DNA from: Candidatus Bathyarchaeia archaeon
GTDB lineage: Archaea > Thermoproteota > Bathyarchaeia > Bathyarchaeales > Bathycorpusculaceae
Length of the DNA: 64,000 nt
Assembly (NCBI GenBank): GCA_037481775.1
Contig: JBBFKZ010000008.1
Coordinates: 1-64,000 of the forward strand
Reading direction: 5' to 3'
This document shows positions 1-64,000 of this stretch, one piece after another; the first letter of the stretch is position 1; each line of letters starts with the position of its first letter. The notes under the pieces are model-generated. The model searched no databases, was not told where the DNA came from, and worked only from the letters and a program-made list of their open reading frames with translations. The position numbers and the translations under genes are program-made.

Positions 1-309
1 CAAGTGCGCCTCCGCCTTTCTGAACCAACCTCTGCTAAGGACCACATCGCTATCAACAAACATGAACCATTCTGTTTCCACGTGGCTTATGCCCTTCTGC
101 CTTGCGGTTGCACGGTTTCCCTTGTCTTGAAGCAGTAAAACGTTTCCATGTTTCCTCTGAAACTCCTCTACGATATTTAATGTTTTATCAGTTGAGTATC
201 CATCAACAATGATGAGGCGGTTGACTGGAACATTGCTGTACACAGAGCATAGGCATTCTCTAAGCATTCTTTCACTATTTTTTGTAATTACAATAACATC
301 AATGGGCAT
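1..309 (-). CDS. Family 2 glycosyltransferase, 5' part (runs off the window edge)
   Basis: Translated by hand from ATG at 309: MPIDVIVITKNSERMLRECLCSVYSNVPVNRLIIVDGYSTDKT...WFMFVDSDVVL. It has the GT-A fold N-terminal motifs (IVDGxSTD, DxD). Confidence 0.85.
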   Translation of the reverse strand, partial: MPIDVIVITKNSERMLRECLCSVYSNVPVNRLIIVDGYSTDKTLNIVEEFQRKHGNVLLLQDKGNRATARQKGISHVETEWFMFVDSDVVLSRGWFRKAEAHL

Positions 310-558
310 ATCTCCTATTCACTGCCTATTGCCTAATTAAGATTCATGGCAGAAACGCAGCCAAACTCCGCTTAGACCCGCATATCGCCGATGGAGCTTG
401 CAAAAGCAGAACCATGCGCCTTTAAGCCTTTTTAAAGAAAGGCAACACCTGATCTTTTTAACATCCACATTTAAATTTGCCCAATTTTTCCTTATGACTT
501 ATATAAGCGGATAATAGGTCTATTAAAACAGTCAACAGGTACGCACGGTGCTTAATAG

Positions 559-1596
559 TTGAACATAAGTTTACAAAAAGCTTCTAGAATCGCAATTAGC
601 GCGCTTACGCCAAATAGGCCTCATCACGCGCAGTGGATGATTACGCGTAAATGCAATTATCACTGCAGAGGCTGTAATGTCTGGAAAGAGCAAGATCAAA
701 AAGAATTGACAACTGAGGAAATAAAACGTGGAATGGACATACTGAGAGACCTTGGAATCGTGGAACTCGTGATCTCAGGCGGAGACCCGCTTTTAAGAGA
801 GGACGCCGCCGAAATAATCGATTATGCCTCAAAGCTTTTTGTAACCACTGTGTATGACAACGGCAGCATGGCCGCGAAAAAAATTGAGGCACTGCGTAAC
901 GTGGATTTCGTGGCAATTTCAATAGACAGCCTAGACGAAGCCAAAAACGATTACATAAAAGGTGTGCCAGGCTCATGGAGAAGAGCCATGGAAACCGTGG
1001 AAGCTTTGCACAAAGAGGGAATAAAAGTAAGCGTGACGCCTACAATCTCGCAGCTGAACCTTTACGAGATCTTGGACCTCACAACCTATTTTACTGATAA
1101 AGGCATTCCAGTTTGGTATTGCCTCTACTCTTACGACACTAGTGAAGATAAGAATCAACTTTTCAGAATAGGCAAAGCAAATGACGAGTTCATTATACGG
1201 GATAACCAAGCGATGGTAAAGCTTTGCGACTCTCTCATTGCAATGAAAAAGAAGAATACCCGAATTCTAATGACAGACGAACTGTTGAAAGCGCTTAGAG
1301 CGCTATTTTCAGAGGGCAAAAGAAACTGGAGCTGCCGTGCCCTTCGCAACTTTTTAGTTGTTGATCATCTAGGTCGAATCGCCGGTTGCCACATCCACAA
1401 CTTTGCCGGCTCAGTGTTTGATTTGCCTAAACTGTGGAATAGCGAAAAATTCAACATGCTGCGAGAAATCTACAGTAAATGCACACAGTGCTCTTACTTG
1501 TGCTATATATTCTATTCGATTCATGGCAACCCCTATGGGCATCTAATGTTAGCTAAGGACCAATGGAAAAACGCAAAACTTCTTTTAGAAAAATAG
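559..1596 (+). CDS. Radical SAM protein with C-terminal SPASM/twitch-like Cys cluster
   Basis: CNYHCRGC (CxxxCxxC), SGGDPLL, ISIDS; C-terminal SC...GC...CTQCSYLC. Confidence 0.85.
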   Translation: MNISLQKASRIAISALTPNRPHHAQWMITRKCNYHCRGCNVWKEQDQKELTTEEIKRGMDILRDLGIVELVISGGDPLLREDAAEIIDYASKLFVTTVYDNGSMAAKKIEALRNVDFVAISIDSLDEAKNDYIKGVPGSWRRAMETVEALHKEGIKVSVTPTISQLNLYEILDLTTYFTDKGIPVWYCLYSYDTSEDKNQLFRIGKANDEFIIRDNQAMVKLCDSLIAMKKKNTRILMTDELLKALRALFSEGKRNWSCRALRNFLVVDHLGRIAGCHIHNFAGSVFDLPKLWNSEKFNMLREIYSKCTQCSYLCYIFYSIHGNPYGHLMLAKDQWKNAKLLLEK

Positions 1597-1599
1597 GAG

Positions 1600-1866
1600 T
1601 TACGCGTCTAAATTTGGTAAAGCCTCAAGTATTCTTGCTATGGAATGCCTTAGCGATGCGTCAAATTTTTGCTCTTTTTCGATGTTCTCAATCGGAATAT
1701 TGTACATGAAGCATGATATACCTTCAAGCACGGTTTCCAATATCATACGTGGACCTTTGTCCTTTGGTTTTTTCAGCTCAACGAACGCGGGTAGGAGTGT
1801 AATGAAAATGAAGAGTGGTATTGTCACGCTGAATAAGACAAGCGCCTGAATCAGATTCAGAATCAT
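1600..1866 (-). CDS. Small hypothetical membrane protein
   Basis: ORF 1600..1908; the ATG at 1866 avoids overlap with the upstream GT. One hydrophobic segment followed by ELKKPKDKGPR. Confidence 0.55.
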   Translation of the reverse strand: MILNLIQALVLFSVTIPLFIFITLLPAFVELKKPKDKGPRMILETVLEGISCFMYNIPIENIEKEQKFDASLRHSIARILEALPNLDA

Positions 1867-1889
1867 GACAATCTTTCGAGCACTATTGT

Positions 1890-3173
1890 TTAATGCCCAA
1901 TATAACAATTTCCATTACCAAAATGATGTGTTTTAGCCCAGCAGACTCGATTTTTTCTAAACAGTTTCGCAACAAAAAGATCAAAAAATGCTTTGGCACA
2001 TATTAGCGTATTATATAGGTACACGAAGAGCAACAGAGGAATTAGCCATTGAATCCGCGTTCGGCCATCCAAATAGGCGCCTATTCCAACCTCAAAAAAT
2101 GGTGCAAAATTTCCCACGAAACTGTAAAAAGCCAATGGCACTAAAAGCCAAAATGTATAAACAAGCTGGGAAGGCTCAAATATAATAAGGAGAGCACCTG
2201 CAATAAACGCGAGCATGGTTATAACAGGCATAAAATACACGTGCAAAATAAGTAAACCGTCAATTTTCTCTTTAAAATTTAATTTCTTGCTTTTTAAAAC
2301 GCTAAACGCGTTTTTGAAACAAACCTGCATGTGCCCTAGCGCCCACCTGTGCCTCTGCCGCCAATACGCTTTCCAATTGGTTACAGCCTCTTCGTAGCAT
2401 TCAGCGTCGGCGACGTAGCGAATCTTGAATCCCGCGAGGTAGATTTGAAACGTCAAATCTGCGTCTTCAGCCAGCATAGATTCATCGAAACCGCCCAGTT
2501 CTTTCAGAATGCTTAGTCTGAAGCCGCCGACGGTGCCGCCGAACTGAGGTATAAGTCCTAGAGCGTCACGTGCTTCTTGATCAATCCGGTAGCCGCCAAT
2601 TCGCTCCAATGTAACCAGCCTAGTTACAACACTTTGCGCTTCGTTTAAAACAACGGGGCGACCTTGCACTGCGCCAACGGCGGGGTCGGCGAATTCCTTT
2701 ACCAGTTTTTCAACAATATCCTTCTGTGGATAATAATCTGCATCGAAGCAGAGCACAATTTCTCCTTTTGCATACTCTAAGCCAAAGTTTAAAGCTGCGG
2801 CTTTCCCTTTGCCGCCAGCATTTTTATCTCGATGCAGCACCTTGATGCGCTCGCAACGCTTTGAGTATTCTTCAGCAATTTGCCCAGTTCCGTCAGATGA
2901 CGCATCATCAATGACTATTATTTGAAGTTTATCTCTTGGATAAGTCAACTCCAACATGCGCTGCAGCAGTTGGCTAATAACGTTTTCTTCGTTATGGGCG
3001 GGAATAAGTATTGAAACAGATGGCTCGTACTTTGGGCTGACAGCGGAAGCGGTGTTTCGGGGGTTCTTGATTTTTCTTAAAACTGCCAAGGTGAAAATGT
3101 AATGTCTAACGAGATAAGCGGTTGTCAGCGTAGCGGCAAACAGGAATGTAGCTTTCAAAAAGGTGATAATCAA
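1890..3173 (-). CDS. Membrane-embedded processive family 2 glycosyltransferase (cellulose synthase/IcaA-like)
   Basis: D,D,D,QxxRW signature (IDDASSD, FDADY, AEDADL, QRHRW) with N- and C-terminal TM helices. Start placed at TTG 3173, which overlaps the upstream TGA (TTGA coupling). Confidence 0.85.
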   Translation of the reverse strand: MIITFLKATFLFAATLTTAYLVRHYIFTLAVLRKIKNPRNTASAVSPKYEPSVSILIPAHNEENVISQLLQRMLELTYPRDKLQIIVIDDASSDGTGQIAEEYSKRCERIKVLHRDKNAGGKGKAAALNFGLEYAKGEIVLCFDADYYPQKDIVEKLVKEFADPAVGAVQGRPVVLNEAQSVVTRLVTLERIGGYRIDQEARDALGLIPQFGGTVGGFRLSILKELGGFDESMLAEDADLTFQIYLAGFKIRYVADAECYEEAVTNWKAYWRQRHRWALGHMQVCFKNAFSVLKSKKLNFKEKIDGLLILHVYFMPVITMLAFIAGALLIIFEPSQLVYTFWLLVPLAFYSFVGNFAPFFEVGIGAYLDGRTRIQWLIPLLLFVYLYNTLICAKAFFDLFVAKLFRKNRVCWAKTHHFGNGNCYIGH

Positions 3174-3556
3174 GCTTTCACCGTTTCGTGCGTACTTTTG
3201 GGAGTAAGAAAAGATAGGCTTACTGACCAAAAAGATACAATCCACGTGAAATTGAAAATGGGCTGGAATACTGTGTAGAAGACATTGAATGCTTCTCCGA
3301 AGAAGGCGGCTCCGCTTGTGGCAAAAAGATGGAGAAAGAAGTTCCAACTTGAACCTATGATGTTGCCTACGGCTAGCATAGCTAACTTTATACAGAGTGG
3401 GCTATGCAGTTGGAAAGTGAGGGAGAAAAAAAGTATATTGAAAATCAAGAGTGTAATTGTGGTTTCTATGTTGATGAAGCGGAAAGAAGCAAGCAAACAC
3501 AGCGCAATCATTTCTAAAAATAGCAGTACAACTATCTGATTGCTTGCGAATTTCAT
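3170..3556 (-). CDS. Hypothetical multi-pass membrane protein
   Basis: About 4 hydrophobic segments; ATG at 3556 follows a G-rich RBS-like run; its stop overlaps the GT2 start. Confidence 0.6.
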   Translation of the reverse strand: MKFASNQIVVLLFLEMIALCLLASFRFINIETTITLLIFNILFFSLTFQLHSPLCIKLAMLAVGNIIGSSWNFFLHLFATSGAAFFGEAFNVFYTVFQPIFNFTWIVSFWSVSLSFLTPKSTHETVKA

Positions 3557-3691
3557 TATTCCTTCCCCCTCGCGGTTGCTCACCGCGGCTCTTGCAAATG
3601 TTATTCTTAAAAGTTAATTTTATAGAAACAGATTCAGTTTTAAAATTTGCGGGTCTGCGTCGCTATTGAAGTAAAAATTTGCCAGAGAACG

Positions 3692-4306
3692 CTATTGAGC
3701 TTCACTCTTTAGAATGATGTTATCCATCACCATGCATAGAACTTGGAAAACGTCGCTTGCATCCAGGTTGTCAGTGTCCAAAATCAGGTGGAATGGCTCG
3801 AAATCTTCGCCTAACCTAAAACCGTAAAGTTTCTTGTATATTGCTTTGGTTCTAGCTTCTTTTTCCCTCAGCACTTGCAGAGCATTCTCCACGGACATTC
3901 CATCTCTTTTGGCGATTCGCCGTGCCCGTTTTTCTTCAGAGGCAGCCAACCATATTTTGAAGCCTGTTTTAAGCAGCCACGGCATTGCCCAACTGTCTAA
4001 AATGACGTTGCCTTGGTGCGCGTACTGCAAGAGTTTATCGTCCACCGTCTTGTCAAACTGCGGGTTGCTTTCTCGTTTCTTTAAAAAGCTGAGGCCCTCT
4101 GGGCTCTCCCACCATCCGCGGGTGAAGGGGTTGTATCCTTCTTCTTTTGCGAGCTCTTTCAAGGCGTCTCCGCCTGAATAATACCTTAGCTGATATTTCT
4201 GTGCGAGTTTTTTGGCTAAAGTGCTTTTTCCAGTTCCAGCCATGCCTGATATGCATACCACGATTTTTTTCTCGGCAGTGGATGTCATTTTTTCGTTTCT
4301 GCTCAT
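3692..4306 (-). CDS. cmk: Cytidylate kinase (archaeal type)
   Basis: ISGMAGTGKSTLAK P-loop, YSGGD, RIAKRDG, YKKLYG; sits next to DUF106 as in archaeal spc operon tails. Confidence 0.85.
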   Translation of the reverse strand: MSRNEKMTSTAEKKIVVCISGMAGTGKSTLAKKLAQKYQLRYYSGGDALKELAKEEGYNPFTRGWWESPEGLSFLKKRESNPQFDKTVDDKLLQYAHQGNVILDSWAMPWLLKTGFKIWLAASEEKRARRIAKRDGMSVENALQVLREKEARTKAIYKKLYGFRLGEDFEPFHLILDTDNLDASDVFQVLCMVMDNIILKSEAQ

Positions 4307-4330
4307 AGCGTCAGCTCAACCGTATCGCGC

Positions 4331-4807
4331 TTATTCTATGGGTGTTATGCCTATTACGCGGGAGGCAAGAGTGCCGAAGAAGAATGAGCAGAGCATATAC
4401 CAGATGAGCACAGGAATCCCGCCGAATCCGGGCACATATGCAACGGCGTTTCCGCCATAAACGGGAATTAGGAAAAACCACCATATTACTACGTAACTAA
4501 AGGAGATTGGGAGAAGAATTGTCTGCGGCTTCATCATTTTGGCCTGCATGTTTCTTATTTGGGATTCTTTCTTTTTCAGTTTTTCAATCTGTTTTGTGTC
4601 GTTGGCGCGCATAGCCTGCAGTAGCTGCGATTGATACTCCGCTGTTTCCTTCCGCATCATCTTGTACTCTTCCCAGCCGCACATGCGATTTATCAACAAG
4701 CGCTGAAGTATCATGTTAAGAAAGGAAACAGCAAATGCAATAAGCATAACAATAATTGTAGCTAACGGAATTTCCGTGATGAGCATAATCATTTTTTCTC
4801 CTTGCAC
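4331..4807 (-). CDS. EMC3/TMCO1 (DUF106, Oxa1/YidC superfamily) membrane protein
   Basis: TM - coiled coil - TM - WYMLCS motif; between secY and cmk. Confidence 0.8.
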   Translation of the reverse strand: MQGEKMIMLITEIPLATIIVMLIAFAVSFLNMILQRLLINRMCGWEEYKMMRKETAEYQSQLLQAMRANDTKQIEKLKKKESQIRNMQAKMMKPQTILLPISFSYVVIWWFFLIPVYGGNAVAYVPGFGGIPVLIWYMLCSFFFGTLASRVIGITPIE

Positions 4808-5306
4808 TGAAACAAATTCTCTTAGCCTATTTTCCTTTTCTCGTTAATAACCATTTTTGCTGCTAAAAACTGATTATCCGCTTTTTAGCGCTAACACGCA
4901 TATGGCTTCCCTTTGCACAATTGCAAATCAAGCTTTAACGCCAACTTCACATTGTCAAAATCAGGAGTATACCGCAAAACAGGGATACACCATTTCTTCA
5001 ATCAAAGGCAGGGTAGGCACTGCAGCGGAGAGTTTACAGAGGCTCTGAACAAGCCAAATAAAGGAGAAAAGGAAAAACGCAGTTGCCATAAAAGCAAAAC
5101 TAGCTGTTTTCCAGTTCAAAGCCTTCTCAGCCCCTCCGCTGCACCTAACAAAGCCCAATGTGTGCGACCAAGGTTTGCTGGGACTCTGGGCGCCAAATGA
5201 AAGGAGAGATATAGAAGAAGAGAAAAATGGCAATCTGCTGCTGCAGATAAACCGTAACCCAAAGCCCATTCAGCCCCAATTTTGCCATCAACACCAAAGT
5301 TCACGA

Positions 5307-5321
5307 AAAAAGAGGGAAAAA
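5307..5321 (-). terminator. Putative archaeal oligo-T terminator after the beta-propeller gene
   Basis: TTTTTCCCTCTTTTT on the minus strand about 25 nt after the stop codon. Confidence 0.45.
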
Positions 5322-5345
5322 GAGTTTTGCTTCGCATCAGCACGT

Positions 5346-7835
5346 TCACCGTTTCCTCAGTATCAAAAGTCCAACAATAGCAATAGCGACGATTATGGCG
5401 ATTGTTGAAATAGCAAAGTAGGTTTCAACAGGCGCTTCAGGAGCAGGTGTAGCCTCTACCGTAGCAGCAGGCGCTTCGCCAACGATTATAGAAGTTTCAG
5501 CAGAAGAGCCGTAGTAAGCCTTGGAACCAGCGAAACGGGCGATCACCGTGTACTTGCCTGGAACCGGTGGCGTGAAGGTGGCGCTGTAGAAGCCGTTTGC
5601 ATCACTTGTTGTTCGGGCTACTTCGTAGGAGTTGCCGTTTGGATCAAGCACCTCTATGATGACTTCTACACCCTTTGCGTCGGCTGGCTTTTCAAACTGC
5701 TTGTACACGTAAAGCATCCAGTCGCTCATTGACTCGTCAGCAACAGCGGGAACACCATTCGGGAATCGTAATTTTATGGCTGTGTCCTGTGTGCCTGGAG
5801 AAATATCTGTCACTGTTCCTTGCACTAGGATAGCTTTGCCAAGTTCTACTTCTGTGGCAGGTGCAGTAACTGTTATGGCTGTGGGACCTTTGCCGATGGC
5901 GTAGATGCGCTGGTCATACGTGTCCATGGTGGCGATGATGCTGTCGCCGATAACGGAGTTTCCACCCCATCGGGTGCCGCGGAACATGCCGTTAACACGC
6001 CAGATTTCTTCGCCTGTTTCAGCATTTAGGCATATGTAGGGTCCGCCGCGCGGTAAGGGTTGCTCAGCAGAGTGCTCCACAGTGGTTACGTAGACTTTTC
6101 CGTCGCTGATTAGTGTTATCCAGCCCCACCAGTTGTTGCCAGTAACAGGCTCGTTGTACTCATCGCTCATTGTATATGTCCAGAGGGTTTCGCCTGTTTT
6201 AAGATCGTAGCAGTAGACTATGCCTGCGACGCCGACTGAGTATAGTTTGCCGTAGGCGAAGTACCATGTGTGCTCAGCGTTTCCCCAGCCGTAGGAGTCA
6301 AGCCAATGCTCAGAGTCGGTTTCCCATAGAAATTCGCCCGTTTCAACACTGAAGCCATAGTGCTTACGCAGCTCTTTGGACCAAACAGCGATGACGCCGC
6401 CTTCAACTTCGTTAGAAGCGCCAACGTAATGTATTGTGTTCGAGCCTTCAAGCCACTCTGCAGGAGCGGCCCATGTTTTATCGAACAGCAGCGAAGTCGA
6501 CGTGGAAGTCTTGGTTAAGCCTTTAGTGTTCAAAGCCCAGACCCGAACTTGTGTTTGGTTGAAAAATACTGAGACTACCCTGTCAGAGTAAACCTTCAGT
6601 ATCGGCGTAAAGAACGACGTTGATGCTGTCAAGCCAGCAGGTATTGATACGTTCCATGAGTAGGCGTGCGGAACACTTGCATTAAATGTGCGGCCAGAGA
6701 CAAATCTGCCCCAGCTGCCGAAATCGCCAGCGCTTGTCAATTGCGATTGGCCGGCTGCAGTTGAGTTCCAAAGAGCCATCCAATTGTTTTGGTAGTCGAT
6801 TTGGTAAATGAGGATTTCACCGTAGGGGCCGAAGACGCGGGTTCCTGATGGCACGTTTGTGAATGTGAAAACCCATTCGCCATTAAATGGATCCAGCGCA
6901 GTGTATGTGCTGCCGCTAACTGACCAAAGATAGGTGTAGACGCCGTCGTAGTTGAAGCTGTCAAAGTAGAAAATTTGTCCGAATGAGAGGGTGGTTGCGT
7001 TTCTGAACCAGAGTTCCTCTCCAGTGTGCAAATCAACAGCTACTATGCCTGTCTGCGGGGTCTGCGCGTCACCAATGTTGTAGTAGAGAATGCCGTTCAA
7101 TATCACTGAGTTCTGCCATTTACCCTCGTATGCGTCTCCTGTTTCAGATCCAGCGGGAATCTGCGCGGTGCCCCAGTAGTCGCCAGTTAGGCCTCCAGTG
7201 GTTAACTGCTTCGCCCAAAGCACGTGAGCGGTTTCAGGCGCATCGTTATCATCTGCAAGCGAGTTATCCGGACGCGTCATCCAATTCCCTGCTATTGAAG
7301 CCCATTCTCTTAGTTGCGAGTCTATAGGCCGCGACCAGTATTCCGTCGGCAGAGGATGACCAGGATAAGTTGGTAGTGATTCTTCTTGTACGATGAGTTC
7401 TGTTTCGCTGGTGCTTGCTTTCATTATGGTTCCTGCAAGAAACATGGCGCCTCTTTCGTAGTCATAGTAAGTATAGGGGTTTTCTTGTTCAGGGAAGTTT
7501 ACCGTCAACTTGTATGTGCCAGTCTGCTCGGGAACATAGACTATTATGGTTCCGCCTGTTGAGTCTGTCTTATATGGGCCGCGCGTTTCCGTGGTGCCAT
7601 CAGGTTTAACAATTGTAACGGTAAGCCCTTCCCAGCCATACTGAACGCTGCCCAACTGCTGTGTGATTCCGAAGCGAATTAGAACTTGCTCCCCGACACC
7701 TACCGGGTTCGGAGTTGCATCAATGAAAGCATAAGTTTTCTGCGTCAACTGCGCGTTAGCGCTAGGAACAGCAAGTAAAGAGACAGCGAAAATTGAGTTA
7801 TAAGCAAAGCGATTGCAGTCTTTGGCTTCTTCCAA
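5346..7835 (-). CDS. Secreted PQQ-binding-like beta-propeller surface protein with C-terminal membrane anchor; 5' end probably frameshifted (true ATG at 7873)
   Basis: PNPVGVGE N-terminal motif, repeated A(V/L)DxxTGExxW propeller blades, Ig-like C-terminal domain, TM anchor ending RKR. Confidence 0.8.
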   Translation of the reverse strand: MEEAKDCNRFAYNSIFAVSLLAVPSANAQLTQKTYAFIDATPNPVGVGEQVLIRFGITQQLGSVQYGWEGLTVTIVKPDGTTETRGPYKTDSTGGTIIVYVPEQTGTYKLTVNFPEQENPYTYYDYERGAMFLAGTIMKASTSETELIVQEESLPTYPGHPLPTEYWSRPIDSQLREWASIAGNWMTRPDNSLADDNDAPETAHVLWAKQLTTGGLTGDYWGTAQIPAGSETGDAYEGKWQNSVILNGILYYNIGDAQTPQTGIVAVDLHTGEELWFRNATTLSFGQIFYFDSFNYDGVYTYLWSVSGSTYTALDPFNGEWVFTFTNVPSGTRVFGPYGEILIYQIDYQNNWMALWNSTAAGQSQLTSAGDFGSWGRFVSGRTFNASVPHAYSWNVSIPAGLTASTSFFTPILKVYSDRVVSVFFNQTQVRVWALNTKGLTKTSTSTSLLFDKTWAAPAEWLEGSNTIHYVGASNEVEGGVIAVWSKELRKHYGFSVETGEFLWETDSEHWLDSYGWGNAEHTWYFAYGKLYSVGVAGIVYCYDLKTGETLWTYTMSDEYNEPVTGNNWWGWITLISDGKVYVTTVEHSAEQPLPRGGPYICLNAETGEEIWRVNGMFRGTRWGGNSVIGDSIIATMDTYDQRIYAIGKGPTAITVTAPATEVELGKAILVQGTVTDISPGTQDTAIKLRFPNGVPAVADESMSDWMLYVYKQFEKPADAKGVEVIIEVLDPNGNSYEVARTTSDANGFYSATFTPPVPGKYTVIARFAGSKAYYGSSAETSIIVGEAPAATVEATPAPEAPVETYFAISTIAIIVAIAIVGLLILRKR

Positions 7836-7942
7836 CCTCCATCTGCAAGGAATGTATCTATAGGAATGTTCATGCCCTCTTTATTCTCCTTTTATTTTTT
7901 GCGAGAGCAACGTCTCTTGCTCTTGCATTATGTAGGTTTTTC

Positions 7943-7975
7943 AGAATTATACCCAAATTATACCAGAATTAATAC
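7943..7975. repeat. Three tandem imperfect 11-bp direct repeats upstream of the beta-propeller gene
   Basis: AGAATTATACC / CAAATTATACC / AGAATTAATAC. Confidence 0.5.
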
Positions 7976-8434
7976 TCCCAAAAGCATCTACTTGCGCCGC
8001 ATAAACTTGCAAAAGCAACTTGCGCGTAAAGGGCTGCGCGAAAAGTTAGGGCGCTGACGGTTTAACCCTCTATGTTGGGTAAAAATGCGATAACTTCAGC
8101 GAGCTGGGCAACTATCTTGTAATCAAACGTTTGGTCTGGCTCTATGTTTGCGAGTGGTAGTTCCATACCAGAATTCATTAGTAGCTTCTTTTATAGCAGT
8201 TCCTATGGCTCGGGCTTCGAACTTCGAAGTAGTGAGACCTTTCCTTTAGAAATCTTTGACATTTAAAATTAATTTTTAATTATCTGATCGTGCAAAAATT
8301 GCCGTTTTCGCGTATATGGACGCCGCAAACACGTGAAAGCGAACATTTTTCATGGTAATCTTTGAACTTTCAACCTTACAGCTATCAAGCATAAGTAATG
8401 ACTCTACCCGAAAGTACGGTGCGGGTTCTTTCGT

Positions 8435-9832
8435 TTATTCGCCCAAGATTCTTCTGAACGCCGGGAACATTTCCGCTGCTCTTTCTCGCATTAGCAGTTC
8501 ATAGTACTGATATATTATGCCCACTGCCAGCAAGATTCCTGTTCCTGAGCCGAACACGCCTAGGAAATCGGAAATTCCAGCTACGAGGCCTACAACTATT
8601 CCGCCCAGAATTGTAACCACTGGTATATAGCGTCTAAGGATGGATTCAATGGGTTTTTCTGACCGCCTATATCCTGGAATCTGCATGCCGGAGTCAACAA
8701 GTTGCTGCGCCACTCTAGATGGGCCGAGGCCGCCGACTTCCAGCCAGATAAGCGAGAAAACCGCGCAGAACGTCACAAGTATAGCCAGGTAAATAGCCGC
8801 GCGGATAGGGTCTGCTGCGACGGCCTGCACACTTTGGGGGGCAGTTACAAAGTATGCCAAGCCGCTTATGGGCTGATTGCTGGTGGCGTTATATTGGCCT
8901 AAAATGTCAATTAGAATGTTTTGTCCAGGTTCTGGGCGCCCCTGCGTGCTCCAGATAAGCTGGGAGAAGAAGTAGACGTTGGCGAAAAGAGCTGATGCAA
9001 AGATGACTGGGAGGTTAGAGACATACAACAGCTTTATCGGGTAGCGGCTGCGGAAGCCCTTGTAGCCCGCATAAGTCAGCGGCAACTCAACTCTAACGCC
9101 TTCCAAGTAAATTATCACAAGGAACGTTCCGATGGTGGCTATGAAGCCAATTAGAGAGGGGTAAGCGCCAGCGCCGACCACCCAATCCACTAGTGTCTGG
9201 TTACCTCGCAGAAGCATGTCAAGCGAACCCACGAACAATCCTGTTCCAGGGTTAAATGTTTGCCAGAGAATGTTCTGTGCAACTCCCGCCATAATGAAGA
9301 GGCTGATTCCGCTGCCGAGACCCCAGCCCTTCTGCACAAGCTCATCCAGCAACATCACGATTATTCCCGCGCCTAAAAGTTGCAGAAAAATCACTATGGT
9401 TGTTGGGCCCTCCAGCGCGCCGTACATGCCGCTGATTATGTATGCTGAAGCCTGAATTCCCGTGAGAAGAATTGAAAAGAACTTGCTTGCCACCGTGAAT
9501 AATCCTCTATCTTCAGGGTTCGACATGTCACATTGAATAATTGCGGAGCCAACTAGTAGCTGAAGTATTAAGCCCGCGGTGACTATGGGGCCTATGCCAA
9601 GCTCCATCAGGGTTCCGCGGTTTGAAGCGAAAATTACTCTTAAGGGAGCAAATTGCTCTTTAACACCAGCGGGAATGCCGTAAAGAGAAATCTCAGACAT
9701 AATCAAATAAATAATGAGGACCAGAGCAGTCCAGAAAATTTTCTCGTTAAAGCTGACTTTGCGGCCAGGAGCCTTTATCTCAGGCATCACTCTTCCAAGT
9801 GGTTTAAAGAGGCTTAGGAATCTTCCCGCCAT
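8435..9832 (-). CDS. secY: Preprotein translocase subunit SecY
   Basis: GTLMELGIGPIVTAGLILQLL, KGWGLGSGISLFI, YPIKLLYVSNLPVI, GSGTGILLAVGI. Confidence 0.97.
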   Translation of the reverse strand: MAGRFLSLFKPLGRVMPEIKAPGRKVSFNEKIFWTALVLIIYLIMSEISLYGIPAGVKEQFAPLRVIFASNRGTLMELGIGPIVTAGLILQLLVGSAIIQCDMSNPEDRGLFTVASKFFSILLTGIQASAYIISGMYGALEGPTTIVIFLQLLGAGIIVMLLDELVQKGWGLGSGISLFIMAGVAQNILWQTFNPGTGLFVGSLDMLLRGNQTLVDWVVGAGAYPSLIGFIATIGTFLVIIYLEGVRVELPLTYAGYKGFRSRYPIKLLYVSNLPVIFASALFANVYFFSQLIWSTQGRPEPGQNILIDILGQYNATSNQPISGLAYFVTAPQSVQAVAADPIRAAIYLAILVTFCAVFSLIWLEVGGLGPSRVAQQLVDSGMQIPGYRRSEKPIESILRRYIPVVTILGGIVVGLVAGISDFLGVFGSGTGILLAVGIIYQYYELLMRERAAEMFPAFRRILGE

Positions 9833-9841
9833 CGGTTAATG

Positions 9842-10288
9842 TTACTCTCCGTCTTCTTGAGACGCGGTTAAGACTTCGCCGCCAGCTTGCTTAATTTTTT
9901 CAGCAGCAGATTTTGAGCATGAAGCCACATTCACGATTAGCGCCTTTGATATTTTGCCTGTTCCAAGAAGCTTGGTGTAGCCTAGACTTGACAGGTCTAT
10001 GTGCAGCTTGCCTTTCTCTTTTTCAACTGATAACTTTTGGGCAAGCTCCTCAAGATCTTTTAGGTTTATGACGTTCTCTTTGCGTCTGATGCTTTGAGGG
10101 GAAGTGAAGCCTTTTTTGCCGAAGTAATCAGGTTCGTAGGTTACAACGTAGCTCCAGAGATGCTTGTGGCGTCCGACTTTTCTGTAACCTTTTGAGCCGG
10201 CATCTCTGTGTTGTCCTACTCTGCCGTAGCCGTGAGTGCGGGAACCGCGCATTTTCCTAACTTTTCTAAGCTTGTGAGGCATTGTCAA
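9842..10288 (-). CDS. rpl15: 50S ribosomal protein uL15
   Basis: RKMRGSRTHGYGRVGQHR, FGKKGF, KLLGTG, AAEKIKQAGG. Confidence 0.95.
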   Translation of the reverse strand: MTMPHKLRKVRKMRGSRTHGYGRVGQHRDAGSKGYRKVGRHKHLWSYVVTYEPDYFGKKGFTSPQSIRRKENVINLKDLEELAQKLSVEKEKGKLHIDLSSLGYTKLLGTGKISKALIVNVASCSKSAAEKIKQAGGEVLTASQEDGE

Positions 10289-10726
10289 TCAGCTTTTTTT
10301 GTTGATTGTTTCTTCTTTTTTAGCTTTTTTAAGCTTGATTTCAAGCACACCATTTTTGTAGGTGGTGCGCATCAGATTTGGAATCACTACCTTCGGTAAA
10401 TTTAAACTTTTGTAGTATCTTCGGTCTTTAGCCTTTGCAGATAATGTTATTTTTCGGTCTTTCACATGTATTTTCAGTGTTTCCTTATTAAAGCCAGCGA
10501 TGTCAGCAACTATGGTTATCCAGTTTTTCTCTTGGAAAATGTCGATAAGTGGCTTAGGAGCTTTCCATTCTCGCTTGGCATAGCCTTGAGAAAGGCGGTA
10601 ACCCTGCGGGTAAGTGTTTTTTGTAAACCATCTATGCTCAACATGCAGAATTTCGGAGCTATCCACGTCGCTTTTCAAGTCTAGCCACTTCAAATGTTTT
10701 CTGCTTCTTCGCCACTTCGCGCTCAA
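10289..10726 (-). CDS. Hsp20/alpha-crystallin family protein
   Basis: PLIDIF...IVADIAG...YYKSLNLP...TYKNGVLEIKLKK alpha-crystallin domain. Confidence 0.85.
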   Translation of the reverse strand: MSAKWRRSRKHLKWLDLKSDVDSSEILHVEHRWFTKNTYPQGYRLSQGYAKREWKAPKPLIDIFQEKNWITIVADIAGFNKETLKIHVKDRKITLSAKAKDRRYYKSLNLPKVVIPNLMRTTYKNGVLEIKLKKAKKEETINKKS

Positions 10727-10859
10727 TTTTTATTCTCCCAGACAAAATGGCATCTTCACAGTAACTATAAAATGTATCGCATAGAAAACCTCAGAAAGCA
10801 TTGTCGTTGAGACGCGGTCTCTCAATAAATTCGCGATTATAAAAAACGCTGTTATAACC

Positions 10860-11942
10860 CTAATTGCCAACGCAAGCCAAGTTTTTAGCCAATTGAAGTG
10901 CCCTTTTCTGCTCATCCATGGTTAGCCGCCTACGTAACTCTGGAACCTCATGAGCGCGCCATTCTGGTCTATACTGGAACATGACGTTAACACGCACAGT
11001 TTTGCCTAGATTCTCGGCTATCCAGTTCAAAATTGGTTCAGTACAGCACTCCAAATGGCTTGGCAGAACGAGCACGCGGATTATCAACTCACCATACTTT
11101 TTGGCAATCAAGTGATTCTGCGTGCACACTTCCCAGTATTTCGGCGCGTCGGAAATTCTGTTAGCGCAGTCAGCTGGGCCATACTTGAAGTCCAACAAGT
11201 AGACATCAACGAAGTTGGCGAGGAGCTGGGCAGTTTCTGGACTGTAATAGGTGTTGGAGTTCCACACAACAGGCACGTTCACTTTTACGTGCTTGAAGGT
11301 TTCCAGCCAATGTTTAAGCCACGGCGTAGGCTCGCCTCCCACGAGATTCACGTTTCTGCAGCTGCGCAAACGCAGATTTTCAATTTCCCGCGCCATAATG
11401 CTGGATGTGTACGTGGCTCCAGGCTCCATCCATTGGCTAATTGCCCAGTTTTGGCAGTGTAGACAACGCATTGTGCAGCCCATGGTGAAGATTGTTCCCG
11501 ACGGCACAAGCTCAGGTTCTTCGCCTAAATGCTCAAAAATGCTGGAAACAGTCAATACATCCCCGCATCCACAGTAGCCCAGCGACCCCGCGGCTCGGTT
11601 AACGCCGCATCTACGGATGCAAAAATGACAGTTTTGAATAATTCTGCTTGCAATTTCAATTTTGAGGTCAAAATATGATTTTTCAGGCGTAGGAAGCGCA
11701 TCTAGGTCTCTGCCGCCGTCAACCTCCTGCTCAAGCTTGCTGTACTCCACGGTAAGCTTCTCGTGCTCGTGCCATAGCTTTTCCAGCGAGTCGCCTTTAT
11801 CGAATCCAGCTGGAAGCTTTTGTGATATGAGGAACTTTGCTTTTTTCTTGTTTTGCATAACTGCGAAGTATCTGGCTAAACTCTTCTTTGCCCACTCGTC
11901 GTTGAGAACGGCGACAGCGTCTGGCCTCAAAAGCTCCCACAT
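10860..11942 (-). CDS. PflX-like radical SAM protein
   Basis: CHFCIRRCGVNR, HLGEEPELVPSGTIF, CTMRCLHCQN, VGGEPTP, IRVLVLP, MFQYRP. Confidence 0.85.
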   Translation of the reverse strand: MWELLRPDAVAVLNDEWAKKSLARYFAVMQNKKKAKFLISQKLPAGFDKGDSLEKLWHEHEKLTVEYSKLEQEVDGGRDLDALPTPEKSYFDLKIEIASRIIQNCHFCIRRCGVNRAAGSLGYCGCGDVLTVSSIFEHLGEEPELVPSGTIFTMGCTMRCLHCQNWAISQWMEPGATYTSSIMAREIENLRLRSCRNVNLVGGEPTPWLKHWLETFKHVKVNVPVVWNSNTYYSPETAQLLANFVDVYLLDFKYGPADCANRISDAPKYWEVCTQNHLIAKKYGELIIRVLVLPSHLECCTEPILNWIAENLGKTVRVNVMFQYRPEWRAHEVPELRRRLTMDEQKRALQLAKNLACVGN

Positions 11943-11976
11943 TCTTATCCACTGAAAAAGTATGGCGAAAGCTGTA

Positions 11977-13032
11977 CTAAAACAGTGCGTAGGGAAAACG
12001 TGAACCCGTCGGGTGCAGTCGCCCCTTTATTGGAATCGCATGTCCACATACGGGACAACGCATGTCCTTAGTTAAGTTCCATCGGGTAATCTCGAAACTG
12101 TATCGCTTAATCACGAGCTCATTGCAGTTTGGGCAATAGGTGTTTTCAGCAGGGTGCCCTGGAACATTGCCGAGGTACACGTAGTTTAGGCCAATGTTTT
12201 TCGCGGTCATGTACGCCTTTTCCATAACTTCAACTGTTGTAGCTGGTGTTAGCGTCATTTTGTAGTCAGGATGGAAACGCAGCAGATGGAAAGGGGTGTC
12301 TCGGCCCAGCACGTCTTTAATCCAAGTCGCCATCTCTTCTATTCTGTCCATTGAATCACCAATTTTCGGAACCACCAAATTTGTGATTTCTATGTGTACG
12401 CCGTTTCTCCGAAGTTCCTTTAGCGATTCGTAGATCGGTTCAACTGTGGGAACCGCAGAGTAACTTTTGTAGAAATCTGGGTCTCCTCCGCCTTTGAAGT
12501 CAACGGTGGCTGCATCCAAATATGGCGCAATTGTCTTCACTGCCTCAGGAGTCATATACCCGTTAGTTACGAAAGTATTAAACAGCCCAACTTGATGCGC
12601 GATTTTGGCGGTGTCATACGCGTACTCCATGAAAATTGTAGGTTCTGTATACGTGTAACTTATCCCCTGACAGCCCTGCGCACCCGCTGTTTTTACAACT
12701 TCGGCAGGCGGAAAAAGTTTACCCCCCACTTCACGTTCTTGACTTATCATCCAGTTATCGCAGAATTGGCAGCGGAAGTTGCAGCCCGCCGCAGCAACAG
12801 ACAGAACTAATGCGCCTGGATTGAAATGGGAGAGAGGCTTTTTCCCTATGGGGTCAACGGCTGCAGAAACAGCTTTGGCATAATTTAACGTGTAAAGGAC
12901 GCCGCCTTCGTTTTTCCTGACTAAGCAAAAGCCAGTTGCGCCATCACTTATGAGACATCGGCGTGCGCACAAATGGCACTTTACTTTATTGTCTTTCTCT
13001 TTTTTGTAGAGCATAGCTTCATGAAGAGACAT
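11977..13032 (-). CDS. amrS: AmmeMemoRadiSam system radical SAM enzyme
   Basis: CHLCARRC, DPIGKKPLSHFNPG, GCNFRCQFCDNW, TYTEPTIF, RFHPDYK, YVYLGNVPG, C-terminal CPNC/CPVC. Confidence 0.88.
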   Translation of the reverse strand: MSLHEAMLYKKEKDNKVKCHLCARRCLISDGATGFCLVRKNEGGVLYTLNYAKAVSAAVDPIGKKPLSHFNPGALVLSVAAAGCNFRCQFCDNWMISQEREVGGKLFPPAEVVKTAGAQGCQGISYTYTEPTIFMEYAYDTAKIAHQVGLFNTFVTNGYMTPEAVKTIAPYLDAATVDFKGGGDPDFYKSYSAVPTVEPIYESLKELRRNGVHIEITNLVVPKIGDSMDRIEEMATWIKDVLGRDTPFHLLRFHPDYKMTLTPATTVEVMEKAYMTAKNIGLNYVYLGNVPGHPAENTYCPNCNELVIKRYSFEITRWNLTKDMRCPVCGHAIPIKGRLHPTGSRFPYALF

Positions 13033-13253
13033 TCAGTCTTCACCTTGCTCTGCTAAAACGGTTTCTGAAGTGAACTTCACCTAATAATAGGGGGTTATTT
13101 CTTAAAAACTATTAGCTCCCTACATAACACTCGCAACACATAGAATGTTCAGTGAACTCAAATATTTTTCCAGCTATGGCTAAAGGGGAACACGTCCAAA
13201 ACGTGCTAAGGCTTATTTGCTAAGACGCAAATACTTACGAGGAGCACAGAATA

Positions 13254-14057
13254 ATGGTTACAAAAGGAGTGTTCAGCAACGGTGTTCCTTATATCCGCTT
13301 CGGAGAAGGCAAACGGGCTCTTCTTGTTTTCAGCGGCGGACCAGGCAACACTCTTCCATCAAGCTTCATGATTCAAGTGGCGGGTCACTTTAAGCAATTA
13401 TCCAAGCTCTGTGTAGTTTACGTTTTGGCTCGTAAAGCAGGCTTGCCAGAAGGCTACACGACTCGAGATATGGCTGAAGACTATGCGTCAATAATAAGAG
13501 AATACTTTGCTAGTGGACCAGTTGATGTGATGGGCGAGTCCTACGGAGGTCTAATTGCACAGCACTTGGCTGCTGACCACCCTGAACTAATCCGCCGCTT
13601 AATCATAGCCATGTCTGCTTACCGATTCAGCGAAGAAGGAAACGAATTGGACATGAAATATGCCCAACTGCTAAGTGAAGGCAAAAAGAGGGAAGCACTT
13701 CAAACTATGTATCCCCTAATAGAGGGGAACAGAGTAACGAAGGCATTCATGAAGCTCTTCACGGGTTACATTGCGCCTCTAATGTGGAGCATACCCGACA
13801 AACCATCAGATTTGCTCATGGAAAGCAAAGCGGAAAAGGCGCATAACTCCAAAAACAGGCTTGCAGAGATTAAGGCGCCCACTCTCGTGATTTGTGGCGA
13901 CAAAGACTATTTTTGCCCGGTGGAAAGGCTTCGCGAGACAGCAGCAGGAGCCCCGAATGCCAAACTTGTCTTTTACAAAGGCAAGGGACACATGAACATT
14001 ATGGGAAAAAAGTTTGACGAAGACATTCTTGCTTTTTTAGATGAGAAAGGCAGCTAA
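13254..14057 (+). CDS. Alpha/beta fold hydrolase
   Basis: GESYGG nucleophile elbow, PTLVICGDKD, GKGH. Confidence 0.85.
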   Translation: MVTKGVFSNGVPYIRFGEGKRALLVFSGGPGNTLPSSFMIQVAGHFKQLSKLCVVYVLARKAGLPEGYTTRDMAEDYASIIREYFASGPVDVMGESYGGLIAQHLAADHPELIRRLIIAMSAYRFSEEGNELDMKYAQLLSEGKKREALQTMYPLIEGNRVTKAFMKLFTGYIAPLMWSIPDKPSDLLMESKAEKAHNSKNRLAEIKAPTLVICGDKDYFCPVERLRETAAGAPNAKLVFYKGKGHMNIMGKKFDEDILAFLDEKGS

Positions 14058-14386
14058 CTAGCCTATCGAAGTCCAACAGATAGAATCCATTAAGCGCCAA
14101 ACATGCCGGTGCTTGGCTGATTTAACTATGAAAAATTTCTTTTCATTATTTTCGAGATGAAATATGCTGAAGAGCGTAGCGCTTGGTTAGTGAAAGCACT
14201 GAGAACTGCTGCGTCAGATTTAATTTATCTTAAGCACGTGTCTGGATGTAGACGGGCAAATCCATTTTTGATAGCTCATTATTCAAAACTTATGATAATA
14301 ATCTGTGATATATACAGAGGTTTCATAATAAACAAATAAGTGTTTTTCGAATACGCTAACTGAAAAAGAGCTAAGAGGGTGTTACA

Positions 14387-14908
14387 ATGTCAAGTGCAGA
14401 CACCGAAGTTGAAACAGCAGAAGAAATAAAAATGCTAACATTCACGCTGGACAACGTGTTTTATGGAGTTGATGTTCATCAAGTGCGGGAAGTCAAGAAT
14501 TTTGAAGGAGCCACACCTGTTCCATATGCTCCACCGTACGTTAAAGGCGTAACAAACCTTCGAGGCGAAATAATTCCAGTTATAGATCTGCGTAAGCGCA
14601 TCGGGCTTGGCGAGAATAAGAGAAATGATTCAAGCATCATGATAATAGTTCAAGATAAGCAGCCTATAGGAGTAATTGTTGACTCAGTTATCGAAGTTCT
14701 AACGCTGCAAAAGAAAGACATAGAAATAGGCGCAGAATGCCTCCTCAACGACAGAGCAGATGGAGTCGTAGGAATCGCAAAGCATGAGAAAGACTTGATA
14801 ATTATACTGGACATAATCAAGATATTAGTAAGTGATAAATTAGGCAACGTAAAAGAAAGCATAAAAGGCTTCCAACTTCAATTTGACAAACAAAAAAATT
14901 CACAATAA
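14387..14908 (+). CDS. cheW: Chemotaxis coupling protein CheW
   Basis: YGVDVHQVREV, TPVPYAPPYVKGVTNLRGEIIPVIDLR, GVIVDSV. Confidence 0.92.
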   Translation: MSSADTEVETAEEIKMLTFTLDNVFYGVDVHQVREVKNFEGATPVPYAPPYVKGVTNLRGEIIPVIDLRKRIGLGENKRNDSSIMIIVQDKQPIGVIVDSVIEVLTLQKKDIEIGAECLLNDRADGVVGIAKHEKDLIIILDIIKILVSDKLGNVKESIKGFQLQFDKQKNSQ

Positions 14909-14978
14909 CATCATTTTTTAAGGTTAAGTTTTTAATCCCTTTAAACGCAGTGAGTTTTTTATTGAAAAGTGGTGAGAA

Positions 14979-15998
14979 TTGAAAGATCAAATCAAAATCC
15001 TCGTCGTCGACGATTCATTGTTTATGCAGAAAGTTCTTGTTGGATTATTGCAGTCTGATCCCCAGCTTACAGTTGTTGGAACGGCGCGGAATGGGGAAGA
15101 AGCACTTTCAAAGATTGCACTTCTAAACCCAGATGTCGTAACAATGGATATTGAAATGCCAAAGATGAACGGCTTAACAGCTGTTAGAAAAATTATGGAA
15201 ACAAATCCATTACCGGTGGTAATGGTTAGTGCTTTAACGCAGAGAGAAGCACAACTTACACTAAAGGCATTAGAGTTTGGCGCCGTGGACTATGTCCCTA
15301 AACCATCAGGTCCAATCTCGCTTGACATGGACACGGTGAAAGAGGAACTTATATCGAAAATTAAGACGGCGGCATCTGCAAATATAAGATGCGGAAAACC
15401 AAAAATGACAGAGGTAACAACTTCTAAAGGCAAGCGCAGCGAAAAGATAATATCCATTGCCGCTTCAACAGGAGGACCAGCGGCAATATCATATGTGCTT
15501 AAGAACATTCCAGAAAATTCGCCGCCAATCCTAATTGTGCAACATATGAAAAAAGGGATGACCAAACTTTTCGCGGAAATGCTAAACCAAGAATGCAAAA
15601 TCAAAGTGAAAGAAGCGGAGAATGGAGACTTAATTCGAGACGGAGTTGCCTTAATTGCACCCGCTGGTTTGCACATGATAGTAACCAAAAACTGCAGAGT
15701 CAAACTTGCTGATGGCCCGCCTGTGAATTACGTGCGTCCCTCGGCTGATGTCACGATGAAATCAGCAGCAGAGGCATATGAATCCAAAAATATTGGAGTA
15801 GTGCTGACAGGCTTAGGTGCAGATGGCGCGGAAGGAATTGAAGCGATAAAAAAGAAAGGAGGGCTTACAATCGCACAGGATGAGAAAACATGCGTTGTGT
15901 TTGGTATGCCTGCTGCCGCAATTAAGACGGGGTGTGTTGATTTTGTTTTGCCTTTAGAGTATATCCCAAAGTTACTTTTGCGGGCATGTGAAGATTAA
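14979..15998 (+). CDS. cheB: Chemotaxis response regulator protein-glutamate methylesterase CheB
   Basis: REC domain (LVVDDS, DIEMP, KP) plus methylesterase motifs ASTGGP, VQHM, RPSAD, LTGLGADGAEG. Confidence 0.95.
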   Translation: MKDQIKILVVDDSLFMQKVLVGLLQSDPQLTVVGTARNGEEALSKIALLNPDVVTMDIEMPKMNGLTAVRKIMETNPLPVVMVSALTQREAQLTLKALEFGAVDYVPKPSGPISLDMDTVKEELISKIKTAASANIRCGKPKMTEVTTSKGKRSEKIISIAASTGGPAAISYVLKNIPENSPPILIVQHMKKGMTKLFAEMLNQECKIKVKEAENGDLIRDGVALIAPAGLHMIVTKNCRVKLADGPPVNYVRPSADVTMKSAAEAYESKNIGVVLTGLGADGAEGIEAIKKKGGLTIAQDEKTCVVFGMPAAAIKTGCVDFVLPLEYIPKLLLRACED

Positions 15999-16166
15999 TT
16001 CCATGATTGTGGAAGCGCGCTAATTTCACGTTTTTATCTTTTTTCTGATCTAAATTCTGATTTTGAATATACGTTGTTAATAATAACTTGGTCTAATTAT
16101 GCGCATTTCATAACCTAATTATAAGCAAAACACAAAATTTTAAGCCCAAAATAGGAGTCTATCACA

Positions 16167-17663
16167 ATGACCGATAGCACTCAAGACCAACGAAATTCTG
16201 AAATAGATAAACAATTAAAACAAATCGAGAAGGAGAACAAACGCCTTCTCGTCGAAAACGAGCAGCTGAAAGAGGAAATTATCGCCCTTCACAAAGACAC
16301 TATCGATGGATATAGCTCCATGTGCACGACAATGGACATGCTTATACAAAGCGCTGCCAAAGCAGCAGACTACGCACTCAACGTGGAAAAAGCAGCCATT
16401 AGAGTTGCCGAACTAACCACAAGCGCAACGGAGATAGTTAACAAGGTCGCTGGCGCAGCAAAAGACGTAAGAAACGTGGCCAACCAATTAGCGCAAAGCG
16501 CAGACGAAGCCACAAAGGCACTCTTAAAAGTTGCGGACATGGGTAAACACGCCTCACAGGTTTCAAATCAGATGCGGACAGGCATGCAACAAGTTAGTGC
16601 AGCTTCGCAGCAGGTTGCCGCTGGAGCACAGAAACTTGCTGAACTCGCACAGTATGCTGCAAAGAATACAGAAGAACTTAAACGAGTTATGGATGCAGCA
16701 GGCAGCATCGCCAAAGAAGCCTCGTTGGTCACTAACGCCGTGCTAAATAAATCCAAAGACAGCAACGAGAAAGCCCAAAAAGGACTCACGGCAATCGAAA
16801 CCATAAAGAGCAGCATAGAAAAGGTTTCTGAAGCTGTAACCTCGATGATTAACTCAATAGAGCAAGTAGGACAAATGGCAAACTCCGTTTCCGACATAGC
16901 TAGCCAAACAAATATGCTGGCTTTAAATGCAGCGATCGAAGCAGCACGCGCTGGAGAAGCAGGCAGAGGCTTCGCAGTAGTAGCCGACGCAGTTAAAAGC
17001 CTGGCAGGCCAGTCAAAGTCTGCCGCACAATCAGCCATAAACCTTGTGAAAGGCATAAAGGATGCAGGCACACAAACCAGCACGATCACCAAGCAGTCTC
17101 AAAGTGGCGCTGAGGAAGGCGCGAAAATCGTTTTAGGAGCAATAAAGGAAGTAGAAGAAATAGCGCGAATACTCGAAGAAATGGGGACTAAAGTCAGCAA
17201 ACTTACAAGCAGCGTTGAACAGGGTCTCGATGCTTTGAACTCTGTGGTGAAATCAATCGAGGAAGTAGCCAGCATCGCCGAAGAAAGCTCATCAGCTTCT
17301 GAGGAAACCTCAGCCGCAGTGGAGGAGCAGACAGCAGCTTCTGGTGAAATCGTGGAGGTTTCAAAGTTGGTTTCGGAAACAGCTGAAAGCGTAGCGAAAA
17401 CAACTCAAAATGTCATAATTGAGTCACAAAACGTTGCTAAGCTAGCATCAGAAGTAGTAGTTGACGCAGCAAAAGTTGAATCAGCTACAAAAAAGATAAT
17501 AGAGGAAGCAGACACCGTAGGTAAAACAGCCGAAGCAGTAGTATCTGAGGCTACAGAGATCGCGGGAATAGCCGAGAAACTACAAAATGACCTGCAACAG
17601 CTGATTGAGAAACGCACACAACTTATGAACAAATTCCTCGAAAGCAAAGGCCAAAGCAACTAG
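16167..17663 (+). CDS. Soluble methyl-accepting chemotaxis protein
   Basis: [37 protein letters not shown] hairpin-tip signature; no hydrophobic TM segment. Confidence 0.92.
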
Positions 17664-17833
17664 TTAGAAAAAACCACTCTCTTTTTATGTTTTACCCCTC
17701 ATTAATTTTGCATTAAATAACACATTAAAGCGTAATATAGACACGTTTGTTTTTGAAATATTGCTATTGCCGAAATAAAAGTATGTACTCGCGTTTATAG
17801 TTGTTCATAACCACGTGAAGATCCAAAAAGGTT

Positions 17834-18167
17834 TTGAGAATACAGGCGATTGAAGCCTGCTGTTACAGCAAAGTTAACCGAAAAGAAAAAGAAGAGGCCA
17901 TTTTGGCTAGACTTCAACTTACGAAAGGGCAAGTTTCCGAACTAAGGGAGAAATGTGAAACATTGAAGCCTCAATCAGGAAACCGCGAAAATTTAATTTG
18001 CAGGGAGTGCAGCGAGTCTATTGAGGTTGACCAAGTTGCTCTAAAAAGTTCACTTGGAGAAATTAAAGCCTATTACCAGAGACCACCTTAGCAAAATTTG
18101 GCGGTCTATCTGCATGTTCGATTACTCGCAACTCAGCTTCCTTCAAAGTGCAAACAGCAATCGATAA
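17834..18167 (+). pseudogene. Possible frameshifted small Cys-containing hypothetical gene
   Basis: ORF 17834..18091 has CRECS. Near 18077 a +1 frame stays open (DHLSKIWRSICMFDYSQLSFLQ...) to TAA at 18165-18167. Confidence 0.3.
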
Positions 18168-18336
18168 GGATTTTTATAATACAGCCTTAAACTGCTCGGC
18201 TTTCATGCATACCACAAATTTTAACGTCGACAAGCCAGATGCTTTGGTAAGCAATGTCGAAACGCCACCAAAACGCTTAAGTGTGGCTGAGGTTTTAGTG
18301 TCTGTTAGTTTAATGAAATAAGGTGTTGAATAAAGT

Positions 18337-18840
18337 TTGGCTGTTGAAGGTTTTTTCGAAAGCAAAAGGCAACCAGTGGAAGCTAAAGTCGGCGAGTTAA
18401 CCCCTCAGTCAAGGTCGGTTAACGTCACGGCAAAAGTGGTTTCAAAAAGCGAAATACGTGAAATCCCAATGGGCAAAGACGGATCACCGCACAAGGTATG
18501 CGACGCTTTAGTAGGCGACGAAACAGGCAGCATATACCTCACACTCTGGGACGACAACATCCAGAAAGTAAACGAAAACGACACAGTCCGCTTAGAAAAC
18601 GGATACGTCACCCTCTTCAAGGGCAACATGCGTCTCAATATCGGCAAGTACGGAAAGCTTGAGATGGCAAAAGAACCGTTTGAAGGCGAAGTAAACACTG
18701 AAAACAACGTTTCCAGCAAAACATACGAGCAGCAACGCAGACCTTTCAGGCGTAGCGGTGGATACGGCGGAAGACGAGGCGGCGGTGGCTTCAGAGACAG
18801 ACGCAGCGGCGGATACAGAGACAGATCAAGGTCATATTAG
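18337..18840 (+). CDS. ssb: Single OB-fold single-stranded DNA-binding protein (crenarchaeal SSB-like) with R/G-rich tail
   Basis: VNVTAKVV, GDETGSIYLTLWD, LENGYVTLFKGNMRLNIGKYG; tail RRSGGYGGRRGGGGFRDRR. Confidence 0.85.
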   Translation: MAVEGFFESKRQPVEAKVGELTPQSRSVNVTAKVVSKSEIREIPMGKDGSPHKVCDALVGDETGSIYLTLWDDNIQKVNENDTVRLENGYVTLFKGNMRLNIGKYGKLEMAKEPFEGEVNTENNVSSKTYEQQRRPFRRSGGYGGRRGGGGFRDRRSGGYRDRSRSY

Positions 18841-18880
18841 CCTTTAAAACAAGGTAAAAAAGGACCTGTTTCTTCGCTTT

Positions 18881-20173
18881 TTATTTTTTAAGTAATTTCA
18901 TAAGTTTTGGCATAAGCTCGTAACCATGCTCTATAACGCCTAGGCTTCCGCGTGCGCAGGTTTTTTCACAGAATTTTTCGGCGCTGTCGCTATTTACTTT
19001 GCCGCCTGAAATGAGCACTGGAACAGGTGTGTCGCTGTGCACCTTCAAAGTGCAAGGAGTCGCATGATCTGAAGTAATGCAGATAATATGCCCCTTCAAA
19101 GAGATCTCCTTTAGTAGCCCACCAAAGAAGAATTTGTCAATGGCAGAGATAACAGCAGCTTTTTTGTGGCAATCGCCGTCATGGCCAGGCTCATCCGGCC
19201 CTTTAAGGTGAATGTAAAAGCAATCGTAACTTGGCAGCATCTCCATCAGCTTCTGCACCCTAAGCTCGCAGTCCTTTTCAAGATCGCCGGAAGGCGGCGG
19301 CAGAAGAGACGCATGCATACCAGCCAGATGGGCTATTCCACGTTCTGCATGCATGTCCGCAAGCGCAGCGAACCTTACGCCATAACGTTCACAAATGTTG
19401 AAGAACCTCGGCAGCTGGCTTCCCGCATCCCTGCTTAGCACAACATTTGCCTTCAGCTTACCCTCGGCAGCGCGCTTCTGATTTATCGGGTGATTGTCCC
19501 ATAGTTCATGTGCTTTCTCGGTGAACTCGTTTACCAGCGCCGCTGCATTACGAGACTCCTCCGTGTCATCCAAGGGCTCAGATTTCTTGAGAACCATTTC
19601 CACATTAGGCGTGGCTACGCCTATACCGTTTATTACCGTGTAAGCCGGATCACTATTCGTTATCTTGCTGGATAAGCAGCGCCCTTTGCCCCTAAAAACG
19701 AGAACCGCGCGATGCCCTAAAGTGTTTCTGAACTCGAATGTTGCAGGGCACGATTCCAACTGTATATTTTCGTTAGCCGCTTTACTTAGCTCCGCGGCTT
19801 CCTCGGTGGTTAAGCTGCGGGCTACACGCCTGTCGATTATACGCCTTCCCGGGCCTAAAGTGGCGAAATTACACCGCAAAGCCAAATCGCCATCTGCAAC
19901 GCTTAAGCCTGCACCCACAGCTTCGATCACTCCTCGGCCAGTGCTGTATTTGAAGGGGTCATAGCCCAAAAGTGAAATGACCGCAACGTCGCTCTCAGGT
20001 GCAATGCCCCGGCGGACGGTGTACATCAATCCAGTTTTCCCGTTTTTGGCGAGAAAATCCATGTTGGGAGTTTCAGCTGCTTCCAAGGGAGTTTTATCTC
20101 CAAGCGCAGCGATGGGCAGATCGCCCATGCCGTCGATGGCAATGTATATCAGCTTCAAAGGCTTCGGCCTCAA
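18881..20173 (-). CDS. apgM: 2,3-bisphosphoglycerate-independent phosphoglycerate mutase (archaeal type)
   Basis: IDGMGD, TPLEAAETPNMD, PESDVA, GRGVIEAVG, HLKGPDEPGHDGD, TSDHATP, HSDTPVP. Confidence 0.9.
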   Translation of the reverse strand: MRPKPLKLIYIAIDGMGDLPIAALGDKTPLEAAETPNMDFLAKNGKTGLMYTVRRGIAPESDVAVISLLGYDPFKYSTGRGVIEAVGAGLSVADGDLALRCNFATLGPGRRIIDRRVARSLTTEEAAELSKAANENIQLESCPATFEFRNTLGHRAVLVFRGKGRCLSSKITNSDPAYTVINGIGVATPNVEMVLKKSEPLDDTEESRNAAALVNEFTEKAHELWDNHPINQKRAAEGKLKANVVLSRDAGSQLPRFFNICERYGVRFAALADMHAERGIAHLAGMHASLLPPPSGDLEKDCELRVQKLMEMLPSYDCFYIHLKGPDEPGHDGDCHKKAAVISAIDKFFFGGLLKEISLKGHIICITSDHATPCTLKVHSDTPVPVLISGGKVNSDSAEKFCEKTCARGSLGVIEHGYELMPKLMKLLKK

Positions 20174-20239
20174 CTCAGACCTTACAACATTTGCACATAT
20201 TTCTTTTGCCTTTTAACAGCATCATTTTCATTGGAACAT

Positions 20240-21685
20240 TCACAGGCTTCCCCTTAAGCCCGAAATAACATCCCTAATTGACTGAAACAAGGGACGCTTA
20301 ATCTCTGCTACGCCGCTAAGCTTCTCCAAGCGGTTTATTCTGAAGTAAATCGGCGGGTGCGGATCCAGCCCTAGCCATTCTTGAATTCGAAATGACGGCA
20401 CACGCTCATAGAGAAGTCGCTGGAAGCCTATTTTTTCCAGCGCTTCAGCTAAAACCTCAGGCTTTCCTATCTTGATGGCGGATATGAGGTCGGCGCGTGC
20501 TTCGAAGAATTTGGCGATGAAGAATATTACTGTCATGACAGCCCAGAAGTAGATAAAGAAGAGAAATGAGGAGAAAATGAACGGGAACAGCGGGAACAGC
20601 ACGTAGAATCTGAAGAGAAATTCGGCAGAAGTCAACCCGTAAAGAAGAAGTGGATCACGTCCTTCAAGGTGACCAAATTCGTGTCCTAAAACACTAATGA
20701 CTTCGTCCTCCTCAAGCTGAACCAGCAGGCCGGTGGTTACCAAAACGACGCCGCGGCTGGGACTTGGCCCCGCCGCTGCAGCGTTAGGGATCATGGTGTT
20801 TGAAACTACGATCTTCGGAATTGGAAACCCAAACTTGTCCGCGACGCGCTTCACGAGCGCGTAAACGTTCACTTTCTTTACCGCTAGATTTTCTGGCTGA
20901 CAAGCAATTCCATACTTACTGAAGATTTTCTGTGCTGTTTCACAGTCAATTTCGCCGCGCTTGGCTAAAAGCTCATCATAAATCTCCTTCTTTATCGCCA
21001 AAATCTGAGAGCGCTGAAATGTCTGCCTAAAATCTTCTTTGGCGGGTAAACTGTACTTTAGAATGTGTATGAAAGGATTAGCTTCAGTAATGTGCCAATC
21101 TGCTGTTCGCGCAATAAAGTTTCTGGAGTAAAAAACGAACACAAACTGTACCGCAATTAAAATCAAAGGCGCGATCCAAAATGCTTCAGGATACAGCGCC
21201 GACAACAAAAGGAAAAGCATCATACCGAAAGCAATGAACACGACGAAGAAAAGAATTTGCGTTTCGAGAAACAAGCGATTAAAGGACTTCTCCTGCCGCT
21301 CAAGAGTCTCCGGAACTATTTTTTCACCTTGGCTCCAAGCAAAATATAGGGTTGATTTTCTGGCGTGCTCCTCGAAAATCTGCACTGTGATGACAATATC
21401 TTGCCTTGCCTCTTCTAACGCCACGGTAGAAATCTGCGACACGAGCGGCGTCAGCGTCAATTCCAGTGGTATAGTGCCTTTAAGCTCAACATTAATTATT
21501 GGCTCTTCCTGCGCGTCTAGAACAACGTAAGAAAGAACAGCGATGCCGTCTATGGTTACGCGGCGGACTTCGGCAAACCTCTGCTTTTGAGGCAGTAAAT
21601 ACTGTGTGTGCATGAAGATAAATAACTTCTCTATGTAACTAGCTGGAAGTTCAGTAGCAATCTTGTAGAAGACAATATTGGACAT
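20240..21685 (-). CDS. M48 (HtpX-like) zinc metalloprotease with long N-terminal extension
   Basis: PNAAA, VTTGLL, LGHEFGH (HExxH), EARAD, HPPIYFRI. Confidence 0.88.
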   Translation of the reverse strand: MSNIVFYKIATELPASYIEKLFIFMHTQYLLPQKQRFAEVRRVTIDGIAVLSYVVLDAQEEPIINVELKGTIPLELTLTPLVSQISTVALEEARQDIVITVQIFEEHARKSTLYFAWSQGEKIVPETLERQEKSFNRLFLETQILFFVVFIAFGMMLFLLLSALYPEAFWIAPLILIAVQFVFVFYSRNFIARTADWHITEANPFIHILKYSLPAKEDFRQTFQRSQILAIKKEIYDELLAKRGEIDCETAQKIFSKYGIACQPENLAVKKVNVYALVKRVADKFGFPIPKIVVSNTMIPNAAAAGPSPSRGVVLVTTGLLVQLEEDEVISVLGHEFGHLEGRDPLLLYGLTSAEFLFRFYVLFPLFPFIFSSFLFFIYFWAVMTVIFFIAKFFEARADLISAIKIGKPEVLAEALEKIGFQRLLYERVPSFRIQEWLGLDPHPPIYFRINRLEKLSGVAEIKRPLFQSIRDVISGLRGSL

Positions 21686-21856
21686 TTAACCTCAAATCTC
21701 AAAGGCGTTTACATGGAATTCAACAAGTTCCCTTTTAATAACCTTATAGGCATCATCTGCTTTAGAAAGCAGATTGCCTATACACGCTTAAGCGCAAAAG
21801 AAGCTATAAATCAGAGAAGCACATAATAACAAAGGCAGTATTTGCGGTGAAAAATT

Positions 21857-23098
21857 TTGAGAATTGGCTTTTTTGTCTGGGAATATCCACCACAGCTAGT
21901 CGGCGGCTTAGGCACATACGCGGATTACATAACACATGAATTCATCGACATAGGTCATGACGTTTCAGTTTTCACGCTTAACCCAGGAAATCTGAAAACC
22001 AGGGAAATTCTGAAAGGCGTTGAAGTGCACAGGCCACAAATCGCGGACGCCAGCAATGTTTTCCCAATGTTCGTTATTGACGACTTAAAGCGGTGGGGCA
22101 CCAACATAAAACTCTTCAACGACATATTCATCTACAACATTCTCAGTGCAACAAAATTCATCAACCAACTAATAGAGAAAGAGCATTACAAGTTTGATGT
22201 AGTATGTGTTCACGACTGGCTAAGCAGCATTTCAGGCTTAGTAATTAAAAATCAAACAAAAATCCCAGTGGTTTTTCACGTGCACAGCACAGAATGGGGA
22301 AGAAGCGGCGGCCAAGGCTCAGAAGTAGTGTCGCATCTTGAATGGGCCATGGCGCATAAGGCGGACAGGATTATAACGGTTAGTTACGCCATGCAGGAGG
22401 ACCTGATAAGACACGGGTGGCCGCAATCGAAAATCAGCGTAGTCTGGAACGGCGTAGACCCGGAACGTTATGACCCCCGCAAGTGCAGTAAGGAAGGTGT
22501 GGCAAAAATCCGTGAGCGATACAATGTGCCAGAGGACTGGAACATGCTGCTTTTCGTTGGGAGACTCACATGGGTTAAGGGTGTGCGTAACCTGCTGCAG
22601 GCGATGCCCAGCGTTCTACGGGAATATCCAAATACCAAGCTGGTTATTCTCGGTAGGGGAGAAGAGCAGTCTGACATTGTAGAAACCGCTGGCCGATTAG
22701 GCATACAAGACAATGTTGTCTACCGATTTGATTTTGTGCCTGAAGACGAGAGAATACTGCATTACGCTGCGGCAGACGTATGTGTTTTCCCATCTATTTA
22801 CGAGCCTTTCGGCATAGTCAGTTTGGAGGCGATGGCCATGGAGAAGCCTGTGGTTGTAGGCGCACGCGGTGTAGTAGGTTTTAAGGAGCAAGTGATAAGC
22901 TCCGGTGTAGACCAGACGGGCATACACGTGAACGGCGAAGACCCAGCGGACATAGCCTGGGGCATAAAAGAGACGCTTAGGAACCCGGAGAAAGCGAGGA
23001 ATTGGGGTGAGAACGGACGCAAAAGAGTTCTAGAATACTTCACATGGCGGAAAGTAGCGGAGGAAACACTCAAAATTTATGAAGCTTTAATTCGCTAG
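21857..23098 (+). CDS. GT4 family glycosyltransferase (glycogen synthase-like)
   Basis: WEYPPQLVGGLG, HDWL, HSTEWGR, FVGRLTWVKG, PSIYEPFGIVSLEAMA. Confidence 0.88.
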   Translation: MRIGFFVWEYPPQLVGGLGTYADYITHEFIDIGHDVSVFTLNPGNLKTREILKGVEVHRPQIADASNVFPMFVIDDLKRWGTNIKLFNDIFIYNILSATKFINQLIEKEHYKFDVVCVHDWLSSISGLVIKNQTKIPVVFHVHSTEWGRSGGQGSEVVSHLEWAMAHKADRIITVSYAMQEDLIRHGWPQSKISVVWNGVDPERYDPRKCSKEGVAKIRERYNVPEDWNMLLFVGRLTWVKGVRNLLQAMPSVLREYPNTKLVILGRGEEQSDIVETAGRLGIQDNVVYRFDFVPEDERILHYAAADVCVFPSIYEPFGIVSLEAMAMEKPVVVGARGVVGFKEQVISSGVDQTGIHVNGEDPADIAWGIKETLRNPEKARNWGENGRKRVLEYFTWRKVAEETLKIYEALIR

Positions 23099-23107
23099 AA
23101 CGGAACT

Positions 23108-24070
23108 TTATATCGACAGCATTTCAGCCAGCTCTAGCAAGTGCAAATCTAATTTTTTCTGCTTTTCACAACTTTCCTTAAGCTCCACATAGGTGATTAC
23201 GCCATTTTGCAGGCCAACAACCTTGTTACCTTGACCCTGAATCAAGAGTTCAACGGCTTTTTCAGCGAAGAGATTAGCTAAAAGCCGGCTTCGCGCGGTC
23301 GGACTGCCTCCTCGCTGCGCATAGCCTACTATGGATAAGCGCACTTCGAAGTCTGTTTGCTTGGCGATTTCCTCTGCGATTTTCCGGGTGTCGCCTACGC
23401 CTTCAGCGGCGACTATTATGCCGGCGCGTTTACCTTTTTGAGCATTAGTCTTTATCACATCGGCAATCTGGTTGATTGCACACTTATGCTCTGGAATTAG
23501 GATTACTTCAGCGCCGACGGATAAGCCCACTTCCAAGGCTAAGAAGCCCCTTTTTCGCCCCATGACTTCTACTATGAAGATGCGCTCGTGCGAAATTGCG
23601 GTATCTCGAATTTTGTCGATTGACGCTACGGCAGTATTCACGGCAGTGTCGAAGCCTATGGTTTCATCTGTTCCGTAAACGTCATTGTCTATAGTGGCGG
23701 GTACGCCCACCATCAACGTGCTGCTTTCCCGGCTTAAGTCCAGCGCGCCCTTGAAGGAGCCGTCGCCGCCGATAACAACCAAACCATCCACCCTATTCGC
23801 AGCGAGCGTTTCAGCAGCAAGCTTAACGTTTTCTGGCTTCTTGAATTCAGGACACCGTGAAGTATGCAGCATTGTACCGCCAAGCTGGATTATGCCGCCC
23901 ACGGCACGCGGCGTCAAGTGCTGATGCCTATTTGTTAGCAGCCCGTCCCAGCCGCGTTCAAAACCCAAAACTTGAAGACCACGCGAATGAGCAATTCTGG
24001 TGACAGCGCGTATAGCCGCGTTCATGCCAGGCGCGTCGCCGCCAGGAGTTATCACCCCGATTGTTTTCAA
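23108..24070 (-). CDS. pfkA: ATP-dependent 6-phosphofructokinase (bacterial PfkA family)
   Basis: GGDAPGMNAAIRA, GGTMLHTSR, IGGDGS, PATIDND, VEVMGR, GYAQRGG. Confidence 0.92.
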   Translation of the reverse strand: MKTIGVITPGGDAPGMNAAIRAVTRIAHSRGLQVLGFERGWDGLLTNRHQHLTPRAVGGIIQLGGTMLHTSRCPEFKKPENVKLAAETLAANRVDGLVVIGGDGSFKGALDLSRESSTLMVGVPATIDNDVYGTDETIGFDTAVNTAVASIDKIRDTAISHERIFIVEVMGRKRGFLALEVGLSVGAEVILIPEHKCAINQIADVIKTNAQKGKRAGIIVAAEGVGDTRKIAEEIAKQTDFEVRLSIVGYAQRGGSPTARSRLLANLFAEKAVELLIQGQGNKVVGLQNGVITYVELKESCEKQKKLDLHLLELAEMLSI

Positions 24071-24182
24071 CGGTCACCACCAATTCGCTTGTTCAAGACG
24101 CGTTAGGCGCTCGGAGAATTAAAGCTTATCTGAACACGCCAAAACACATAAATTCTTTTGTTTTATCACTAACAGTTTTGGT

Positions 24183-24339
24183 CGGGCGGTAGCTCAGCCT
24201 GGCAGAGCTTCCGAGCTGGCTAACACGCTTAGCTGGCGGAGACGCTGTAGAAGTCCACCCATGGTGGGCATCACCCAGCCTGCCGGGCGCACAAGCAGAA
24301 ACCGGACTGTCGCAGGTTCAAATCCTGCCCGCCCGACCA
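24183..24339 (+). tRNA. tRNA-Tyr(GTA) with two introns (30/31: 24214-24243; 37/38: 24251-24300) and encoded CCA
   Basis: Acceptor CGGGCGG/CCGCCCG (C1:G72, A73, the archaeal Tyr identity elements); D arm GCTC/GAGC; spliced anticodon arm TCCGG-CTGTAGA-CCGGA; T arm GCAGG-TTCAAAT-CCTGC. Both introns fit BHB-type motifs. Confidence 0.9.
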
Positions 24340-24411
24340 AAGTTTACTTCAACAAAGGATATAACATAACATGACGCTATTTTGAAAACAGTGCAAAATA
24401 AACGGGGTTTC

Positions 24412-25161
24412 TTATACGCTGGCGCGCTTTAGCGCTGTCACGGCGGCGGCGAAGAAGGAGGCGCCGAAGCCTATTAGGATGAAAAATGACAGCCACGGAA
24501 ACGGAGCGTCTAGGGCTAGTGCGCGTAGGGTACTACTTGAGTGGGTAAGCGGCAGAGCATACAGCAGCACCTTTGCCACGTCTGGAATCTGGGTTAAGGA
24601 GAAGAAGGTGCCTGATAGGAAGGTCATCGGCAGTAGCACTACGTTGCTGAAGGTGCTCATGCCCTGATGCGAATTGATAACCAGCGCTACGAGCACGCCG
24701 AAGAGTGCAAACACGAAACAGGACAAGAGCAGAAGAAGCACTAACCAAGGGCTGATTATTAGCTTAGGTGAAAGTGCAACGCCGACGAGAAGTATAGCGG
24801 AGGAGCTTATGAATCCGCGGAGTACGCCTATCAGTGCTTTGCCGACGATTATAGCGTAGATGCTTATAGGCGACATCAGCAGCTCATCGAAGCTCTTGTA
24901 GAAGAACCTGTCAACTTGAAGCTTTGATGCCGCGCCGTTAAAGCTTGTGGAGAAAGCAGTTAATGCCACGATTCCCGGGATTACAAACGCGAGGTAGCTG
25001 ACGCCTTCGAGACTTATTCCGCCGCCCAAGCCATAACCGAACGCCACCAAGTATAGGAGCGGCTGCACAAGGCTTGTAGCAATTGTGGCACGCCAGTGAT
25101 GACGAAGATTCCGAAGGTCAACCCAGAATACCGAGTACACATCATTCAAAAAACGCAGCAT
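24412..25161 (-). CDS. ABC-2 type exporter permease
   Basis: QPLLYLVAFG, YLAFVIPG, LPMTFLSGTFF, LPLTH; about 6 TM helices. Confidence 0.88.
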   Translation of the reverse strand: MLRFLNDVYSVFWVDLRNLRHHWRATIATSLVQPLLYLVAFGYGLGGGISLEGVSYLAFVIPGIVALTAFSTSFNGAASKLQVDRFFYKSFDELLMSPISIYAIIVGKALIGVLRGFISSSAILLVGVALSPKLIISPWLVLLLLLSCFVFALFGVLVALVINSHQGMSTFSNVVLLPMTFLSGTFFSLTQIPDVAKVLLYALPLTHSSSTLRALALDAPFPWLSFFILIGFGASFFAAAVTALKRASV

Positions 25162-26034
25162 TTAAGCGCCACCAACCTTTTCTCCAGTTAGCTCTACGAA
25201 AACGTCTTCCAAGTTTGAATCGCGAATAATAACTGTGCCTGCCGTGGCGGGTAAACTCTGCACATAACGCGTTGCCGAAGCGCGGTCAGCGAAATACTTG
25301 TAATGCGTTTCCTTATTATTCACATGCGCCTCCACGGCTACTAAGCCTAGTTTCTCACGCAAGGCCAAAGGAGTATCCAAGGCGATTAGGCGGCCATGAT
25401 GGATTATGCCGACGCGGTGACAAAGGGCCTCTGCCTCTTCAATATAATGTGTGGTTAGAAAGATGGTGGTGCCATCCACGTTTAAGCGGCGCACCAAGTC
25501 CCACAAGCGCCTGCGTCCCTGAGCATCTAAACCTACCGTAGGCTCATCGAGGAATAGCACTTGGGGCTGATGGAGTAGACTGCAGGCTATTGCAGCGCGT
25601 TTCTGCATGCCGCCCGAAAGAGTATTTATCATTCGATCAGCGCAATCACCAAGTTCAACATACTCCAGCAATTCATCTATACGCTTCCGGCGTTCTGTTG
25701 AGCTTAAATGATGTATTCTAGCGCGGAACTCCAAGTTTTCTCGCACTGTTAAGTCGCGGTCCAAACTTAAGTGCTGCTGTACCACGCCGATGACTTGCTT
25801 CACCTTATCCGCTTCCTTCACAACGTCGAAACCATTTATCCGGGCGAAGCCAGAGGTAGGCTTAGTCAAGGTTGTCATAATACGAATAGTGGTTGTTTTA
25901 CCCGCACCGTTTGGGCCTAAGAAACCGAAGACCTCCCCTTTGTGCACTTGCATATCTAAGTCTTGAACTGCCCGGACTGACCCGTAGCATTTATTGAGTT
26001 TTTCAGTTTCAATGAAGACTTCCAAAACAGCCAC
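25162..26034 (-). CDS. ABC-2 type exporter ATP-binding subunit (DrrA/NodI-like)
   Basis: GPNGAGKTT, LSGGMQKR, LFLDEPTVGLD, LTTHYIEEA, LEDVFVELTG. Confidence 0.92.
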   Translation of the reverse strand: MAVLEVFIETEKLNKCYGSVRAVQDLDMQVHKGEVFGFLGPNGAGKTTTIRIMTTLTKPTSGFARINGFDVVKEADKVKQVIGVVQQHLSLDRDLTVRENLEFRARIHHLSSTERRKRIDELLEYVELGDCADRMINTLSGGMQKRAAIACSLLHQPQVLFLDEPTVGLDAQGRRRLWDLVRRLNVDGTTIFLTTHYIEEAEALCHRVGIIHHGRLIALDTPLALREKLGLVAVEAHVNNKETHYKYFADRASATRYVQSLPATAGTVIIRDSNLEDVFVELTGEKVGGA

Positions 26035-26113
26035 CTACAATAAACATTGTGACAGAAACGCAAGTCGCATGTGAATATTCATAATCAACATCTCAGACAC
26101 GCCAACATGCGGT

Positions 26114-26848
26114 TTAGCTGAGCCCATCATTCTTTCTCAATGCTTCCGTTACTGCATTTTTCGCCGAGAAACCCATTAATTCGCCTATTTTAACGTGCCC
26201 GCTTGTCGTCTGCAACGGCGTACCTTCCGTCCCGGAGACCACAATTACGTTGTCGGTGCCTGTACCTGTCGCTTGATGTTTAGGTGAAGAAGTGCTTCTG
26301 ACATTTAAATCTTGAAGCGCCGCAGTTTTTGCTTCTGTAGCGGTAATGATAGCCCTTGCCATTGCGCCGTCACTTAATCTGGCATTGGTGAGAAGGATGA
26401 TGTTGATTGTTCCGCTTACGTAGAAGAATCGGCCGTCACGCTCATAGTAGGAAGCCATATCCACACCTGTTCTTAAAGCGTTACCCCTTGCACCTGCAGT
26501 AGCAATACAGCATACCTTAAGCTCTTGGAAGGAACTCTCGTGAACAGCAGCGTTATCCATATTGACGCCGGTGCTCATAAGCGCTATATTATCAGGGTTG
26601 ATTCCCAGAGTAAGCGGCAACTTCCTCCTGAAATCCTCGTAATTCATCATTGTGCGCTCTGACAACTTGAGCGGTGTATAATTGTTAGCCACAAACCCGA
26701 CTTGCTTAAAGCCGTCTAAGGTTGACAGCACCCGACGCTTTTCAGTAAAAGAAACAAGGAGCGTATTTAAATCAAAGCCTTCATAGTTGTGATAGACTAC
26801 TTTTACGTCAACTCTTGGCAGCTGAACTGGAATATTCCGTTCTTTCAT
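26114..26848 (-). CDS. cbiZ: Adenosylcobinamide amidohydrolase CbiZ
   Basis: ATAGARGNA, GTINIILLTN, AIITATEAKTAALQDL, ATGTGTDNVIV. Confidence 0.85.
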   Translation of the reverse strand: MKERNIPVQLPRVDVKVVYHNYEGFDLNTLLVSFTEKRRVLSTLDGFKQVGFVANNYTPLKLSERTMMNYEDFRRKLPLTLGINPDNIALMSTGVNMDNAAVHESSFQELKVCCIATAGARGNALRTGVDMASYYERDGRFFYVSGTINIILLTNARLSDGAMARAIITATEAKTAALQDLNVRSTSSPKHQATGTGTDNVIVVSGTEGTPLQTTSGHVKIGELMGFSAKNAVTEALRKNDGLS

Positions 26849-26850
26849 GC

Positions 26851-29800
26851 TTATTTCACCTTTTGTTTAATTTCATTTGCACCTTCAAGTAACCCTTCAA
26901 TTTGCAAGTATAACTTATGCAGTTCCTTCTTCATATCCTCCGAGGCATGCCACAGATTACGCTCGACAGCCTCTAGCAAGCGCTCAACCATGTTCTGTAG
27001 CGCGTAAGGATTCACTTCTTTCAGCCACTCCTGCATCTTCTTGTCAAAAACATATTTTTTAGCTAATTCCTCGTACATCCAGTCCTCGACAACCTCGACT
27101 GTAGCGTCCCAGCCTAAAACAAAGTCAAACGTCCTAGAAAGGTCTCCTGCAGCCTCATATCCATGGCGCATCATGCTTTCAATCCATTTGGGATTAAGAA
27201 GCCTCGATCGGAAGACATGGCATGTTTCCTCGGCGGTGCTTCTAACTTTAACTCTCTGCGGGTCAGAGCTGTCACCGCAGTAGGAACGCGGCGCCTTCCC
27301 CTTAAGGGTGCGAACAGCATTGATCATGCCTCCGTGCGCGTCATACCAGTCGTCACCATCCAAAATATCATATTCACGCGAGTCCTGATTTTTCACTGTC
27401 GCGTCGATGCCGCTTAAACGCCGCTTAAACTCTTCAGGAACAAAACGACCATAAGTCTTGCGACCATAAGCGTAGCTGCCCCATGTAACATATATATCGC
27501 TTAAATCCTTCTGATCCTTCCAGTTCTTGGCATCTATTGCCTCGCTGACGCCGCAACCGTAAGCGCCAGGGCGATCACCGAAAATTCTATAATGCGCCTC
27601 CTCCCTTGCTTTTTCCAGCTCAACGCCGTGCGCCACGCGCTCTTTCACTTCAGCTTCAACATGCTTCAGTATGTAGTTCTGCTCTGGAGACTCCTTAAGA
27701 CTGGCTACCAGCGCCACTGCATCGTCAATTATGTGTACAACATTGGGGAATGTGTCTCTGAAAAGGCCGCTTATGCGAACGACGACATCTATGCGGGGCC
27801 GCTTCAACTCCTCAAGAGGAATGGCTTCGATGCCGACGACTCGCCCGCTGGTTTCTTCCCACACGAGCCTGACACCCATTAAATAGAGAATCTCGGCTAT
27901 GTCATCGCCCTTTGTTTTCATAGTATCAGTAGCCCAGATAATGATGCCCACGCTTTCTGGGTATCGCCCTTCTTCCTTTAGATACCGTTCAAGCAAAGCG
28001 TCAGCTAACGCGACGCCGACACGCCAAGAAGCTTGTGAAGGCACGGCGCGAGGGTCTACGGAGTAAAAGTTTCTGCCAGTAGGCAAAATATCAGCCATAC
28101 CCCTCGTCACGGAGCCAGAGGGACCCGAAGGGACATACGTGCCTTCACAAGCACCCAACGTATTCGCTAACTCATCACTGGTGGCTGCTAAAGCAGGAAC
28201 CAAGAAACTGCTTATGTAACTGAGACAACGCCGCACATTCGGATTAGAGCCGCCGAGAACCTTCTGCATCACTGGATCAATCTCTTGCTCTCTAAAGCCC
28301 CTCGCATGAAACTCCCTGATCAGGCTTAAACAAAGCCCATGCAACTCCCGAATAACATCGCCGTTTGTTCGACCAGCAGCATTCAGCTTACCACGATTCG
28401 CCAGCAACTCCTCATAACTATAGCCCTTCATCTCCGCAATCGACTGACGCAAAGAAGGCACACCACCATTACTTAAACGAGTCAAAGTAACCAAAAACTC
28501 GTCTAATCTTGAATCAACGGGCGCTTCGCCTAGAATGTGTAAGCCATCGCGGATTTGTGCATCTGACAATTCATGTATGTAAGCGTGCAAGCGCTCTAAG
28601 AAGGCATCAAAATCAGCGAACACGGCCTCTTCAGTAACGTTCAGGTCGCGATCTAGTTTAGCGTTGACCACGTTTTCCCAGATGAGCTTTTGAGAAATCT
28701 GCGCCTTGTTTGGATCAGAAGCCTTGACGTGATAATATTCTTGTAGTTGAACTTCCAGCTTGGCGAGTTCTTCATAGGTATCCGCATTATGCATAACGGG
28801 CACAAGATACTCTATAATGCAACAGTAGCTCCTTCTTTTCGCTTGAGTCCCCTCGCCTGGATTGGTAATCACATATGGATAAATGTTAGGCAGATCGGAG
28901 ATGGCTATGTCTGGGAAGCAGGAGGCGGAGAGCCCGACGGACTTGCCAGGCAGCCACTCTAAGGTCCCGTGTGTGCCGACATGTATTATAACGTTAGCTT
29001 TGAACACGTCTCGAATCCAGCGGTAATAAGCGTAATAATGATGAGGCATTGAAACGTCAGGGCTGTGATAGATGCTGGATGGGTTCTCAAGAAAGCCGCG
29101 GGGCGGCTGCAACCCAATAAAGACGTTACCATTAACCAAGCCAGCAACCAGCAACTCATCTCCATAGCAGAAGAGCTTCCCAGGAGGCTCACCCCAATCC
29201 CTCTGCATCTTTTCTTGGACATCAACAGGCAACTCATTGAACCATGCTAAATACTGCTTCTTGGAGATCTTGGCAACAGCCCTCTCAGCAAGCTCCTTGG
29301 CGCTTAGCCAGCGGCGGTCATTGGTTAAGCCATTTATTATAGCCTCGATGAGTTTCTGCCCATTCTCAGGTATTAAGTCCAGCTTATATCCTGCATTATT
29401 TAGTTCGCATAGAATTTTATGAACTGAAACGGGGGCATCAAGTCCAAAAGCGTGGCCGATGGTGTCGTTTCGAGGAGGATAGTTATGAAGGATTATTGCG
29501 ACCTTCTTTTCGCTGTTTGGGATATGACGCAGTTTTGCCCAGTTTATGCTTAAACGCACTACTTTCTTAATTCGCTCTGGGATTGGCTCATACTGAATTA
29601 CGGTGGTTCCTGGAGTGCTGGTTTGGGAGAGAGCCATTGCTGCAATGGGCACCGTGATTAAGAGGCCGTCGAACTCGGGCATCGCAACGCTGGTAGGCAC
29701 ATCGATGAGGCTGATACCTTGCATGCTCTCGCGCCATTCATCGCAGGTATTACATGTCAGAATAGCTTTTATTATAGGCACGCCCAGCTTCTTTAGAACC

Positions 29801-30606
29801 TCAACTGCAGTGGCGCCAAACAAGGAAGTGGAAAGAGAAAACGCCAAGGCGCTGATTACTACGTCAACAACGGGTTTTCCATTCTTCATAAAATAGTTTT
29901 CAATTACCCACTCTAGCCCTCTCATCCCTAAAGCTTCATTCTTGGCGCCTGTGAAAAAAACTGGAAGCACATTAGCGCCTTGCCGCTCTATTTCTGCTAT
30001 TAGCTGATTTACGAAATTGGTGTTTTCGCCTTGCCACTGTGTCTGATGGAACCAAATTCCAACTGTGGGTCTACCCGGCGCAATTTTCTTTGCAGCATAC
30101 TCCTCAAATGTCGGAGAATGCGCAAACTCTGGGTGATAGATGCCCTCCCATGGCGGGCGCTCCGGCGGTTTGATTTCATAATTGGCGCCGGCAAAGCGGT
30201 TTGCCAAATAAAGTAAAAGGTTTTCGATGTTCTTCTTTCCACCATAATTTAGATACTTGAAAATTTCCTTGTAGTCTTCTGCTGTAACAGTAGAATAGCC
30301 CTTAAACTTGGCATTCTGACCGAAAAATGAAGTGGAAACAAAAAGAGGAACTCTTGCACTTTTTAATGTTGACACGAGAAGATCGAATTCTGGAAGATCG
30401 CCCATCAGGTGAACGAGTGTTACGTGGGATTTTTGCGCAAACTGGATGAAGTCTTCAAGTTTACCGAGGGCCCTGAAGTCGCCGCCAGTTTGAATTTTAG
30501 CCTCCACAACATCGCCCAGCCTCTCGTTTACGGAGTTAACCGCGGAAATGAAGGGCACAGCGTCTGTTGGGATTGTCGTAACGAATGCGACCTTAAGTTT
30601 CGCCAT
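26851..30606 (-). CDS. cobN: CobN/ChlH family chelatase large subunit (paralog 1)
   Basis: MPEFDG, NYPP, GLQPPRG, HVGTHGTLEWLPGK, EGTQAKRR, LPTGRNFY, RPRIDV, NPKWIESM. Start placed at ATG 30606, just after the upstream stop. Confidence 0.9.
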   Translation of the reverse strand: MAKLKVAFVTTIPTDAVPFISAVNSVNERLGDVVEAKIQTGGDFRALGKLEDFIQFAQKSHVTLVHLMGDLPEFDLLVSTLKSARVPLFVSTSFFGQNAKFKGYSTVTAEDYKEIFKYLNYGGKKNIENLLLYLANRFAGANYEIKPPERPPWEGIYHPEFAHSPTFEEYAAKKIAPGRPTVGIWFHQTQWQGENTNFVNQLIAEIERQGANVLPVFFTGAKNEALGMRGLEWVIENYFMKNGKPVVDVVISALAFSLSTSLFGATAVEVLKKLGVPIIKAILTCNTCDEWRESMQGISLIDVPTSVAMPEFDGLLITVPIAAMALSQTSTPGTTVIQYEPIPERIKKVVRLSINWAKLRHIPNSEKKVAIILHNYPPRNDTIGHAFGLDAPVSVHKILCELNNAGYKLDLIPENGQKLIEAIINGLTNDRRWLSAKELAERAVAKISKKQYLAWFNELPVDVQEKMQRDWGEPPGKLFCYGDELLVAGLVNGNVFIGLQPPRGFLENPSSIYHSPDVSMPHHYYAYYRWIRDVFKANVIIHVGTHGTLEWLPGKSVGLSASCFPDIAISDLPNIYPYVITNPGEGTQAKRRSYCCIIEYLVPVMHNADTYEELAKLEVQLQEYYHVKASDPNKAQISQKLIWENVVNAKLDRDLNVTEEAVFADFDAFLERLHAYIHELSDAQIRDGLHILGEAPVDSRLDEFLVTLTRLSNGGVPSLRQSIAEMKGYSYEELLANRGKLNAAGRTNGDVIRELHGLCLSLIREFHARGFREQEIDPVMQKVLGGSNPNVRRCLSYISSFLVPALAATSDELANTLGACEGTYVPSGPSGSVTRGMADILPTGRNFYSVDPRAVPSQASWRVGVALADALLERYLKEEGRYPESVGIIIWATDTMKTKGDDIAEILYLMGVRLVWEETSGRVVGIEAIPLEELKRPRIDVVVRISGLFRDTFPNVVHIIDDAVALVASLKESPEQNYILKHVEAEVKERVAHGVELEKAREEAHYRIFGDRPGAYGCGVSEAIDAKNWKDQKDLSDIYVTWGSYAYGRKTYGRFVPEEFKRRLSGIDATVKNQDSREYDILDGDDWYDAHGGMINAVRTLKGKAPRSYCGDSSDPQRVKVRSTAEETCHVFRSRLLNPKWIESMMRHGYEAAGDLSRTFDFVLGWDATVEVVEDWMYEELAKKYVFDKKMQEWLKEVNPYALQNMVERLLEAVERNLWHASEDMKKELHKLYLQIEGLLEGANEIKQKVK

Positions 30607-30608
30607 AC

Positions 30609-31445
30609 CTATGCAATCGCCTCTGACTTTGCTGTTGCGGACAAGTTTTTCCACAGTCGACTGCCCGAAGACTCAGGCATCAGAGGCGTAACTTGCGGTC
30701 TATCCACCACAGAGTTAGTTACGCGAGCTTTAACTCCGTAGACTGCGGCAATGTTCTCTTCCGTCAGCACCATCTCGGGGGCGCCAGCAGCGAAGATACT
30801 GCCTTTCTTGAGCATGAGGATTCTATCGGAGAATCGGCTTGCCAAATTCAAATCATGGATGGCCATTATTACAGAGCAGTGCTTGCTCTGCGCCAGACAC
30901 TTAAGCATAAGCAGTATCTCTAGCTGGTGCTTAATATCCAGCGAACTAGTGGGTTCATCGAGAAGCAGAACCTGCGGCTCCTGCGCCAGAGCGCGGGCGA
31001 TAATCACTTTTTGTTGTTCTCCACCGCTTAGCTCGTTAAAATGGCGCATTGCAAGTTCCTTTATGCCCAAGAAAGCTAGGGTTTCTGCAATTATCTCGTA
31101 GTCGCGTTCACTTAAGCTCCAGTGAATGTATGGTTTCCGACCCATCAGCACTACATCGAAGACAGTAAAAGGAAACGCGCAAGCTGATGCTTGAGGAACA
31201 TAACCCATTATTTTGGATAATTCTTTGAGGTTAAGTTTGTTGATGTCTTTGCCGTCGATTAGGACAGTGTTTTGTCGAGCTTTTAGAATGCGGTTAATGC
31301 ATCGTAGTAGAGTGCTTTTGCCTGAACCGTTAGGACCTACTATGCTTAAAATTTCTCCGGCTTCCACGGCGAATTCAATGTCACTTAAGACGGCGATGCT
31401 TGCATAGTTGAAGGAAAGTTTGTTTATTACAAGTTTCAACGCCAA
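30609..31445 (-). CDS. BtuD/FepC-like ABC importer ATP-binding subunit
   Basis: GPNGSGKSTLL, GYVPQ, LSGGEQQKV, LLLDEPTSSLD, HDLNLASRF. Confidence 0.92.
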   Translation of the reverse strand: MALKLVINKLSFNYASIAVLSDIEFAVEAGEILSIVGPNGSGKSTLLRCINRILKARQNTVLIDGKDINKLNLKELSKIMGYVPQASACAFPFTVFDVVLMGRKPYIHWSLSERDYEIIAETLAFLGIKELAMRHFNELSGGEQQKVIIARALAQEPQVLLLDEPTSSLDIKHQLEILLMLKCLAQSKHCSVIMAIHDLNLASRFSDRILMLKKGSIFAAGAPEMVLTEENIAAVYGVKARVTNSVVDRPQVTPLMPESSGSRLWKNLSATAKSEAIA

Positions 31446-32512
31446 CTTTGCCTCCTTTTACTTATTAGAATGTAAAGGAAAAACGGTACACCAAGCAGTG
31501 AAGTTACAATGCCAACTGGCAACTCGGTAGGCTGCATTACCAGCCGCCCCACAGTATCGGAGCAGAGAAGTAGACAAGCTCCTACAAGGGCGCTGCATGG
31601 TATGAGAAAACGATGGTCGCTACCAATGAGCATCCGAGAAATGTGCGGAGAAATTAGGCAGATAAAACCAATTACGCCTGTGAATGCGATTATTGTGGCG
31701 GTTGCCAGCGTTTCCAAAACCATAGTTATTGCAAGGACACGTTTAGAGTTAACACCTAAGCTTGTTGCAACATCTTCACCCATGCTTAGCACGTTTATGT
31801 TCCAAGACTGAAAAATCATCAGAATGATTGTGACTAAGACTATAGGGAAAACAATTTGCACGCTTTCCCAATTTGCGGCATTAAGCCCTCCCATAAGCCA
31901 GAAAACAACTGCGCGAACAGCTTCATGCTCAGGCGCAACGTACTGAATTAGGGATAACATTGCTGAGAAGAGATAGCCAACAGCGACACCTGCTAAGATT
32001 ATGGTTTCAGGTGTCATGGCGCGTATGCGGGCGATACAATACACAAGCACCATGGCTAATACGCTGAAGAAGAAGGCGTTAGCAATGATCAAGTAGTGAC
32101 CATAACCCTCGATGATACCTACACCGAATACTATGGCTAATGCGGCACCGAATCCTGCCGCCGCTGAAATTCCCAATATGTATGAGGAGACAAGCGGGTT
32201 CCGAAGCACACCTTGCATTGTAGCTCCTGAAGCTGCCAGACCCGCGCCGGCGATTATGGCCAAAATGACCCGTGGCAAACGCAGATTCCAGATTATTATT
32301 TGAGTTATATTGGGGCCAGGATCTATTCCTAAAGAGGGAAAGAGCTTGGCTAAGATTACTTGCATGGCTTCGTTGAATCTTGGAGAACCAGCGCCTAGGC
32401 TGATTGAAATGATTGTAGCAGCTATTATGGCAAAAGAAACGGTGAGTAGGGCAAGAATTTTCCGCTTCTTGCCCGCACCGTAAAGCCTTTTAAGCTCAGC
32501 AACGCTGCTCAT
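31436..32512 (-). CDS. BtuC/FecCD-family ABC importer permease
   Basis: [41 protein letters not shown] at 32512 overlaps the upstream TGA (ATGA). Confidence 0.92.
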
Positions 32513-33729
32513 GGATAGGCAAACACTCCCTGCACGGTTGTTCCGAAAAACTTTTGATAAAGCTCCGCGTGTACAGCATTTGGGTCTATGTCTGCAAAAA
32601 GCGTGGGTTGGCACCATTTAGCCCAGTAAAGGTAGCCGACTACGCTGCTTATTCCACCCCTGATGTCCCAATCGCAGATGTAGACCCGCCCGTTTTTAAC
32701 AGCATCAACATTAGTTAATTCAGGGCGGCTCATTATTGCGTCACGCTCAGCAATGAAGTCTGTTACATTGTGATTGGAGCTGCTGCTCATGCGGATAATT
32801 ATAGCAGGATTTTGTTCAACCACGAATTCAGGGCTCAGTACAGGTGCGTAGACCGTCTGGTTTTCAGCAATGTTGATGCCTCCAGCTTGATCTAGGCCGG
32901 GAGTAACAAACGTGTTATATGGTGCATACCACTCCAGCATAACCTTGGGTCTCTGCTCTTGAGTCAAATTTGCTAGGCGCTGCTTGACAAGGTTATTGTA
33001 GTATTGCACGTAACTAATGTATTCATCAGCCTTATTTTGGCCGCCAACTATCGTAGCCAGCTTGCTTAACAAGTTGCAGCTAAAGTCCACCACAGTCAAA
33101 TTTGAATGCTTAGTAGGTTCAGGATCAACGGGATCAGAGATGAAAATGGGTATGCCTGCTGCTTCCAGTTGGCTCATGGCTACAGTGTTATAGGGCAGCA
33201 TTGAATCGGCGAATATTACGTCTGGCTTGAGTTCCAAGATTAATTCAACATTTGGCAGGTAGGAGTTTTCACCAACCACTGGAATGCTTAGCACAGAGGC
33301 AGGCATGTTCGAAGAAGCGTCACGTCCAACAATTTTATCTTGGACACCTAATGCACAGAGCATTTCGGTTAAGCCATCATTGATGCTAACAATGCGATTA
33401 ACAGGCACTGTCAAAGTAACGTTTCTACCAGCACCATCCACTATGGTAATATTCTGAGGCACAATCGGCGTCGGCGTGGGAGTAGGGGTGGGAGTTGCTG
33501 TGGCGGTGGGCGTCGGTGTACTTGTCGGTGACTCCGTGGGTGAAGGTGTGCTTGAGGGTTCAGGGGAATTCATAGGAGTAGAGACGGGTGAAGGCGGCGG
33601 AGAAGGCGATGTTGATGGTGACGGGGACGGAGAAGGCTGCGGCGTGTAAAGCATGTTGTAGCCGCCGTAAACTGAAGCGACAATTACAGCAATTATAATA
33701 GCGGTAGCAGCAAGAACAATTCGTCTCAA
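32509..33729 (-). CDS. BtuF/FepB-like substrate-binding protein 1 (N-terminal TM anchor, P/S/T linker)
   Basis: [53 protein letters not shown] at 33729 follows GGAGGTGA. Confidence 0.88.
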
Positions 33730-33745
33730 TACCACTCACCTCCTT

Positions 33746-35743
33746 TCAATTATTGAAACGTTGTAGAGTATCAGGAAACAGGTTGCTGCGGACCGCGGAG
33801 ATAATGGGCGCTGCGCTAAGTTCTTCTAGCTGAAAATATTTGCCGCCCATTTCAGCGCATATCTGTTTCACGAGACCTAACGTGATGAAATTACGTTCAG
33901 TGTCTATGGCAATTGAATTTATTCCAGCTGTGCCTATTGCACGCGCTACAGCTTTTGCCTCTTCCACCGGATCGCCGCCATTTAGTGGAACATTTGCTCG
34001 ACCATCAGAAACCAAAACTAAAAGTGGAATTGTCTCTTTATCTCGCTGCATATACTCGCGGATAACTGTTAGCCCAAGATTTAATCCGTGAGCCATCGGG
34101 GTACGACCGCCCGTGGGCAAGTTAGCCAAGCACTTCTGGGCAAGATCGACACTGTTGGTTGGCGGCAAGACTAGTTCAGCGGTTTTTTTCCTAAAGGCAA
34201 CCATACCTACGCGATCGCGACGCTGGTACGCATCAAGCAAAAGAGAAAGTATGGCGCTTTTGGCGGCAGTCATTCTCTCTTCAGTAGCCATAGAGCCGCT
34301 GGCGTCAACCACAAACATGATCAGGTTGCCTACTTTCCTTTCCCGGACTTTTTCTCGTAAATCAGATTTTTCAATAAGCAATGCATTTGCTCCGCTGGAG
34401 CCGTTTCTTCGCTGAAGCTGGTAAGGTGCAGCAGCTCTCAGAGTAGCGTCAAAAGCCAAGTCAGTCACTTTCCCTTTAGGAATTGCGCTGTCTACATAGC
34501 GTCCTGTCTTGGCTTTGCTTCTGCTTTTGGATCGCCTTCCGGCGGAATTACGCGGCATCTGATCTAAAACAGGCGTGGATAGGCGTTTAACGGGATATGG
34601 TGATCCAGCGTTAAAGACTTGCTCTTTTTCAGGTGTCTCATTTTCTTGTGGTTGCTCATTTTCTGAGGAATCACTTTCAGATTGCGATTGAGGTGGTTCT
34701 TTATTTTGGCGCCAGTTCCGAACGCTTTCCTGAAGCTGCTGCTGCTCCAGCTTGGGTTCTTCGAAAGGTTGGCGCCGTCGCCGATGAGGTAGCGCTAGCT
34801 CGGCTGCTTCTATAATATCTTCCTCGGTAACTTCTGTGCGCCCTTTAAAAGCCGCGATGGTGCAAGCGGTTTTGTAAATTGTGATGTCGGCGCGGTGGCC
34901 ATCGACGCCGAAGTCTATGCAGATTCGCGTGATTAGATCAAGCATTTCATCGCTTAATTTCACGTTGGGCAGGAGCTTTCTGGCCTCTTCGATCTTGCGG
35001 CGCATTTGCTCTTGAGCACTTTGATACTCCGCGATGAATGATGCAGGGTCATTTTCGAAGGCAACGCGCCTGCGCACTATTTCAGCCCGCGCTTCTTTAT
35101 ACGGGATGCCTTTGACTTCGACTGAGAGCGCAAAGCGATCTAACAGTTGAGGACGTAGCTCACCCTCTTCAGGGTTCATTGTGCCTACTAAAATGAACTG
35201 GGCGGGGTGGCTGAATGAGATGCCCTCGCGTTCTACAAAATTTACGCCCATGGCTGCAGCGTCGAGTAGAACGTCAACGAGGTGATCGTCCAGCAGATTC
35301 ACTTCATCGATGTAGAGGATGTTTCGATTGGCTTCTGCGAGGATTCCAGGCTCGAAGTGTTTTTCGCCTGTTTTGATTGCTTTTTCAATATCAAGCGTAC
35401 CGACAAGGCGGTCTTCTGTGGCGCCGAGAGGTAACTCGACTACAGAAACGGATCTTTTGGTAACAGGGATTTTCTCGCCTTTAGTTACTCGTGCAACACA
35501 TGTATCGCACATATCTTTGGGACGCGCAGGGTCGCAATGAAAAGGACAATCAGCTACTACGTCAACTTCGGGCAATAGATTAGCTAATGCGCGCACCACC
35601 AAGGATTTGCCTGTGCCCTTTTCGCCGCGGAGTAGAACTCCGCCAATTTTTGGATTTATAACGTTAAGAATGAGCGCCAGCTTCATTTTTTCTTGTCCAA
35701 CTATGGCGCTGAAGGGGTAAACGGTTTTGGTTCGCCAACGCAT
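33746..35743 (-). CDS. ChlI-ChlD-like fused chelatase ATPase (AAA+ plus vWA), presumed partner of CobN
   Basis: [51 protein letters not shown], acidic linker, DASGSM MIDAS, GGRTP, VSDGRAN. Confidence 0.92.
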
Positions 35744-35765
35744 TCTGCATTCTCCCAGCTATATT

Positions 35766-35782
35766 GGTTGGATTATCCATTT
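35766..35782. promoter_or_regulatory. 17-bp palindromic operator copy A (chlID operon)
   Basis: GGTTGGATTATCCATTT, directly downstream (in transcription direction) of the TATA box at 35784-35789. Confidence 0.7.
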
Positions 35783-35795
35783 ATATAAATCTTGG

Positions 35796-35822
35796 TTCAA
35801 CTAAAATTTAATACAGGTTGAA
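35796..35822. promoter_or_regulatory. 27-bp upstream element copy A
   Basis: TTCAAC-taaaatttaatacag-GTTGAA, 6 nt from TATAAA at 35784-35789. Confidence 0.7.
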
Positions 35823-35916
35823 TACATAAAAGGGGGATAACAAAACCACGAAATAAGCCATAAAAAGTAAAAAAGGAAAATGCGTCCTTTACAACAATAG
35901 AGCCATTCAGAGTTGC

Positions 35917-37098
35917 TTATGGATACGTGAACACTCCAGTTAACTCAGCATTGAAGAACCTTTGTATGTACTCCGCATGTATCGCAGCAGGATCAATGTC
36001 TTGGAACAAATTTGGATGTAGCCACTTTGCGAAGTATAGCAAACCAATTACGTCACGATCAACCAACAGCACGCTTTTAATCACATAGACAGTACCGTTC
36101 TTCACAGCTTTTGTTTCGCTTAGCTCTGGCCTAGCTAATATGCTGTTTCTCAAAGTTTGCAAAGACGCTAAATCTTCACCATCCAAGTATGTGGACATCC
36201 GAATAACAATAGCAGGGTTAGCCTCGGCCACGAATTCTGCGCTCAACTGTGGACTGGAGGTACTGGCATTTTCAGCTATATTTATTCCACCAGCATCAAC
36301 TATCAGTTTATCGTAAGAACCACCTGGACCCGTGCTGAACCAGAGCTTGTACCATTCGAAGTAGACTAACGGTTTCTCGCTTCGTGAAAGAGCGGCAACT
36401 CGATTTTTAACCAGATTCACATAATACGTTTCGTAGTTTATGAACTCCGTTGCTTTCTGCTCTGCTTGCAATATCAAGGCTAAATTGCGTATGCACTCAT
36501 ATCTTCGGCTGCCTGTCAAGGTATCCTCCATAACGGCTATTCCCGCATCTTCTAGTTTCTTTCGGTTTTCATCGGTTAAGCGTTGGCTAGCAAGAACCAA
36601 ATCAGGCTTTAACTCAACTATCAGTTCAAGATTCGGTTCCATGTCAGTGCCTACGTCAGGTAATTCCAAAATTGACTTGGGCAGGATTGCTTCAGCGTCT
36701 GAGCTTAATGAAGCACTCCGCGCTACGACTTTGTCGCCTGCACCTAACACATGCACAATCTCTATCATAGTAAGACAAATAATGCGTTTCACAGGAACAG
36801 CTACGGTAACATTGGCGCCATTCGCGTCAACCACAGTGATGTTCGAGATCTGTGGTGCTTCCGGTGATTGGGTAGCGTTTGGTTCAATTGTTGGCGAAGG
36901 CGAGGGCGTTGGCGTAGCCGTAGAAGATGGTGTCTGCGAAGGCGTAGGAGAAGCACTGGTTGGGGATTGGATAGGAGATTGTGAAGGAGTTGGTGTTGGC
37001 GATGTTGATGGCGATTGCGATAGGATGTTGTAGCCGCCGTAAACCGAAGCCGCAACTACAACAGCAACAATAGCAGCCACAAGAATAACACGCCTCAA
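35917..37098 (-). CDS. BtuF/FepB-like substrate-binding protein 2
   Basis: Paralog of SBP1: TM anchor, P/S/T linker, PNLELIVELKPD, AGGINIA, AKWLHP, ends FTYP. Confidence 0.88.
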   Translation of the reverse strand: MRRVILVAAIVAVVVAASVYGGYNILSQSPSTSPTPTPSQSPIQSPTSASPTPSQTPSSTATPTPSPSPTIEPNATQSPEAPQISNITVVDANGANVTVAVPVKRIICLTMIEIVHVLGAGDKVVARSASLSSDAEAILPKSILELPDVGTDMEPNLELIVELKPDLVLASQRLTDENRKKLEDAGIAVMEDTLTGSRRYECIRNLALILQAEQKATEFINYETYYVNLVKNRVAALSRSEKPLVYFEWYKLWFSTGPGGSYDKLIVDAGGINIAENASTSSPQLSAEFVAEANPAIVIRMSTYLDGEDLASLQTLRNSILARPELSETKAVKNGTVYVIKSVLLVDRDVIGLLYFAKWLHPNLFQDIDPAAIHAEYIQRFFNAELTGVFTYP

Positions 37099-37188
37099 AA
37101 ACTATTCACCTCCTCATTATTGGTTATTGAAACTTTGTAAATCAAACAGATTGCTGTAATTTGCCAATGTTTGCGCGGCAACATGCTT

Positions 37189-37205
37189 GGATGGATTATC
37201 CATAG
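37189..37205. promoter_or_regulatory. 17-bp palindromic operator copy B (SBP2)
   Basis: GGATGGATTATCCATAG, 5 nt from TATAAA at 37211-37216. Confidence 0.75.
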
Positions 37206-37222
37206 TTTTATATAAACATTAG

Positions 37223-37249
37223 TCAAACTTGAGTTAAGATGAGGTTGAA
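37223..37249. promoter_or_regulatory. 27-bp upstream element copy B
   Basis: TCAAAC-ttgagttaagatgag-GTTGAA, 6 nt from TATAAA. Confidence 0.7.
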
Positions 37250-37386
37250 TAACCTAATCTACAAGCCTATATCGTTAAAAACGAACATGAGGAGCTTATT
37301 TAGCAGGTATACAAAGGAAAACAACTTTTATAGGAATTATAATGAAACTGAAAAGAACAGATGAGGCAAAGGCCGGGGTGTGTTAA

Positions 37387-37794
37387 ATGAGTGGAGAGAT
37401 GAGGGCATCGCTGTTTGCAAAATGCGGAATAAACTGCCGAACATGCGTTGGTTTTTTCGGCTATAAATTGAATGGCGAAAGAACAAATCCATGCGGCGGC
37501 TGCCAAACAAGGCAGGAAAAATGCACGTTCTTTAAAAAGCACTGCAAAAATCAAGCAAACAGAGAAAAAATCGAATATTGCTTTGAATGTGATGACTTTC
37601 CATGCGCTGAACTGAAGAAAATTGATGCATACTATAATCAGAAATATGGAACGAGTTTAATTGAGAATTTTATGTATATAAAAATAAACGGCTGGGAAAA
37701 ATTTCTGGAAGGGGAAGCAGAAAAATGGGAATGCCCGCGTTGTGGCGGCGTAATCTGCTCGCAAACAAAAAGATGTTACACATGTAATCCTTAA
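37387..37794 (+). CDS. DUF3795-like Cys-rich protein
   Basis: CGINCRTC, CGGC, YCFECDDFPC, WECPRCGGVIC...CYTC. Confidence 0.75.
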   Translation: MSGEMRASLFAKCGINCRTCVGFFGYKLNGERTNPCGGCQTRQEKCTFFKKHCKNQANREKIEYCFECDDFPCAELKKIDAYYNQKYGTSLIENFMYIKINGWEKFLEGEAEKWECPRCGGVICSQTKRCYTCNP

Positions 37795-37863
37795 AAGGGG
37801 CAAGATTTCAGGCGGATCAAGGCATTACTTAAAAATATAAAATATGAGAATGGGGTAGATTTT

Positions 37864-38388
37864 TTAATGCATGAATGTCGCGCGGGGGTTTTGTCCCAAA
37901 ATTTGTGCAACCGCTCGCAAACTTAGCGTGTCGCAAATCTTCTCCACGATCTGAACAGATTCCTCATCAGGTCCTGCTACAGCACCGCGCACTATGTAAG
38001 GGAAAAAGCCCTCATCATATGCAGCAAGATAAGTTGCTAGAACACAGTTCAGGGCGCTAAGCCCTATGAGAATTACAGTATCGCAGCCTTTATCCCGAAT
38101 CATATGGGCTAACGCCGTCTTGACAAAAGCGTTTTGATGAGTCTTAATAACTTTGGCATCTTCAGCCATCGCGGTTAAACTTGGGATAAGTTCAAACTCT
38201 TTTGTCCCGGGCACAATACCTCGCTCGGCATAGGAATGGTAAGTAAAGATGATCGGGGCGCACGCTTTTCGAAATATTGAGATCGCTTCGCTCATTGCAG
38301 TTATGCGCTCAGTCACTGATCGTTTCAGTCCTTCAGACAGTTCTAGCCAGCCATTCTGAACATCAATCACAATCAACGCCGGTTTCAT
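37864..38388 (-). CDS. Isochorismatase-like cysteine hydrolase
   Basis: ALIVIDVQN, KTHQNAF, GLSALNCV (D-K-C triad). Confidence 0.85.
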   Translation of the reverse strand: MKPALIVIDVQNGWLELSEGLKRSVTERITAMSEAISIFRKACAPIIFTYHSYAERGIVPGTKEFELIPSLTAMAEDAKVIKTHQNAFVKTALAHMIRDKGCDTVILIGLSALNCVLATYLAAYDEGFFPYIVRGAVAGPDEESVQIVEKICDTLSLRAVAQILGQNPRATFMH

Positions 38389-38451
38389 AGTAATGCGCTC
38401 CTATTGTGGTTATGCTTTATTCCCCTGATGTCGCTCATAAAGGAGTACTCA

Positions 38452-41400
38452 TCATTTCTTTTCATTGGTGCTTTCAAGCAAACCATCAACCTGCAAATAA
38501 ATCTGTTGTAGCTGCCTTTTCATATCCTCTGAGGCGTGCCACATGCCCCGTTCAATAGCTTCTAAAAGGCGTTCAGTCATGTTGTATAATGCGTAAGGAT
38601 TCACTTCTTTCAGCCACTCCTGCATTGATTTATCAAGGACAAATTTTTGCGCTAATTCCTCATACATCCAGTCTTCTATGACTTCTTCTGTTGCATCCCA
38701 TCCTAGCACGTAATCCATCTGTCGGGAAAACTCGGCGGCTCCATGGTAGCCATGTCTTTTCATGCTTTCAATCCACTTAGGATTAACGAGGCGGGCTCTG
38801 AAGCAATACTTAATCTCTTCAGCGGTACTTCTAATTTTAACTCTTTTGGGATCAGAAGTGTCCCCATAAAACGAGCGCGGCGCTTTCCCAGTAATCGTCT
38901 TGATGGCTACATCCATGCCGGCGTGATAAGAATAAGCATCGTCTATCTGTAAAGCGTCATATTCACGTTGATCCCAATTTTTTACGGTCAGTTCAACTTT
39001 GCTTAATCGTTTCTTAAACAAGTCAGGCGCTGTTAACCCAAAGTTTTTTCTGCCATAAACATAGCAACCCCAAGTGACATAAATATTTGCCAAATCCTTC
39101 TGGTCTTTCCAGTTTTTGGAATCTATCGCTTCATTAACGCCTGACCCGTAACCACCGGGTATATCGCCGAAGATTCTGTAGCATGCTTCTTCACGCGCCT
39201 TAACAGCATCGACGCCCTGCCCAATACGTTCAGCTATTTCCTCCTCCACATGTTTTATGATGTAGTTTTTGTCAGAAGTTTCTTTTAGTTCAGCAACTAA
39301 AGCAACGGCTTCGTCAATAAGATGAACAATGTTAGGGAAGGTATCTCTGAAAAGGCCACTTATTCGGACAGTAACGTCAATTCTCGGCCGCTTCAGTACT
39401 TCAAGCGGAATAGGTTCTAAGCCTATAACCCTACCGCTGGATTCTTCCCAGATTGGCTTAACGCCCATTAAATAGAGAATTTCAGCTATATCGTCGCCGT
39501 TTGTTCTCATGCAATCAGTGGCCCAAACAACAATAGCAACTGTTTCTGGATACTTCCCCTCTTCTTCCAGATACCGTTTTAGTAAGGCGTCGCCTAGTTC
39601 TACGCCAACCTTCCAAGCGGCAACAGAGGGCACACAACGGGGGTCTATTGAGTAAAAGTTGCGTCCGGTAGGCAAGATGTCGGCGTTACCGCGTGTTGGA
39701 GCACCAGAAGGCCCTGTTGGTACATAATTACCGTGACATGCAGATGTAGTGTTAGTTAGCTCTTCGGTTGTTGCATTCAATGCAGGAGCAAGAAAATTGG
39801 AAATATAAGATAGACAGTGCCGCAACTTGGCATTAACCTCGCCGAACAGTTCATAAAGCAAAGAATCAATTTTTTCTTCTTTGAAATTTACAGCATGGAA
39901 TCGGTTTATTAGTTCAAGTGCAAGTTGGTTCAACTCGTCAAGAACATCGCCATTAGTTCGGTTATCTTGACGCAGAGCACCGCGATTTGCCAGCAACTCT
40001 TCATAGTTGTAACCTTTCAATTCAGCCAATGACTGACGTAAAGAGGGAACACTGCCATTATCTAGCCGCGTCAATGCTACCAAAAACTCTTCTAGCCTCG
40101 AGTCCGTGGGAGGCTCGCCTAGCACATGTAATCCGTCTGTGATCTGCGCGTCAGATAATTCATTCAAATAGCCATGCAGCTGCTCTACAAAGGCATCAAA
40201 ATCCGCGAACGCCTCTTCTTTAGTGACTTCTAAATCGCTGTTGAGGTTAGCTTGAACTACGGCGTCCCAGATTAACTTCTTAAGAATTTCAAGTTTTCCA
40301 GGGTCAGCAGTTTTGGCATGATAATACTCTTTCAGTTGAACACAGATTTTAGCTAAATCATCATAGGAGTCAGCGTTATGCATTACTGGAATTAGATAAT
40401 CAACTAAACAGGCGTAACTCCGTCTTTTCGCGCATGTACCCTCGCCTGGATCGTCGATAAGATATGGGTAAACGTTGGGCAAATCGGAAATAACAATGTC
40501 AGGAAAACATGAAGCGGAAAGCCCAACAGATTTACCCGGCAGCCATTCCATTGTGCCATGTTTGCCAAAATGAATGATAACGTCAGCTTTGAAAACTTCC
40601 CGAATCCAACGATAATAAGCATAATAATGATGTGGGGGAGGAAGATCGGGGCTATGATAAATAGATGCAGGGTCAGTTGTGTAGCCTCGAGGAGGCTGGA
40701 GACCGATGAATACGTTACCATTAATTATTCCAGGAATTAATAGGTCGCCTTTGTAATTGAAAAGTTTCCCAGGTGGCTTCCCCCAATGCTTAACCAGTTT
40801 CTCTTTGACATCTACAGGCAACTCATCAAACCATTTAATGTACTGAGCAAGGGGGATTTTAGCCACAGCTTTTTCTGCAAGTTCATCAGGACTTAACCAT
40901 CTTTGATCATTAGTTAACCCGCTAATTATTTTTTCCATCAATTTCTGGCCGTTTTCAGGTAAAAACTCCAGTGAATAGCCTTGTTTCTGCATTTCTCGCA
41001 AGAGGTTTATAGCTGAAGCTGCAGCATCGAGTCCTGCAGCGCTACCAATATTGTCATTTCTTGGTGGATAGTTATGAAAAATCAGTGCAACCTTCTTTTT
41101 CTCGTTAGGAATATATCGCAGTTTTGCCCAGTTAATGCTTAATCTGACAAGCTTGTCAAGACGCTCAGGAATTATTACATGCGAGGTTATTTTTGCGCCG
41201 GTCACCGGATCTTTTTCAGAGATCTTTCTAGCGGCTATTGGCACAGTGATTACCATACCATCAAACTCAGGCATTGCAACATTCCATGCTACTTCAGTAA
41301 AACTTAATCCCAGTAGACTACTACACCACTCCTCAAAAGTGTTATATGTTACAATCGACTTGAGAACGGGAACCCCAAACATCTTAAAAAGCTCGTTAAC

Positions 41401-42195
41401 CGATTCGGAGCTTGGCATGAACGCTGCAACAGAATGTGCAAGTGTGCTGATGACAATGTCAACAATAGGTTTTCCGTCCTTCATGAAGTAGTTTTCGATA
41501 ATCCACTTCAAACTTTTAGCTGAAACATCATTCGCTGAGAAAAACACTAAAATTGCATTCGCGCCGTGCTGTTCGATAGAGCGGATTAGACTGTTGGCGA
41601 GGTTAATGTCGCCCGTTTTTAAAGGGTCGTTATGGAAAAAAATTCCAACTGTGGGTCTTCCACGAACGTATACTTTTTCCATGTATTCAGCTAATGTGCA
41701 GATATGACCAAAGTTTGGGTGATATATTGCTTGCAATGGCATCTTTTTTGGCGGCTTAGCCTCGAAATGGCTTCCCGCGAAACGGTTTGCTAAAAAAAGC
41801 AGCAGGTTTTCATAGTTTTCTATTCCACCATAATTGATGTATTGATGGATCTTTTGATAATCATCTTGGTTAACAGTGGAGCAAGCGACGATTTCTGGGT
41901 CAGATTGGACATCCGACGCGAACAAAGGCACATGTGCATCGCGCAACGCGGCTATAACGCGATCAAAGCCTGTGAACCCTTTTTTGCCACCCATTAAATG
42001 CAGGAGTGTTACGTGAGATGTTCGCGCAAAATTGATGAATGCATCCAGCAGTTTTGGGTCTGCTAAGTCTTCTGCAGTTCGTGGAAAAACATCTATAAGC
42101 ATACCCGTCTTTTTAGCGAGGGTCTTAACTGCTAGGGTAATAATTTCTACTTCATGTGAAAGAACCACAAAAGCAAGTCTCATTTTTTGCTTCAC
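38452..42195 (-). CDS. cobN: CobN/ChlH family chelatase large subunit (paralog 2)
   Basis: MPEFDG, NYPP, HFGKHGTMEWLPGK, PSGAPTRG, LPTGRNFY, NPKWIESMKRHGY; clearly paralogous to 26851..30606. Confidence 0.9.
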   Translation of the reverse strand: MKQKMRLAFVVLSHEVEIITLAVKTLAKKTGMLIDVFPRTAEDLADPKLLDAFINFARTSHVTLLHLMGGKKGFTGFDRVIAALRDAHVPLFASDVQSDPEIVACSTVNQDDYQKIHQYINYGGIENYENLLLFLANRFAGSHFEAKPPKKMPLQAIYHPNFGHICTLAEYMEKVYVRGRPTVGIFFHNDPLKTGDINLANSLIRSIEQHGANAILVFFSANDVSAKSLKWIIENYFMKDGKPIVDIVISTLAHSVAAFMPSSESVNELFKMFGVPVLKSIVTYNTFEEWCSSLLGLSFTEVAWNVAMPEFDGMVITVPIAARKISEKDPVTGAKITSHVIIPERLDKLVRLSINWAKLRYIPNEKKKVALIFHNYPPRNDNIGSAAGLDAAASAINLLREMQKQGYSLEFLPENGQKLMEKIISGLTNDQRWLSPDELAEKAVAKIPLAQYIKWFDELPVDVKEKLVKHWGKPPGKLFNYKGDLLIPGIINGNVFIGLQPPRGYTTDPASIYHSPDLPPPHHYYAYYRWIREVFKADVIIHFGKHGTMEWLPGKSVGLSASCFPDIVISDLPNVYPYLIDDPGEGTCAKRRSYACLVDYLIPVMHNADSYDDLAKICVQLKEYYHAKTADPGKLEILKKLIWDAVVQANLNSDLEVTKEEAFADFDAFVEQLHGYLNELSDAQITDGLHVLGEPPTDSRLEEFLVALTRLDNGSVPSLRQSLAELKGYNYEELLANRGALRQDNRTNGDVLDELNQLALELINRFHAVNFKEEKIDSLLYELFGEVNAKLRHCLSYISNFLAPALNATTEELTNTTSACHGNYVPTGPSGAPTRGNADILPTGRNFYSIDPRCVPSVAAWKVGVELGDALLKRYLEEEGKYPETVAIVVWATDCMRTNGDDIAEILYLMGVKPIWEESSGRVIGLEPIPLEVLKRPRIDVTVRISGLFRDTFPNIVHLIDEAVALVAELKETSDKNYIIKHVEEEIAERIGQGVDAVKAREEACYRIFGDIPGGYGSGVNEAIDSKNWKDQKDLANIYVTWGCYVYGRKNFGLTAPDLFKKRLSKVELTVKNWDQREYDALQIDDAYSYHAGMDVAIKTITGKAPRSFYGDTSDPKRVKIRSTAEEIKYCFRARLVNPKWIESMKRHGYHGAAEFSRQMDYVLGWDATEEVIEDWMYEELAQKFVLDKSMQEWLKEVNPYALYNMTERLLEAIERGMWHASEDMKRQLQQIYLQVDGLLESTNEKK

Positions 42196-42268
42196 CGTCT
42201 ATTCAATACTTCATAAAAAAGGAAGAGGAACCATGGCGACTTGTGCCAGTATCATTTGCTGCAAAACG

Positions 42269-43408
42269 TTATGGATAGGCATATGTGCCCTCCAAGGCAA
42301 CTCCGAAGAAAGTTTGAATCATTTCCCTGTGTATAGCAGTTGGATCTACATCTGCAAAAAGATCAGGATGGAGCCATTTGGCTAAGGTCAGCAAGCCAAG
42401 GGGGTTGCGTGTTCCTGTTCGGAAGTAATGATCCATAACATAGACCTTACCATTTTGGACAGCCTTTGTAGCACTGAGAGCAGGTCTGTTCATTAGCTCC
42501 TCACGCATAGCTTGAAAATCTTTGATGTCGTGAGTTGCACTGCTAATCATGCGGACTATTATGTCGGGGTTGCGCTCCGTAACATACTCAGGACTCAAGG
42601 TTGGATAGGTAACAGTCTGGTTGGCAGCGAGATTTATTCCACCAGCATCGATTATCATCTGATGGGGTAAACTAGCGTTATTGCAACTATACCAAGCTTT
42701 AACCCATTCGTAATATACTAAGGGCTTTTGATCATCTTTCAGATCTTTGACACGATCCTTAACAAGATCAGTTATGCCGTCCATAAATTTGATCAGGGCA
42801 TCAGCCCTTTCCTCTTTACCGAGGATTTCGCCTAGATAAGTTATTATAGGCTTTACACGGTCCGTTTGGGAAGGATTATCAATGATTACAGGAACATGGA
42901 GAAGCGATTCGATTTCAGCGCGGGTATCATTGTTAATTCTAGTATCGGCAACTATCAAATCAGGTCGCATTTCCGTTAAGGTTTCCATGCTTAAACCGCT
43001 TGATCCGTAAACTACTGTCAGGTTTAAAACAGAATCTGGAAAAGTAGAATAAAGGTCACGCCCAACTATTTTATCGCCGGCGCCTATAGCATAGATTATT
43101 TCTGTAAAACCACTTTGTAAGCTTACAATACGGGTCACAGGAAGGGCAATAGTTACTTGAGTCCCCGTGACATCCACAACAGTAATTGTCTTGTTTTGTG
43201 GTGTTGGTTGAGTTTCTGTAGGAGCTGGCGTGCTTGTTGTTGAAGGAGAAGCAGTACTCGAGGGCGAGGGAGAAACAACTGGACTTGACGAAGGCGATGT
43301 TGACGGTGACGAAGGCTGTGGCGAATAGAGGAAGATGTATCCACCATAGACAGAAGCGATAACAATAACTGCAACAAGAATTGAAACTATAAGCCCTGTT
43401 CGTTTCAA
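42269..43408 (-). CDS. BtuF/FepB-like substrate-binding protein 3
   Basis: Paralog of SBP1/2: TM anchor, P/S/T linker, [30 protein letters not shown], ends YAYP. Confidence 0.88.
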   Translation of the reverse strand: MKRTGLIVSILVAVIVIASVYGGYIFLYSPQPSSPSTSPSSSPVVSPSPSSTASPSTTSTPAPTETQPTPQNKTITVVDVTGTQVTIALPVTRIVSLQSGFTEIIYAIGAGDKIVGRDLYSTFPDSVLNLTVVYGSSGLSMETLTEMRPDLIVADTRINNDTRAEIESLLHVPVIIDNPSQTDRVKPIITYLGEILGKEERADALIKFMDGITDLVKDRVKDLKDDQKPLVYYEWVKAWYSCNNASLPHQMIIDAGGINLAANQTVTYPTLSPEYVTERNPDIIVRMISSATHDIKDFQAMREELMNRPALSATKAVQNGKVYVMDHYFRTGTRNPLGLLTLAKWLHPDLFADVDPTAIHREMIQTFFGVALEGTYAYP

Positions 43409-43506
43409 GCGTGCTCACCTTCGTCGTTTATTATTTTAAATTGGTTCGTGATTGCGGGTATGATGTAGTGAGTGGGTTGTTGTTTCATGTTTACCGCCTT
43501 ATTCAT

Positions 43507-43523
43507 GGATGGATTATCCATGC
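43507..43523. promoter_or_regulatory. 17-bp palindromic operator copy C (SBP3-cobN2)
   Basis: GGATGGATTATCCATGC, 5 nt from TATAAA at 43529-43534. Confidence 0.75.
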
Positions 43524-43540
43524 ACATATATAAATTTTGT

Positions 43541-43567
43541 TTAAACTCAAGTTAAAATAAAGTTGAA
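43541..43567. promoter_or_regulatory. 27-bp upstream element copy C
   Basis: TTAAAC-tcaagttaaaataaa-GTTGAA, 6 nt from TATAAA. Confidence 0.7.
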
Positions 43568-43621
43568 CAATTCATGGAGTCAAAAAAATCCAGAGTTGTC
43601 AAAAATTACGCGAGATATCTG

Positions 43622-44506
43622 CTAATCGGAGCAGAAAATTGTGCTTAATTTTTCCATGTTAGCGAACAATGCGCAGTGACCGCAACACTCAAAAATTTCT
43701 AAACGTGCACCAGGAACCTTCGCGGAGAGCCTATAGGCATTCTCAAGCCGGCACGTCTTATCTTCGGCGCCATGCCAAACAAACAGTTTGCCCGCGGGAA
43801 CCCGTGAAACTGGTATATCCCAAGGCTTCATGAAAAGCTTATGCTCCTGAAGCACGGCTTTAACACCATAATTGCCCTGGCGGAAAGCTTCAGCCATAGA
43901 TTGACACAGCACCGCAGTCCAGGCGGGGTTAGAGAAAAATTTCAAATCATCCTTCGAGTAGCCACGCAGCAGTCGCTGGCCTTCTCTTGAAGCCAAGAAA
44001 GCCTCAACGTTATGGTTAGCTTTCAGCACTTGAGAACGCAGGTTTCTTATGGCCAATAACCCTAAAAGCGGGAGCTTCATAGCAAAACGGGCAAGAAGCG
44101 TATTATGCGCCGTCGCCACATCGAAAGGCAAAGCAGGTGCGCCGGCGACAACTGCGCGTGTTACGCGTTCGGGAAATAGCAAAAGGTAGGCAAGCGCGAA
44201 AACTCCGCCGCCAGACCAGCCGAGAACGCCAAATTGTTTAAAACCCAATTGGTCAGCGAGGAAGTTGAGGTCGCTGTTGAAGTCGCAGAGGCTTTTTACA
44301 GGTTTGAACGTGGATAAGCCGTAGCCGGGTCTGTCTACACCAATTATCTGCAGTTTCGCCTGGGAGACAAGCTCTTTCAAGAGCAGAATTTCCAGTCGGC
44401 TACTTGCTGTGCCATGGAAGTAGATGACTGGTCGTCCGTCGCCGATTGTTAGGTACCCAAGTTTTCGTCCGTCAGGTAAAGATAACGTCTGTCCAGCCAA
44501 ATGCAC
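43622..44506 (-). CDS. Alpha/beta fold hydrolase
   Basis: FHGTASSR, DRPGYGLS, GWSGGG, WHGAED, GH. Confidence 0.88.
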   Translation of the reverse strand: MHLAGQTLSLPDGRKLGYLTIGDGRPVIYFHGTASSRLEILLLKELVSQAKLQIIGVDRPGYGLSTFKPVKSLCDFNSDLNFLADQLGFKQFGVLGWSGGGVFALAYLLLFPERVTRAVVAGAPALPFDVATAHNTLLARFAMKLPLLGLLAIRNLRSQVLKANHNVEAFLASREGQRLLRGYSKDDLKFFSNPAWTAVLCQSMAEAFRQGNYGVKAVLQEHKLFMKPWDIPVSRVPAGKLFVWHGAEDKTCRLENAYRLSAKVPGARLEIFECCGHCALFANMEKLSTIFCSD

Positions 44507-44612
44507 TTACATCTCTGCTTCGCGCATGTAAATATGCAAATGCATAGGGCACAGCGCAAATATTAGCGTTTAGATGACGCCGCCGCCATGCGCGTGGTAA
44601 GCGCTTGAGAGA

Positions 44613-45452
44613 TTAAAGGGCTCGCACATCTTTAACTTCATACGTTATCTGTGCTGTTCGTTTAGTGTTTTCTATGTCTATTTTCTCGATTACATGATTA
44701 ACCATTCTGCCGACAACAAGTACGAAAACTTTGAGCCCTCTTGAAGCGGCAACTGCTGTTGCTCTGCTTATGCCGAATTCAAAGTCTGCTTTAAGCCCCA
44801 TCTTGTTTAGAACAGCTCTTCCAACAACGCCTATAACGCCGATTCGATCAGGATTGAATTCCTCATACACCTTTCTAACTTTGGCGATGTTAACGGCTCT
44901 TGAGCCGCCTTCCTTTATGCTGGGCAGTTTAATGAGGAGAACTCTGCCCGGCGATATTTTCACTTTGCCCTGTACATCTTTTAAGCCAACGTCTTCTCCG
45001 GCGTTTGCATCGTTAATAGCAATTCCGAAGGCTTCAACGTTTGGACTGGATAAAGCCACGGCGCATAAAACTCCATTTTTCATGACTAAGCCGACTTTAG
45101 CGCCGGCTTTTATTGGCTGCGTCGCCATGGCGGGGATAAAGTGTTCAACTTTTAGATCCGTCTTGATCAGATTAACATAGCTGTCTAGGTTCTTTTGGTA
45201 GTCTTGAAGTTTCTCTTTGGCTTTGGCCGTTAGCCTGTAATCTGCACGCTCCGAACCTGCTTCTAGCAAGCCCTCCTTCATTAAGGTCTTAAAGTGCTTG
45301 GAGACGGCTTGGATGGTGATGCCAAGCGCTTCGCTTATGTCCTTCTGTCTTACGTGTGGTTGATGCCGCATAATTTCTAATAAGATTTGGAAGTTGGTGA
45401 ATTCGCCTTTGTCACGTAAGAGAAGCGGATGACGTCGAGGCAACTGAATCAA
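44613..45452 (-). CDS. Winged helix-turn-helix (MarR-like) transcriptional regulator with C-terminal putative ligand-binding region
   Basis: QKDISEALGITIQAVSKHFKTLMKEGLL HTH plus YRLT wing; divergent from cbiM. Confidence 0.82.
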   Translation of the reverse strand: MIQLPRRHPLLLRDKGEFTNFQILLEIMRHQPHVRQKDISEALGITIQAVSKHFKTLMKEGLLEAGSERADYRLTAKAKEKLQDYQKNLDSYVNLIKTDLKVEHFIPAMATQPIKAGAKVGLVMKNGVLCAVALSSPNVEAFGIAINDANAGEDVGLKDVQGKVKISPGRVLLIKLPSIKEGGSRAVNIAKVRKVYEEFNPDRIGVIGVVGRAVLNKMGLKADFEFGISRATAVAASRGLKVFVLVVGRMVNHVIEKIDIENTKRTAQITYEVKDVRAL

Positions 45453-45474
45453 CCTGACTTAAACTTTAGTTTAA
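45448..45474. promoter_or_regulatory. 27-bp upstream element copy D (cbiM promoter; overlaps the regulator start codon)
   Basis: ATCAAC-ctgacttaaacttta-GTTTAA, 6 nt before TTTATA at 45481. Confidence 0.7.
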
Positions 45475-45480
45475 CAAACA

Positions 45481-45488
45481 TTTATAAA
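45481..45488. promoter_or_regulatory. Self-complementary TATA box TTTATAAA between the divergent regulator and cbiM
   Basis: Only TATA-like element in the 74-nt intergenic region; reads the same on both strands. Confidence 0.6.
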
Positions 45489-45493
45489 GTTTC

Positions 45494-45510
45494 GGATGGC
45501 TTATCCAATC
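45494..45510. promoter_or_regulatory. 17-bp palindromic operator copy D (cbiMNQO)
   Basis: GGATGGCTTATCCAATC between the TATA box and the RBS (GGTGA) of cbiM. Confidence 0.65.
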
Positions 45511-45526
45511 CGGAAAGGGTGAGAAT

Positions 45527-46216
45527 ATGCACATAATGGAAGGCTTCCTGCCCCACCCATGGTGGGAAATATGGTTTGCAATTTCAATTGTAGTCGTAAT
45601 TTTTGGTGTTTACAAGCTCAAGAAACTCACAGAAAAATTTCCCGAAGCTAAACCGCTTCTCGCGGTGATGGGCGCATTTGTTTTTGTGCTTTCAGCACTT
45701 AAGCTTCCATCTGTAACAGGCAGCTGCTCACATCCAACAGGCTCAGGATTGGCGGCTGTAGTGCTCGGGCCGGCAATCGCTTCAGTTCTTTCGGCGATAG
45801 TCCTGCTTTTCCAAGCTTTGCTGCTCGCGCATGGTGGTTTAACCACGCTTGGTGCAAACATATTCTCAATGGGAATAGTAGGACCAGTGGTAGGCTATGT
45901 CTTGTGGGTGGCCAGCAAAAAAGTGCGGCTACCAACATCAGTGGGAGTATTCATAGCAGTTGCCTTAGCTGATTTAAGCACCTACGTTACCACATCTGTA
46001 CAGCTTGCGCTTGCTTTCCCCTCAACAAGCGTCATGGACTCGTTCATAACTTTTGGGTCAATCTTCGCCATAACACAGATTCCATTAGCCATCGGTGAAG
46101 GAATATTGGCAATTTTCCTTTTCGATTTCTTAGTGAAGTACAAAGGAAGACTCCTTAACGCAATGAACGTGATCGGCCTACGTGCTGACATACAATCTTC
46201 GGAGGGTAAAGAATAG
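45527..46216 (+). CDS. cbiM: ECF cobalt transporter substrate-specific component CbiM
   Basis: MHIMEGFLP N-terminus, LKLPSVTGSCSHPTG, LLAHGGLTTLGAN, TQIPLAIGEG. Confidence 0.95.
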   Translation: MHIMEGFLPHPWWEIWFAISIVVVIFGVYKLKKLTEKFPEAKPLLAVMGAFVFVLSALKLPSVTGSCSHPTGSGLAAVVLGPAIASVLSAIVLLFQALLLAHGGLTTLGANIFSMGIVGPVVGYVLWVASKKVRLPTSVGVFIAVALADLSTYVTTSVQLALAFPSTSVMDSFITFGSIFAITQIPLAIGEGILAIFLFDFLVKYKGRLLNAMNVIGLRADIQSSEGKE

Positions 46217-46492
46217 ATGCAGACGAAGATCAAGTACGCCATTTTAATAGTGATAATGTTGGCACTCTTCATTACACCTTTGATGATGCATCCTTCCGCG
46301 GAGTTTGGCGGTGCAGACAGCGCTGCGGAAGAAGCCATAAGCGAGCAAGGTTACGAGCCTTGGTTCACGCCTATATGGGAGCCGCCAAGCGGCGAAATAG
46401 AAAGCCTATTGTTTGCAGTTCAAGCAGCAATAGGTGCCATCATAATCGGCTATTTTATCGGATATGAAAAGGGGAAAAGAACAAAAGAATAA
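46217..46492 (+). CDS. cbiN: Cobalt transport protein CbiN
   Basis: FGGADSAAEEAI, YEPWFTPIWEPPSGEIESLLFAVQAAIG. Confidence 0.95.
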   Translation: MQTKIKYAILIVIMLALFITPLMMHPSAEFGGADSAAEEAISEQGYEPWFTPIWEPPSGEIESLLFAVQAAIGAIIIGYFIGYEKGKRTKE

Positions 46493-46522
46493 GTGACACA
46501 TACACGAAGATACTGAGCTGTA

Positions 46523-47320
46523 ATGAGCCACTTTAATTTATCAGCGGAAATTGACAGATACGCGTATACAAATTCCTTATCAAAGAATAGCCCAATAACT
46601 AAACTTCTCCTCGCACTTTCATTGCTGTTCATAAGCGTCTTATCGCCGTCCCCAGTGGTGCCCATAGCCGTATTTTTAACAAGCAGCAGCATGATTTTAT
46701 TCTGCGCAAAAATCCCATGGCGCTTCTATCTTAGGCTACTGTGGTACCCAACTGTAATTGTTGCATTAACCTGCGTCATAATTGCGCTCTTTTTCGGCTA
46801 CAAAGAACCGCTTGCAGAGGTAAATCTGCTTGGGTTCAAATGGATCATTTTCAGAGATGGCGTAGCTACAGGAGTCACCACGTTCTTTAGAGTGGCAGGG
46901 GCGCTTTCAAGCCAGTTTTTCCTTGTTCTAACAACGCCAATGACAAGCATATTGATAGTTCTCAGAAAAGCCCGTATCCCCAAGATCATAGTGGAAATGT
47001 CATTACTTATCTACAGGTATATATTTGTCTTCATAGAGGTCATGGAAACCATGCACACCGCTCAAGAGCTACGCCTCGGATATTCGGGTTGGCTGAGGAA
47101 ACTTCGATCAACCGCCATGCTTATTGGAAATCTTTTCATACGAACGTTAGAGCAGGGAGAGCGCACCTTCATCGCCATGAGCGCCAGAGGATACGACGGC
47201 AACATCCGCGTTCTTGAAGACCTGCCGAGGCCAAGCTACGCCGCCTTATTGGGAATCACGCTTTTCGCTGTCGCGCTTGCAATAACTGCATATTTAACAA
47301 TGCACATCGGGATTGTGTAA
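46523..47320 (+). CDS. cbiQ: ECF cobalt transporter T component CbiQ
   Basis: IDRYAY, LTTPM, LIYRYIFV, AQELRLGY, AMSARGYDG. Confidence 0.92.
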   Translation: MSHFNLSAEIDRYAYTNSLSKNSPITKLLLALSLLFISVLSPSPVVPIAVFLTSSSMILFCAKIPWRFYLRLLWYPTVIVALTCVIIALFFGYKEPLAEVNLLGFKWIIFRDGVATGVTTFFRVAGALSSQFFLVLTTPMTSILIVLRKARIPKIIVEMSLLIYRYIFVFIEVMETMHTAQELRLGYSGWLRKLRSTAMLIGNLFIRTLEQGERTFIAMSARGYDGNIRVLEDLPRPSYAALLGITLFAVALAITAYLTMHIGIV

Positions 47321-47325
47321 TCAAA

Positions 47326-48189
47326 ATGCTGTTCAGATTAGAAAATCTGTCCCACAAGTACTCCGATGGCACACTTGCGCTGGATAACATATCATTAAGT
47401 TTTGCTAAGGGAGAAAGAATAGCCCTTCTTGGACCGAACGGTTCCGGAAAAACTACGCTACTACTGCATCTGAATGGAATCCTGAAGCCAACGGCTGGCA
47501 GAATCTACTTTGAAGATAAACCGCTGGAATACTCGCCTAAAGCTTTGCTTGAGCTTAGAAGACGCGTGGGCTTCGTATTCCAAGACCCTAATGATCAACT
47601 GTTCGCGCCGACTGTAAAGCAGGACGTGGCCTTTGGACCGCTAAATCTGGGTCAACCCGCTGGCCAAGTGAAGAAGGTTGCTGATGAAGCTCTGAAGCTT
47701 GTAGGTATGAGCGAGTACGCGGATAAACCACCACATTTCCTCAGCTTAGGGCAGAAGAAGCGGGTTGCGCTTGCTGGAGTTCTTGCCATGAAGCCTGAAG
47801 TTGTAATTATGGATGAGCCAACTTCGAATCTGGATCCACGCGGCACCAGCGAGATATTGCATTTGCTTCTGCGGCTTAACAAAGAGCTGGGACTAACGTT
47901 GATACTGGCTACGCATGACGTGGACATGGTGCCCTTGTTTGCAAGTAAACTATACATATTGAATAAGGGAAAACTCGTGTCGGAGGGCGCGCCCGCGGAA
48001 TTGTTTTCAGATGCAGAATTAATCCGAAGCGTAAACCTGCGCTCTCCACGGATAACGCATCTATTTGAAGTGCTGAAGAAGGAGGACAAGTTGCCGATAA
48101 ACCCGCGGCTTCCACTTACCATAAGCGAAGCAAGAAAAGAAATATTGAGACTTCTAGAATCTAAAAAGCAGAAGAGGACTGAAACATGA
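47326..48189 (+). CDS. cbiO: ECF cobalt transporter ATPase CbiO
   Basis: GPNGSGKTT, FQDPNDQLFAPTV, LSLGQKKRVALAG, DEPTSNLDP. Confidence 0.93.
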   Translation: MLFRLENLSHKYSDGTLALDNISLSFAKGERIALLGPNGSGKTTLLLHLNGILKPTAGRIYFEDKPLEYSPKALLELRRRVGFVFQDPNDQLFAPTVKQDVAFGPLNLGQPAGQVKKVADEALKLVGMSEYADKPPHFLSLGQKKRVALAGVLAMKPEVVIMDEPTSNLDPRGTSEILHLLLRLNKELGLTLILATHDVDMVPLFASKLYILNKGKLVSEGAPAELFSDAELIRSVNLRSPRITHLFEVLKKEDKLPINPRLPLTISEARKEILRLLESKKQKRTET

Positions 48190-48893
48190 GCGGCATCTTT
48201 GATCCAGCGCTAATTGGTGTTGTCTCCATAGGATTGCTGCATGGGTTAGAGCCGGGGCACGGTTGGCCCATAGCGCTGCTTTATTCGACACGGACTTCGA
48301 AGCCAACCTTCTACGCCCTTGTCAGCTCAAGCATAATTTCATTCTTTCACTTTATCTCCTCAATTGCCGTTGTCATAATCTACGTTGCCGCTAGCGCGCT
48401 GATAAACTTCACAAGCCCACTTCTAAAATACATTGCATTTGCCGCTTTGGTGCTGCTTGCAGCCAAATTTTTCATGGAAAAAGTTGATTCGGAACTGGAA
48501 AATCAGCACGGGCATTTACATGATAACGTGGAAGACATGGAACATGAACACGAACATGAGCATCCAGGCATTGGCTGGCACACGCACCCGCATTTCCATC
48601 CAAAACGGATGAATAATCTGAGTTTATGGAAAATAGCGAGTTGCGCGTTTTTCCTAGGCTTTGCCCATGAAGAAGAATTTGCGCTTCTGGCTTTAGCTAT
48701 GGGCGGTGTTAACCCGCTTTTTATGATGACGGCTTATGGATTGGCGGTAACCGCAGGGCTTGTGGGCGTCACCATTCTTGGAATAAAAATGTATGGAAGG
48801 GTTAGAGCAAGAATCAGCAGATATGAGAGATATTTCCCAAAGGTTAGCGGCACAGTGCTTCTTGTACTGGCGTTTTGGCTACTTTTTGGCTAG
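48186..48893 (+). CDS. His-rich nickel/cobalt transporter (NiCoT/RcnA-like)
   Basis: GLLHGLEPGHGWP (HxxxPGH motif), central HGHLHD...HEHEHEHP..WHTHPHFH loop, about 6 TM helices; ATGA-coupled to cbiO. Confidence 0.75.
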   Translation: MSGIFDPALIGVVSIGLLHGLEPGHGWPIALLYSTRTSKPTFYALVSSSIISFFHFISSIAVVIIYVAASALINFTSPLLKYIAFAALVLLAAKFFMEKVDSELENQHGHLHDNVEDMEHEHEHEHPGIGWHTHPHFHPKRMNNLSLWKIASCAFFLGFAHEEEFALLALAMGGVNPLFMMTAYGLAVTAGLVGVTILGIKMYGRVRARISRYERYFPKVSGTVLLVLAFWLLFG

Positions 48894-48895
48894 CT

Positions 48896-49723
48896 CTAAT
48901 GCAGGCGGTATCCACGGGGCGTGACCATTCTTTCATTGACGATTCTAGTGGTGGAGTTGCCCACGATTATTGCTGTAGCCATGTCTATCTCATGTTCGAG
49001 CATGCTTCCGAGCGTAGTGATGACCACTTTTTCGCCGTCTCGTCCAACCGCCTTAACAATGCCAACAGGGGTCTCCTGGCTTCTGTATTTAAGTAGGATT
49101 TGATGCGCTTTCGCTAAAGGTTCTTTACGGCCTTGACTTTGGGGATTATATAGCACAATCACAAAATCAGCTTCCGCCGCAGCGTTCAACCTTTTTTCGA
49201 TAAGCTGCCAAGGAGTCAGAAGGTCGCTGAGGCTTATTACGGCGAAATCGCCAACCAAAGGCGCTCCAAGCGCGGCCGCTGCCGCTGTTGCCGCTGTTAC
49301 TCCTGGAATAATTTCTATGGGAACAGCTGCTTTTTCATTGGCTGCAACTTCCAAAACCACGCCAGCCATGCCATAAACCCCTGGATCGCCACTGCTAATC
49401 ACGGCTACCCGCTTGTTTTCCAACGCCTTAGCCACAGCCACTCTCGCTCTCTCAACTTCTTGTCCCATACCTCCCGAGATAACCTCGATGGCGCTTGTGA
49501 TTACTGGCTGGATTAGTTTTATGTAGGTTTTATAGCCTATAATGACATCCGCGGCTTCTATCGCTTGCCTAGCTTTAGGTGTAAGGTGCTCAAGGCCGCC
49601 GGGTCCTATGCCGACTACGCTTATTCGCCCTCGGCTATGGCCACTGTTACACCATTCAGCTTCATTTTCTTTAGAATCAGTTTTGCTTTTGCTCCTGCTT
49701 CTATCAATGCTGCTCGTTCGCAT
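48896..49723 (-). CDS. cbiH: Cobalt-precorrin-3B C17-methyltransferase; start uncertain, possibly frameshifted fusion with cbiG
   Basis: VVGIGPG, SSGDPGVYGMAG, LGAPL..DFAVISLSDLLTPW, YNPQS, TPRGY. Confidence 0.9.
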   Translation of the reverse strand: MRTSSIDRSRSKSKTDSKENEAEWCNSGHSRGRISVVGIGPGGLEHLTPKARQAIEAADVIIGYKTYIKLIQPVITSAIEVISGGMGQEVERARVAVAKALENKRVAVISSGDPGVYGMAGVVLEVAANEKAAVPIEIIPGVTAATAAAAALGAPLVGDFAVISLSDLLTPWQLIEKRLNAAAEADFVIVLYNPQSQGRKEPLAKAHQILLKYRSQETPVGIVKAVGRDGEKVVITTLGSMLEHEIDMATAIIVGNSTTRIVNERMVTPRGYRLH

Positions 49724-50706
49724 ACTCCTCCAACACCAATTTTTTGTTCCACTAATGGCGAATCAGGTGAAAGATCTACATGTTTTAGAGCCCGAAGCGC
49801 CTCAATTTCCAAGAAAGCAACGGACAACCCTAATTTTTTAGCAGCGCCTAGAATAGCTGCTGAATCCTTTTTTATGCTGACGGTGGCCAAGCGGTCAACA
49901 CGCTCCAGCGGAAGATCCACACGCGCCAAAGCGTATTTCACAGCTTCTACAACTTCATTTTCACTGACGTTTTCTCTTGCGCCTAAGCCCACAACCACCG
50001 TTTTAGGTTTAAGTATTGTAGCAGGCTTTGCCAACTGATCCTTAGGCACTTTCTCTCTTGTGATGAGTGCGCCTGCATCGAAGTCATTCAAGATTTCTAT
50101 GGCTTTCTTGATGCTGTCCGCTTGTTTTATTTCATAACCTGAAATTTTGTTTTCTGGAATTTTTACGTCGCCGACCAAAACAAGAGCCAGTCGGCTGTCG
50201 TTCACCAGCGCGGCGTTTACTGCTGTGAGGCTCTCAGGGTTCTCTATGGATAAATGAAGAGTTAGGGCAAGTTCTTCGATGCTTTGTTTTCCCATTACAT
50301 CGGATGCGGTAGTGATGACTGGCACTGCATCTATCCCCTCAGCAAGCAGTCTTGCAAGTTCGTTAGCTCTTCCGTAATGTCCAGAAAGCAGGCTGATGAC
50401 GAAACGGCCGGAAGCATCAACACATAAAACCGCAGGGTCAACCAGCTTGCTCTCGAGGTATGGCGCAACTGCCCGGATGATTATTCCCGTAGCCATGACT
50501 GCTATTATGGCGTCGACTTTGCGGTAAATTTCCTTGATGAACTCGTCAAGTTTCTTATCCAGCGAGGATACGCCGGCCTGGAGGTATTTTTCTGGCGCAA
50601 ACACCTTGCAAGGTAAACCTAACGCATCCAGTGCGGCTTTGATTTTAAGTGCAGTTTCTACGCCGCGGCGCGTGATCGCGATGACAGCTATACCTCGCTC
50701 AAACAT
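49621..50706 (-). CDS. cbiG: Cobalt-precorrin-5A hydrolase
   Basis: MATGIIIR, DPAVLCVD, SLLSGHYGRAN, PVITTASD, GVCERAAL, GVTVAIA. Start placed at ATG 50706. Confidence 0.9.
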   Translation of the reverse strand: MFERGIAVIAITRRGVETALKIKAALDALGLPCKVFAPEKYLQAGVSSLDKKLDEFIKEIYRKVDAIIAVMATGIIIRAVAPYLESKLVDPAVLCVDASGRFVISLLSGHYGRANELARLLAEGIDAVPVITTASDVMGKQSIEELALTLHLSIENPESLTAVNAALVNDSRLALVLVGDVKIPENKISGYEIKQADSIKKAIEILNDFDAGALITREKVPKDQLAKPATILKPKTVVVGLGARENVSENEVVEAVKYALARVDLPLERVDRLATVSIKKDSAAILGAAKKLGLSVAFLEIEALRALKHVDLSPDSPLVEQKIGVGGVCERAALIEAGAKAKLILKKMKLNGVTVAIAEGE

Positions 50707-51469
50707 CTTTAACGCCTTTTCTAAAGCCCGTTGTGAAAGAAGGCTCATAGAGCTTGGAGAAATCGAAAGCTTCAGGGTTTAATACGCGTCCCACGAAGAT
50801 CAGAGCCGTCTTAGTTATTCCAGCAGCCCGAACTTTCTCAACTATGTCGCCTAAGGTGCCCTTAACGATCTTCTGATCAGGCCACGTAGCCTTGTACACT
50901 ACAGCAGCAGGCGTGTCTTCTGGGTATCCGCCTTTTTTGAGTTCTTCAACAACCTCGGCTATTTGCGGCGTGCCGAGAAAGATTACCATGGTAGCTTGAT
51001 GCCTCGCAAGTTTTCGTATGCTTTCAGACTTAGGCACGGGTGTTCTGCCTTCAGGACGCGTGATGATAACGGTTTGTGAAACATTAGGTAACGTCAACTC
51101 ACGCTTCAGACTCGCCGCGGAACCCTGTAAACAGCTTACACCTGGAATTATGGTGTAGGGGATCTGCTCTTTTTCGAGAAAAGCAATTTGCTCTTGAATG
51201 GCGCCGTAAAAGCTTGGATCGCCATCATGTACTCTGGCCACAAGCTTGCCTTCCCGGGCAGCTTTGGCGAATACTGCGAAAACTTCATCTCGGTGCATTT
51301 TGGCACTGTCGTATAGCTCCACGTTAGGCTTAGCGTACTTGAGAATTTCAGGGTTCAGAAGCGAGCCCGTGTATATGACAACATCAGCTTTTTCAAGCAT
51401 TTTCTTTCCTTTGATGGTTATAAGCTCAGGGTCGCCTGGGCCCGCGCCTATGAAGACAACTTGACTCAC
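50699..51469 (-). CDS. cbiF: Cobalt-precorrin-4 C11-methyltransferase
   Basis: FIGAGPGDPELITIKG, YTGSL, RVHDGDPSFYGAI, ELTLPNVSQTVIITR, YKATWPD, SKLY. Confidence 0.93.
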   Translation of the reverse strand: MSQVVFIGAGPGDPELITIKGKKMLEKADVVIYTGSLLNPEILKYAKPNVELYDSAKMHRDEVFAVFAKAAREGKLVARVHDGDPSFYGAIQEQIAFLEKEQIPYTIIPGVSCLQGSAASLKRELTLPNVSQTVIITRPEGRTPVPKSESIRKLARHQATMVIFLGTPQIAEVVEELKKGGYPEDTPAAVVYKATWPDQKIVKGTLGDIVEKVRAAGITKTALIFVGRVLNPEAFDFSKLYEPSFTTGFRKGVKDV

Positions 51470-52230
51470 AATAAATCCTCCTTTTCTCGATTAATTGGAA
51501 ACTCGCTCCTCTTTACTATTGCCATGGAAAAATAATCTTCAGGTATATTCCACTCTGGAACATCGCCTAATCTACCGATGATAACAGCCTCGTCGGACAT
51601 GCCACATCTTCTAACCAGCGCAACTGTAGCGTTCTTGGTAAATCCTGATTTCTCTAAAATTGGCATGAGAGCTTTGAATCGGTGAGCGCATTTCATGAAA
51701 ACTATGTTATCTGCGTGTTCAGCAGTTTCTTCGATGAGCTTAAAATCAATGTCTGAGGGTATAATTGCGATTACTTCGTCCTTTTCAGCCAAAGGCACTT
51801 GAGCCCGCGCGGCACAGGCGGTTAAGGATGTCACTCCTGGGATTATTTCCATAGTTACATGGGGATATTTCTGTTTTAAAGTTTGAAAAAGATAAATGAA
51901 TGTGCTGTAGAAAAATGGGTCGCCAAGTGTGATGAACGCTATTGTTTTTCCGCTTTCAGCTTTTTCAGCGATCAAGCGAGCACTTTCAGCCCAGCACTTT
52001 TTGGCTTCAGATTCATTTTTTGTCATTGGAAAGACTAACTCGAGCACCTCGGCGGGTTTCGCCCGTTCTTCTAAAATGTGTTTGATGAGGCTAAGCGCTA
52101 TACTCGGCGCGTCAGCATGAGTTTTGGGAACCGCAATCACGTCAACTGTTTTCAAAGTTTTTACAGCCTTGACGGTTATAAGTTCAGGGTCGCCTGGGCC
52201 TACGCCTATGCCGATGAACTTGCCAACCAA
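51466..52230 (-). CDS. cbiL: Cobalt-factor II (precorrin-2) C20-methyltransferase
   Basis: GIGVGPGDPELITVKA, FPMTK, FITLGDPFFYSTF, PGVTS, YFS. Confidence 0.92.
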   Translation of the reverse strand: MVGKFIGIGVGPGDPELITVKAVKTLKTVDVIAVPKTHADAPSIALSLIKHILEERAKPAEVLELVFPMTKNESEAKKCWAESARLIAEKAESGKTIAFITLGDPFFYSTFIYLFQTLKQKYPHVTMEIIPGVTSLTACAARAQVPLAEKDEVIAIIPSDIDFKLIEETAEHADNIVFMKCAHRFKALMPILEKSGFTKNATVALVRRCGMSDEAVIIGRLGDVPEWNIPEDYFSMAIVKRSEFPINREKEDLL

Positions 52231-52240
52231 ACTTTTCCAC

Positions 52241-52834
52241 CTACACTTTTGTAGCAGATATTATTGTAATTGGATTCCTAGCCAGCATCATGGTTCCTGA
52301 AGGAATTGCCTGCCCTTTAGCCACGAAAACCGTTGTCACATCTATTTCTTTGAAGCCTAACTTTTTCATTTCATCCAGAGCAGTAAAGCTTGTTTCCAGA
52401 AGTATTGCGTTCACAACGATGCGGCCATTTTTCTTTAGTTTCTGATGGGAAGCACGCAGCACTTCTCTTAGAACACGGCTTCCGCCCACGAACACCGTGT
52501 CAGCCACAGGCAGATGCAGCAAGACTTCAGGTGCCTTCTCGTTTATAACTTGCACGATGCTCTGCAGATTAAACTTTGCAACGTTAATCTTGGTTAACTC
52601 CACAGCCTTCACATCTTCGTCTATAGCGAAGACTTTGCCTGTGGGAGCTACCTGAAGCGCGGCTTCAACGGTTAATCCGCCTGTGCCGCAGCCAACATCG
52701 ATGACGCAGAAGCCCTCTTTGAGACGCGCTTTCGAGATAGTTAGGGCTCTTATCTCTTCTTTTGTAGGTCCCGGCACAGCCTCATCTTGAGTGAACATAG
52801 TGTCGGGAATGCCGGGCGTCTTATACGTCCACAT
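52241..52834 (-). CDS. cbiT: Cobalt-precorrin-6B C15-methyltransferase (decarboxylating)
   Basis: PGIPD..F, PTKEEIRA, DVGCGTGG, FVGGS, NAILLET, ARNPITI. Start placed at ATG 52834. Confidence 0.92.
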   Translation of the reverse strand: MWTYKTPGIPDTMFTQDEAVPGPTKEEIRALTISKARLKEGFCVIDVGCGTGGLTVEAALQVAPTGKVFAIDEDVKAVELTKINVAKFNLQSIVQVINEKAPEVLLHLPVADTVFVGGSRVLREVLRASHQKLKKNGRIVVNAILLETSFTALDEMKKLGFKEIDVTTVFVAKGQAIPSGTMMLARNPITIISATKV

Positions 52835-53531
52835 GACAATCACCATCTTGGCATTCAGCCGCATGCTTGTGTTGCGGTCTTATGGCTAATACGCATAATG
52901 AGCTAAAACTCATTGTTGAGATTTCTTCCAAGGTACTTGAAATGATCTTTTCATTATTAAGGGTAAGGTTTTCACACACAAATACAGGTGTTTTGTCGCT
53001 AACTCCATTGGCTATAAGAAACTTGGCAATCTCGCTTGGCGGAAAAGCCTTAGGCTCTGGAAGAAGCAGAACATCTTTGCCTTTCTTTACGGCTTCAACA
53101 AGCTCCGCCTGCTTGGCGTTGTCGACGCCCCTGTGGAAACTGAAAAGGCGCGCGTTATCCCAGCACATGCAGAGGCGGGCTGCGCATACTTGCAGCGCAC
53201 TTACGCCTGGAATAACTTCTACTTCAACATGCCTTGCCCTGACAACGCTGAGAAAGGTGCCTAGTAGACCTGAGAAACTGGGGTCGCCTGTTGACAGCAA
53301 AACAACCGCTTTTCCTTCCTCTGCCGCGGCAACAGCTTGCTGAAGAAGATCGTTCACGTTTTTGGCGGTCAACTCTAATGCTTCGCCCTTTATGTCGCCC
53401 GCGAACAGGCGCAGTACTCTTTCAGCGCCGATGACTAACTGAGCGTTTTGCACGGCTTTCCGGGCTATGGGCGGAATGTATTCTGGCGAGCCTGGGCCTG
53501 CACCGACGATTGTGACTTTAGCCACTCTCAT
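52821..53531 (-). CDS. cbiE: Cobalt-precorrin-7 C5-methyltransferase
   Basis: IVGAGPG, LSTGDPSFSG, PGVSALQ, SFH, ENLT. ATG at 53531 overlaps the cbiD stop. Confidence 0.9.
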   Translation of the reverse strand: MRVAKVTIVGAGPGSPEYIPPIARKAVQNAQLVIGAERVLRLFAGDIKGEALELTAKNVNDLLQQAVAAAEEGKAVVLLSTGDPSFSGLLGTFLSVVRARHVEVEVIPGVSALQVCAARLCMCWDNARLFSFHRGVDNAKQAELVEAVKKGKDVLLLPEPKAFPPSEIAKFLIANGVSDKTPVFVCENLTLNNEKIISSTLEEISTMSFSSLCVLAIRPQHKHAAECQDGDCHVDV

Positions 53532-54604
53532 GCACTCTCCACGCTGTTCCATGTGCCCAAAACGTCGCCTTCCAGCGAAACAAGTATCACGTTTACTTTG
53601 ACTTTACTTTTCGCTCTTTCAATAACCCGAGAAGCGATTCTTGTAGCGATTTTTTCAAAAGTCTGCTTTACTATGTTAGCTTGCTTAAGAAGCATTATGG
53701 CTTCTTCAGTGGTGTTTGACGTTAAAATCTTATTTACAAGCTGCGAATCAGCGCCGGCGGCAGCAGCATACGCTGCGATAACTTCGCTTCTTGCATCAGC
53801 CACTTTATGATGCGTATTAAAGATTCCCGCGGCTAACTTCACAAGCTTTCCAGGATGACCGAGCAAGGTAATTTCCTTTACTCCCTTCTCAATTGCCTTG
53901 TCAAGCATGTAACCCATAAAGTCGCCAGTCTGAATTATGGCCTCGTCTGGAACATTAAAGAGTTGCTTAGTTATCCGCTCGCCTATATTTCCAGGCACCA
54001 GAAACACGCGGTCGTAGCCCTTAGCCAGCGCCACGTCAATTTGAGGAACCAGCGAGCGCTTACAAGCTTCCAGCGACAACGGCTTCACCACGCCAGTTGT
54101 TCCGAGAATGGAGATGCCGCCTGTTACACCTAACTTGGCGTTTAGGGTTTTTTTAGCCACTTTCTCGCCTTCAGGAACGCTTATGACAACTTCCGCGCCT
54201 TTCCCCGGAGGAAGCGCTTCTTTAACAGCGGCGATTATCATGCTTCTCGGCACAGGATTAATGGCGGACTCGCCTATGGGCACTTGCAGCCCAGGCTTTG
54301 TTACTACGCCGACGCCCGCGGCGCCCTTCACCGTAATCTTGCCATCATCTGTCAGCCGTACGGAGGCATGGATCTCCAATTTATCTGTAACGTCAATGTC
54401 GTCGCCAGCATCCTTCACAACCACAGCTACTCCGGCATCGCCAAGTTTCCTGCTTTCTTTGACTGGAATCTCGAAGCGGATACCAATTGGTGTAGGAATA
54501 ACCACCCTGTCGACTGGAGCGGAAGTCAATGCTATGGCTGCTGCTTTAGCGGCTGCGGCAGCACATGCTCCCGTGGACAGGCCATATTTTAAAAATCGCG
54601 CCAT
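53528..54604 (-). CDS. cbiD: Cobalt-precorrin-5B C1-methyltransferase
   Basis: GLSTGACAAAAAKAA, KDAGDDIDVT, AINPVPR, GGISILGTTG, GHPGKLVKLAAGIFNTH. Confidence 0.95.
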   Translation of the reverse strand: MARFLKYGLSTGACAAAAAKAAAIALTSAPVDRVVIPTPIGIRFEIPVKESRKLGDAGVAVVVKDAGDDIDVTDKLEIHASVRLTDDGKITVKGAAGVGVVTKPGLQVPIGESAINPVPRSMIIAAVKEALPPGKGAEVVISVPEGEKVAKKTLNAKLGVTGGISILGTTGVVKPLSLEACKRSLVPQIDVALAKGYDRVFLVPGNIGERITKQLFNVPDEAIIQTGDFMGYMLDKAIEKGVKEITLLGHPGKLVKLAAGIFNTHHKVADARSEVIAAYAAAAGADSQLVNKILTSNTTEEAIMLLKQANIVKQTFEKIATRIASRVIERAKSKVKVNVILVSLEGDVLGTWNSVESA

Positions 54605-54610
54605 TGCTGG

Positions 54611-55684
54611 TTAATCCCTTTTGGTTTTAACTTCCTGCTCAGCCAGAGAAAGCAGGGCGTTCAAGATTGCCACTGCCACGGTGCTTCCGCCTTTGCGGCC
54701 TCTAACAATCACGAAAGGAATGGGCAGCTTTGAAATGGCTTCTTTGGACTCAGCGGCGCCAACATAGCCCACGGGAACAGCGATGATTAGGGCTGGTTTA
54801 GCTAAGCCTTGCTTAACTGCGTCGGCAAGTTCGAACGCAGCAGTGGGAGCATTACCGATAACCACGATGGCGCCGTCTAAGCCGTCTTTTACTGCTAAGC
54901 GCATTGCAGCAGCCGCCCGTGTTATCGATTCATCATTAGCTAACTTTATGGCGCGTTTATCATCGATGTACGTGAGGATCTTGGCGCTGAATTTCTTAAG
55001 TCGTGCCTCATTTATGCCTGCCTTTACCATTTTCACATCTGTCACTATTTTTGCGCCGGCTTTGATAGCCGCGATACCGGCGTCCACGGCTTTTTCGCTG
55101 ATAATTAGCAGTTTGGCAAATTCAGGGTCAGCAGTAGCGTGGACAACTCGCTCGATAATGGGCACATTCGAAGGCGGCACATTTTCCAGGAAATCTCCGA
55201 GCGCCTGCCGAATGAGACACATGCTGGTTTTAGCAATCTCGTTTGAGGCTGTTATTGCATACGGGTCAATCAATACATTATCTTCTTTGACTTCTTGACC
55301 GAGCGCCTTCAAGGCTTTTTCTTCTATTATCTCAGCTATCCGCGCGTCAGCGCCTAAAGGTTCACCGTACACAAGCTCTATTCCACGTCCTTTCAGCAAG
55401 GGTTCTTTTTCCTTCATTGCTATGAGTTCTGGAATTTCGCGGGTCGTGTGTACACCAGGCGCAAGAAAGGCAGGAACCAAAACAATCTTTGACACACCCT
55501 TCTTAGCTAGGCTTTCGATTGCGTCAGGAATGGTTGGGGTATTTCTCACCATAAAGGCGATTTCAACCGTTTTGAATATAGCTCTCTTTCGTAAAATGTC
55601 AGCCAACTTCTCCAAGTTTTCCCTGTTATGAGGAAGTTTGCTGCCATGTCCGATTATGATTAAGCCTACTTTGTCCATAAACAC
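54611..55684 (-). CDS. cbiXC: Fused sirohydrochlorin cobaltochelatase (short CbiX) / cobalt-precorrin-8 methylmutase (CbiC)
   Basis: N-terminal IGHGS...PAFLAPGVHTTREIP...EPLG (CbiX); C-terminal RVVHATAD, TDVKMV, IGNAPTA, PVGYVGAAESK, GRKGGS (CbiC). Confidence 0.9.
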   Translation of the reverse strand: MFMDKVGLIIIGHGSKLPHNRENLEKLADILRKRAIFKTVEIAFMVRNTPTIPDAIESLAKKGVSKIVLVPAFLAPGVHTTREIPELIAMKEKEPLLKGRGIELVYGEPLGADARIAEIIEEKALKALGQEVKEDNVLIDPYAITASNEIAKTSMCLIRQALGDFLENVPPSNVPIIERVVHATADPEFAKLLIISEKAVDAGIAAIKAGAKIVTDVKMVKAGINEARLKKFSAKILTYIDDKRAIKLANDESITRAAAAMRLAVKDGLDGAIVVIGNAPTAAFELADAVKQGLAKPALIIAVPVGYVGAAESKEAISKLPIPFVIVRGRKGGSTVAVAILNALLSLAEQEVKTKRD

Positions 55685-55693
55685 TCACTTCAA

Positions 55694-56977
55694 TTAACTT
55701 GGTTCCAAACCGAACAATTTTATTGCAAATTCTATAAGTTTCTTGTCACCGTCTCGTGCGGCTGAACGTAGATTCTCAACTATTGGCACATAAGTCCGCT
55801 TAAGCAAGATGAACGTCAAATCTTCTATGATCTTCTTCTCTTTCGCGCTGACAGATCCCAACATTTTAAGCGCCTCGGCAAGTTCTTTTTGCCGTATTTC
55901 TTCAGCACGTGCGAACAACAATGAAACGATGTCGCTAACAGAGAGGATTTTTATGTCTCTATTCAGCAAGACCAATTCTCTTTCTATGATTTCAGAGGCT
56001 TGTTCTATACTTTTCTGGCGTTTTTGCTTATTCTTTTCAGCTATTAATTGAAGATCATCAATGTCATAAAGTTTTACTTTCTCTACTTCTTGTGCTGCCT
56101 TCTCGACATTTCTCGGGTTTGAAATGTCAATTATGATCAAATCATTGGTGTTTTGACGTTGAGCCATTACTTTCGAAATCGTGCTCTTAGTTAACAAGTA
56201 ATGCGGTGCAGATGTGGAGCAAATAACTACGTCCGCGTCTGAAAGAACCTTCTCTAATTTATCAAATCGTACCGCTCTGCCTGAAAGTTCTTCGGCAAGT
56301 TTTACCGCCCGCTCATATGTCCTATTAGCTATGAAAATAGGTTTTAGACAGCGCCGAGCTAAAGCCTTAGCTACAAGCGTGCCCATCTCTCCTGCGCCCA
56401 TCACTAGAATTTTCTTTTCATCAAGTTTGCCCAGCAACGATTCAGCCAGCTCAACTGCAGCGGATCCAATTGACACGGCGCCTTTGTTAATACCAGTTTC
56501 TTTTCTTACGCGTCTCCCAACGCTCACTGCTCGCATGAACAGGTGCTTAAGGACTATGCCAGCAGTCTTTGCCGATGCGGCGTCTAAATAGGCTTCCCAA
56601 ACCTGATTGAGAATTTGATCTTCACCTATAACCATTGATTCTAGCCCAGAAGCAAGCCGTAAAATATGCCTGAGAGCATCGCCATCCAACGCGTACTCGA
56701 TGGCACTATAGACGTCATCGACTAATCCGCCGGCTCGCTTAGCCAGAAAATCTTTTGCATTCTTGGCGACCTTTTCGCCTTCTTTGCTTACAAGGTAAAA
56801 CTCAACGCGGTTACATGTTTGGAGAAGAACGCATTCATCAACGTTTTCCATGGCGTGAATAATTTTTAGTGCTTCTCGGGTATCTTTGAACGTTACTGCC
56901 TCAATTAAGGGAAGACGCGCCGTTTTATGCGTGATTCTTACGTTGATTATGTGGAGGTCGTCAGCCGAAGAATGCAT
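55694..56977 (-). CDS. hemA: Glutamyl-tRNA reductase
   Basis: LQTCNRVEFY, SGLESMVIGEDQILNQV, SIGSAAV, GAGEMG, NRT, DISNPRNVE. Confidence 0.95.
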   Translation of the reverse strand: MHSSADDLHIINVRITHKTARLPLIEAVTFKDTREALKIIHAMENVDECVLLQTCNRVEFYLVSKEGEKVAKNAKDFLAKRAGGLVDDVYSAIEYALDGDALRHILRLASGLESMVIGEDQILNQVWEAYLDAASAKTAGIVLKHLFMRAVSVGRRVRKETGINKGAVSIGSAAVELAESLLGKLDEKKILVMGAGEMGTLVAKALARRCLKPIFIANRTYERAVKLAEELSGRAVRFDKLEKVLSDADVVICSTSAPHYLLTKSTISKVMAQRQNTNDLIIIDISNPRNVEKAAQEVEKVKLYDIDDLQLIAEKNKQKRQKSIEQASEIIERELVLLNRDIKILSVSDIVSLLFARAEEIRQKELAEALKMLGSVSAKEKKIIEDLTFILLKRTYVPIVENLRSAARDGDKKLIEFAIKLFGLEPS

Positions 56978-56994
56978 GGATGGATAAACCGACC
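56978..56994. promoter_or_regulatory. 17-bp palindromic operator copy E (hemA-cbiXC-cbiDETLFGH operon)
   Basis: GGATGGATAAACCGACC abutting the hemA ATG; TATA-like TTAAATATAA at 56998-57007. Confidence 0.6.
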
Positions 56995-57077
56995 GCCTTA
57001 AATATAAGCCTTGCCGTAATTAAAGAAAAGAGGGGCGACCGGCAATCAAATTAAAGCGCAGAATCGGATTAGCCTAC

Positions 57078-58613
57078 TTGCGTGGCGCATTACCATGTTT
57101 TGAAGATTTTGGGAACTTGCCAACCGACATCGTCGGGGAAGACGGGCTTGTGCATGGGGAAAAGGCGTCAGATGTGCTGGATATGCTGATAATCCCCGGT
57201 GGTAGTCTTATAGAATCTCAGAGTATAAGGGATAGCTTAGCAAGAGAAATATTGTGTATGGCTGAAGCAGGCAAATTTGTACTGGGAGTATGCTCAGGTT
57301 TACAAGTGCTTTCGAAGGCAACGGATATTGGACGCTTATCGGCTACGCCTATTTTGAGGGCAGGTCTTGGGTTATTGGATGTGGAATTTAAGCCCCTAAT
57401 ATGCACTGACCGCGTCTCCGCCACGATAGTGGGTGAAAGCTTCATAACCCGATTTGCCGAAGCCGAAGTCACGGGATTCCACTGCCATACTTACGGCAAA
57501 ATGATAATTCATGATAAAGCAAGGCCAATTCTGGTTTCCCACGTTCGGCGCGTCAATTATCATAATGATCCACAGGACATCGTGTCGGGCGTTGCCAACA
57601 AACAGGGAAATGTGGTGGGCGTGCTCATTCACGGCTTGCTGGATGAAAATCAAACCATAATTCAGAGCATAGTGAAGTCCTTGGACATATCCGCCAAAGA
57701 ACTTGAGGAGATAAGAAAGGCTAATTCAAAGTTAAAAGCCGAAATCAAAAACGAAATAGGCATAGCAACAAGCATTAGAGCACGCCGAGGTGCAGGCTTT
57801 TTACCGAAAAACCCAGTCTTTCTTCTAATAACAGCAACAAGCAGTGGGTCAGGAAAAACTTTTGTTGTAAGCGGCATAGCCAGCGCATTAAAAAAGAGAG
57901 GCGCCAACGTGTCGGTGATTAAAGTTGGCGGAGACATACGTGATCTCGTGCCAGCACTTTATCTGATTAAAGAACCACTGAAAGTTTATTCTTCAATAAA
58001 AATTGGTGAAAGCGGCTGGCGGCCACTGCATCAGGTGATTAAGGAAGCAAGCAGAGAATATGATTTCATTCTAATCGAGGGCGCCATGAGCACTTTTACA
58101 GGATTGCTTAACGAAGAGGCCGAGCGACCTTCCTCAACGGCTGAAGTGGCATTGGCTCTGGGTGCTCCCACCGTTATCGTTGTGGGCTGTGATAAGGAAG
58201 GAATCGAAGGCGCGGTAATAAATGCTCTTAATTATGCGCAGCTCATGAGGAGGCTTGGCGTAAAAGTGGCTGGTGTTATCTTAAATAAAGCACGAGTTAG
58301 CTACTTGACCGATGAAGCAAAAATGCTTATTGAACGCGCATTTAACAATATCGGAGTTGAATTGCTTGGCATAATACCGCGTGTTGAGCTGGAAGGCAGA
58401 GGCATGATCCCGGAGGTTGAAATAAAATATGAAGACTTTGGAAGCAAAGCCCTTGAAGCAGCAGAACAATATTTGGACATCGAGAGGCTGACGGAACTCG
58501 CCGCTCCCGTGGAGAAAAGCGAAGTAAACTACAGGGTATTTTTGGAGAAATTCAAAAATTTACTTACAAACTTCAGTCCAAGCACGCGCGAAAGAAAGAG
58601 GCGAAAAATGTGA
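57078..58613 (+). CDS. CobB/CobQ-related amidotransferase with N-terminal type 1 GATase and C-terminal P-loop (CbiA/BioD-like) domain
   Basis: IPGGSL, GVCSGLQVL (catalytic Cys), HGLLD; then SSGSGKT, ILIEGAM, GVILNK. Confidence 0.75.
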   Translation: MRGALPCFEDFGNLPTDIVGEDGLVHGEKASDVLDMLIIPGGSLIESQSIRDSLAREILCMAEAGKFVLGVCSGLQVLSKATDIGRLSATPILRAGLGLLDVEFKPLICTDRVSATIVGESFITRFAEAEVTGFHCHTYGKMIIHDKARPILVSHVRRVNYHNDPQDIVSGVANKQGNVVGVLIHGLLDENQTIIQSIVKSLDISAKELEEIRKANSKLKAEIKNEIGIATSIRARRGAGFLPKNPVFLLITATSSGSGKTFVVSGIASALKKRGANVSVIKVGGDIRDLVPALYLIKEPLKVYSSIKIGESGWRPLHQVIKEASREYDFILIEGAMSTFTGLLNEEAERPSSTAEVALALGAPTVIVVGCDKEGIEGAVINALNYAQLMRRLGVKVAGVILNKARVSYLTDEAKMLIERAFNNIGVELLGIIPRVELEGRGMIPEVEIKYEDFGSKALEAAEQYLDIERLTELAAPVEKSEVNYRVFLEKFKNLLTNFSPSTRERKRRKM

Positions 58614-59278
58614 TTATAGATTTCAAGTTCGATGGAAAATACGTTGTCATAATTGGGGGAGGCGAAGAAGCGTATAGGAAAGTCTTGAGTTTCTTGGACG
58701 CTGGCGCAAAAATTTTGCTTGTTAGCCGAAGCTTCAAAGACGACATAAAGAAGCTTCATCAGGAGAAAAAGATTAGCTTGCTGAAGGTGGACATTAAGGA
58801 CGGGGAAGCTTTTTTCAATCAGCTAAATCCGAAGCCAGACGTACTGGCTATTGCTACAAGCGATCAGAAGCTGAACACGCAACTTTCCAAGCTTGCCCAC
58901 TCAGCAGGCTGCATGGTTTACGTGGCAGATAACCCTGCAATAAGCGATTTTATACTTCCAGCTATAGCGAAAATTGGCGATGTGAGAATAGCGGTATCTA
59001 CAGGCGGAAAGAGCCCTGCAATGGCGAAGATTCTGCGAGATAAAGTAGAGAAATTAATCACGAAGGAAGATTTGCTTCAGATTAAACTGCAAGCGCATAT
59101 GCGCACGTTGCTGAAGCAGCAAATAGCCGATCAGAAGCTTCGGAAAAAGATTCTCTACAAAATATTGGAAGATGAGCATGTGAAGGAGCTTTTGAGCGAT
59201 GGCAAGTTTGACGAGGCGCAGAGAGTAGCGCAAGAGATAGCGGAAAATGTTCAGGTCTGGCAGGAGGTGCAGTTATGA
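58610..59278 (+). CDS. sirC: Precorrin-2 dehydrogenase (SirC/CysG N-terminal-like)
   Basis: IIGGGEEAYRK, ATSD, VADNPAISDFILPA, AVSTGGKSPAMA. Confidence 0.88.
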   Translation: MIIDFKFDGKYVVIIGGGEEAYRKVLSFLDAGAKILLVSRSFKDDIKKLHQEKKISLLKVDIKDGEAFFNQLNPKPDVLAIATSDQKLNTQLSKLAHSAGCMVYVADNPAISDFILPAIAKIGDVRIAVSTGGKSPAMAKILRDKVEKLITKEDLLQIKLQAHMRTLLKQQIADQKLRKKILYKILEDEHVKELLSDGKFDEAQRVAQEIAENVQVWQEVQL

Positions 59279-60255
59279 GTTTTCCCGCGGTTAGAATGAG
59301 AAGACTCCGCAGAACCAAAACCCTACGTGAGGTGATGCGCGAGGTTAGGCTTCATCCAAACAACTTGGTATATCCCGTTTTCGTTGACGAAAATGCACGT
59401 GCTCCCGTCCCCATTGAGTCGATGCCGGGCTATTCACGATTGCCAATTCACGGCGTGGTGGACGAAGCTCGACAGGTGGTTGAGCAGGGCGTAAAGGCAG
59501 TGATTCTTTTTGGTGTTCCATCGAAGAAGGATGAAATAGGCTCGGCTGCATTTGCTGCTGACGGCGTTGTTCAAAAAGCAGTTCAGCTCTTGAAGAAAGA
59601 ATTCGGCGACGAACTTGTTGTGGCTACCGATGTTTGCCTTTGCGAGTACACAGTACATGGACATTGCGGCGTGGTAAAGAACGGGCAGATTACGAATGAT
59701 TTGACTCTTGAAATTTTGCAGAAAACAGCTGTGAGCCACGCGCATGCTGGTGCAGACATCGTGGCGCCTTCAAGCATGATGGATGGGCAAGCCCGATTTA
59801 TTAGAGAAGCACTGGACGATGCTGGTTTCAGCGAAGTTGGAATAATGGCTTACTCAGCGAAGTTTGCCTCCTGCTTCTATGGTCCCTTCAGAGATGCGGT
59901 GGAATGTGCACCAAAATTTGGCGATAGACGCAGTTATCAGATGGATTATGGAAATCTGCATGAAGCACTACGAGAAATGGAGCTTGACATAAACGAGGGC
60001 GCTGACATAGTTATGATTAAGCCAGCGTTAGCATATTTGGACATAATAAGCTTGGCTAAATCAAGGTTTAACGTGCCTATTGCGGCTTATAACGTGAGCG
60101 GAGAATACGCCATGGTGAAAGCAGCCGCCAAAATGTGCGGGATAAACGAGAAAGCGGCTGTTCTTGAAATTTTGATGGCAATCAAACGTGCAGGCGCAGA
60201 CCTCATAATCACGTATTTCGCGAAGGACGTAAAATCATGGATAAATCAGCAGTAA
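59275..60255 (+). CDS. hemB: Porphobilinogen synthase
   Basis: RMRRLR, DVCLCEYTVHGHCG, APSSMMDG, YSAKFAS..YGPFRDA, IKPA, AYNVSGEY. Confidence 0.97.
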   Translation: MSFPAVRMRRLRRTKTLREVMREVRLHPNNLVYPVFVDENARAPVPIESMPGYSRLPIHGVVDEARQVVEQGVKAVILFGVPSKKDEIGSAAFAADGVVQKAVQLLKKEFGDELVVATDVCLCEYTVHGHCGVVKNGQITNDLTLEILQKTAVSHAHAGADIVAPSSMMDGQARFIREALDDAGFSEVGIMAYSAKFASCFYGPFRDAVECAPKFGDRRSYQMDYGNLHEALREMELDINEGADIVMIKPALAYLDIISLAKSRFNVPIAAYNVSGEYAMVKAAAKMCGINEKAAVLEILMAIKRAGADLIITYFAKDVKSWINQQ

Positions 60256-60276
60256 TTGTCAGCGTGGTTGTTTGAA

Positions 60277-61203
60277 ATGATGTTGACGGTGGGCACGAGA
60301 GGAAGCAAGCTTGCTTTGATACAAACAGAAAGCGTGCTTGAGAGCCTCAGGCGCATCTATCCAGAGATGGAGTTCAAAGTCAAAGTTATCAAAACAGCAG
60401 GTGATAAAGTAAGAAATAAGCCGCTTTTCACCATTGACATGAAAGGAATTTTTGAAAAAGAGATAGATTTGGCCATCGCAAAAGGCGAAGTTGATTTCGC
60501 CGTGCACAGCTTGAAGGACGTTCCAACATTGGAGTCTTCAGAGACGGTGATAGCGGCGATACCTAAGAGAAACTCGCCACATGATGTTCTCATATCGAGA
60601 GGTAATGTTCCATTTGTCAGCTTGCCTAATGGCGCTGTTATAGGCACCGGCAGCCTAAGACGGCTTGCACAGGTTAAATTTCTACGCCCCGATTTAGAAG
60701 TGGTGCCTATAAGAGGCAATGTGGACACGAGAATTCGAAAAGTAAAAAGAGGAGAGCTTGACGGAATTATTGTGGCGGAAGCAGGGCTTGAAAGACTTGG
60801 ACTGCAGAGCCTAATCGCAGAACGCTTCTCCTTGAAGCAGTTTACCTCTGCTGCGGGACAAGGTGCGCTAGCTGTAGTCGCAAGACGAGATAATGAAAAA
60901 ATCATCAAACTAGTCAGCGCCGTTGACGATGCGCCGACAAGGGCAGAAGTCACTGCTGAAAGAAGTCTTGTCCTCGCTCTCGAGGGCGGCTGCCGCGTTC
61001 CAATAGGCGCAATTGGCCGAGCGAACAATCAAACTTTAACGTTTTATGGATGCATCTTTTCGCTTAAAACTCATGAGAAAATCTCCGCCTCTGCAAAGGG
61101 CACCTTAAAGGAAGCCGAAGATTTAGGCAGAAAAGTTGCCCATCGACTTTTGGAAAAGGGAGCTAAACGATTTGAAGCAGAATGGAGAGAAAAATATGGG
61201 TAA
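60277..61203 (+). CDS. hemC: Hydroxymethylbilane synthase
   Basis: GTRGSKLALIQ, AVHSLKDVP, GTGSLRR, IRGNVDTR, GQGAL, LEGGCRVPIG. Confidence 0.96.
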   Translation: MMLTVGTRGSKLALIQTESVLESLRRIYPEMEFKVKVIKTAGDKVRNKPLFTIDMKGIFEKEIDLAIAKGEVDFAVHSLKDVPTLESSETVIAAIPKRNSPHDVLISRGNVPFVSLPNGAVIGTGSLRRLAQVKFLRPDLEVVPIRGNVDTRIRKVKRGELDGIIVAEAGLERLGLQSLIAERFSLKQFTSAAGQGALAVVARRDNEKIIKLVSAVDDAPTRAEVTAERSLVLALEGGCRVPIGAIGRANNQTLTFYGCIFSLKTHEKISASAKGTLKEAEDLGRKVAHRLLEKGAKRFEAEWREKYG

Positions 61204-61951
61204 GGGTAAAGTATTTCTTGTCGGTGCAGGACCAGGCGACCCCGCTCTGCTTACCTTAAAGGCTGTCGAAGTTCTGAAAGCAGCTGACGTGGTAATTTAT
61301 GACCGATTAGTGAACGAGACTATCCTCAATTTTGCATCAAAAACCGCAGAGAAAATTTACGTTGGCAAAAGTGCGGGAAAACACGAGTTGACACAGAAGA
61401 AGATTAACGAGTTGCTGGTGAAAAAAGCGCTTGAAGGCAAAAAAGTAGTCAGGCTGAAAGGCGGCGACCCCTTTATCTTCGGCAGAGGCGGCGAAGAAGC
61501 AGAAGTCTTAGCTGAAAAGCACATAGCCTTCGAAGTGGTGCCTGGCATCACATCAGCTGTTGCAGCGCCAGCCTATGCGGGCATACCGCTTACGCATAGG
61601 GATTATGCCTCTTCGGTTGCCATCGTTACGGGGCATCGTGCAGAAAACGGCGGAAAAAATGTTAAATGGGCTGAGTTGGCGCGTGCCGTGGACACGATTG
61701 TCATACTGATGGGCGTAGAACTATTGGAGTCCACAGCAACCAAGCTTATTGAAGGCGGATTAGCCACAGACACGCCAGTCGCCATAATCGAGCAGGGAAC
61801 CTCAACGCAGCAACGCAGCGTCATCGGCAAGCTTGGCACAATAGCGCAGACAGCGAGGGAGAAAGGCGTGAAACCGCCTGCAGTCATAGTCATAGGCAAA
61901 GTCGCTCTTTTAGGAGAGAAACTAGCATGGTTCATGAAGACTTTACATTAA
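61196..61951 (+). CDS. cobA: Uroporphyrinogen-III C-methyltransferase
   Basis: VFLVGAGPGDP, YDRLV, RLKGGDPFIFGRGGEE, AGIPLTHR. ATG at 61196. Confidence 0.95.
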   Translation: MGKGKVFLVGAGPGDPALLTLKAVEVLKAADVVIYDRLVNETILNFASKTAEKIYVGKSAGKHELTQKKINELLVKKALEGKKVVRLKGGDPFIFGRGGEEAEVLAEKHIAFEVVPGITSAVAAPAYAGIPLTHRDYASSVAIVTGHRAENGGKNVKWAELARAVDTIVILMGVELLESTATKLIEGGLATDTPVAIIEQGTSTQQRSVIGKLGTIAQTAREKGVKPPAVIVIGKVALLGEKLAWFMKTLH

Positions 61952-62766
61952 AAGGCAGAACTATCGTTGTTACTAGACCGCGAAATCAGGCTGAAGAGAC
62001 AATGCGGTTGATTATAGAAAAAGGCGGGAACCCATACCTTCTGCCAACCATAGAGATTAAAAGTTCTGGCTTATCATCGGATATTAAAAAGTTCGCTGAC
62101 GCTCTGGCGAAGGGCGAAGTGGATTATGTCATTTTTATGAGCGTTAACGGCGTGGAACACCTGCTAAAGGCAGCTGAAAACCTTGGTCTGGGCAATCAGC
62201 TTAAAAGGAATTTGGAGAAAGTTAGGATAGTGGCTGTCGGACCGAAAACGGCCAAGGCGCTTGAAGAACATCAAATCAGAGTTAACTTGATTCCGCCAGA
62301 TTATACTTCTGACAGTGTAATAGAATGCTTACGGCAACAAGGCGTCTCTGGTAAGGCAATATGGATTCCGAGAACCAAGCAAGCATCGTCGAATATGGCG
62401 GAGAAACTGCATGCGCTGGGAAGCGCTGTGCATGAAGTTTACGTCTATGAGTCACATCTTCCAGCAGACCCAAAGCTGGCAACGCAGTTTCTTCAAGATT
62501 TAAGCGGCGGTCAGCTTCACGCGATTATATTCAGCAGTTCACTTGGAGTCAAAAACCTCTTCCACATGCTGAAGACACATGTTTCCGCCGAGGAACTTCG
62601 TGCTTTACTGGACAAGATAACTATCGTGGCGATCGGCCCTAAAACAGCGGAAGCATTAGCTGAAATGGGTTTAAAGGTTGATGTGATGCCTAAAACGTAT
62701 TTGCTTGAGGATGCGCTGAATGCTTTGGCACAACACTGGAGTGATAAAAGTTTTGTGGAGGCGTAG
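61927..62766 (+). CDS. hemD: Uroporphyrinogen-III synthase
   Basis: VVTRP, FMSVNGV, AVGPKTA, VYES, FSSS, AIGPKTA. Confidence 0.9.
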   Translation: MVHEDFTLKGRTIVVTRPRNQAEETMRLIIEKGGNPYLLPTIEIKSSGLSSDIKKFADALAKGEVDYVIFMSVNGVEHLLKAAENLGLGNQLKRNLEKVRIVAVGPKTAKALEEHQIRVNLIPPDYTSDSVIECLRQQGVSGKAIWIPRTKQASSNMAEKLHALGSAVHEVYVYESHLPADPKLATQFLQDLSGGQLHAIIFSSSLGVKNLFHMLKTHVSAEELRALLDKITIVAIGPKTAEALAEMGLKVDVMPKTYLLEDALNALAQHWSDKSFVEA

Positions 62767-62772
62767 AGCAGG

Positions 62773-63927
62773 ATGAAGTCAGCTTTAAGTCTAGCACGTG
62801 AAGAGATTAAGCAGCTTAAGCCCTGCATACATGGCGGAGAAATCTGGGACATCATTGGTAAACGCGCTTCAAGTAGCGATAAGGTTTACGACTTCAGTTC
62901 AAACGTTAACCCGTTGGGACCTTCTCCGAAAGCTATCGAAGCAATAAAAAATAGTTTGGAGCTGATCTCGTCTTATCCAGATCCTGATTCCACAAACTTG
63001 CGGGATGCTATCTCCCGCTGTTTCAAGGGAATACGCAGAGAAAACGTGATTGTGGGAAACGGTTCCACCGAACTCATTTACTTATTCGCAGATGCTTTCA
63101 TGGGTAAAGGCGATGTAGCGCTTATTCCTGTGCCCACTTTTGGAGAGTATGAAAAGGCGGTGAGAAAGACAGGCGCACACCCGAAACTTGTAAAATTGGG
63201 ACCAAACTTCAAGGCAGAACCACCAATTTTCATTCGTGAAATGAAGGGAGCAAAGGCTGTTTTTATATGTAATCCAAATAATCCCACGAGCATGCTTATG
63301 TCCCGCGACGATGTAGCAGAAATCGTTGAAGAAGCTCTTGCAGCGGATGCACTTGTCTTTCTCGACGAGGACTTCATCGAATTTGTTGACGAGGAAAAAC
63401 AGTTTTCGTTTGCCGGCGAAACAAAGCGTTATCCTAACCTTTTCGTGCTGAGATCATTCACCAAGTTTTTAGGGTTAACCGGCTTAAGAGTAGGCTACGG
63501 AGTCGCGGCTGAAGATACAATAAAAATCATGTCCGCTGCCAAAGCACCCTGGAATGTTAATTGCTTAGCCCAGGTCGCAGCAGTAGCAGCGTTAGAAGAT
63601 GAGGAGCACGCGAATAGAACGAGCAAGCTCATCAAAACTGAAAGAGATTTTTTGACATGCGAATTAAGTAAAATTGGCGTTTTAAAGGTGTATCCCGCTG
63701 AGGCCAACTTCTTCTTTATAGACATCCGGCAGTCGGGCTTTACAGCAGCCAAGCTTAAGCGGAAACTGCTGGGTTATGGCGTTCTAATAAGAGACTGCAC
63801 ATCATTCGCCGGCATTGATGAATATTACATTCGAGTAGCTGTTAAAACACGGCGAGAAAATGAAAAGCTGCTTGAAGCGCTCAGAAAAGTCTTGGGAAAA
63901 AACGGTGAGTCAGCAAAAACAAGGTAG
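62773..63927 (+). CDS. cobD: L-threonine-O-3-phosphate decarboxylase (HisC-like PLP enzyme)
   Basis: HGG, DFSSNVNPLG, GNGSTELI, CNPNNPT, RSFTKFLGLTGLRVGY, LIRDC..F, RVAV; cobalamin gene context. Confidence 0.85.
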   Translation: MKSALSLAREEIKQLKPCIHGGEIWDIIGKRASSSDKVYDFSSNVNPLGPSPKAIEAIKNSLELISSYPDPDSTNLRDAISRCFKGIRRENVIVGNGSTELIYLFADAFMGKGDVALIPVPTFGEYEKAVRKTGAHPKLVKLGPNFKAEPPIFIREMKGAKAVFICNPNNPTSMLMSRDDVAEIVEEALAADALVFLDEDFIEFVDEEKQFSFAGETKRYPNLFVLRSFTKFLGLTGLRVGYGVAAEDTIKIMSAAKAPWNVNCLAQVAAVAALEDEEHANRTSKLIKTERDFLTCELSKIGVLKVYPAEANFFFIDIRQSGFTAAKLKRKLLGYGVLIRDCTSFAGIDEYYIRVAVKTRRENEKLLEALRKVLGKNGESAKTR

Positions 63928-63941
63928 CTTGGAAAAAGAGT

Positions 63942-64000
63942 ATGTTCACGGCAAATCTTTCCTTTCTTGTGGATTCTCTGCTGATTTTATTTTTAGCGTT
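63942..64000 (+). CDS. Start of a membrane protein, probably CbiB (truncated by window end)
   Basis: ATG TTC ACG... gives MFTANLSFLVDSLLILFLA, hydrophobic, directly after cobD; identity inferred from context only. Confidence 0.4.
   Translation, partial: MFTANLSFLVDSLLILFLA

Follow-up and report, generated by a model that had tools for sequence, protein, structure and literature searches.

In the 64,000-nt stretch of Bathyarchaeia DNA analysed here (the window), a winged-helix protein is encoded divergently to the cobalt uptake operon cbiMNQO. On balance, we favour the reading that this protein is a one-component transcription factor of a cobalt/corrinoid regulon. Judged from the sequence, it would bind a palindrome (P2) in its own promoter and repress its own gene, and another palindrome (P1) would serve as a second operator.

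A symmetric core promoter between the regulator gene and cbiM

The locus is composed of the following features:

44613-45452, minus strand: regulator gene; ORF of 279 codons from TTG 45452, or 276 codons from the likelier start TTG 45443
45448-45454, plus strand: box1, ATCAACC, a directly oriented third half-site that precedes the left half of P2 by 11 bp
45459-45474, both strands: P2, TTAAAC-TTTA-GTTTAA, a perfect palindrome and the core of the 27-bp element
45481-45488, both strands: TATA box TTTATAAA, its own reverse complement, with A/T-rich BRE-like flanks on each side
45493-45512, both strands: P1, CGGATGGCTTATCCAATCCG, an imperfect palindrome with a TGG-N5-CCA core inside CGGAT-N10-ATCCG; score 21.5
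45527-48893, plus strand: cobalt uptake operon cbiM-cbiN-cbiQ-cbiO, with Pfam matches to CbiM, CbiN, CbiQ and ABC_tran

The ATG of cbiM lies at 45527 on the plus strand and the TTG of the regulator gene at 45452-45450 on the minus strand, with 74 nt in between. An earlier note on this DNA had given the spacer as 74 nt, which is correct with TTG 45452 as start codon; with TTG 45443, the start favoured by the orthologues, it is 83 nt. When the sequence was read, the 27-bp element, the TATA box and the 17-bp palindrome that had been described were all found in place, although the last of these (P1) is imperfect. The element does overlap the regulator TTG, and TTTATAAA is indeed self-complementary. 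Within the same operon interval, cbiO is followed by a 235-aa membrane ORF with weak likeness to Ni/Co efflux transporters (34.1 bits against NCBIfam PRK10019, under the cut-off of 195).

In 67 orthologous promoters the TATA columns (34-40) were flanked by conserved AAA (columns 29-31) and TT (columns 44-45), and the symmetric TATA at 45481-45488 accordingly forms a BRE-TATA-BRE arrangement, with a BRE-like stretch to its left and its right. A lone symmetric TATA can serve both directions, and TTTATAAA is proposed, from its sequence, as the shared core of a two-way promoter. Based on the usual archaeal TATA-to-start distance, transcription is predicted to start at about 45511 for cbiM, which has a near-consensus core made of TTTATAA and an A-rich BRE, and at about 45458 for the regulator gene.

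The BRE-TATA-BRE promoters of Pyrococcus furiosus are a precedent, in which one symmetric TATA framed by BRE-like sequence produces two transcripts. Their starts are about 49-50 bp apart according to PMC6640164, as compared with about 53 bp for the starts predicted here. Unlike in P. furiosus, where the second transcript is described as mostly non-functional antisense, both directions would here serve real genes and each side would have an operator to itself; 68 of the 80 orthologous loci show this arrangement.

The promoter module recurs upstream of B12-related genes

The ordered module of element, TATA, palindrome and gene occurred four times in the window. The three extra copies precede minus-strand genes, and a further P1 site stands alone:

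35766-35822, minus strand: module A; box1 and P2 at 35795-35822, TATA at about 35780-35789, P1 at 35766-35781
37189-37249, minus strand: module B; box1 and P2 at 37222-37249, TATA at about 37206-37216, P1 at 37189-37204
43507-43567, minus strand: module C; box1 and P2 at 43540-43567, TATA at about 43526-43535, P1 at 43507-43522
56978-56994, minus strand: fifth P1, without P2; scores 18.9 and 17.3; between the TATA-like CTTATATTTAA (about 56995-57005) and ATG 56977

Module A is located upstream of a putative cobaltochelatase (ChlI/D type)-BtuF-like-FecCD-ABC ATPase-CobN-CbiZ operon (35743 down to 26114), the cobaltochelatase ORF of which scored 841.6 bits against TIGR02442 (cut-off 779.45). Module B precedes a BtuF-like binding protein gene (35917-37098), and module C a BtuF-like gene (42269-43408) together with the second CobN gene (38452-42195). 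ATG 56977 opens the hemA-cbiX/C-cbiD... corrin biosynthesis operon. Modules A-C also carry box1 and are without a regulator gene.

Weight matrices were built from orthologous loci alone, with the window excluded. Using the matrix for the 27-bp element, exactly four window sites scored at least 20 and the next best reached 16.0, and the P1 matrix found five sites at 17 or higher. When the window was shuffled 200 times with its dinucleotides preserved, the element matrix produced 0 hits and the P1 matrix a mean of 0.12 (maximum 1); recurrence of the module is more than chance. P2 is the sole match without mismatch to its pattern in the 64-kb window.

It seems very improbable that the modules are merely duplicated strong promoters carried along with paralogous genes and served by no dedicated regulator. 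Modules B and C share 74% identity along 70 nt, and the CobN and binding protein genes are paralogous, as such duplication would have it. However, the palindromic structure, the fixed spacing and the empty shuffles of the element matrix argue against it, and in 67 orthologous promoters, taken from loci with regulators 57-81% identical, the motifs and not the spacers are conserved.

In 33000-48000 no cobalamin riboswitch was detected at E ≤1, and the sole match to any Rfam family was a chance one inside a gene. A scan of 57 large ORFs of the window showed no transcription-factor domain besides that of the regulator, and hence no second factor in the gene island that could serve as P1 binder. 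The 235-aa ORF after cbiO was considered as a P1 factor and rejected as a membrane protein.

P2 stays with the regulator gene in Bathyarchaeia

Relatives were collected with a 13-sequence alignment and comprise Bathyarchaeia-type orthologues only (regulators 57-81% identical). The regulator gene was divergent to cbiM and within 400 nt of it in 68 of the 80 Bathyarchaeia loci; neighbours of the remaining regulators were ChlID-PBP-FecCD-BtuD, PBP-CobN or CbiG/CbiH genes.

P2 was conserved across the orthologous promoters. Box1, separated from P2 by TGAC in the 27-bp element, reads TTCAACC in most orthologues, and its columns 2-7 were conserved at 0.93-1.00 in 67 anchored orthologous promoters. 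The distance between P2 and TATA was rigid: of 66 promoters measured, 56 had a spacing of 7 bp and 4 one of 6 bp; the other six values come from mis-registered sequences of the window clade, in which the spacing is 6 bp by eye. In the window locus the end of P2 is likewise 6 bp from the BRE-TATA-BRE core.

The earlier note had proposed to check whether orthologues and motifs co-occur. In the 12 loci where the regulator gene was not counted as divergent to cbiM, all excluded from matrix building, P2 scored at least 20 upstream of the regulator gene in nine and P1 at least 15 in two. Thus, a conserved palindrome in its own promoter travels with the regulator gene also where cbiM is not nearby, and this palindrome is P2, whereas the 17-bp palindrome mostly stays behind. 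P2 was moreover present at orthologous target promoters that lack a regulator gene, upstream of ChlID in L004, L052, L057, L059 and L080 and upstream of PBP in L004 and L073.

The half-sites of P2 changed together with the recognition helix of the protein. The helix SKHFKTL occurs in six sequences, those of the window and of L001-L005, each of which has TTAAAC-N4-GTTTAA, and SKYFKKL-type helices go with TT(T/G)AAC-N4-GTTAAA, both half-sites changing symmetrically; P1 is identical in the two helix groups. Since this covariation comes from one clade, it may reflect a single evolutionary event. P1 has been lost in L008, L040, L044 and L055, all of which kept both P2 and the helix. By covariation and by linkage of P2 to the regulator gene, the 27-bp element, to which the earlier note had assigned the protein, appears to be the better operator candidate, and we propose P2 as the operator of the regulator.

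Homologues in Halobacteria

Seven matches with 30-34% identity were obtained for homologues on haloarchaeal plasmids. Four of the six annotated ones are divergent to cbiT-cbiL-...-cbiG operons, an independent linkage in a different phylum. The remaining two have unrelated neighbours, sulfur genes in one case and archaeosortase in the other; the family is therefore not uniformly B12-linked. A gene for a heavy-metal P-type ATPase follows two of the haloarchaeal homologues. The helix motif T-x-Q-A-V-S was invariant in Bathyarchaeia and Halobacteria alike. Taken together with the 68 loci divergent to cbiM, the cbi-divergent haloarchaeal genes make the protein a plausible candidate for the cobalt/B12 regulator that had been suggested earlier.

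The four cbiT-regulator spacers share a palindrome, ACAAT-TTTG-GTTGT, with the same AAY-N4-GTT core as P2, and a P1-like motif is absent from them. In a 49-kb stretch of a Halorussus lipolyticus plasmid this palindrome was matched 4 times (1.51 expected), a count attained by 15 of 100 shuffles. The only intergenic palindrome was the one in the regulator-cbiT spacer, which counts against the proposed reading, and the stretch does not reveal a regulon.

P1 as a possible master operator

The orthologue consensus of P1 is GGCTGGATTATCCAAC. With the TATA box on one side and the predicted start of cbiM transcription on the other, the site has the classical position of a repressor site. Unlike P2, P1 is common to the five B12-related promoters of the window, among them the P2-less one of the hemA-cbi biosynthesis operon. 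This pattern is that expected of a master operator and counts against a reading centred on P2. The regulator might hence bind P1 as master repressor of all B12 promoters, P2 and box1 being left to another factor or to translation of the regulator. We regard this as quite improbable. It would fit the lack of any other transcription factor in the gene island, as well as three loci in which P1 is strong beside the regulator gene and P2 degenerate (the cbiM-linked L010 and L072, and L045 with PBP). However, P1 is scarce in the loci without adjacent cbiM (2/12 versus 9/12 for P2), the helix is unchanged in the four loci that lost P1 but changes in step with the P2 half-sites, and the haloarchaeal spacers contain a P2-like palindrome without a P1-like motif.

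The regulator combines a MarR-type winged helix with a DUF7839 sensor

Four parts can be distinguished in the protein, a winged helix (residues ~15-75), a long helix (76-99), a beta-rich middle (104-176) and an alpha/beta DUF7839 domain (177-279). In Pfam, residues 19-71 matched MarR_2 (36.3 bits, cut-off 27) and HTH_24 (33.9 bits, cut-off 21.9), and residues 166-262 matched DUF7839 (PF25211, 65.3 bits, cut-off 27). Its atlas neighbours were DUF7839 clusters from Methanobacteriota, Thermoplasmatota and Bathyarchaeota, and the family numbers roughly 370 clusters. A canonical B12-binding domain was absent among its 10 Pfam matches at E ≤0.01.

The AF2 model had a pLDDT of 93.6. Foldseek matches of the whole model were dominated by MarR proteins and the closest structures were MarR-type; the PDB sequence search gave winged-helix matches only, at E 0.035 or worse. 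The structure prediction of the C-terminal domain that had been proposed earlier was run, and the model suggests a sensor fold without a solved relative. Residues 100-279 had no Foldseek match at E ≤1e-3 (best E 8.6e-3), with TM-scores of at most 0.41 when normalised by the query and 0.57 when normalised by the 113-residue target 3hh1. Weak resemblance was seen to tetrapyrrole-methylase subdomains (3hh1, E 0.028; 8xj3, E 0.039); kinship with these enzymes was rejected, hhalign giving a probability of 1% against the five tetrapyrrole methylases of the window.

The protein is predicted to form a dimer joined via the sensor domains. Its homodimer score was 0.68, and that of the best control 0.00. 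Among proteins of solved structure, 20 of 30 that form pairs of one chain attained the mark of the regulator, as did 1 of 23 solved as single chains. Contact agreement between runs was at least 91% and partner pLDDT at least 81. The interface is predicted within the last 180 residues and is made of the conserved motifs of the family. MarR repressors share the type of winged helix, and here, too, a dimer is predicted on a palindrome, of 16 bp; yet MarR proteins dimerise via the helices flanking the winged helix and lack separate sensor domains, whereas the interface of the regulator is C-terminal.

The main partner of the regulator gene is the cobalt importer cbiMNQO, and this raises the possibility of a metalloregulator that senses Co2+ or Ni2+ directly and not a corrinoid. 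The heavy-metal P-type ATPase behind two haloarchaeal homologues and weak matches of the N-terminal domain to ArsR/SmtB, AdcR and MntR point the same way. Nevertheless, direct metal sensing seems unlikely to us. All metalloregulator profiles remained under their cut-offs (21.5 bits against 55 for the NCBIfam profile HTH_metalloreg, 18.4 against 153 for MntR and 18.2 against 175 for AdcR), and no His or Cys of the sensor was invariant or nearly so, either in 60 diverse members or in the alignment of Bathyarchaeia and haloarchaea. Because the sensor has no conserved His or Cys, a metal site of the classical Co/Ni type is argued against. Moreover, the regulon also takes in corrinoid uptake and CbiZ salvage, and bacterial cbiMNQO operons, as Rodionov is said to have described in 2003, are typically controlled by B12 riboswitches.

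Of 76 orthologous promoters, 70 had an in-frame start 1-10 nt past the conserved GGTTGA box, at a distance of about 40-45 nt from the centre of the TATA, and 46 of these 70 had no in-frame start further upstream. The N-termini of homologues also favour TTG 45443 as start. Based on the start-codon geometry of the orthologous promoters, the regulator would start at TTG 45443 and have a leader of about 15 nt, so its transcript is probably not leaderless, as the earlier note had held it to be. The complement of box1, GGTTGAT, is located 5 nt ahead of this TTG; with GGTTGA at the position of a ribosome-binding site of the regulator gene, part of the box1 conservation may be translational.

A proposed mode of control

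We suggest that a dimer of the regulator binds P2 (TTAAAC-N4-GTTTAA) and that its contact probably reaches the neighbouring half-site, box1. The symmetric BRE-TATA-BRE core, 6 bp from the end of P2, would fire both ways. Counted from the predicted start of the regulator transcript, P2 would cover about -16 to -1, and box1 would extend from about +2 to +8. The element lies between TATA and the regulator start, the repressing position that had been assigned to it. With P2 and box1 over the start region, bound protein would therefore block RNA polymerase, resulting in negative autoregulation.

At cbiM and at the three other uptake and salvage promoters, P2 abuts the BRE, so the bound protein may act on TFB/TBP. 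The element is upstream of cbiM, as the earlier note had stated, but its position does not establish the activation that had been read from it: next to the BRE of a near-consensus core, P2 would suit recruitment of TFB as well as its occlusion. We lean to repression with a corrinoid as co-repressor, with activation by TFB recruitment nearly as likely; co-repression would make the regulator a functional counterpart of the bacterial B12 riboswitch. P1, between TATA and start of each target and at the hemA-cbi promoter, would give classical repression via a separate factor.

A dual regulator whose effect at the 27-bp element depends on position, with repression of its own gene but activation of cbiM and the other targets through recruitment of TFB/TBP from just upstream of the BRE, is somewhat unlikely in our view. 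The geometry is as it would require, the spacing of P2 and TATA is rigid, and P2 is retained at target promoters without a regulator gene, those of the window and those of orthologues alike. In archaea, factors that bind ahead of BRE/TATA, such as TrmBL1, SurR, TFB-RF1 and Ptr2, often activate. On the other hand, activator-dependent archaeal promoters usually have weak cores and that of cbiM is near consensus, and the targets already possess an operator in repressor position, P1.

Relation to known regulators and significance

ThiR (thiamine) and RbkR (riboflavin) are archaeal one-component regulators with an HTH and a ligand-binding domain, encoded beside the genes they control. Their palindromic operators lie at BRE/TATA or between TATA and start, and in bacteria their role is taken by riboswitches. 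The regulator studied here resembles them in the fusion of HTH and sensor, in gene placement and in its palindromic sites. The sensors of ThiR and RbkR derive from pathway enzymes (ThiN, riboflavin kinase), whereas its own sensor, beta-rich plus DUF7839, shows no profile similarity to the tetrapyrrole methylases of the window in the hhalign comparison. CarH and LitR are B12-binding transcription factors of MerR type, with a canonical B12-binding domain, that act as light sensors; corrinoid-dependent DNA binding would be the likeness to them, and the lack of such a domain is the difference.

Rodionov and colleagues reportedly defined, in 2003 in J Biol Chem, a bacterial cobalamin riboswitch regulon of cbiMNQO, btuFCD-type uptake, CobN-type chelatase and salvage genes. 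The gene set found here is the same, with control by protein and DNA, not RNA. That study is also said to have predicted the CBL-box, a DNA signal conserved ahead of B12 genes in archaea and attributed to a hypothetical regulator; CBL-box and P1/P2 are alike as signals upstream of archaeal B12 genes, a likeness by description only. In the literature searched, no archaeal transcription factor for cobalamin or cobalt supply is known to have been characterised, and cobalamin riboswitches, which do this work in bacteria, are not known in archaea. The available parts of PMC7689651, PMC8123684 and PMC8305020 make no mention of an archaeal B12 regulator. AmzR was considered as a related regulator and rejected, as it belongs to an unrelated zipper-like family according to 10.1101/2025.05.05.652248.

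In its widest form, the winged-helix DUF7839 proteins would be a corrinoid-sensing one-component family of Bathyarchaeia and Halobacteria and an archaeal counterpart of the B12 riboswitch, with a ligand site of new fold at the dimer interface (motifs GEDV, PSIxxGGSR and FGxxRA) and a two-way promoter with one operator per direction. We consider this possible, if doubtful. As the sensor has no solved relative, a ligand-bound structure would be new. The locus puts a name to a candidate protein family and provides a set of target operons as well as two defined DNA sites, the geometry of which is clear. It thereby offers a candidate answer to how archaea, in which B12 riboswitches are not known, may control B12 supply. 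With cbi-adjacent homologues in cultured haloarchaea of the Halobacteriales, an order that includes genetically tractable species, the question is directly testable.

Promoter geometry at the regulator-cbiM spacer

The window is a cobalamin gene island of a member of the Bathyarchaeia. On re-reading the sequence of the spacer between the winged-helix/DUF7839 regulator gene and cbiM, every element listed in the earlier note was found, exactly as described there; the '27-bp element' is box1, TGAC and P2 combined, and the '17-bp palindrome' corresponds to P1.

Elements of the spacer and flanking genes
44613-45452, minus strand: regulator ORF, 279 codons (ORF and Pfam)
45448-45454: box1, ATCAACC, then TGAC, then P2 (sequence)
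45459-45474: P2, TTAAAC-TTTA-GTTTAA, perfect palindrome (sequence, pattern search)
45481-45488: self-complementary TATA box TTTATAAA (sequence)
45493-45512: P1, CGGATGGCTTATCCAATCCG, imperfect palindrome (sequence)
Start 45527, divergent from the regulator ORF: cbiM-cbiN-cbiQ-cbiO (Pfam)

Archaeal TATA boxes are usually centred near -27. With this spacing assumed, transcription of cbiM would begin near 45511, leaving a 16-nt leader that holds GGGTGAG, and P1 would lie at about -18 to +2, the classical RNA polymerase-blocking position. The regulator transcript would start near 45458, placing P2 at about -16 to -1 and box1 at about +2 to +8, and from this position a bound protein is proposed to repress its own gene. 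In Pyrococcus furiosus it is established that a single TATA element can fire both ways, with starts 49 bp apart (PMC6640164).

A leaderless regulator mRNA, as originally proposed, was not borne out. Among 80 sequences examined (L038, an orthologous locus in which the contig end cuts cbiM, was skipped), four lacked the composite box1+P2 site, and in 70 of the 76 promoters possessing it a start codon lies 1-10 nt past GGTTGA, the complement of box1; in 46 of those 70 no earlier in-frame start exists. In addition, the N-terminus of most homologues lies three residues downstream of that of the window ORF. On both grounds, TTG 45443 is the more likely regulator start and the mRNA would not be leaderless.

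Recurrence of the module in the window

The same order of box1, P2, 6 bp, TATA box, a few bp, P1 and gene was found upstream of three other minus-strand units. Weight matrices were trained exclusively on orthologous loci (66 box1+P2 and 54 P1 instances), the window being excluded. At a score of at least 20 the box1+P2 matrix matched only the four module sites in the window (runner-up 16.0) and had no match in 200 dinucleotide-preserving shuffles. At a score of at least 17 the P1 matrix matched five sites in the window, and in 200 such shuffles it averaged 0.12 matches, with never more than 1. The repeated module is not due to chance. The fifth P1 lacks P2 and the 27-bp element.

Further candidate targets in the window
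Start 35743, minus strand: operon for a putative cobaltochelatase (ChlI/D type), BtuF-like protein, FecCD, ABC ATPase, CobN and CbiZ (module)
Start 37098, minus strand: BtuF-like gene (module)
Start 43408, minus strand: BtuF-like gene, then a second CobN (module)
56978-56994: fifth P1, GGATGGATAAACCGACC, between the TATA-like CTTATATTTAA and ATG 56977 of the hemA-cbiX/C-cbiD... biosynthesis operon

For the hemA-cbiX/C-cbiD operon the spacing would imply a leaderless mRNA. On the plus strand, a 27-codon ORF (43574-43657) starts 7 nt past the GGTTGA box of the module before the 43408 gene, points away from this BtuF-like gene and overlaps the 3' end of a hydrolase gene on the opposite strand; it may be a chance ORF. 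The CobN paralogues (26851-30654 and 38452-42195), whose DNA is about 71-72% identical over the compared stretches, both lie downstream of BtuF-like genes, and the island also encodes an anaerobic-type CbiX chelatase. A CbiH-like methylase ORF (48896-49723) and the CbiG ORF (49621-50748), both on the minus strand, overlap by about 100 nt, the methylase start probably being placed too far upstream. Genes for CheW, CheB and a methyl-accepting chemotaxis protein occupy 14387-17663.

Conservation in orthologous loci

One scan of GTDB genomes yielded 80 loci with regulators 57-81% identical, and in 68 of them cbiM is divergent from the regulator at a distance of at most 400 nt; L038 was counted outside the 68. 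Elsewhere the regulator neighbours other genes linked to B12, namely ChlID-PBP-FecCD-BtuD (L057, L059; PBP, BtuF-like binding protein), PBP-CobN (L071), PBP-FecCD-BtuD (L045) or CbiG/CbiH (L058, L069, L080). The probe set named no adjacent neighbour in L014, L025, L078 and L079; in L025 cbiM is about 2 kb further off.

In 67 promoters anchored on box1/P2, conservation was 0.87-1.00 for box1, 0.82-1.00 for the P2 half-sites and 0.63-0.96 for the TATA box. The three bases preceding TATA are A-rich (0.58-0.90) and a T stands four bases past it (0.90); these features make up a symmetric BRE-TATA-BRE-like core. Conservation of P1 is lower, the motif being exact in 16 of 69 sequences and having at least three mismatches, or not being found, in 26. 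Box1+P2 at a score of at least 20 gave 98 matches in 919,906 bases of these loci, some palindromes being scored on both strands; downstream of them lie cbiM, the regulator gene, ChlID or BtuF-like genes and, in a few cases, genes without a name.

Three genomes carry two regulator paralogues each (L057, L059 and L071 versus L060, L056 and L019), one of them divergent to cbiM. The second is the first gene of a Reg-ChlID-PBP-FecCD-BtuD or Reg-PBP-CobN operon; box1-P2-TATA is aimed at the regulator there and P1 is absent. In L059 and L071 P2 occurs in two tandem copies. L052 (9842-9857) and L080 (9244-9259) each have an additional TATA-plus-P1 unit, about 65 nt ahead of the full module that precedes the ChlI/D-type chelatase gene. 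This points to promoters in tandem or to a short transcript further upstream.

The site bound by the regulator

Four lines of evidence favour P2/box1 as the site that the regulator would bind. Co-occurrence of motifs and orthologues, a check proposed in the earlier note, was examined in the 12 loci without a counted adjacent cbiM, none of which was used in matrix training: P2 (score at least 20) was found upstream of the regulator in 9 of them, versus 2 for P1 (at least 15), so P2 travels with the regulator gene. Half-sites TTAAAC...GTTTAA, versus TTTAAC...GTTAAA, occur in exactly the six sequences with recognition helix SKHFKTL, versus SKYFKKL, while P1 is identical between the two groups; this covariation carries limited weight because it comes from one clade. 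Conversely, four loci have lost P1, helix and P2 both being kept. Finally, haloarchaeal megaplasmids gave seven matches (30-34% identity) with the helix core T-x-Q-A-V-S invariant between these homologues and those of Bathyarchaeia. Of the six annotated ones examined, four are divergent to cbiT-cbiL-...-cbiG and two stand in unrelated contexts; the four cbiT spacers share ACAAT-TTTG-GTTGT, with an AAY-N4-GTT core as in P2, and contain no P1-like motif.

Against P2/box1, it is P1 that all five B12 promoters in the window share, L010, L045 and L072 keep P1 with a degenerate P2, and GGTTGA occupies the expected ribosome-binding site of the regulator.

In the spacers of L008, L040, L044 and L055 a C-rich sequence replaces P1, P2 and recognition helix being unchanged; ACG stands at the cbiM ATG position and the next in-frame ATG follows three codons on. 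In the plasmid loci L082 and L084, from two Halorussus species, the gene after the cbiT-divergent homologue, on the same strand, encodes a heavy-metal P-type ATPase.

Predicted structure of the regulator

Pfam matches above cut-offs were MarR_2 (36.3 bits) and HTH_24 (33.9 bits), both winged helix, and C-terminal DUF7839 (65.3 bits). The family comprises 873 relatives at E ≤1e-3 (90% clusters) or 371 representatives (50% clusters), mostly of 250-290 residues with the same full-length architecture, and the Atlas neighbours are DUF7839 clusters from Methanobacteriota, Thermoplasmatota and Bathyarchaeota. With an alignment of 60 diverse sequences, AlphaFold2 gave a confident model (pLDDT 93.6).

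Parts of the regulator in the AlphaFold2 model
Residues 15-75: winged helix
Residues 76-99: long helix
Residues 104-176: six-stranded beta domain
Residues 177-279: alpha/beta domain

Structure prediction of the C-terminal domain, likewise proposed earlier, was confident (residues 100-279, pLDDT 95.8), and a solved relative was not found: a PDB sequence search returned winged-helix matches only (E 0.035 or worse) and none for the sensor half, and Foldseek with residues 100-279 gave no match at E ≤1e-3 (best query-normalised TM-score 0.41). A weak Foldseek likeness to tetrapyrrole-methylase subdomains was ruled out by profile comparison with the five methylases of the window (probability 1%).

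The homodimer prediction scored 0.68, versus 0.00 for the best of three controls. Of 30 proteins solved as one-chain pairs, 20 reached a score of 0.68, as did 1 of 23 that were solved as single chains; this calibration is only rough because our own alignment was supplied. Contacts agreed between runs by at least 91%, with partner pLDDT at least 81, and the predicted interface coincides with the best-conserved family motifs (residues 152-156, 178-185, 208-213 and 224-238). The model supports a dimer that would fit a palindromic operator and hints at a ligand site at the interface.

Sign of control, ligand and relation to known systems

The functional statements throughout rest on sequence, conservation and predicted structure. 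At cbiM, as at the other targets, 6-7 bp separate the end of P2 from TATA, so that P2 abuts the BRE. A protein at P2 could recruit TFB and activate these genes, as the earlier note proposed, or could equally occlude TFB. We lean slightly towards repression of cbiM and the other targets by the ligand-bound regulator, on two grounds: the core promoter departs little from consensus, and vitamin regulators as a rule repress with the end product as co-repressor. As ligand, a corrinoid is preferred over Co2+, since corrinoid uptake and CbiZ salvage belong to the regulon, no His or Cys of the sensor is invariant or nearly invariant across the alignments, and in bacteria the same gene set is typically governed by the B12 riboswitch.

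DUF7839 was not mentioned in the literature searched, and neither the searches nor the reviews checked yielded an archaeal cobalamin regulator; Rodionov et al. (2003) reportedly predicted a 'CBL-box' for a hypothetical archaeal B12 regulator. One-component winged-helix regulators and two-way archaeal promoters are familiar kinds, and the system proposed here combines them. New are the fold of the sensor, the connection with B12 and the placing of two operators on either side of a single TATA box.
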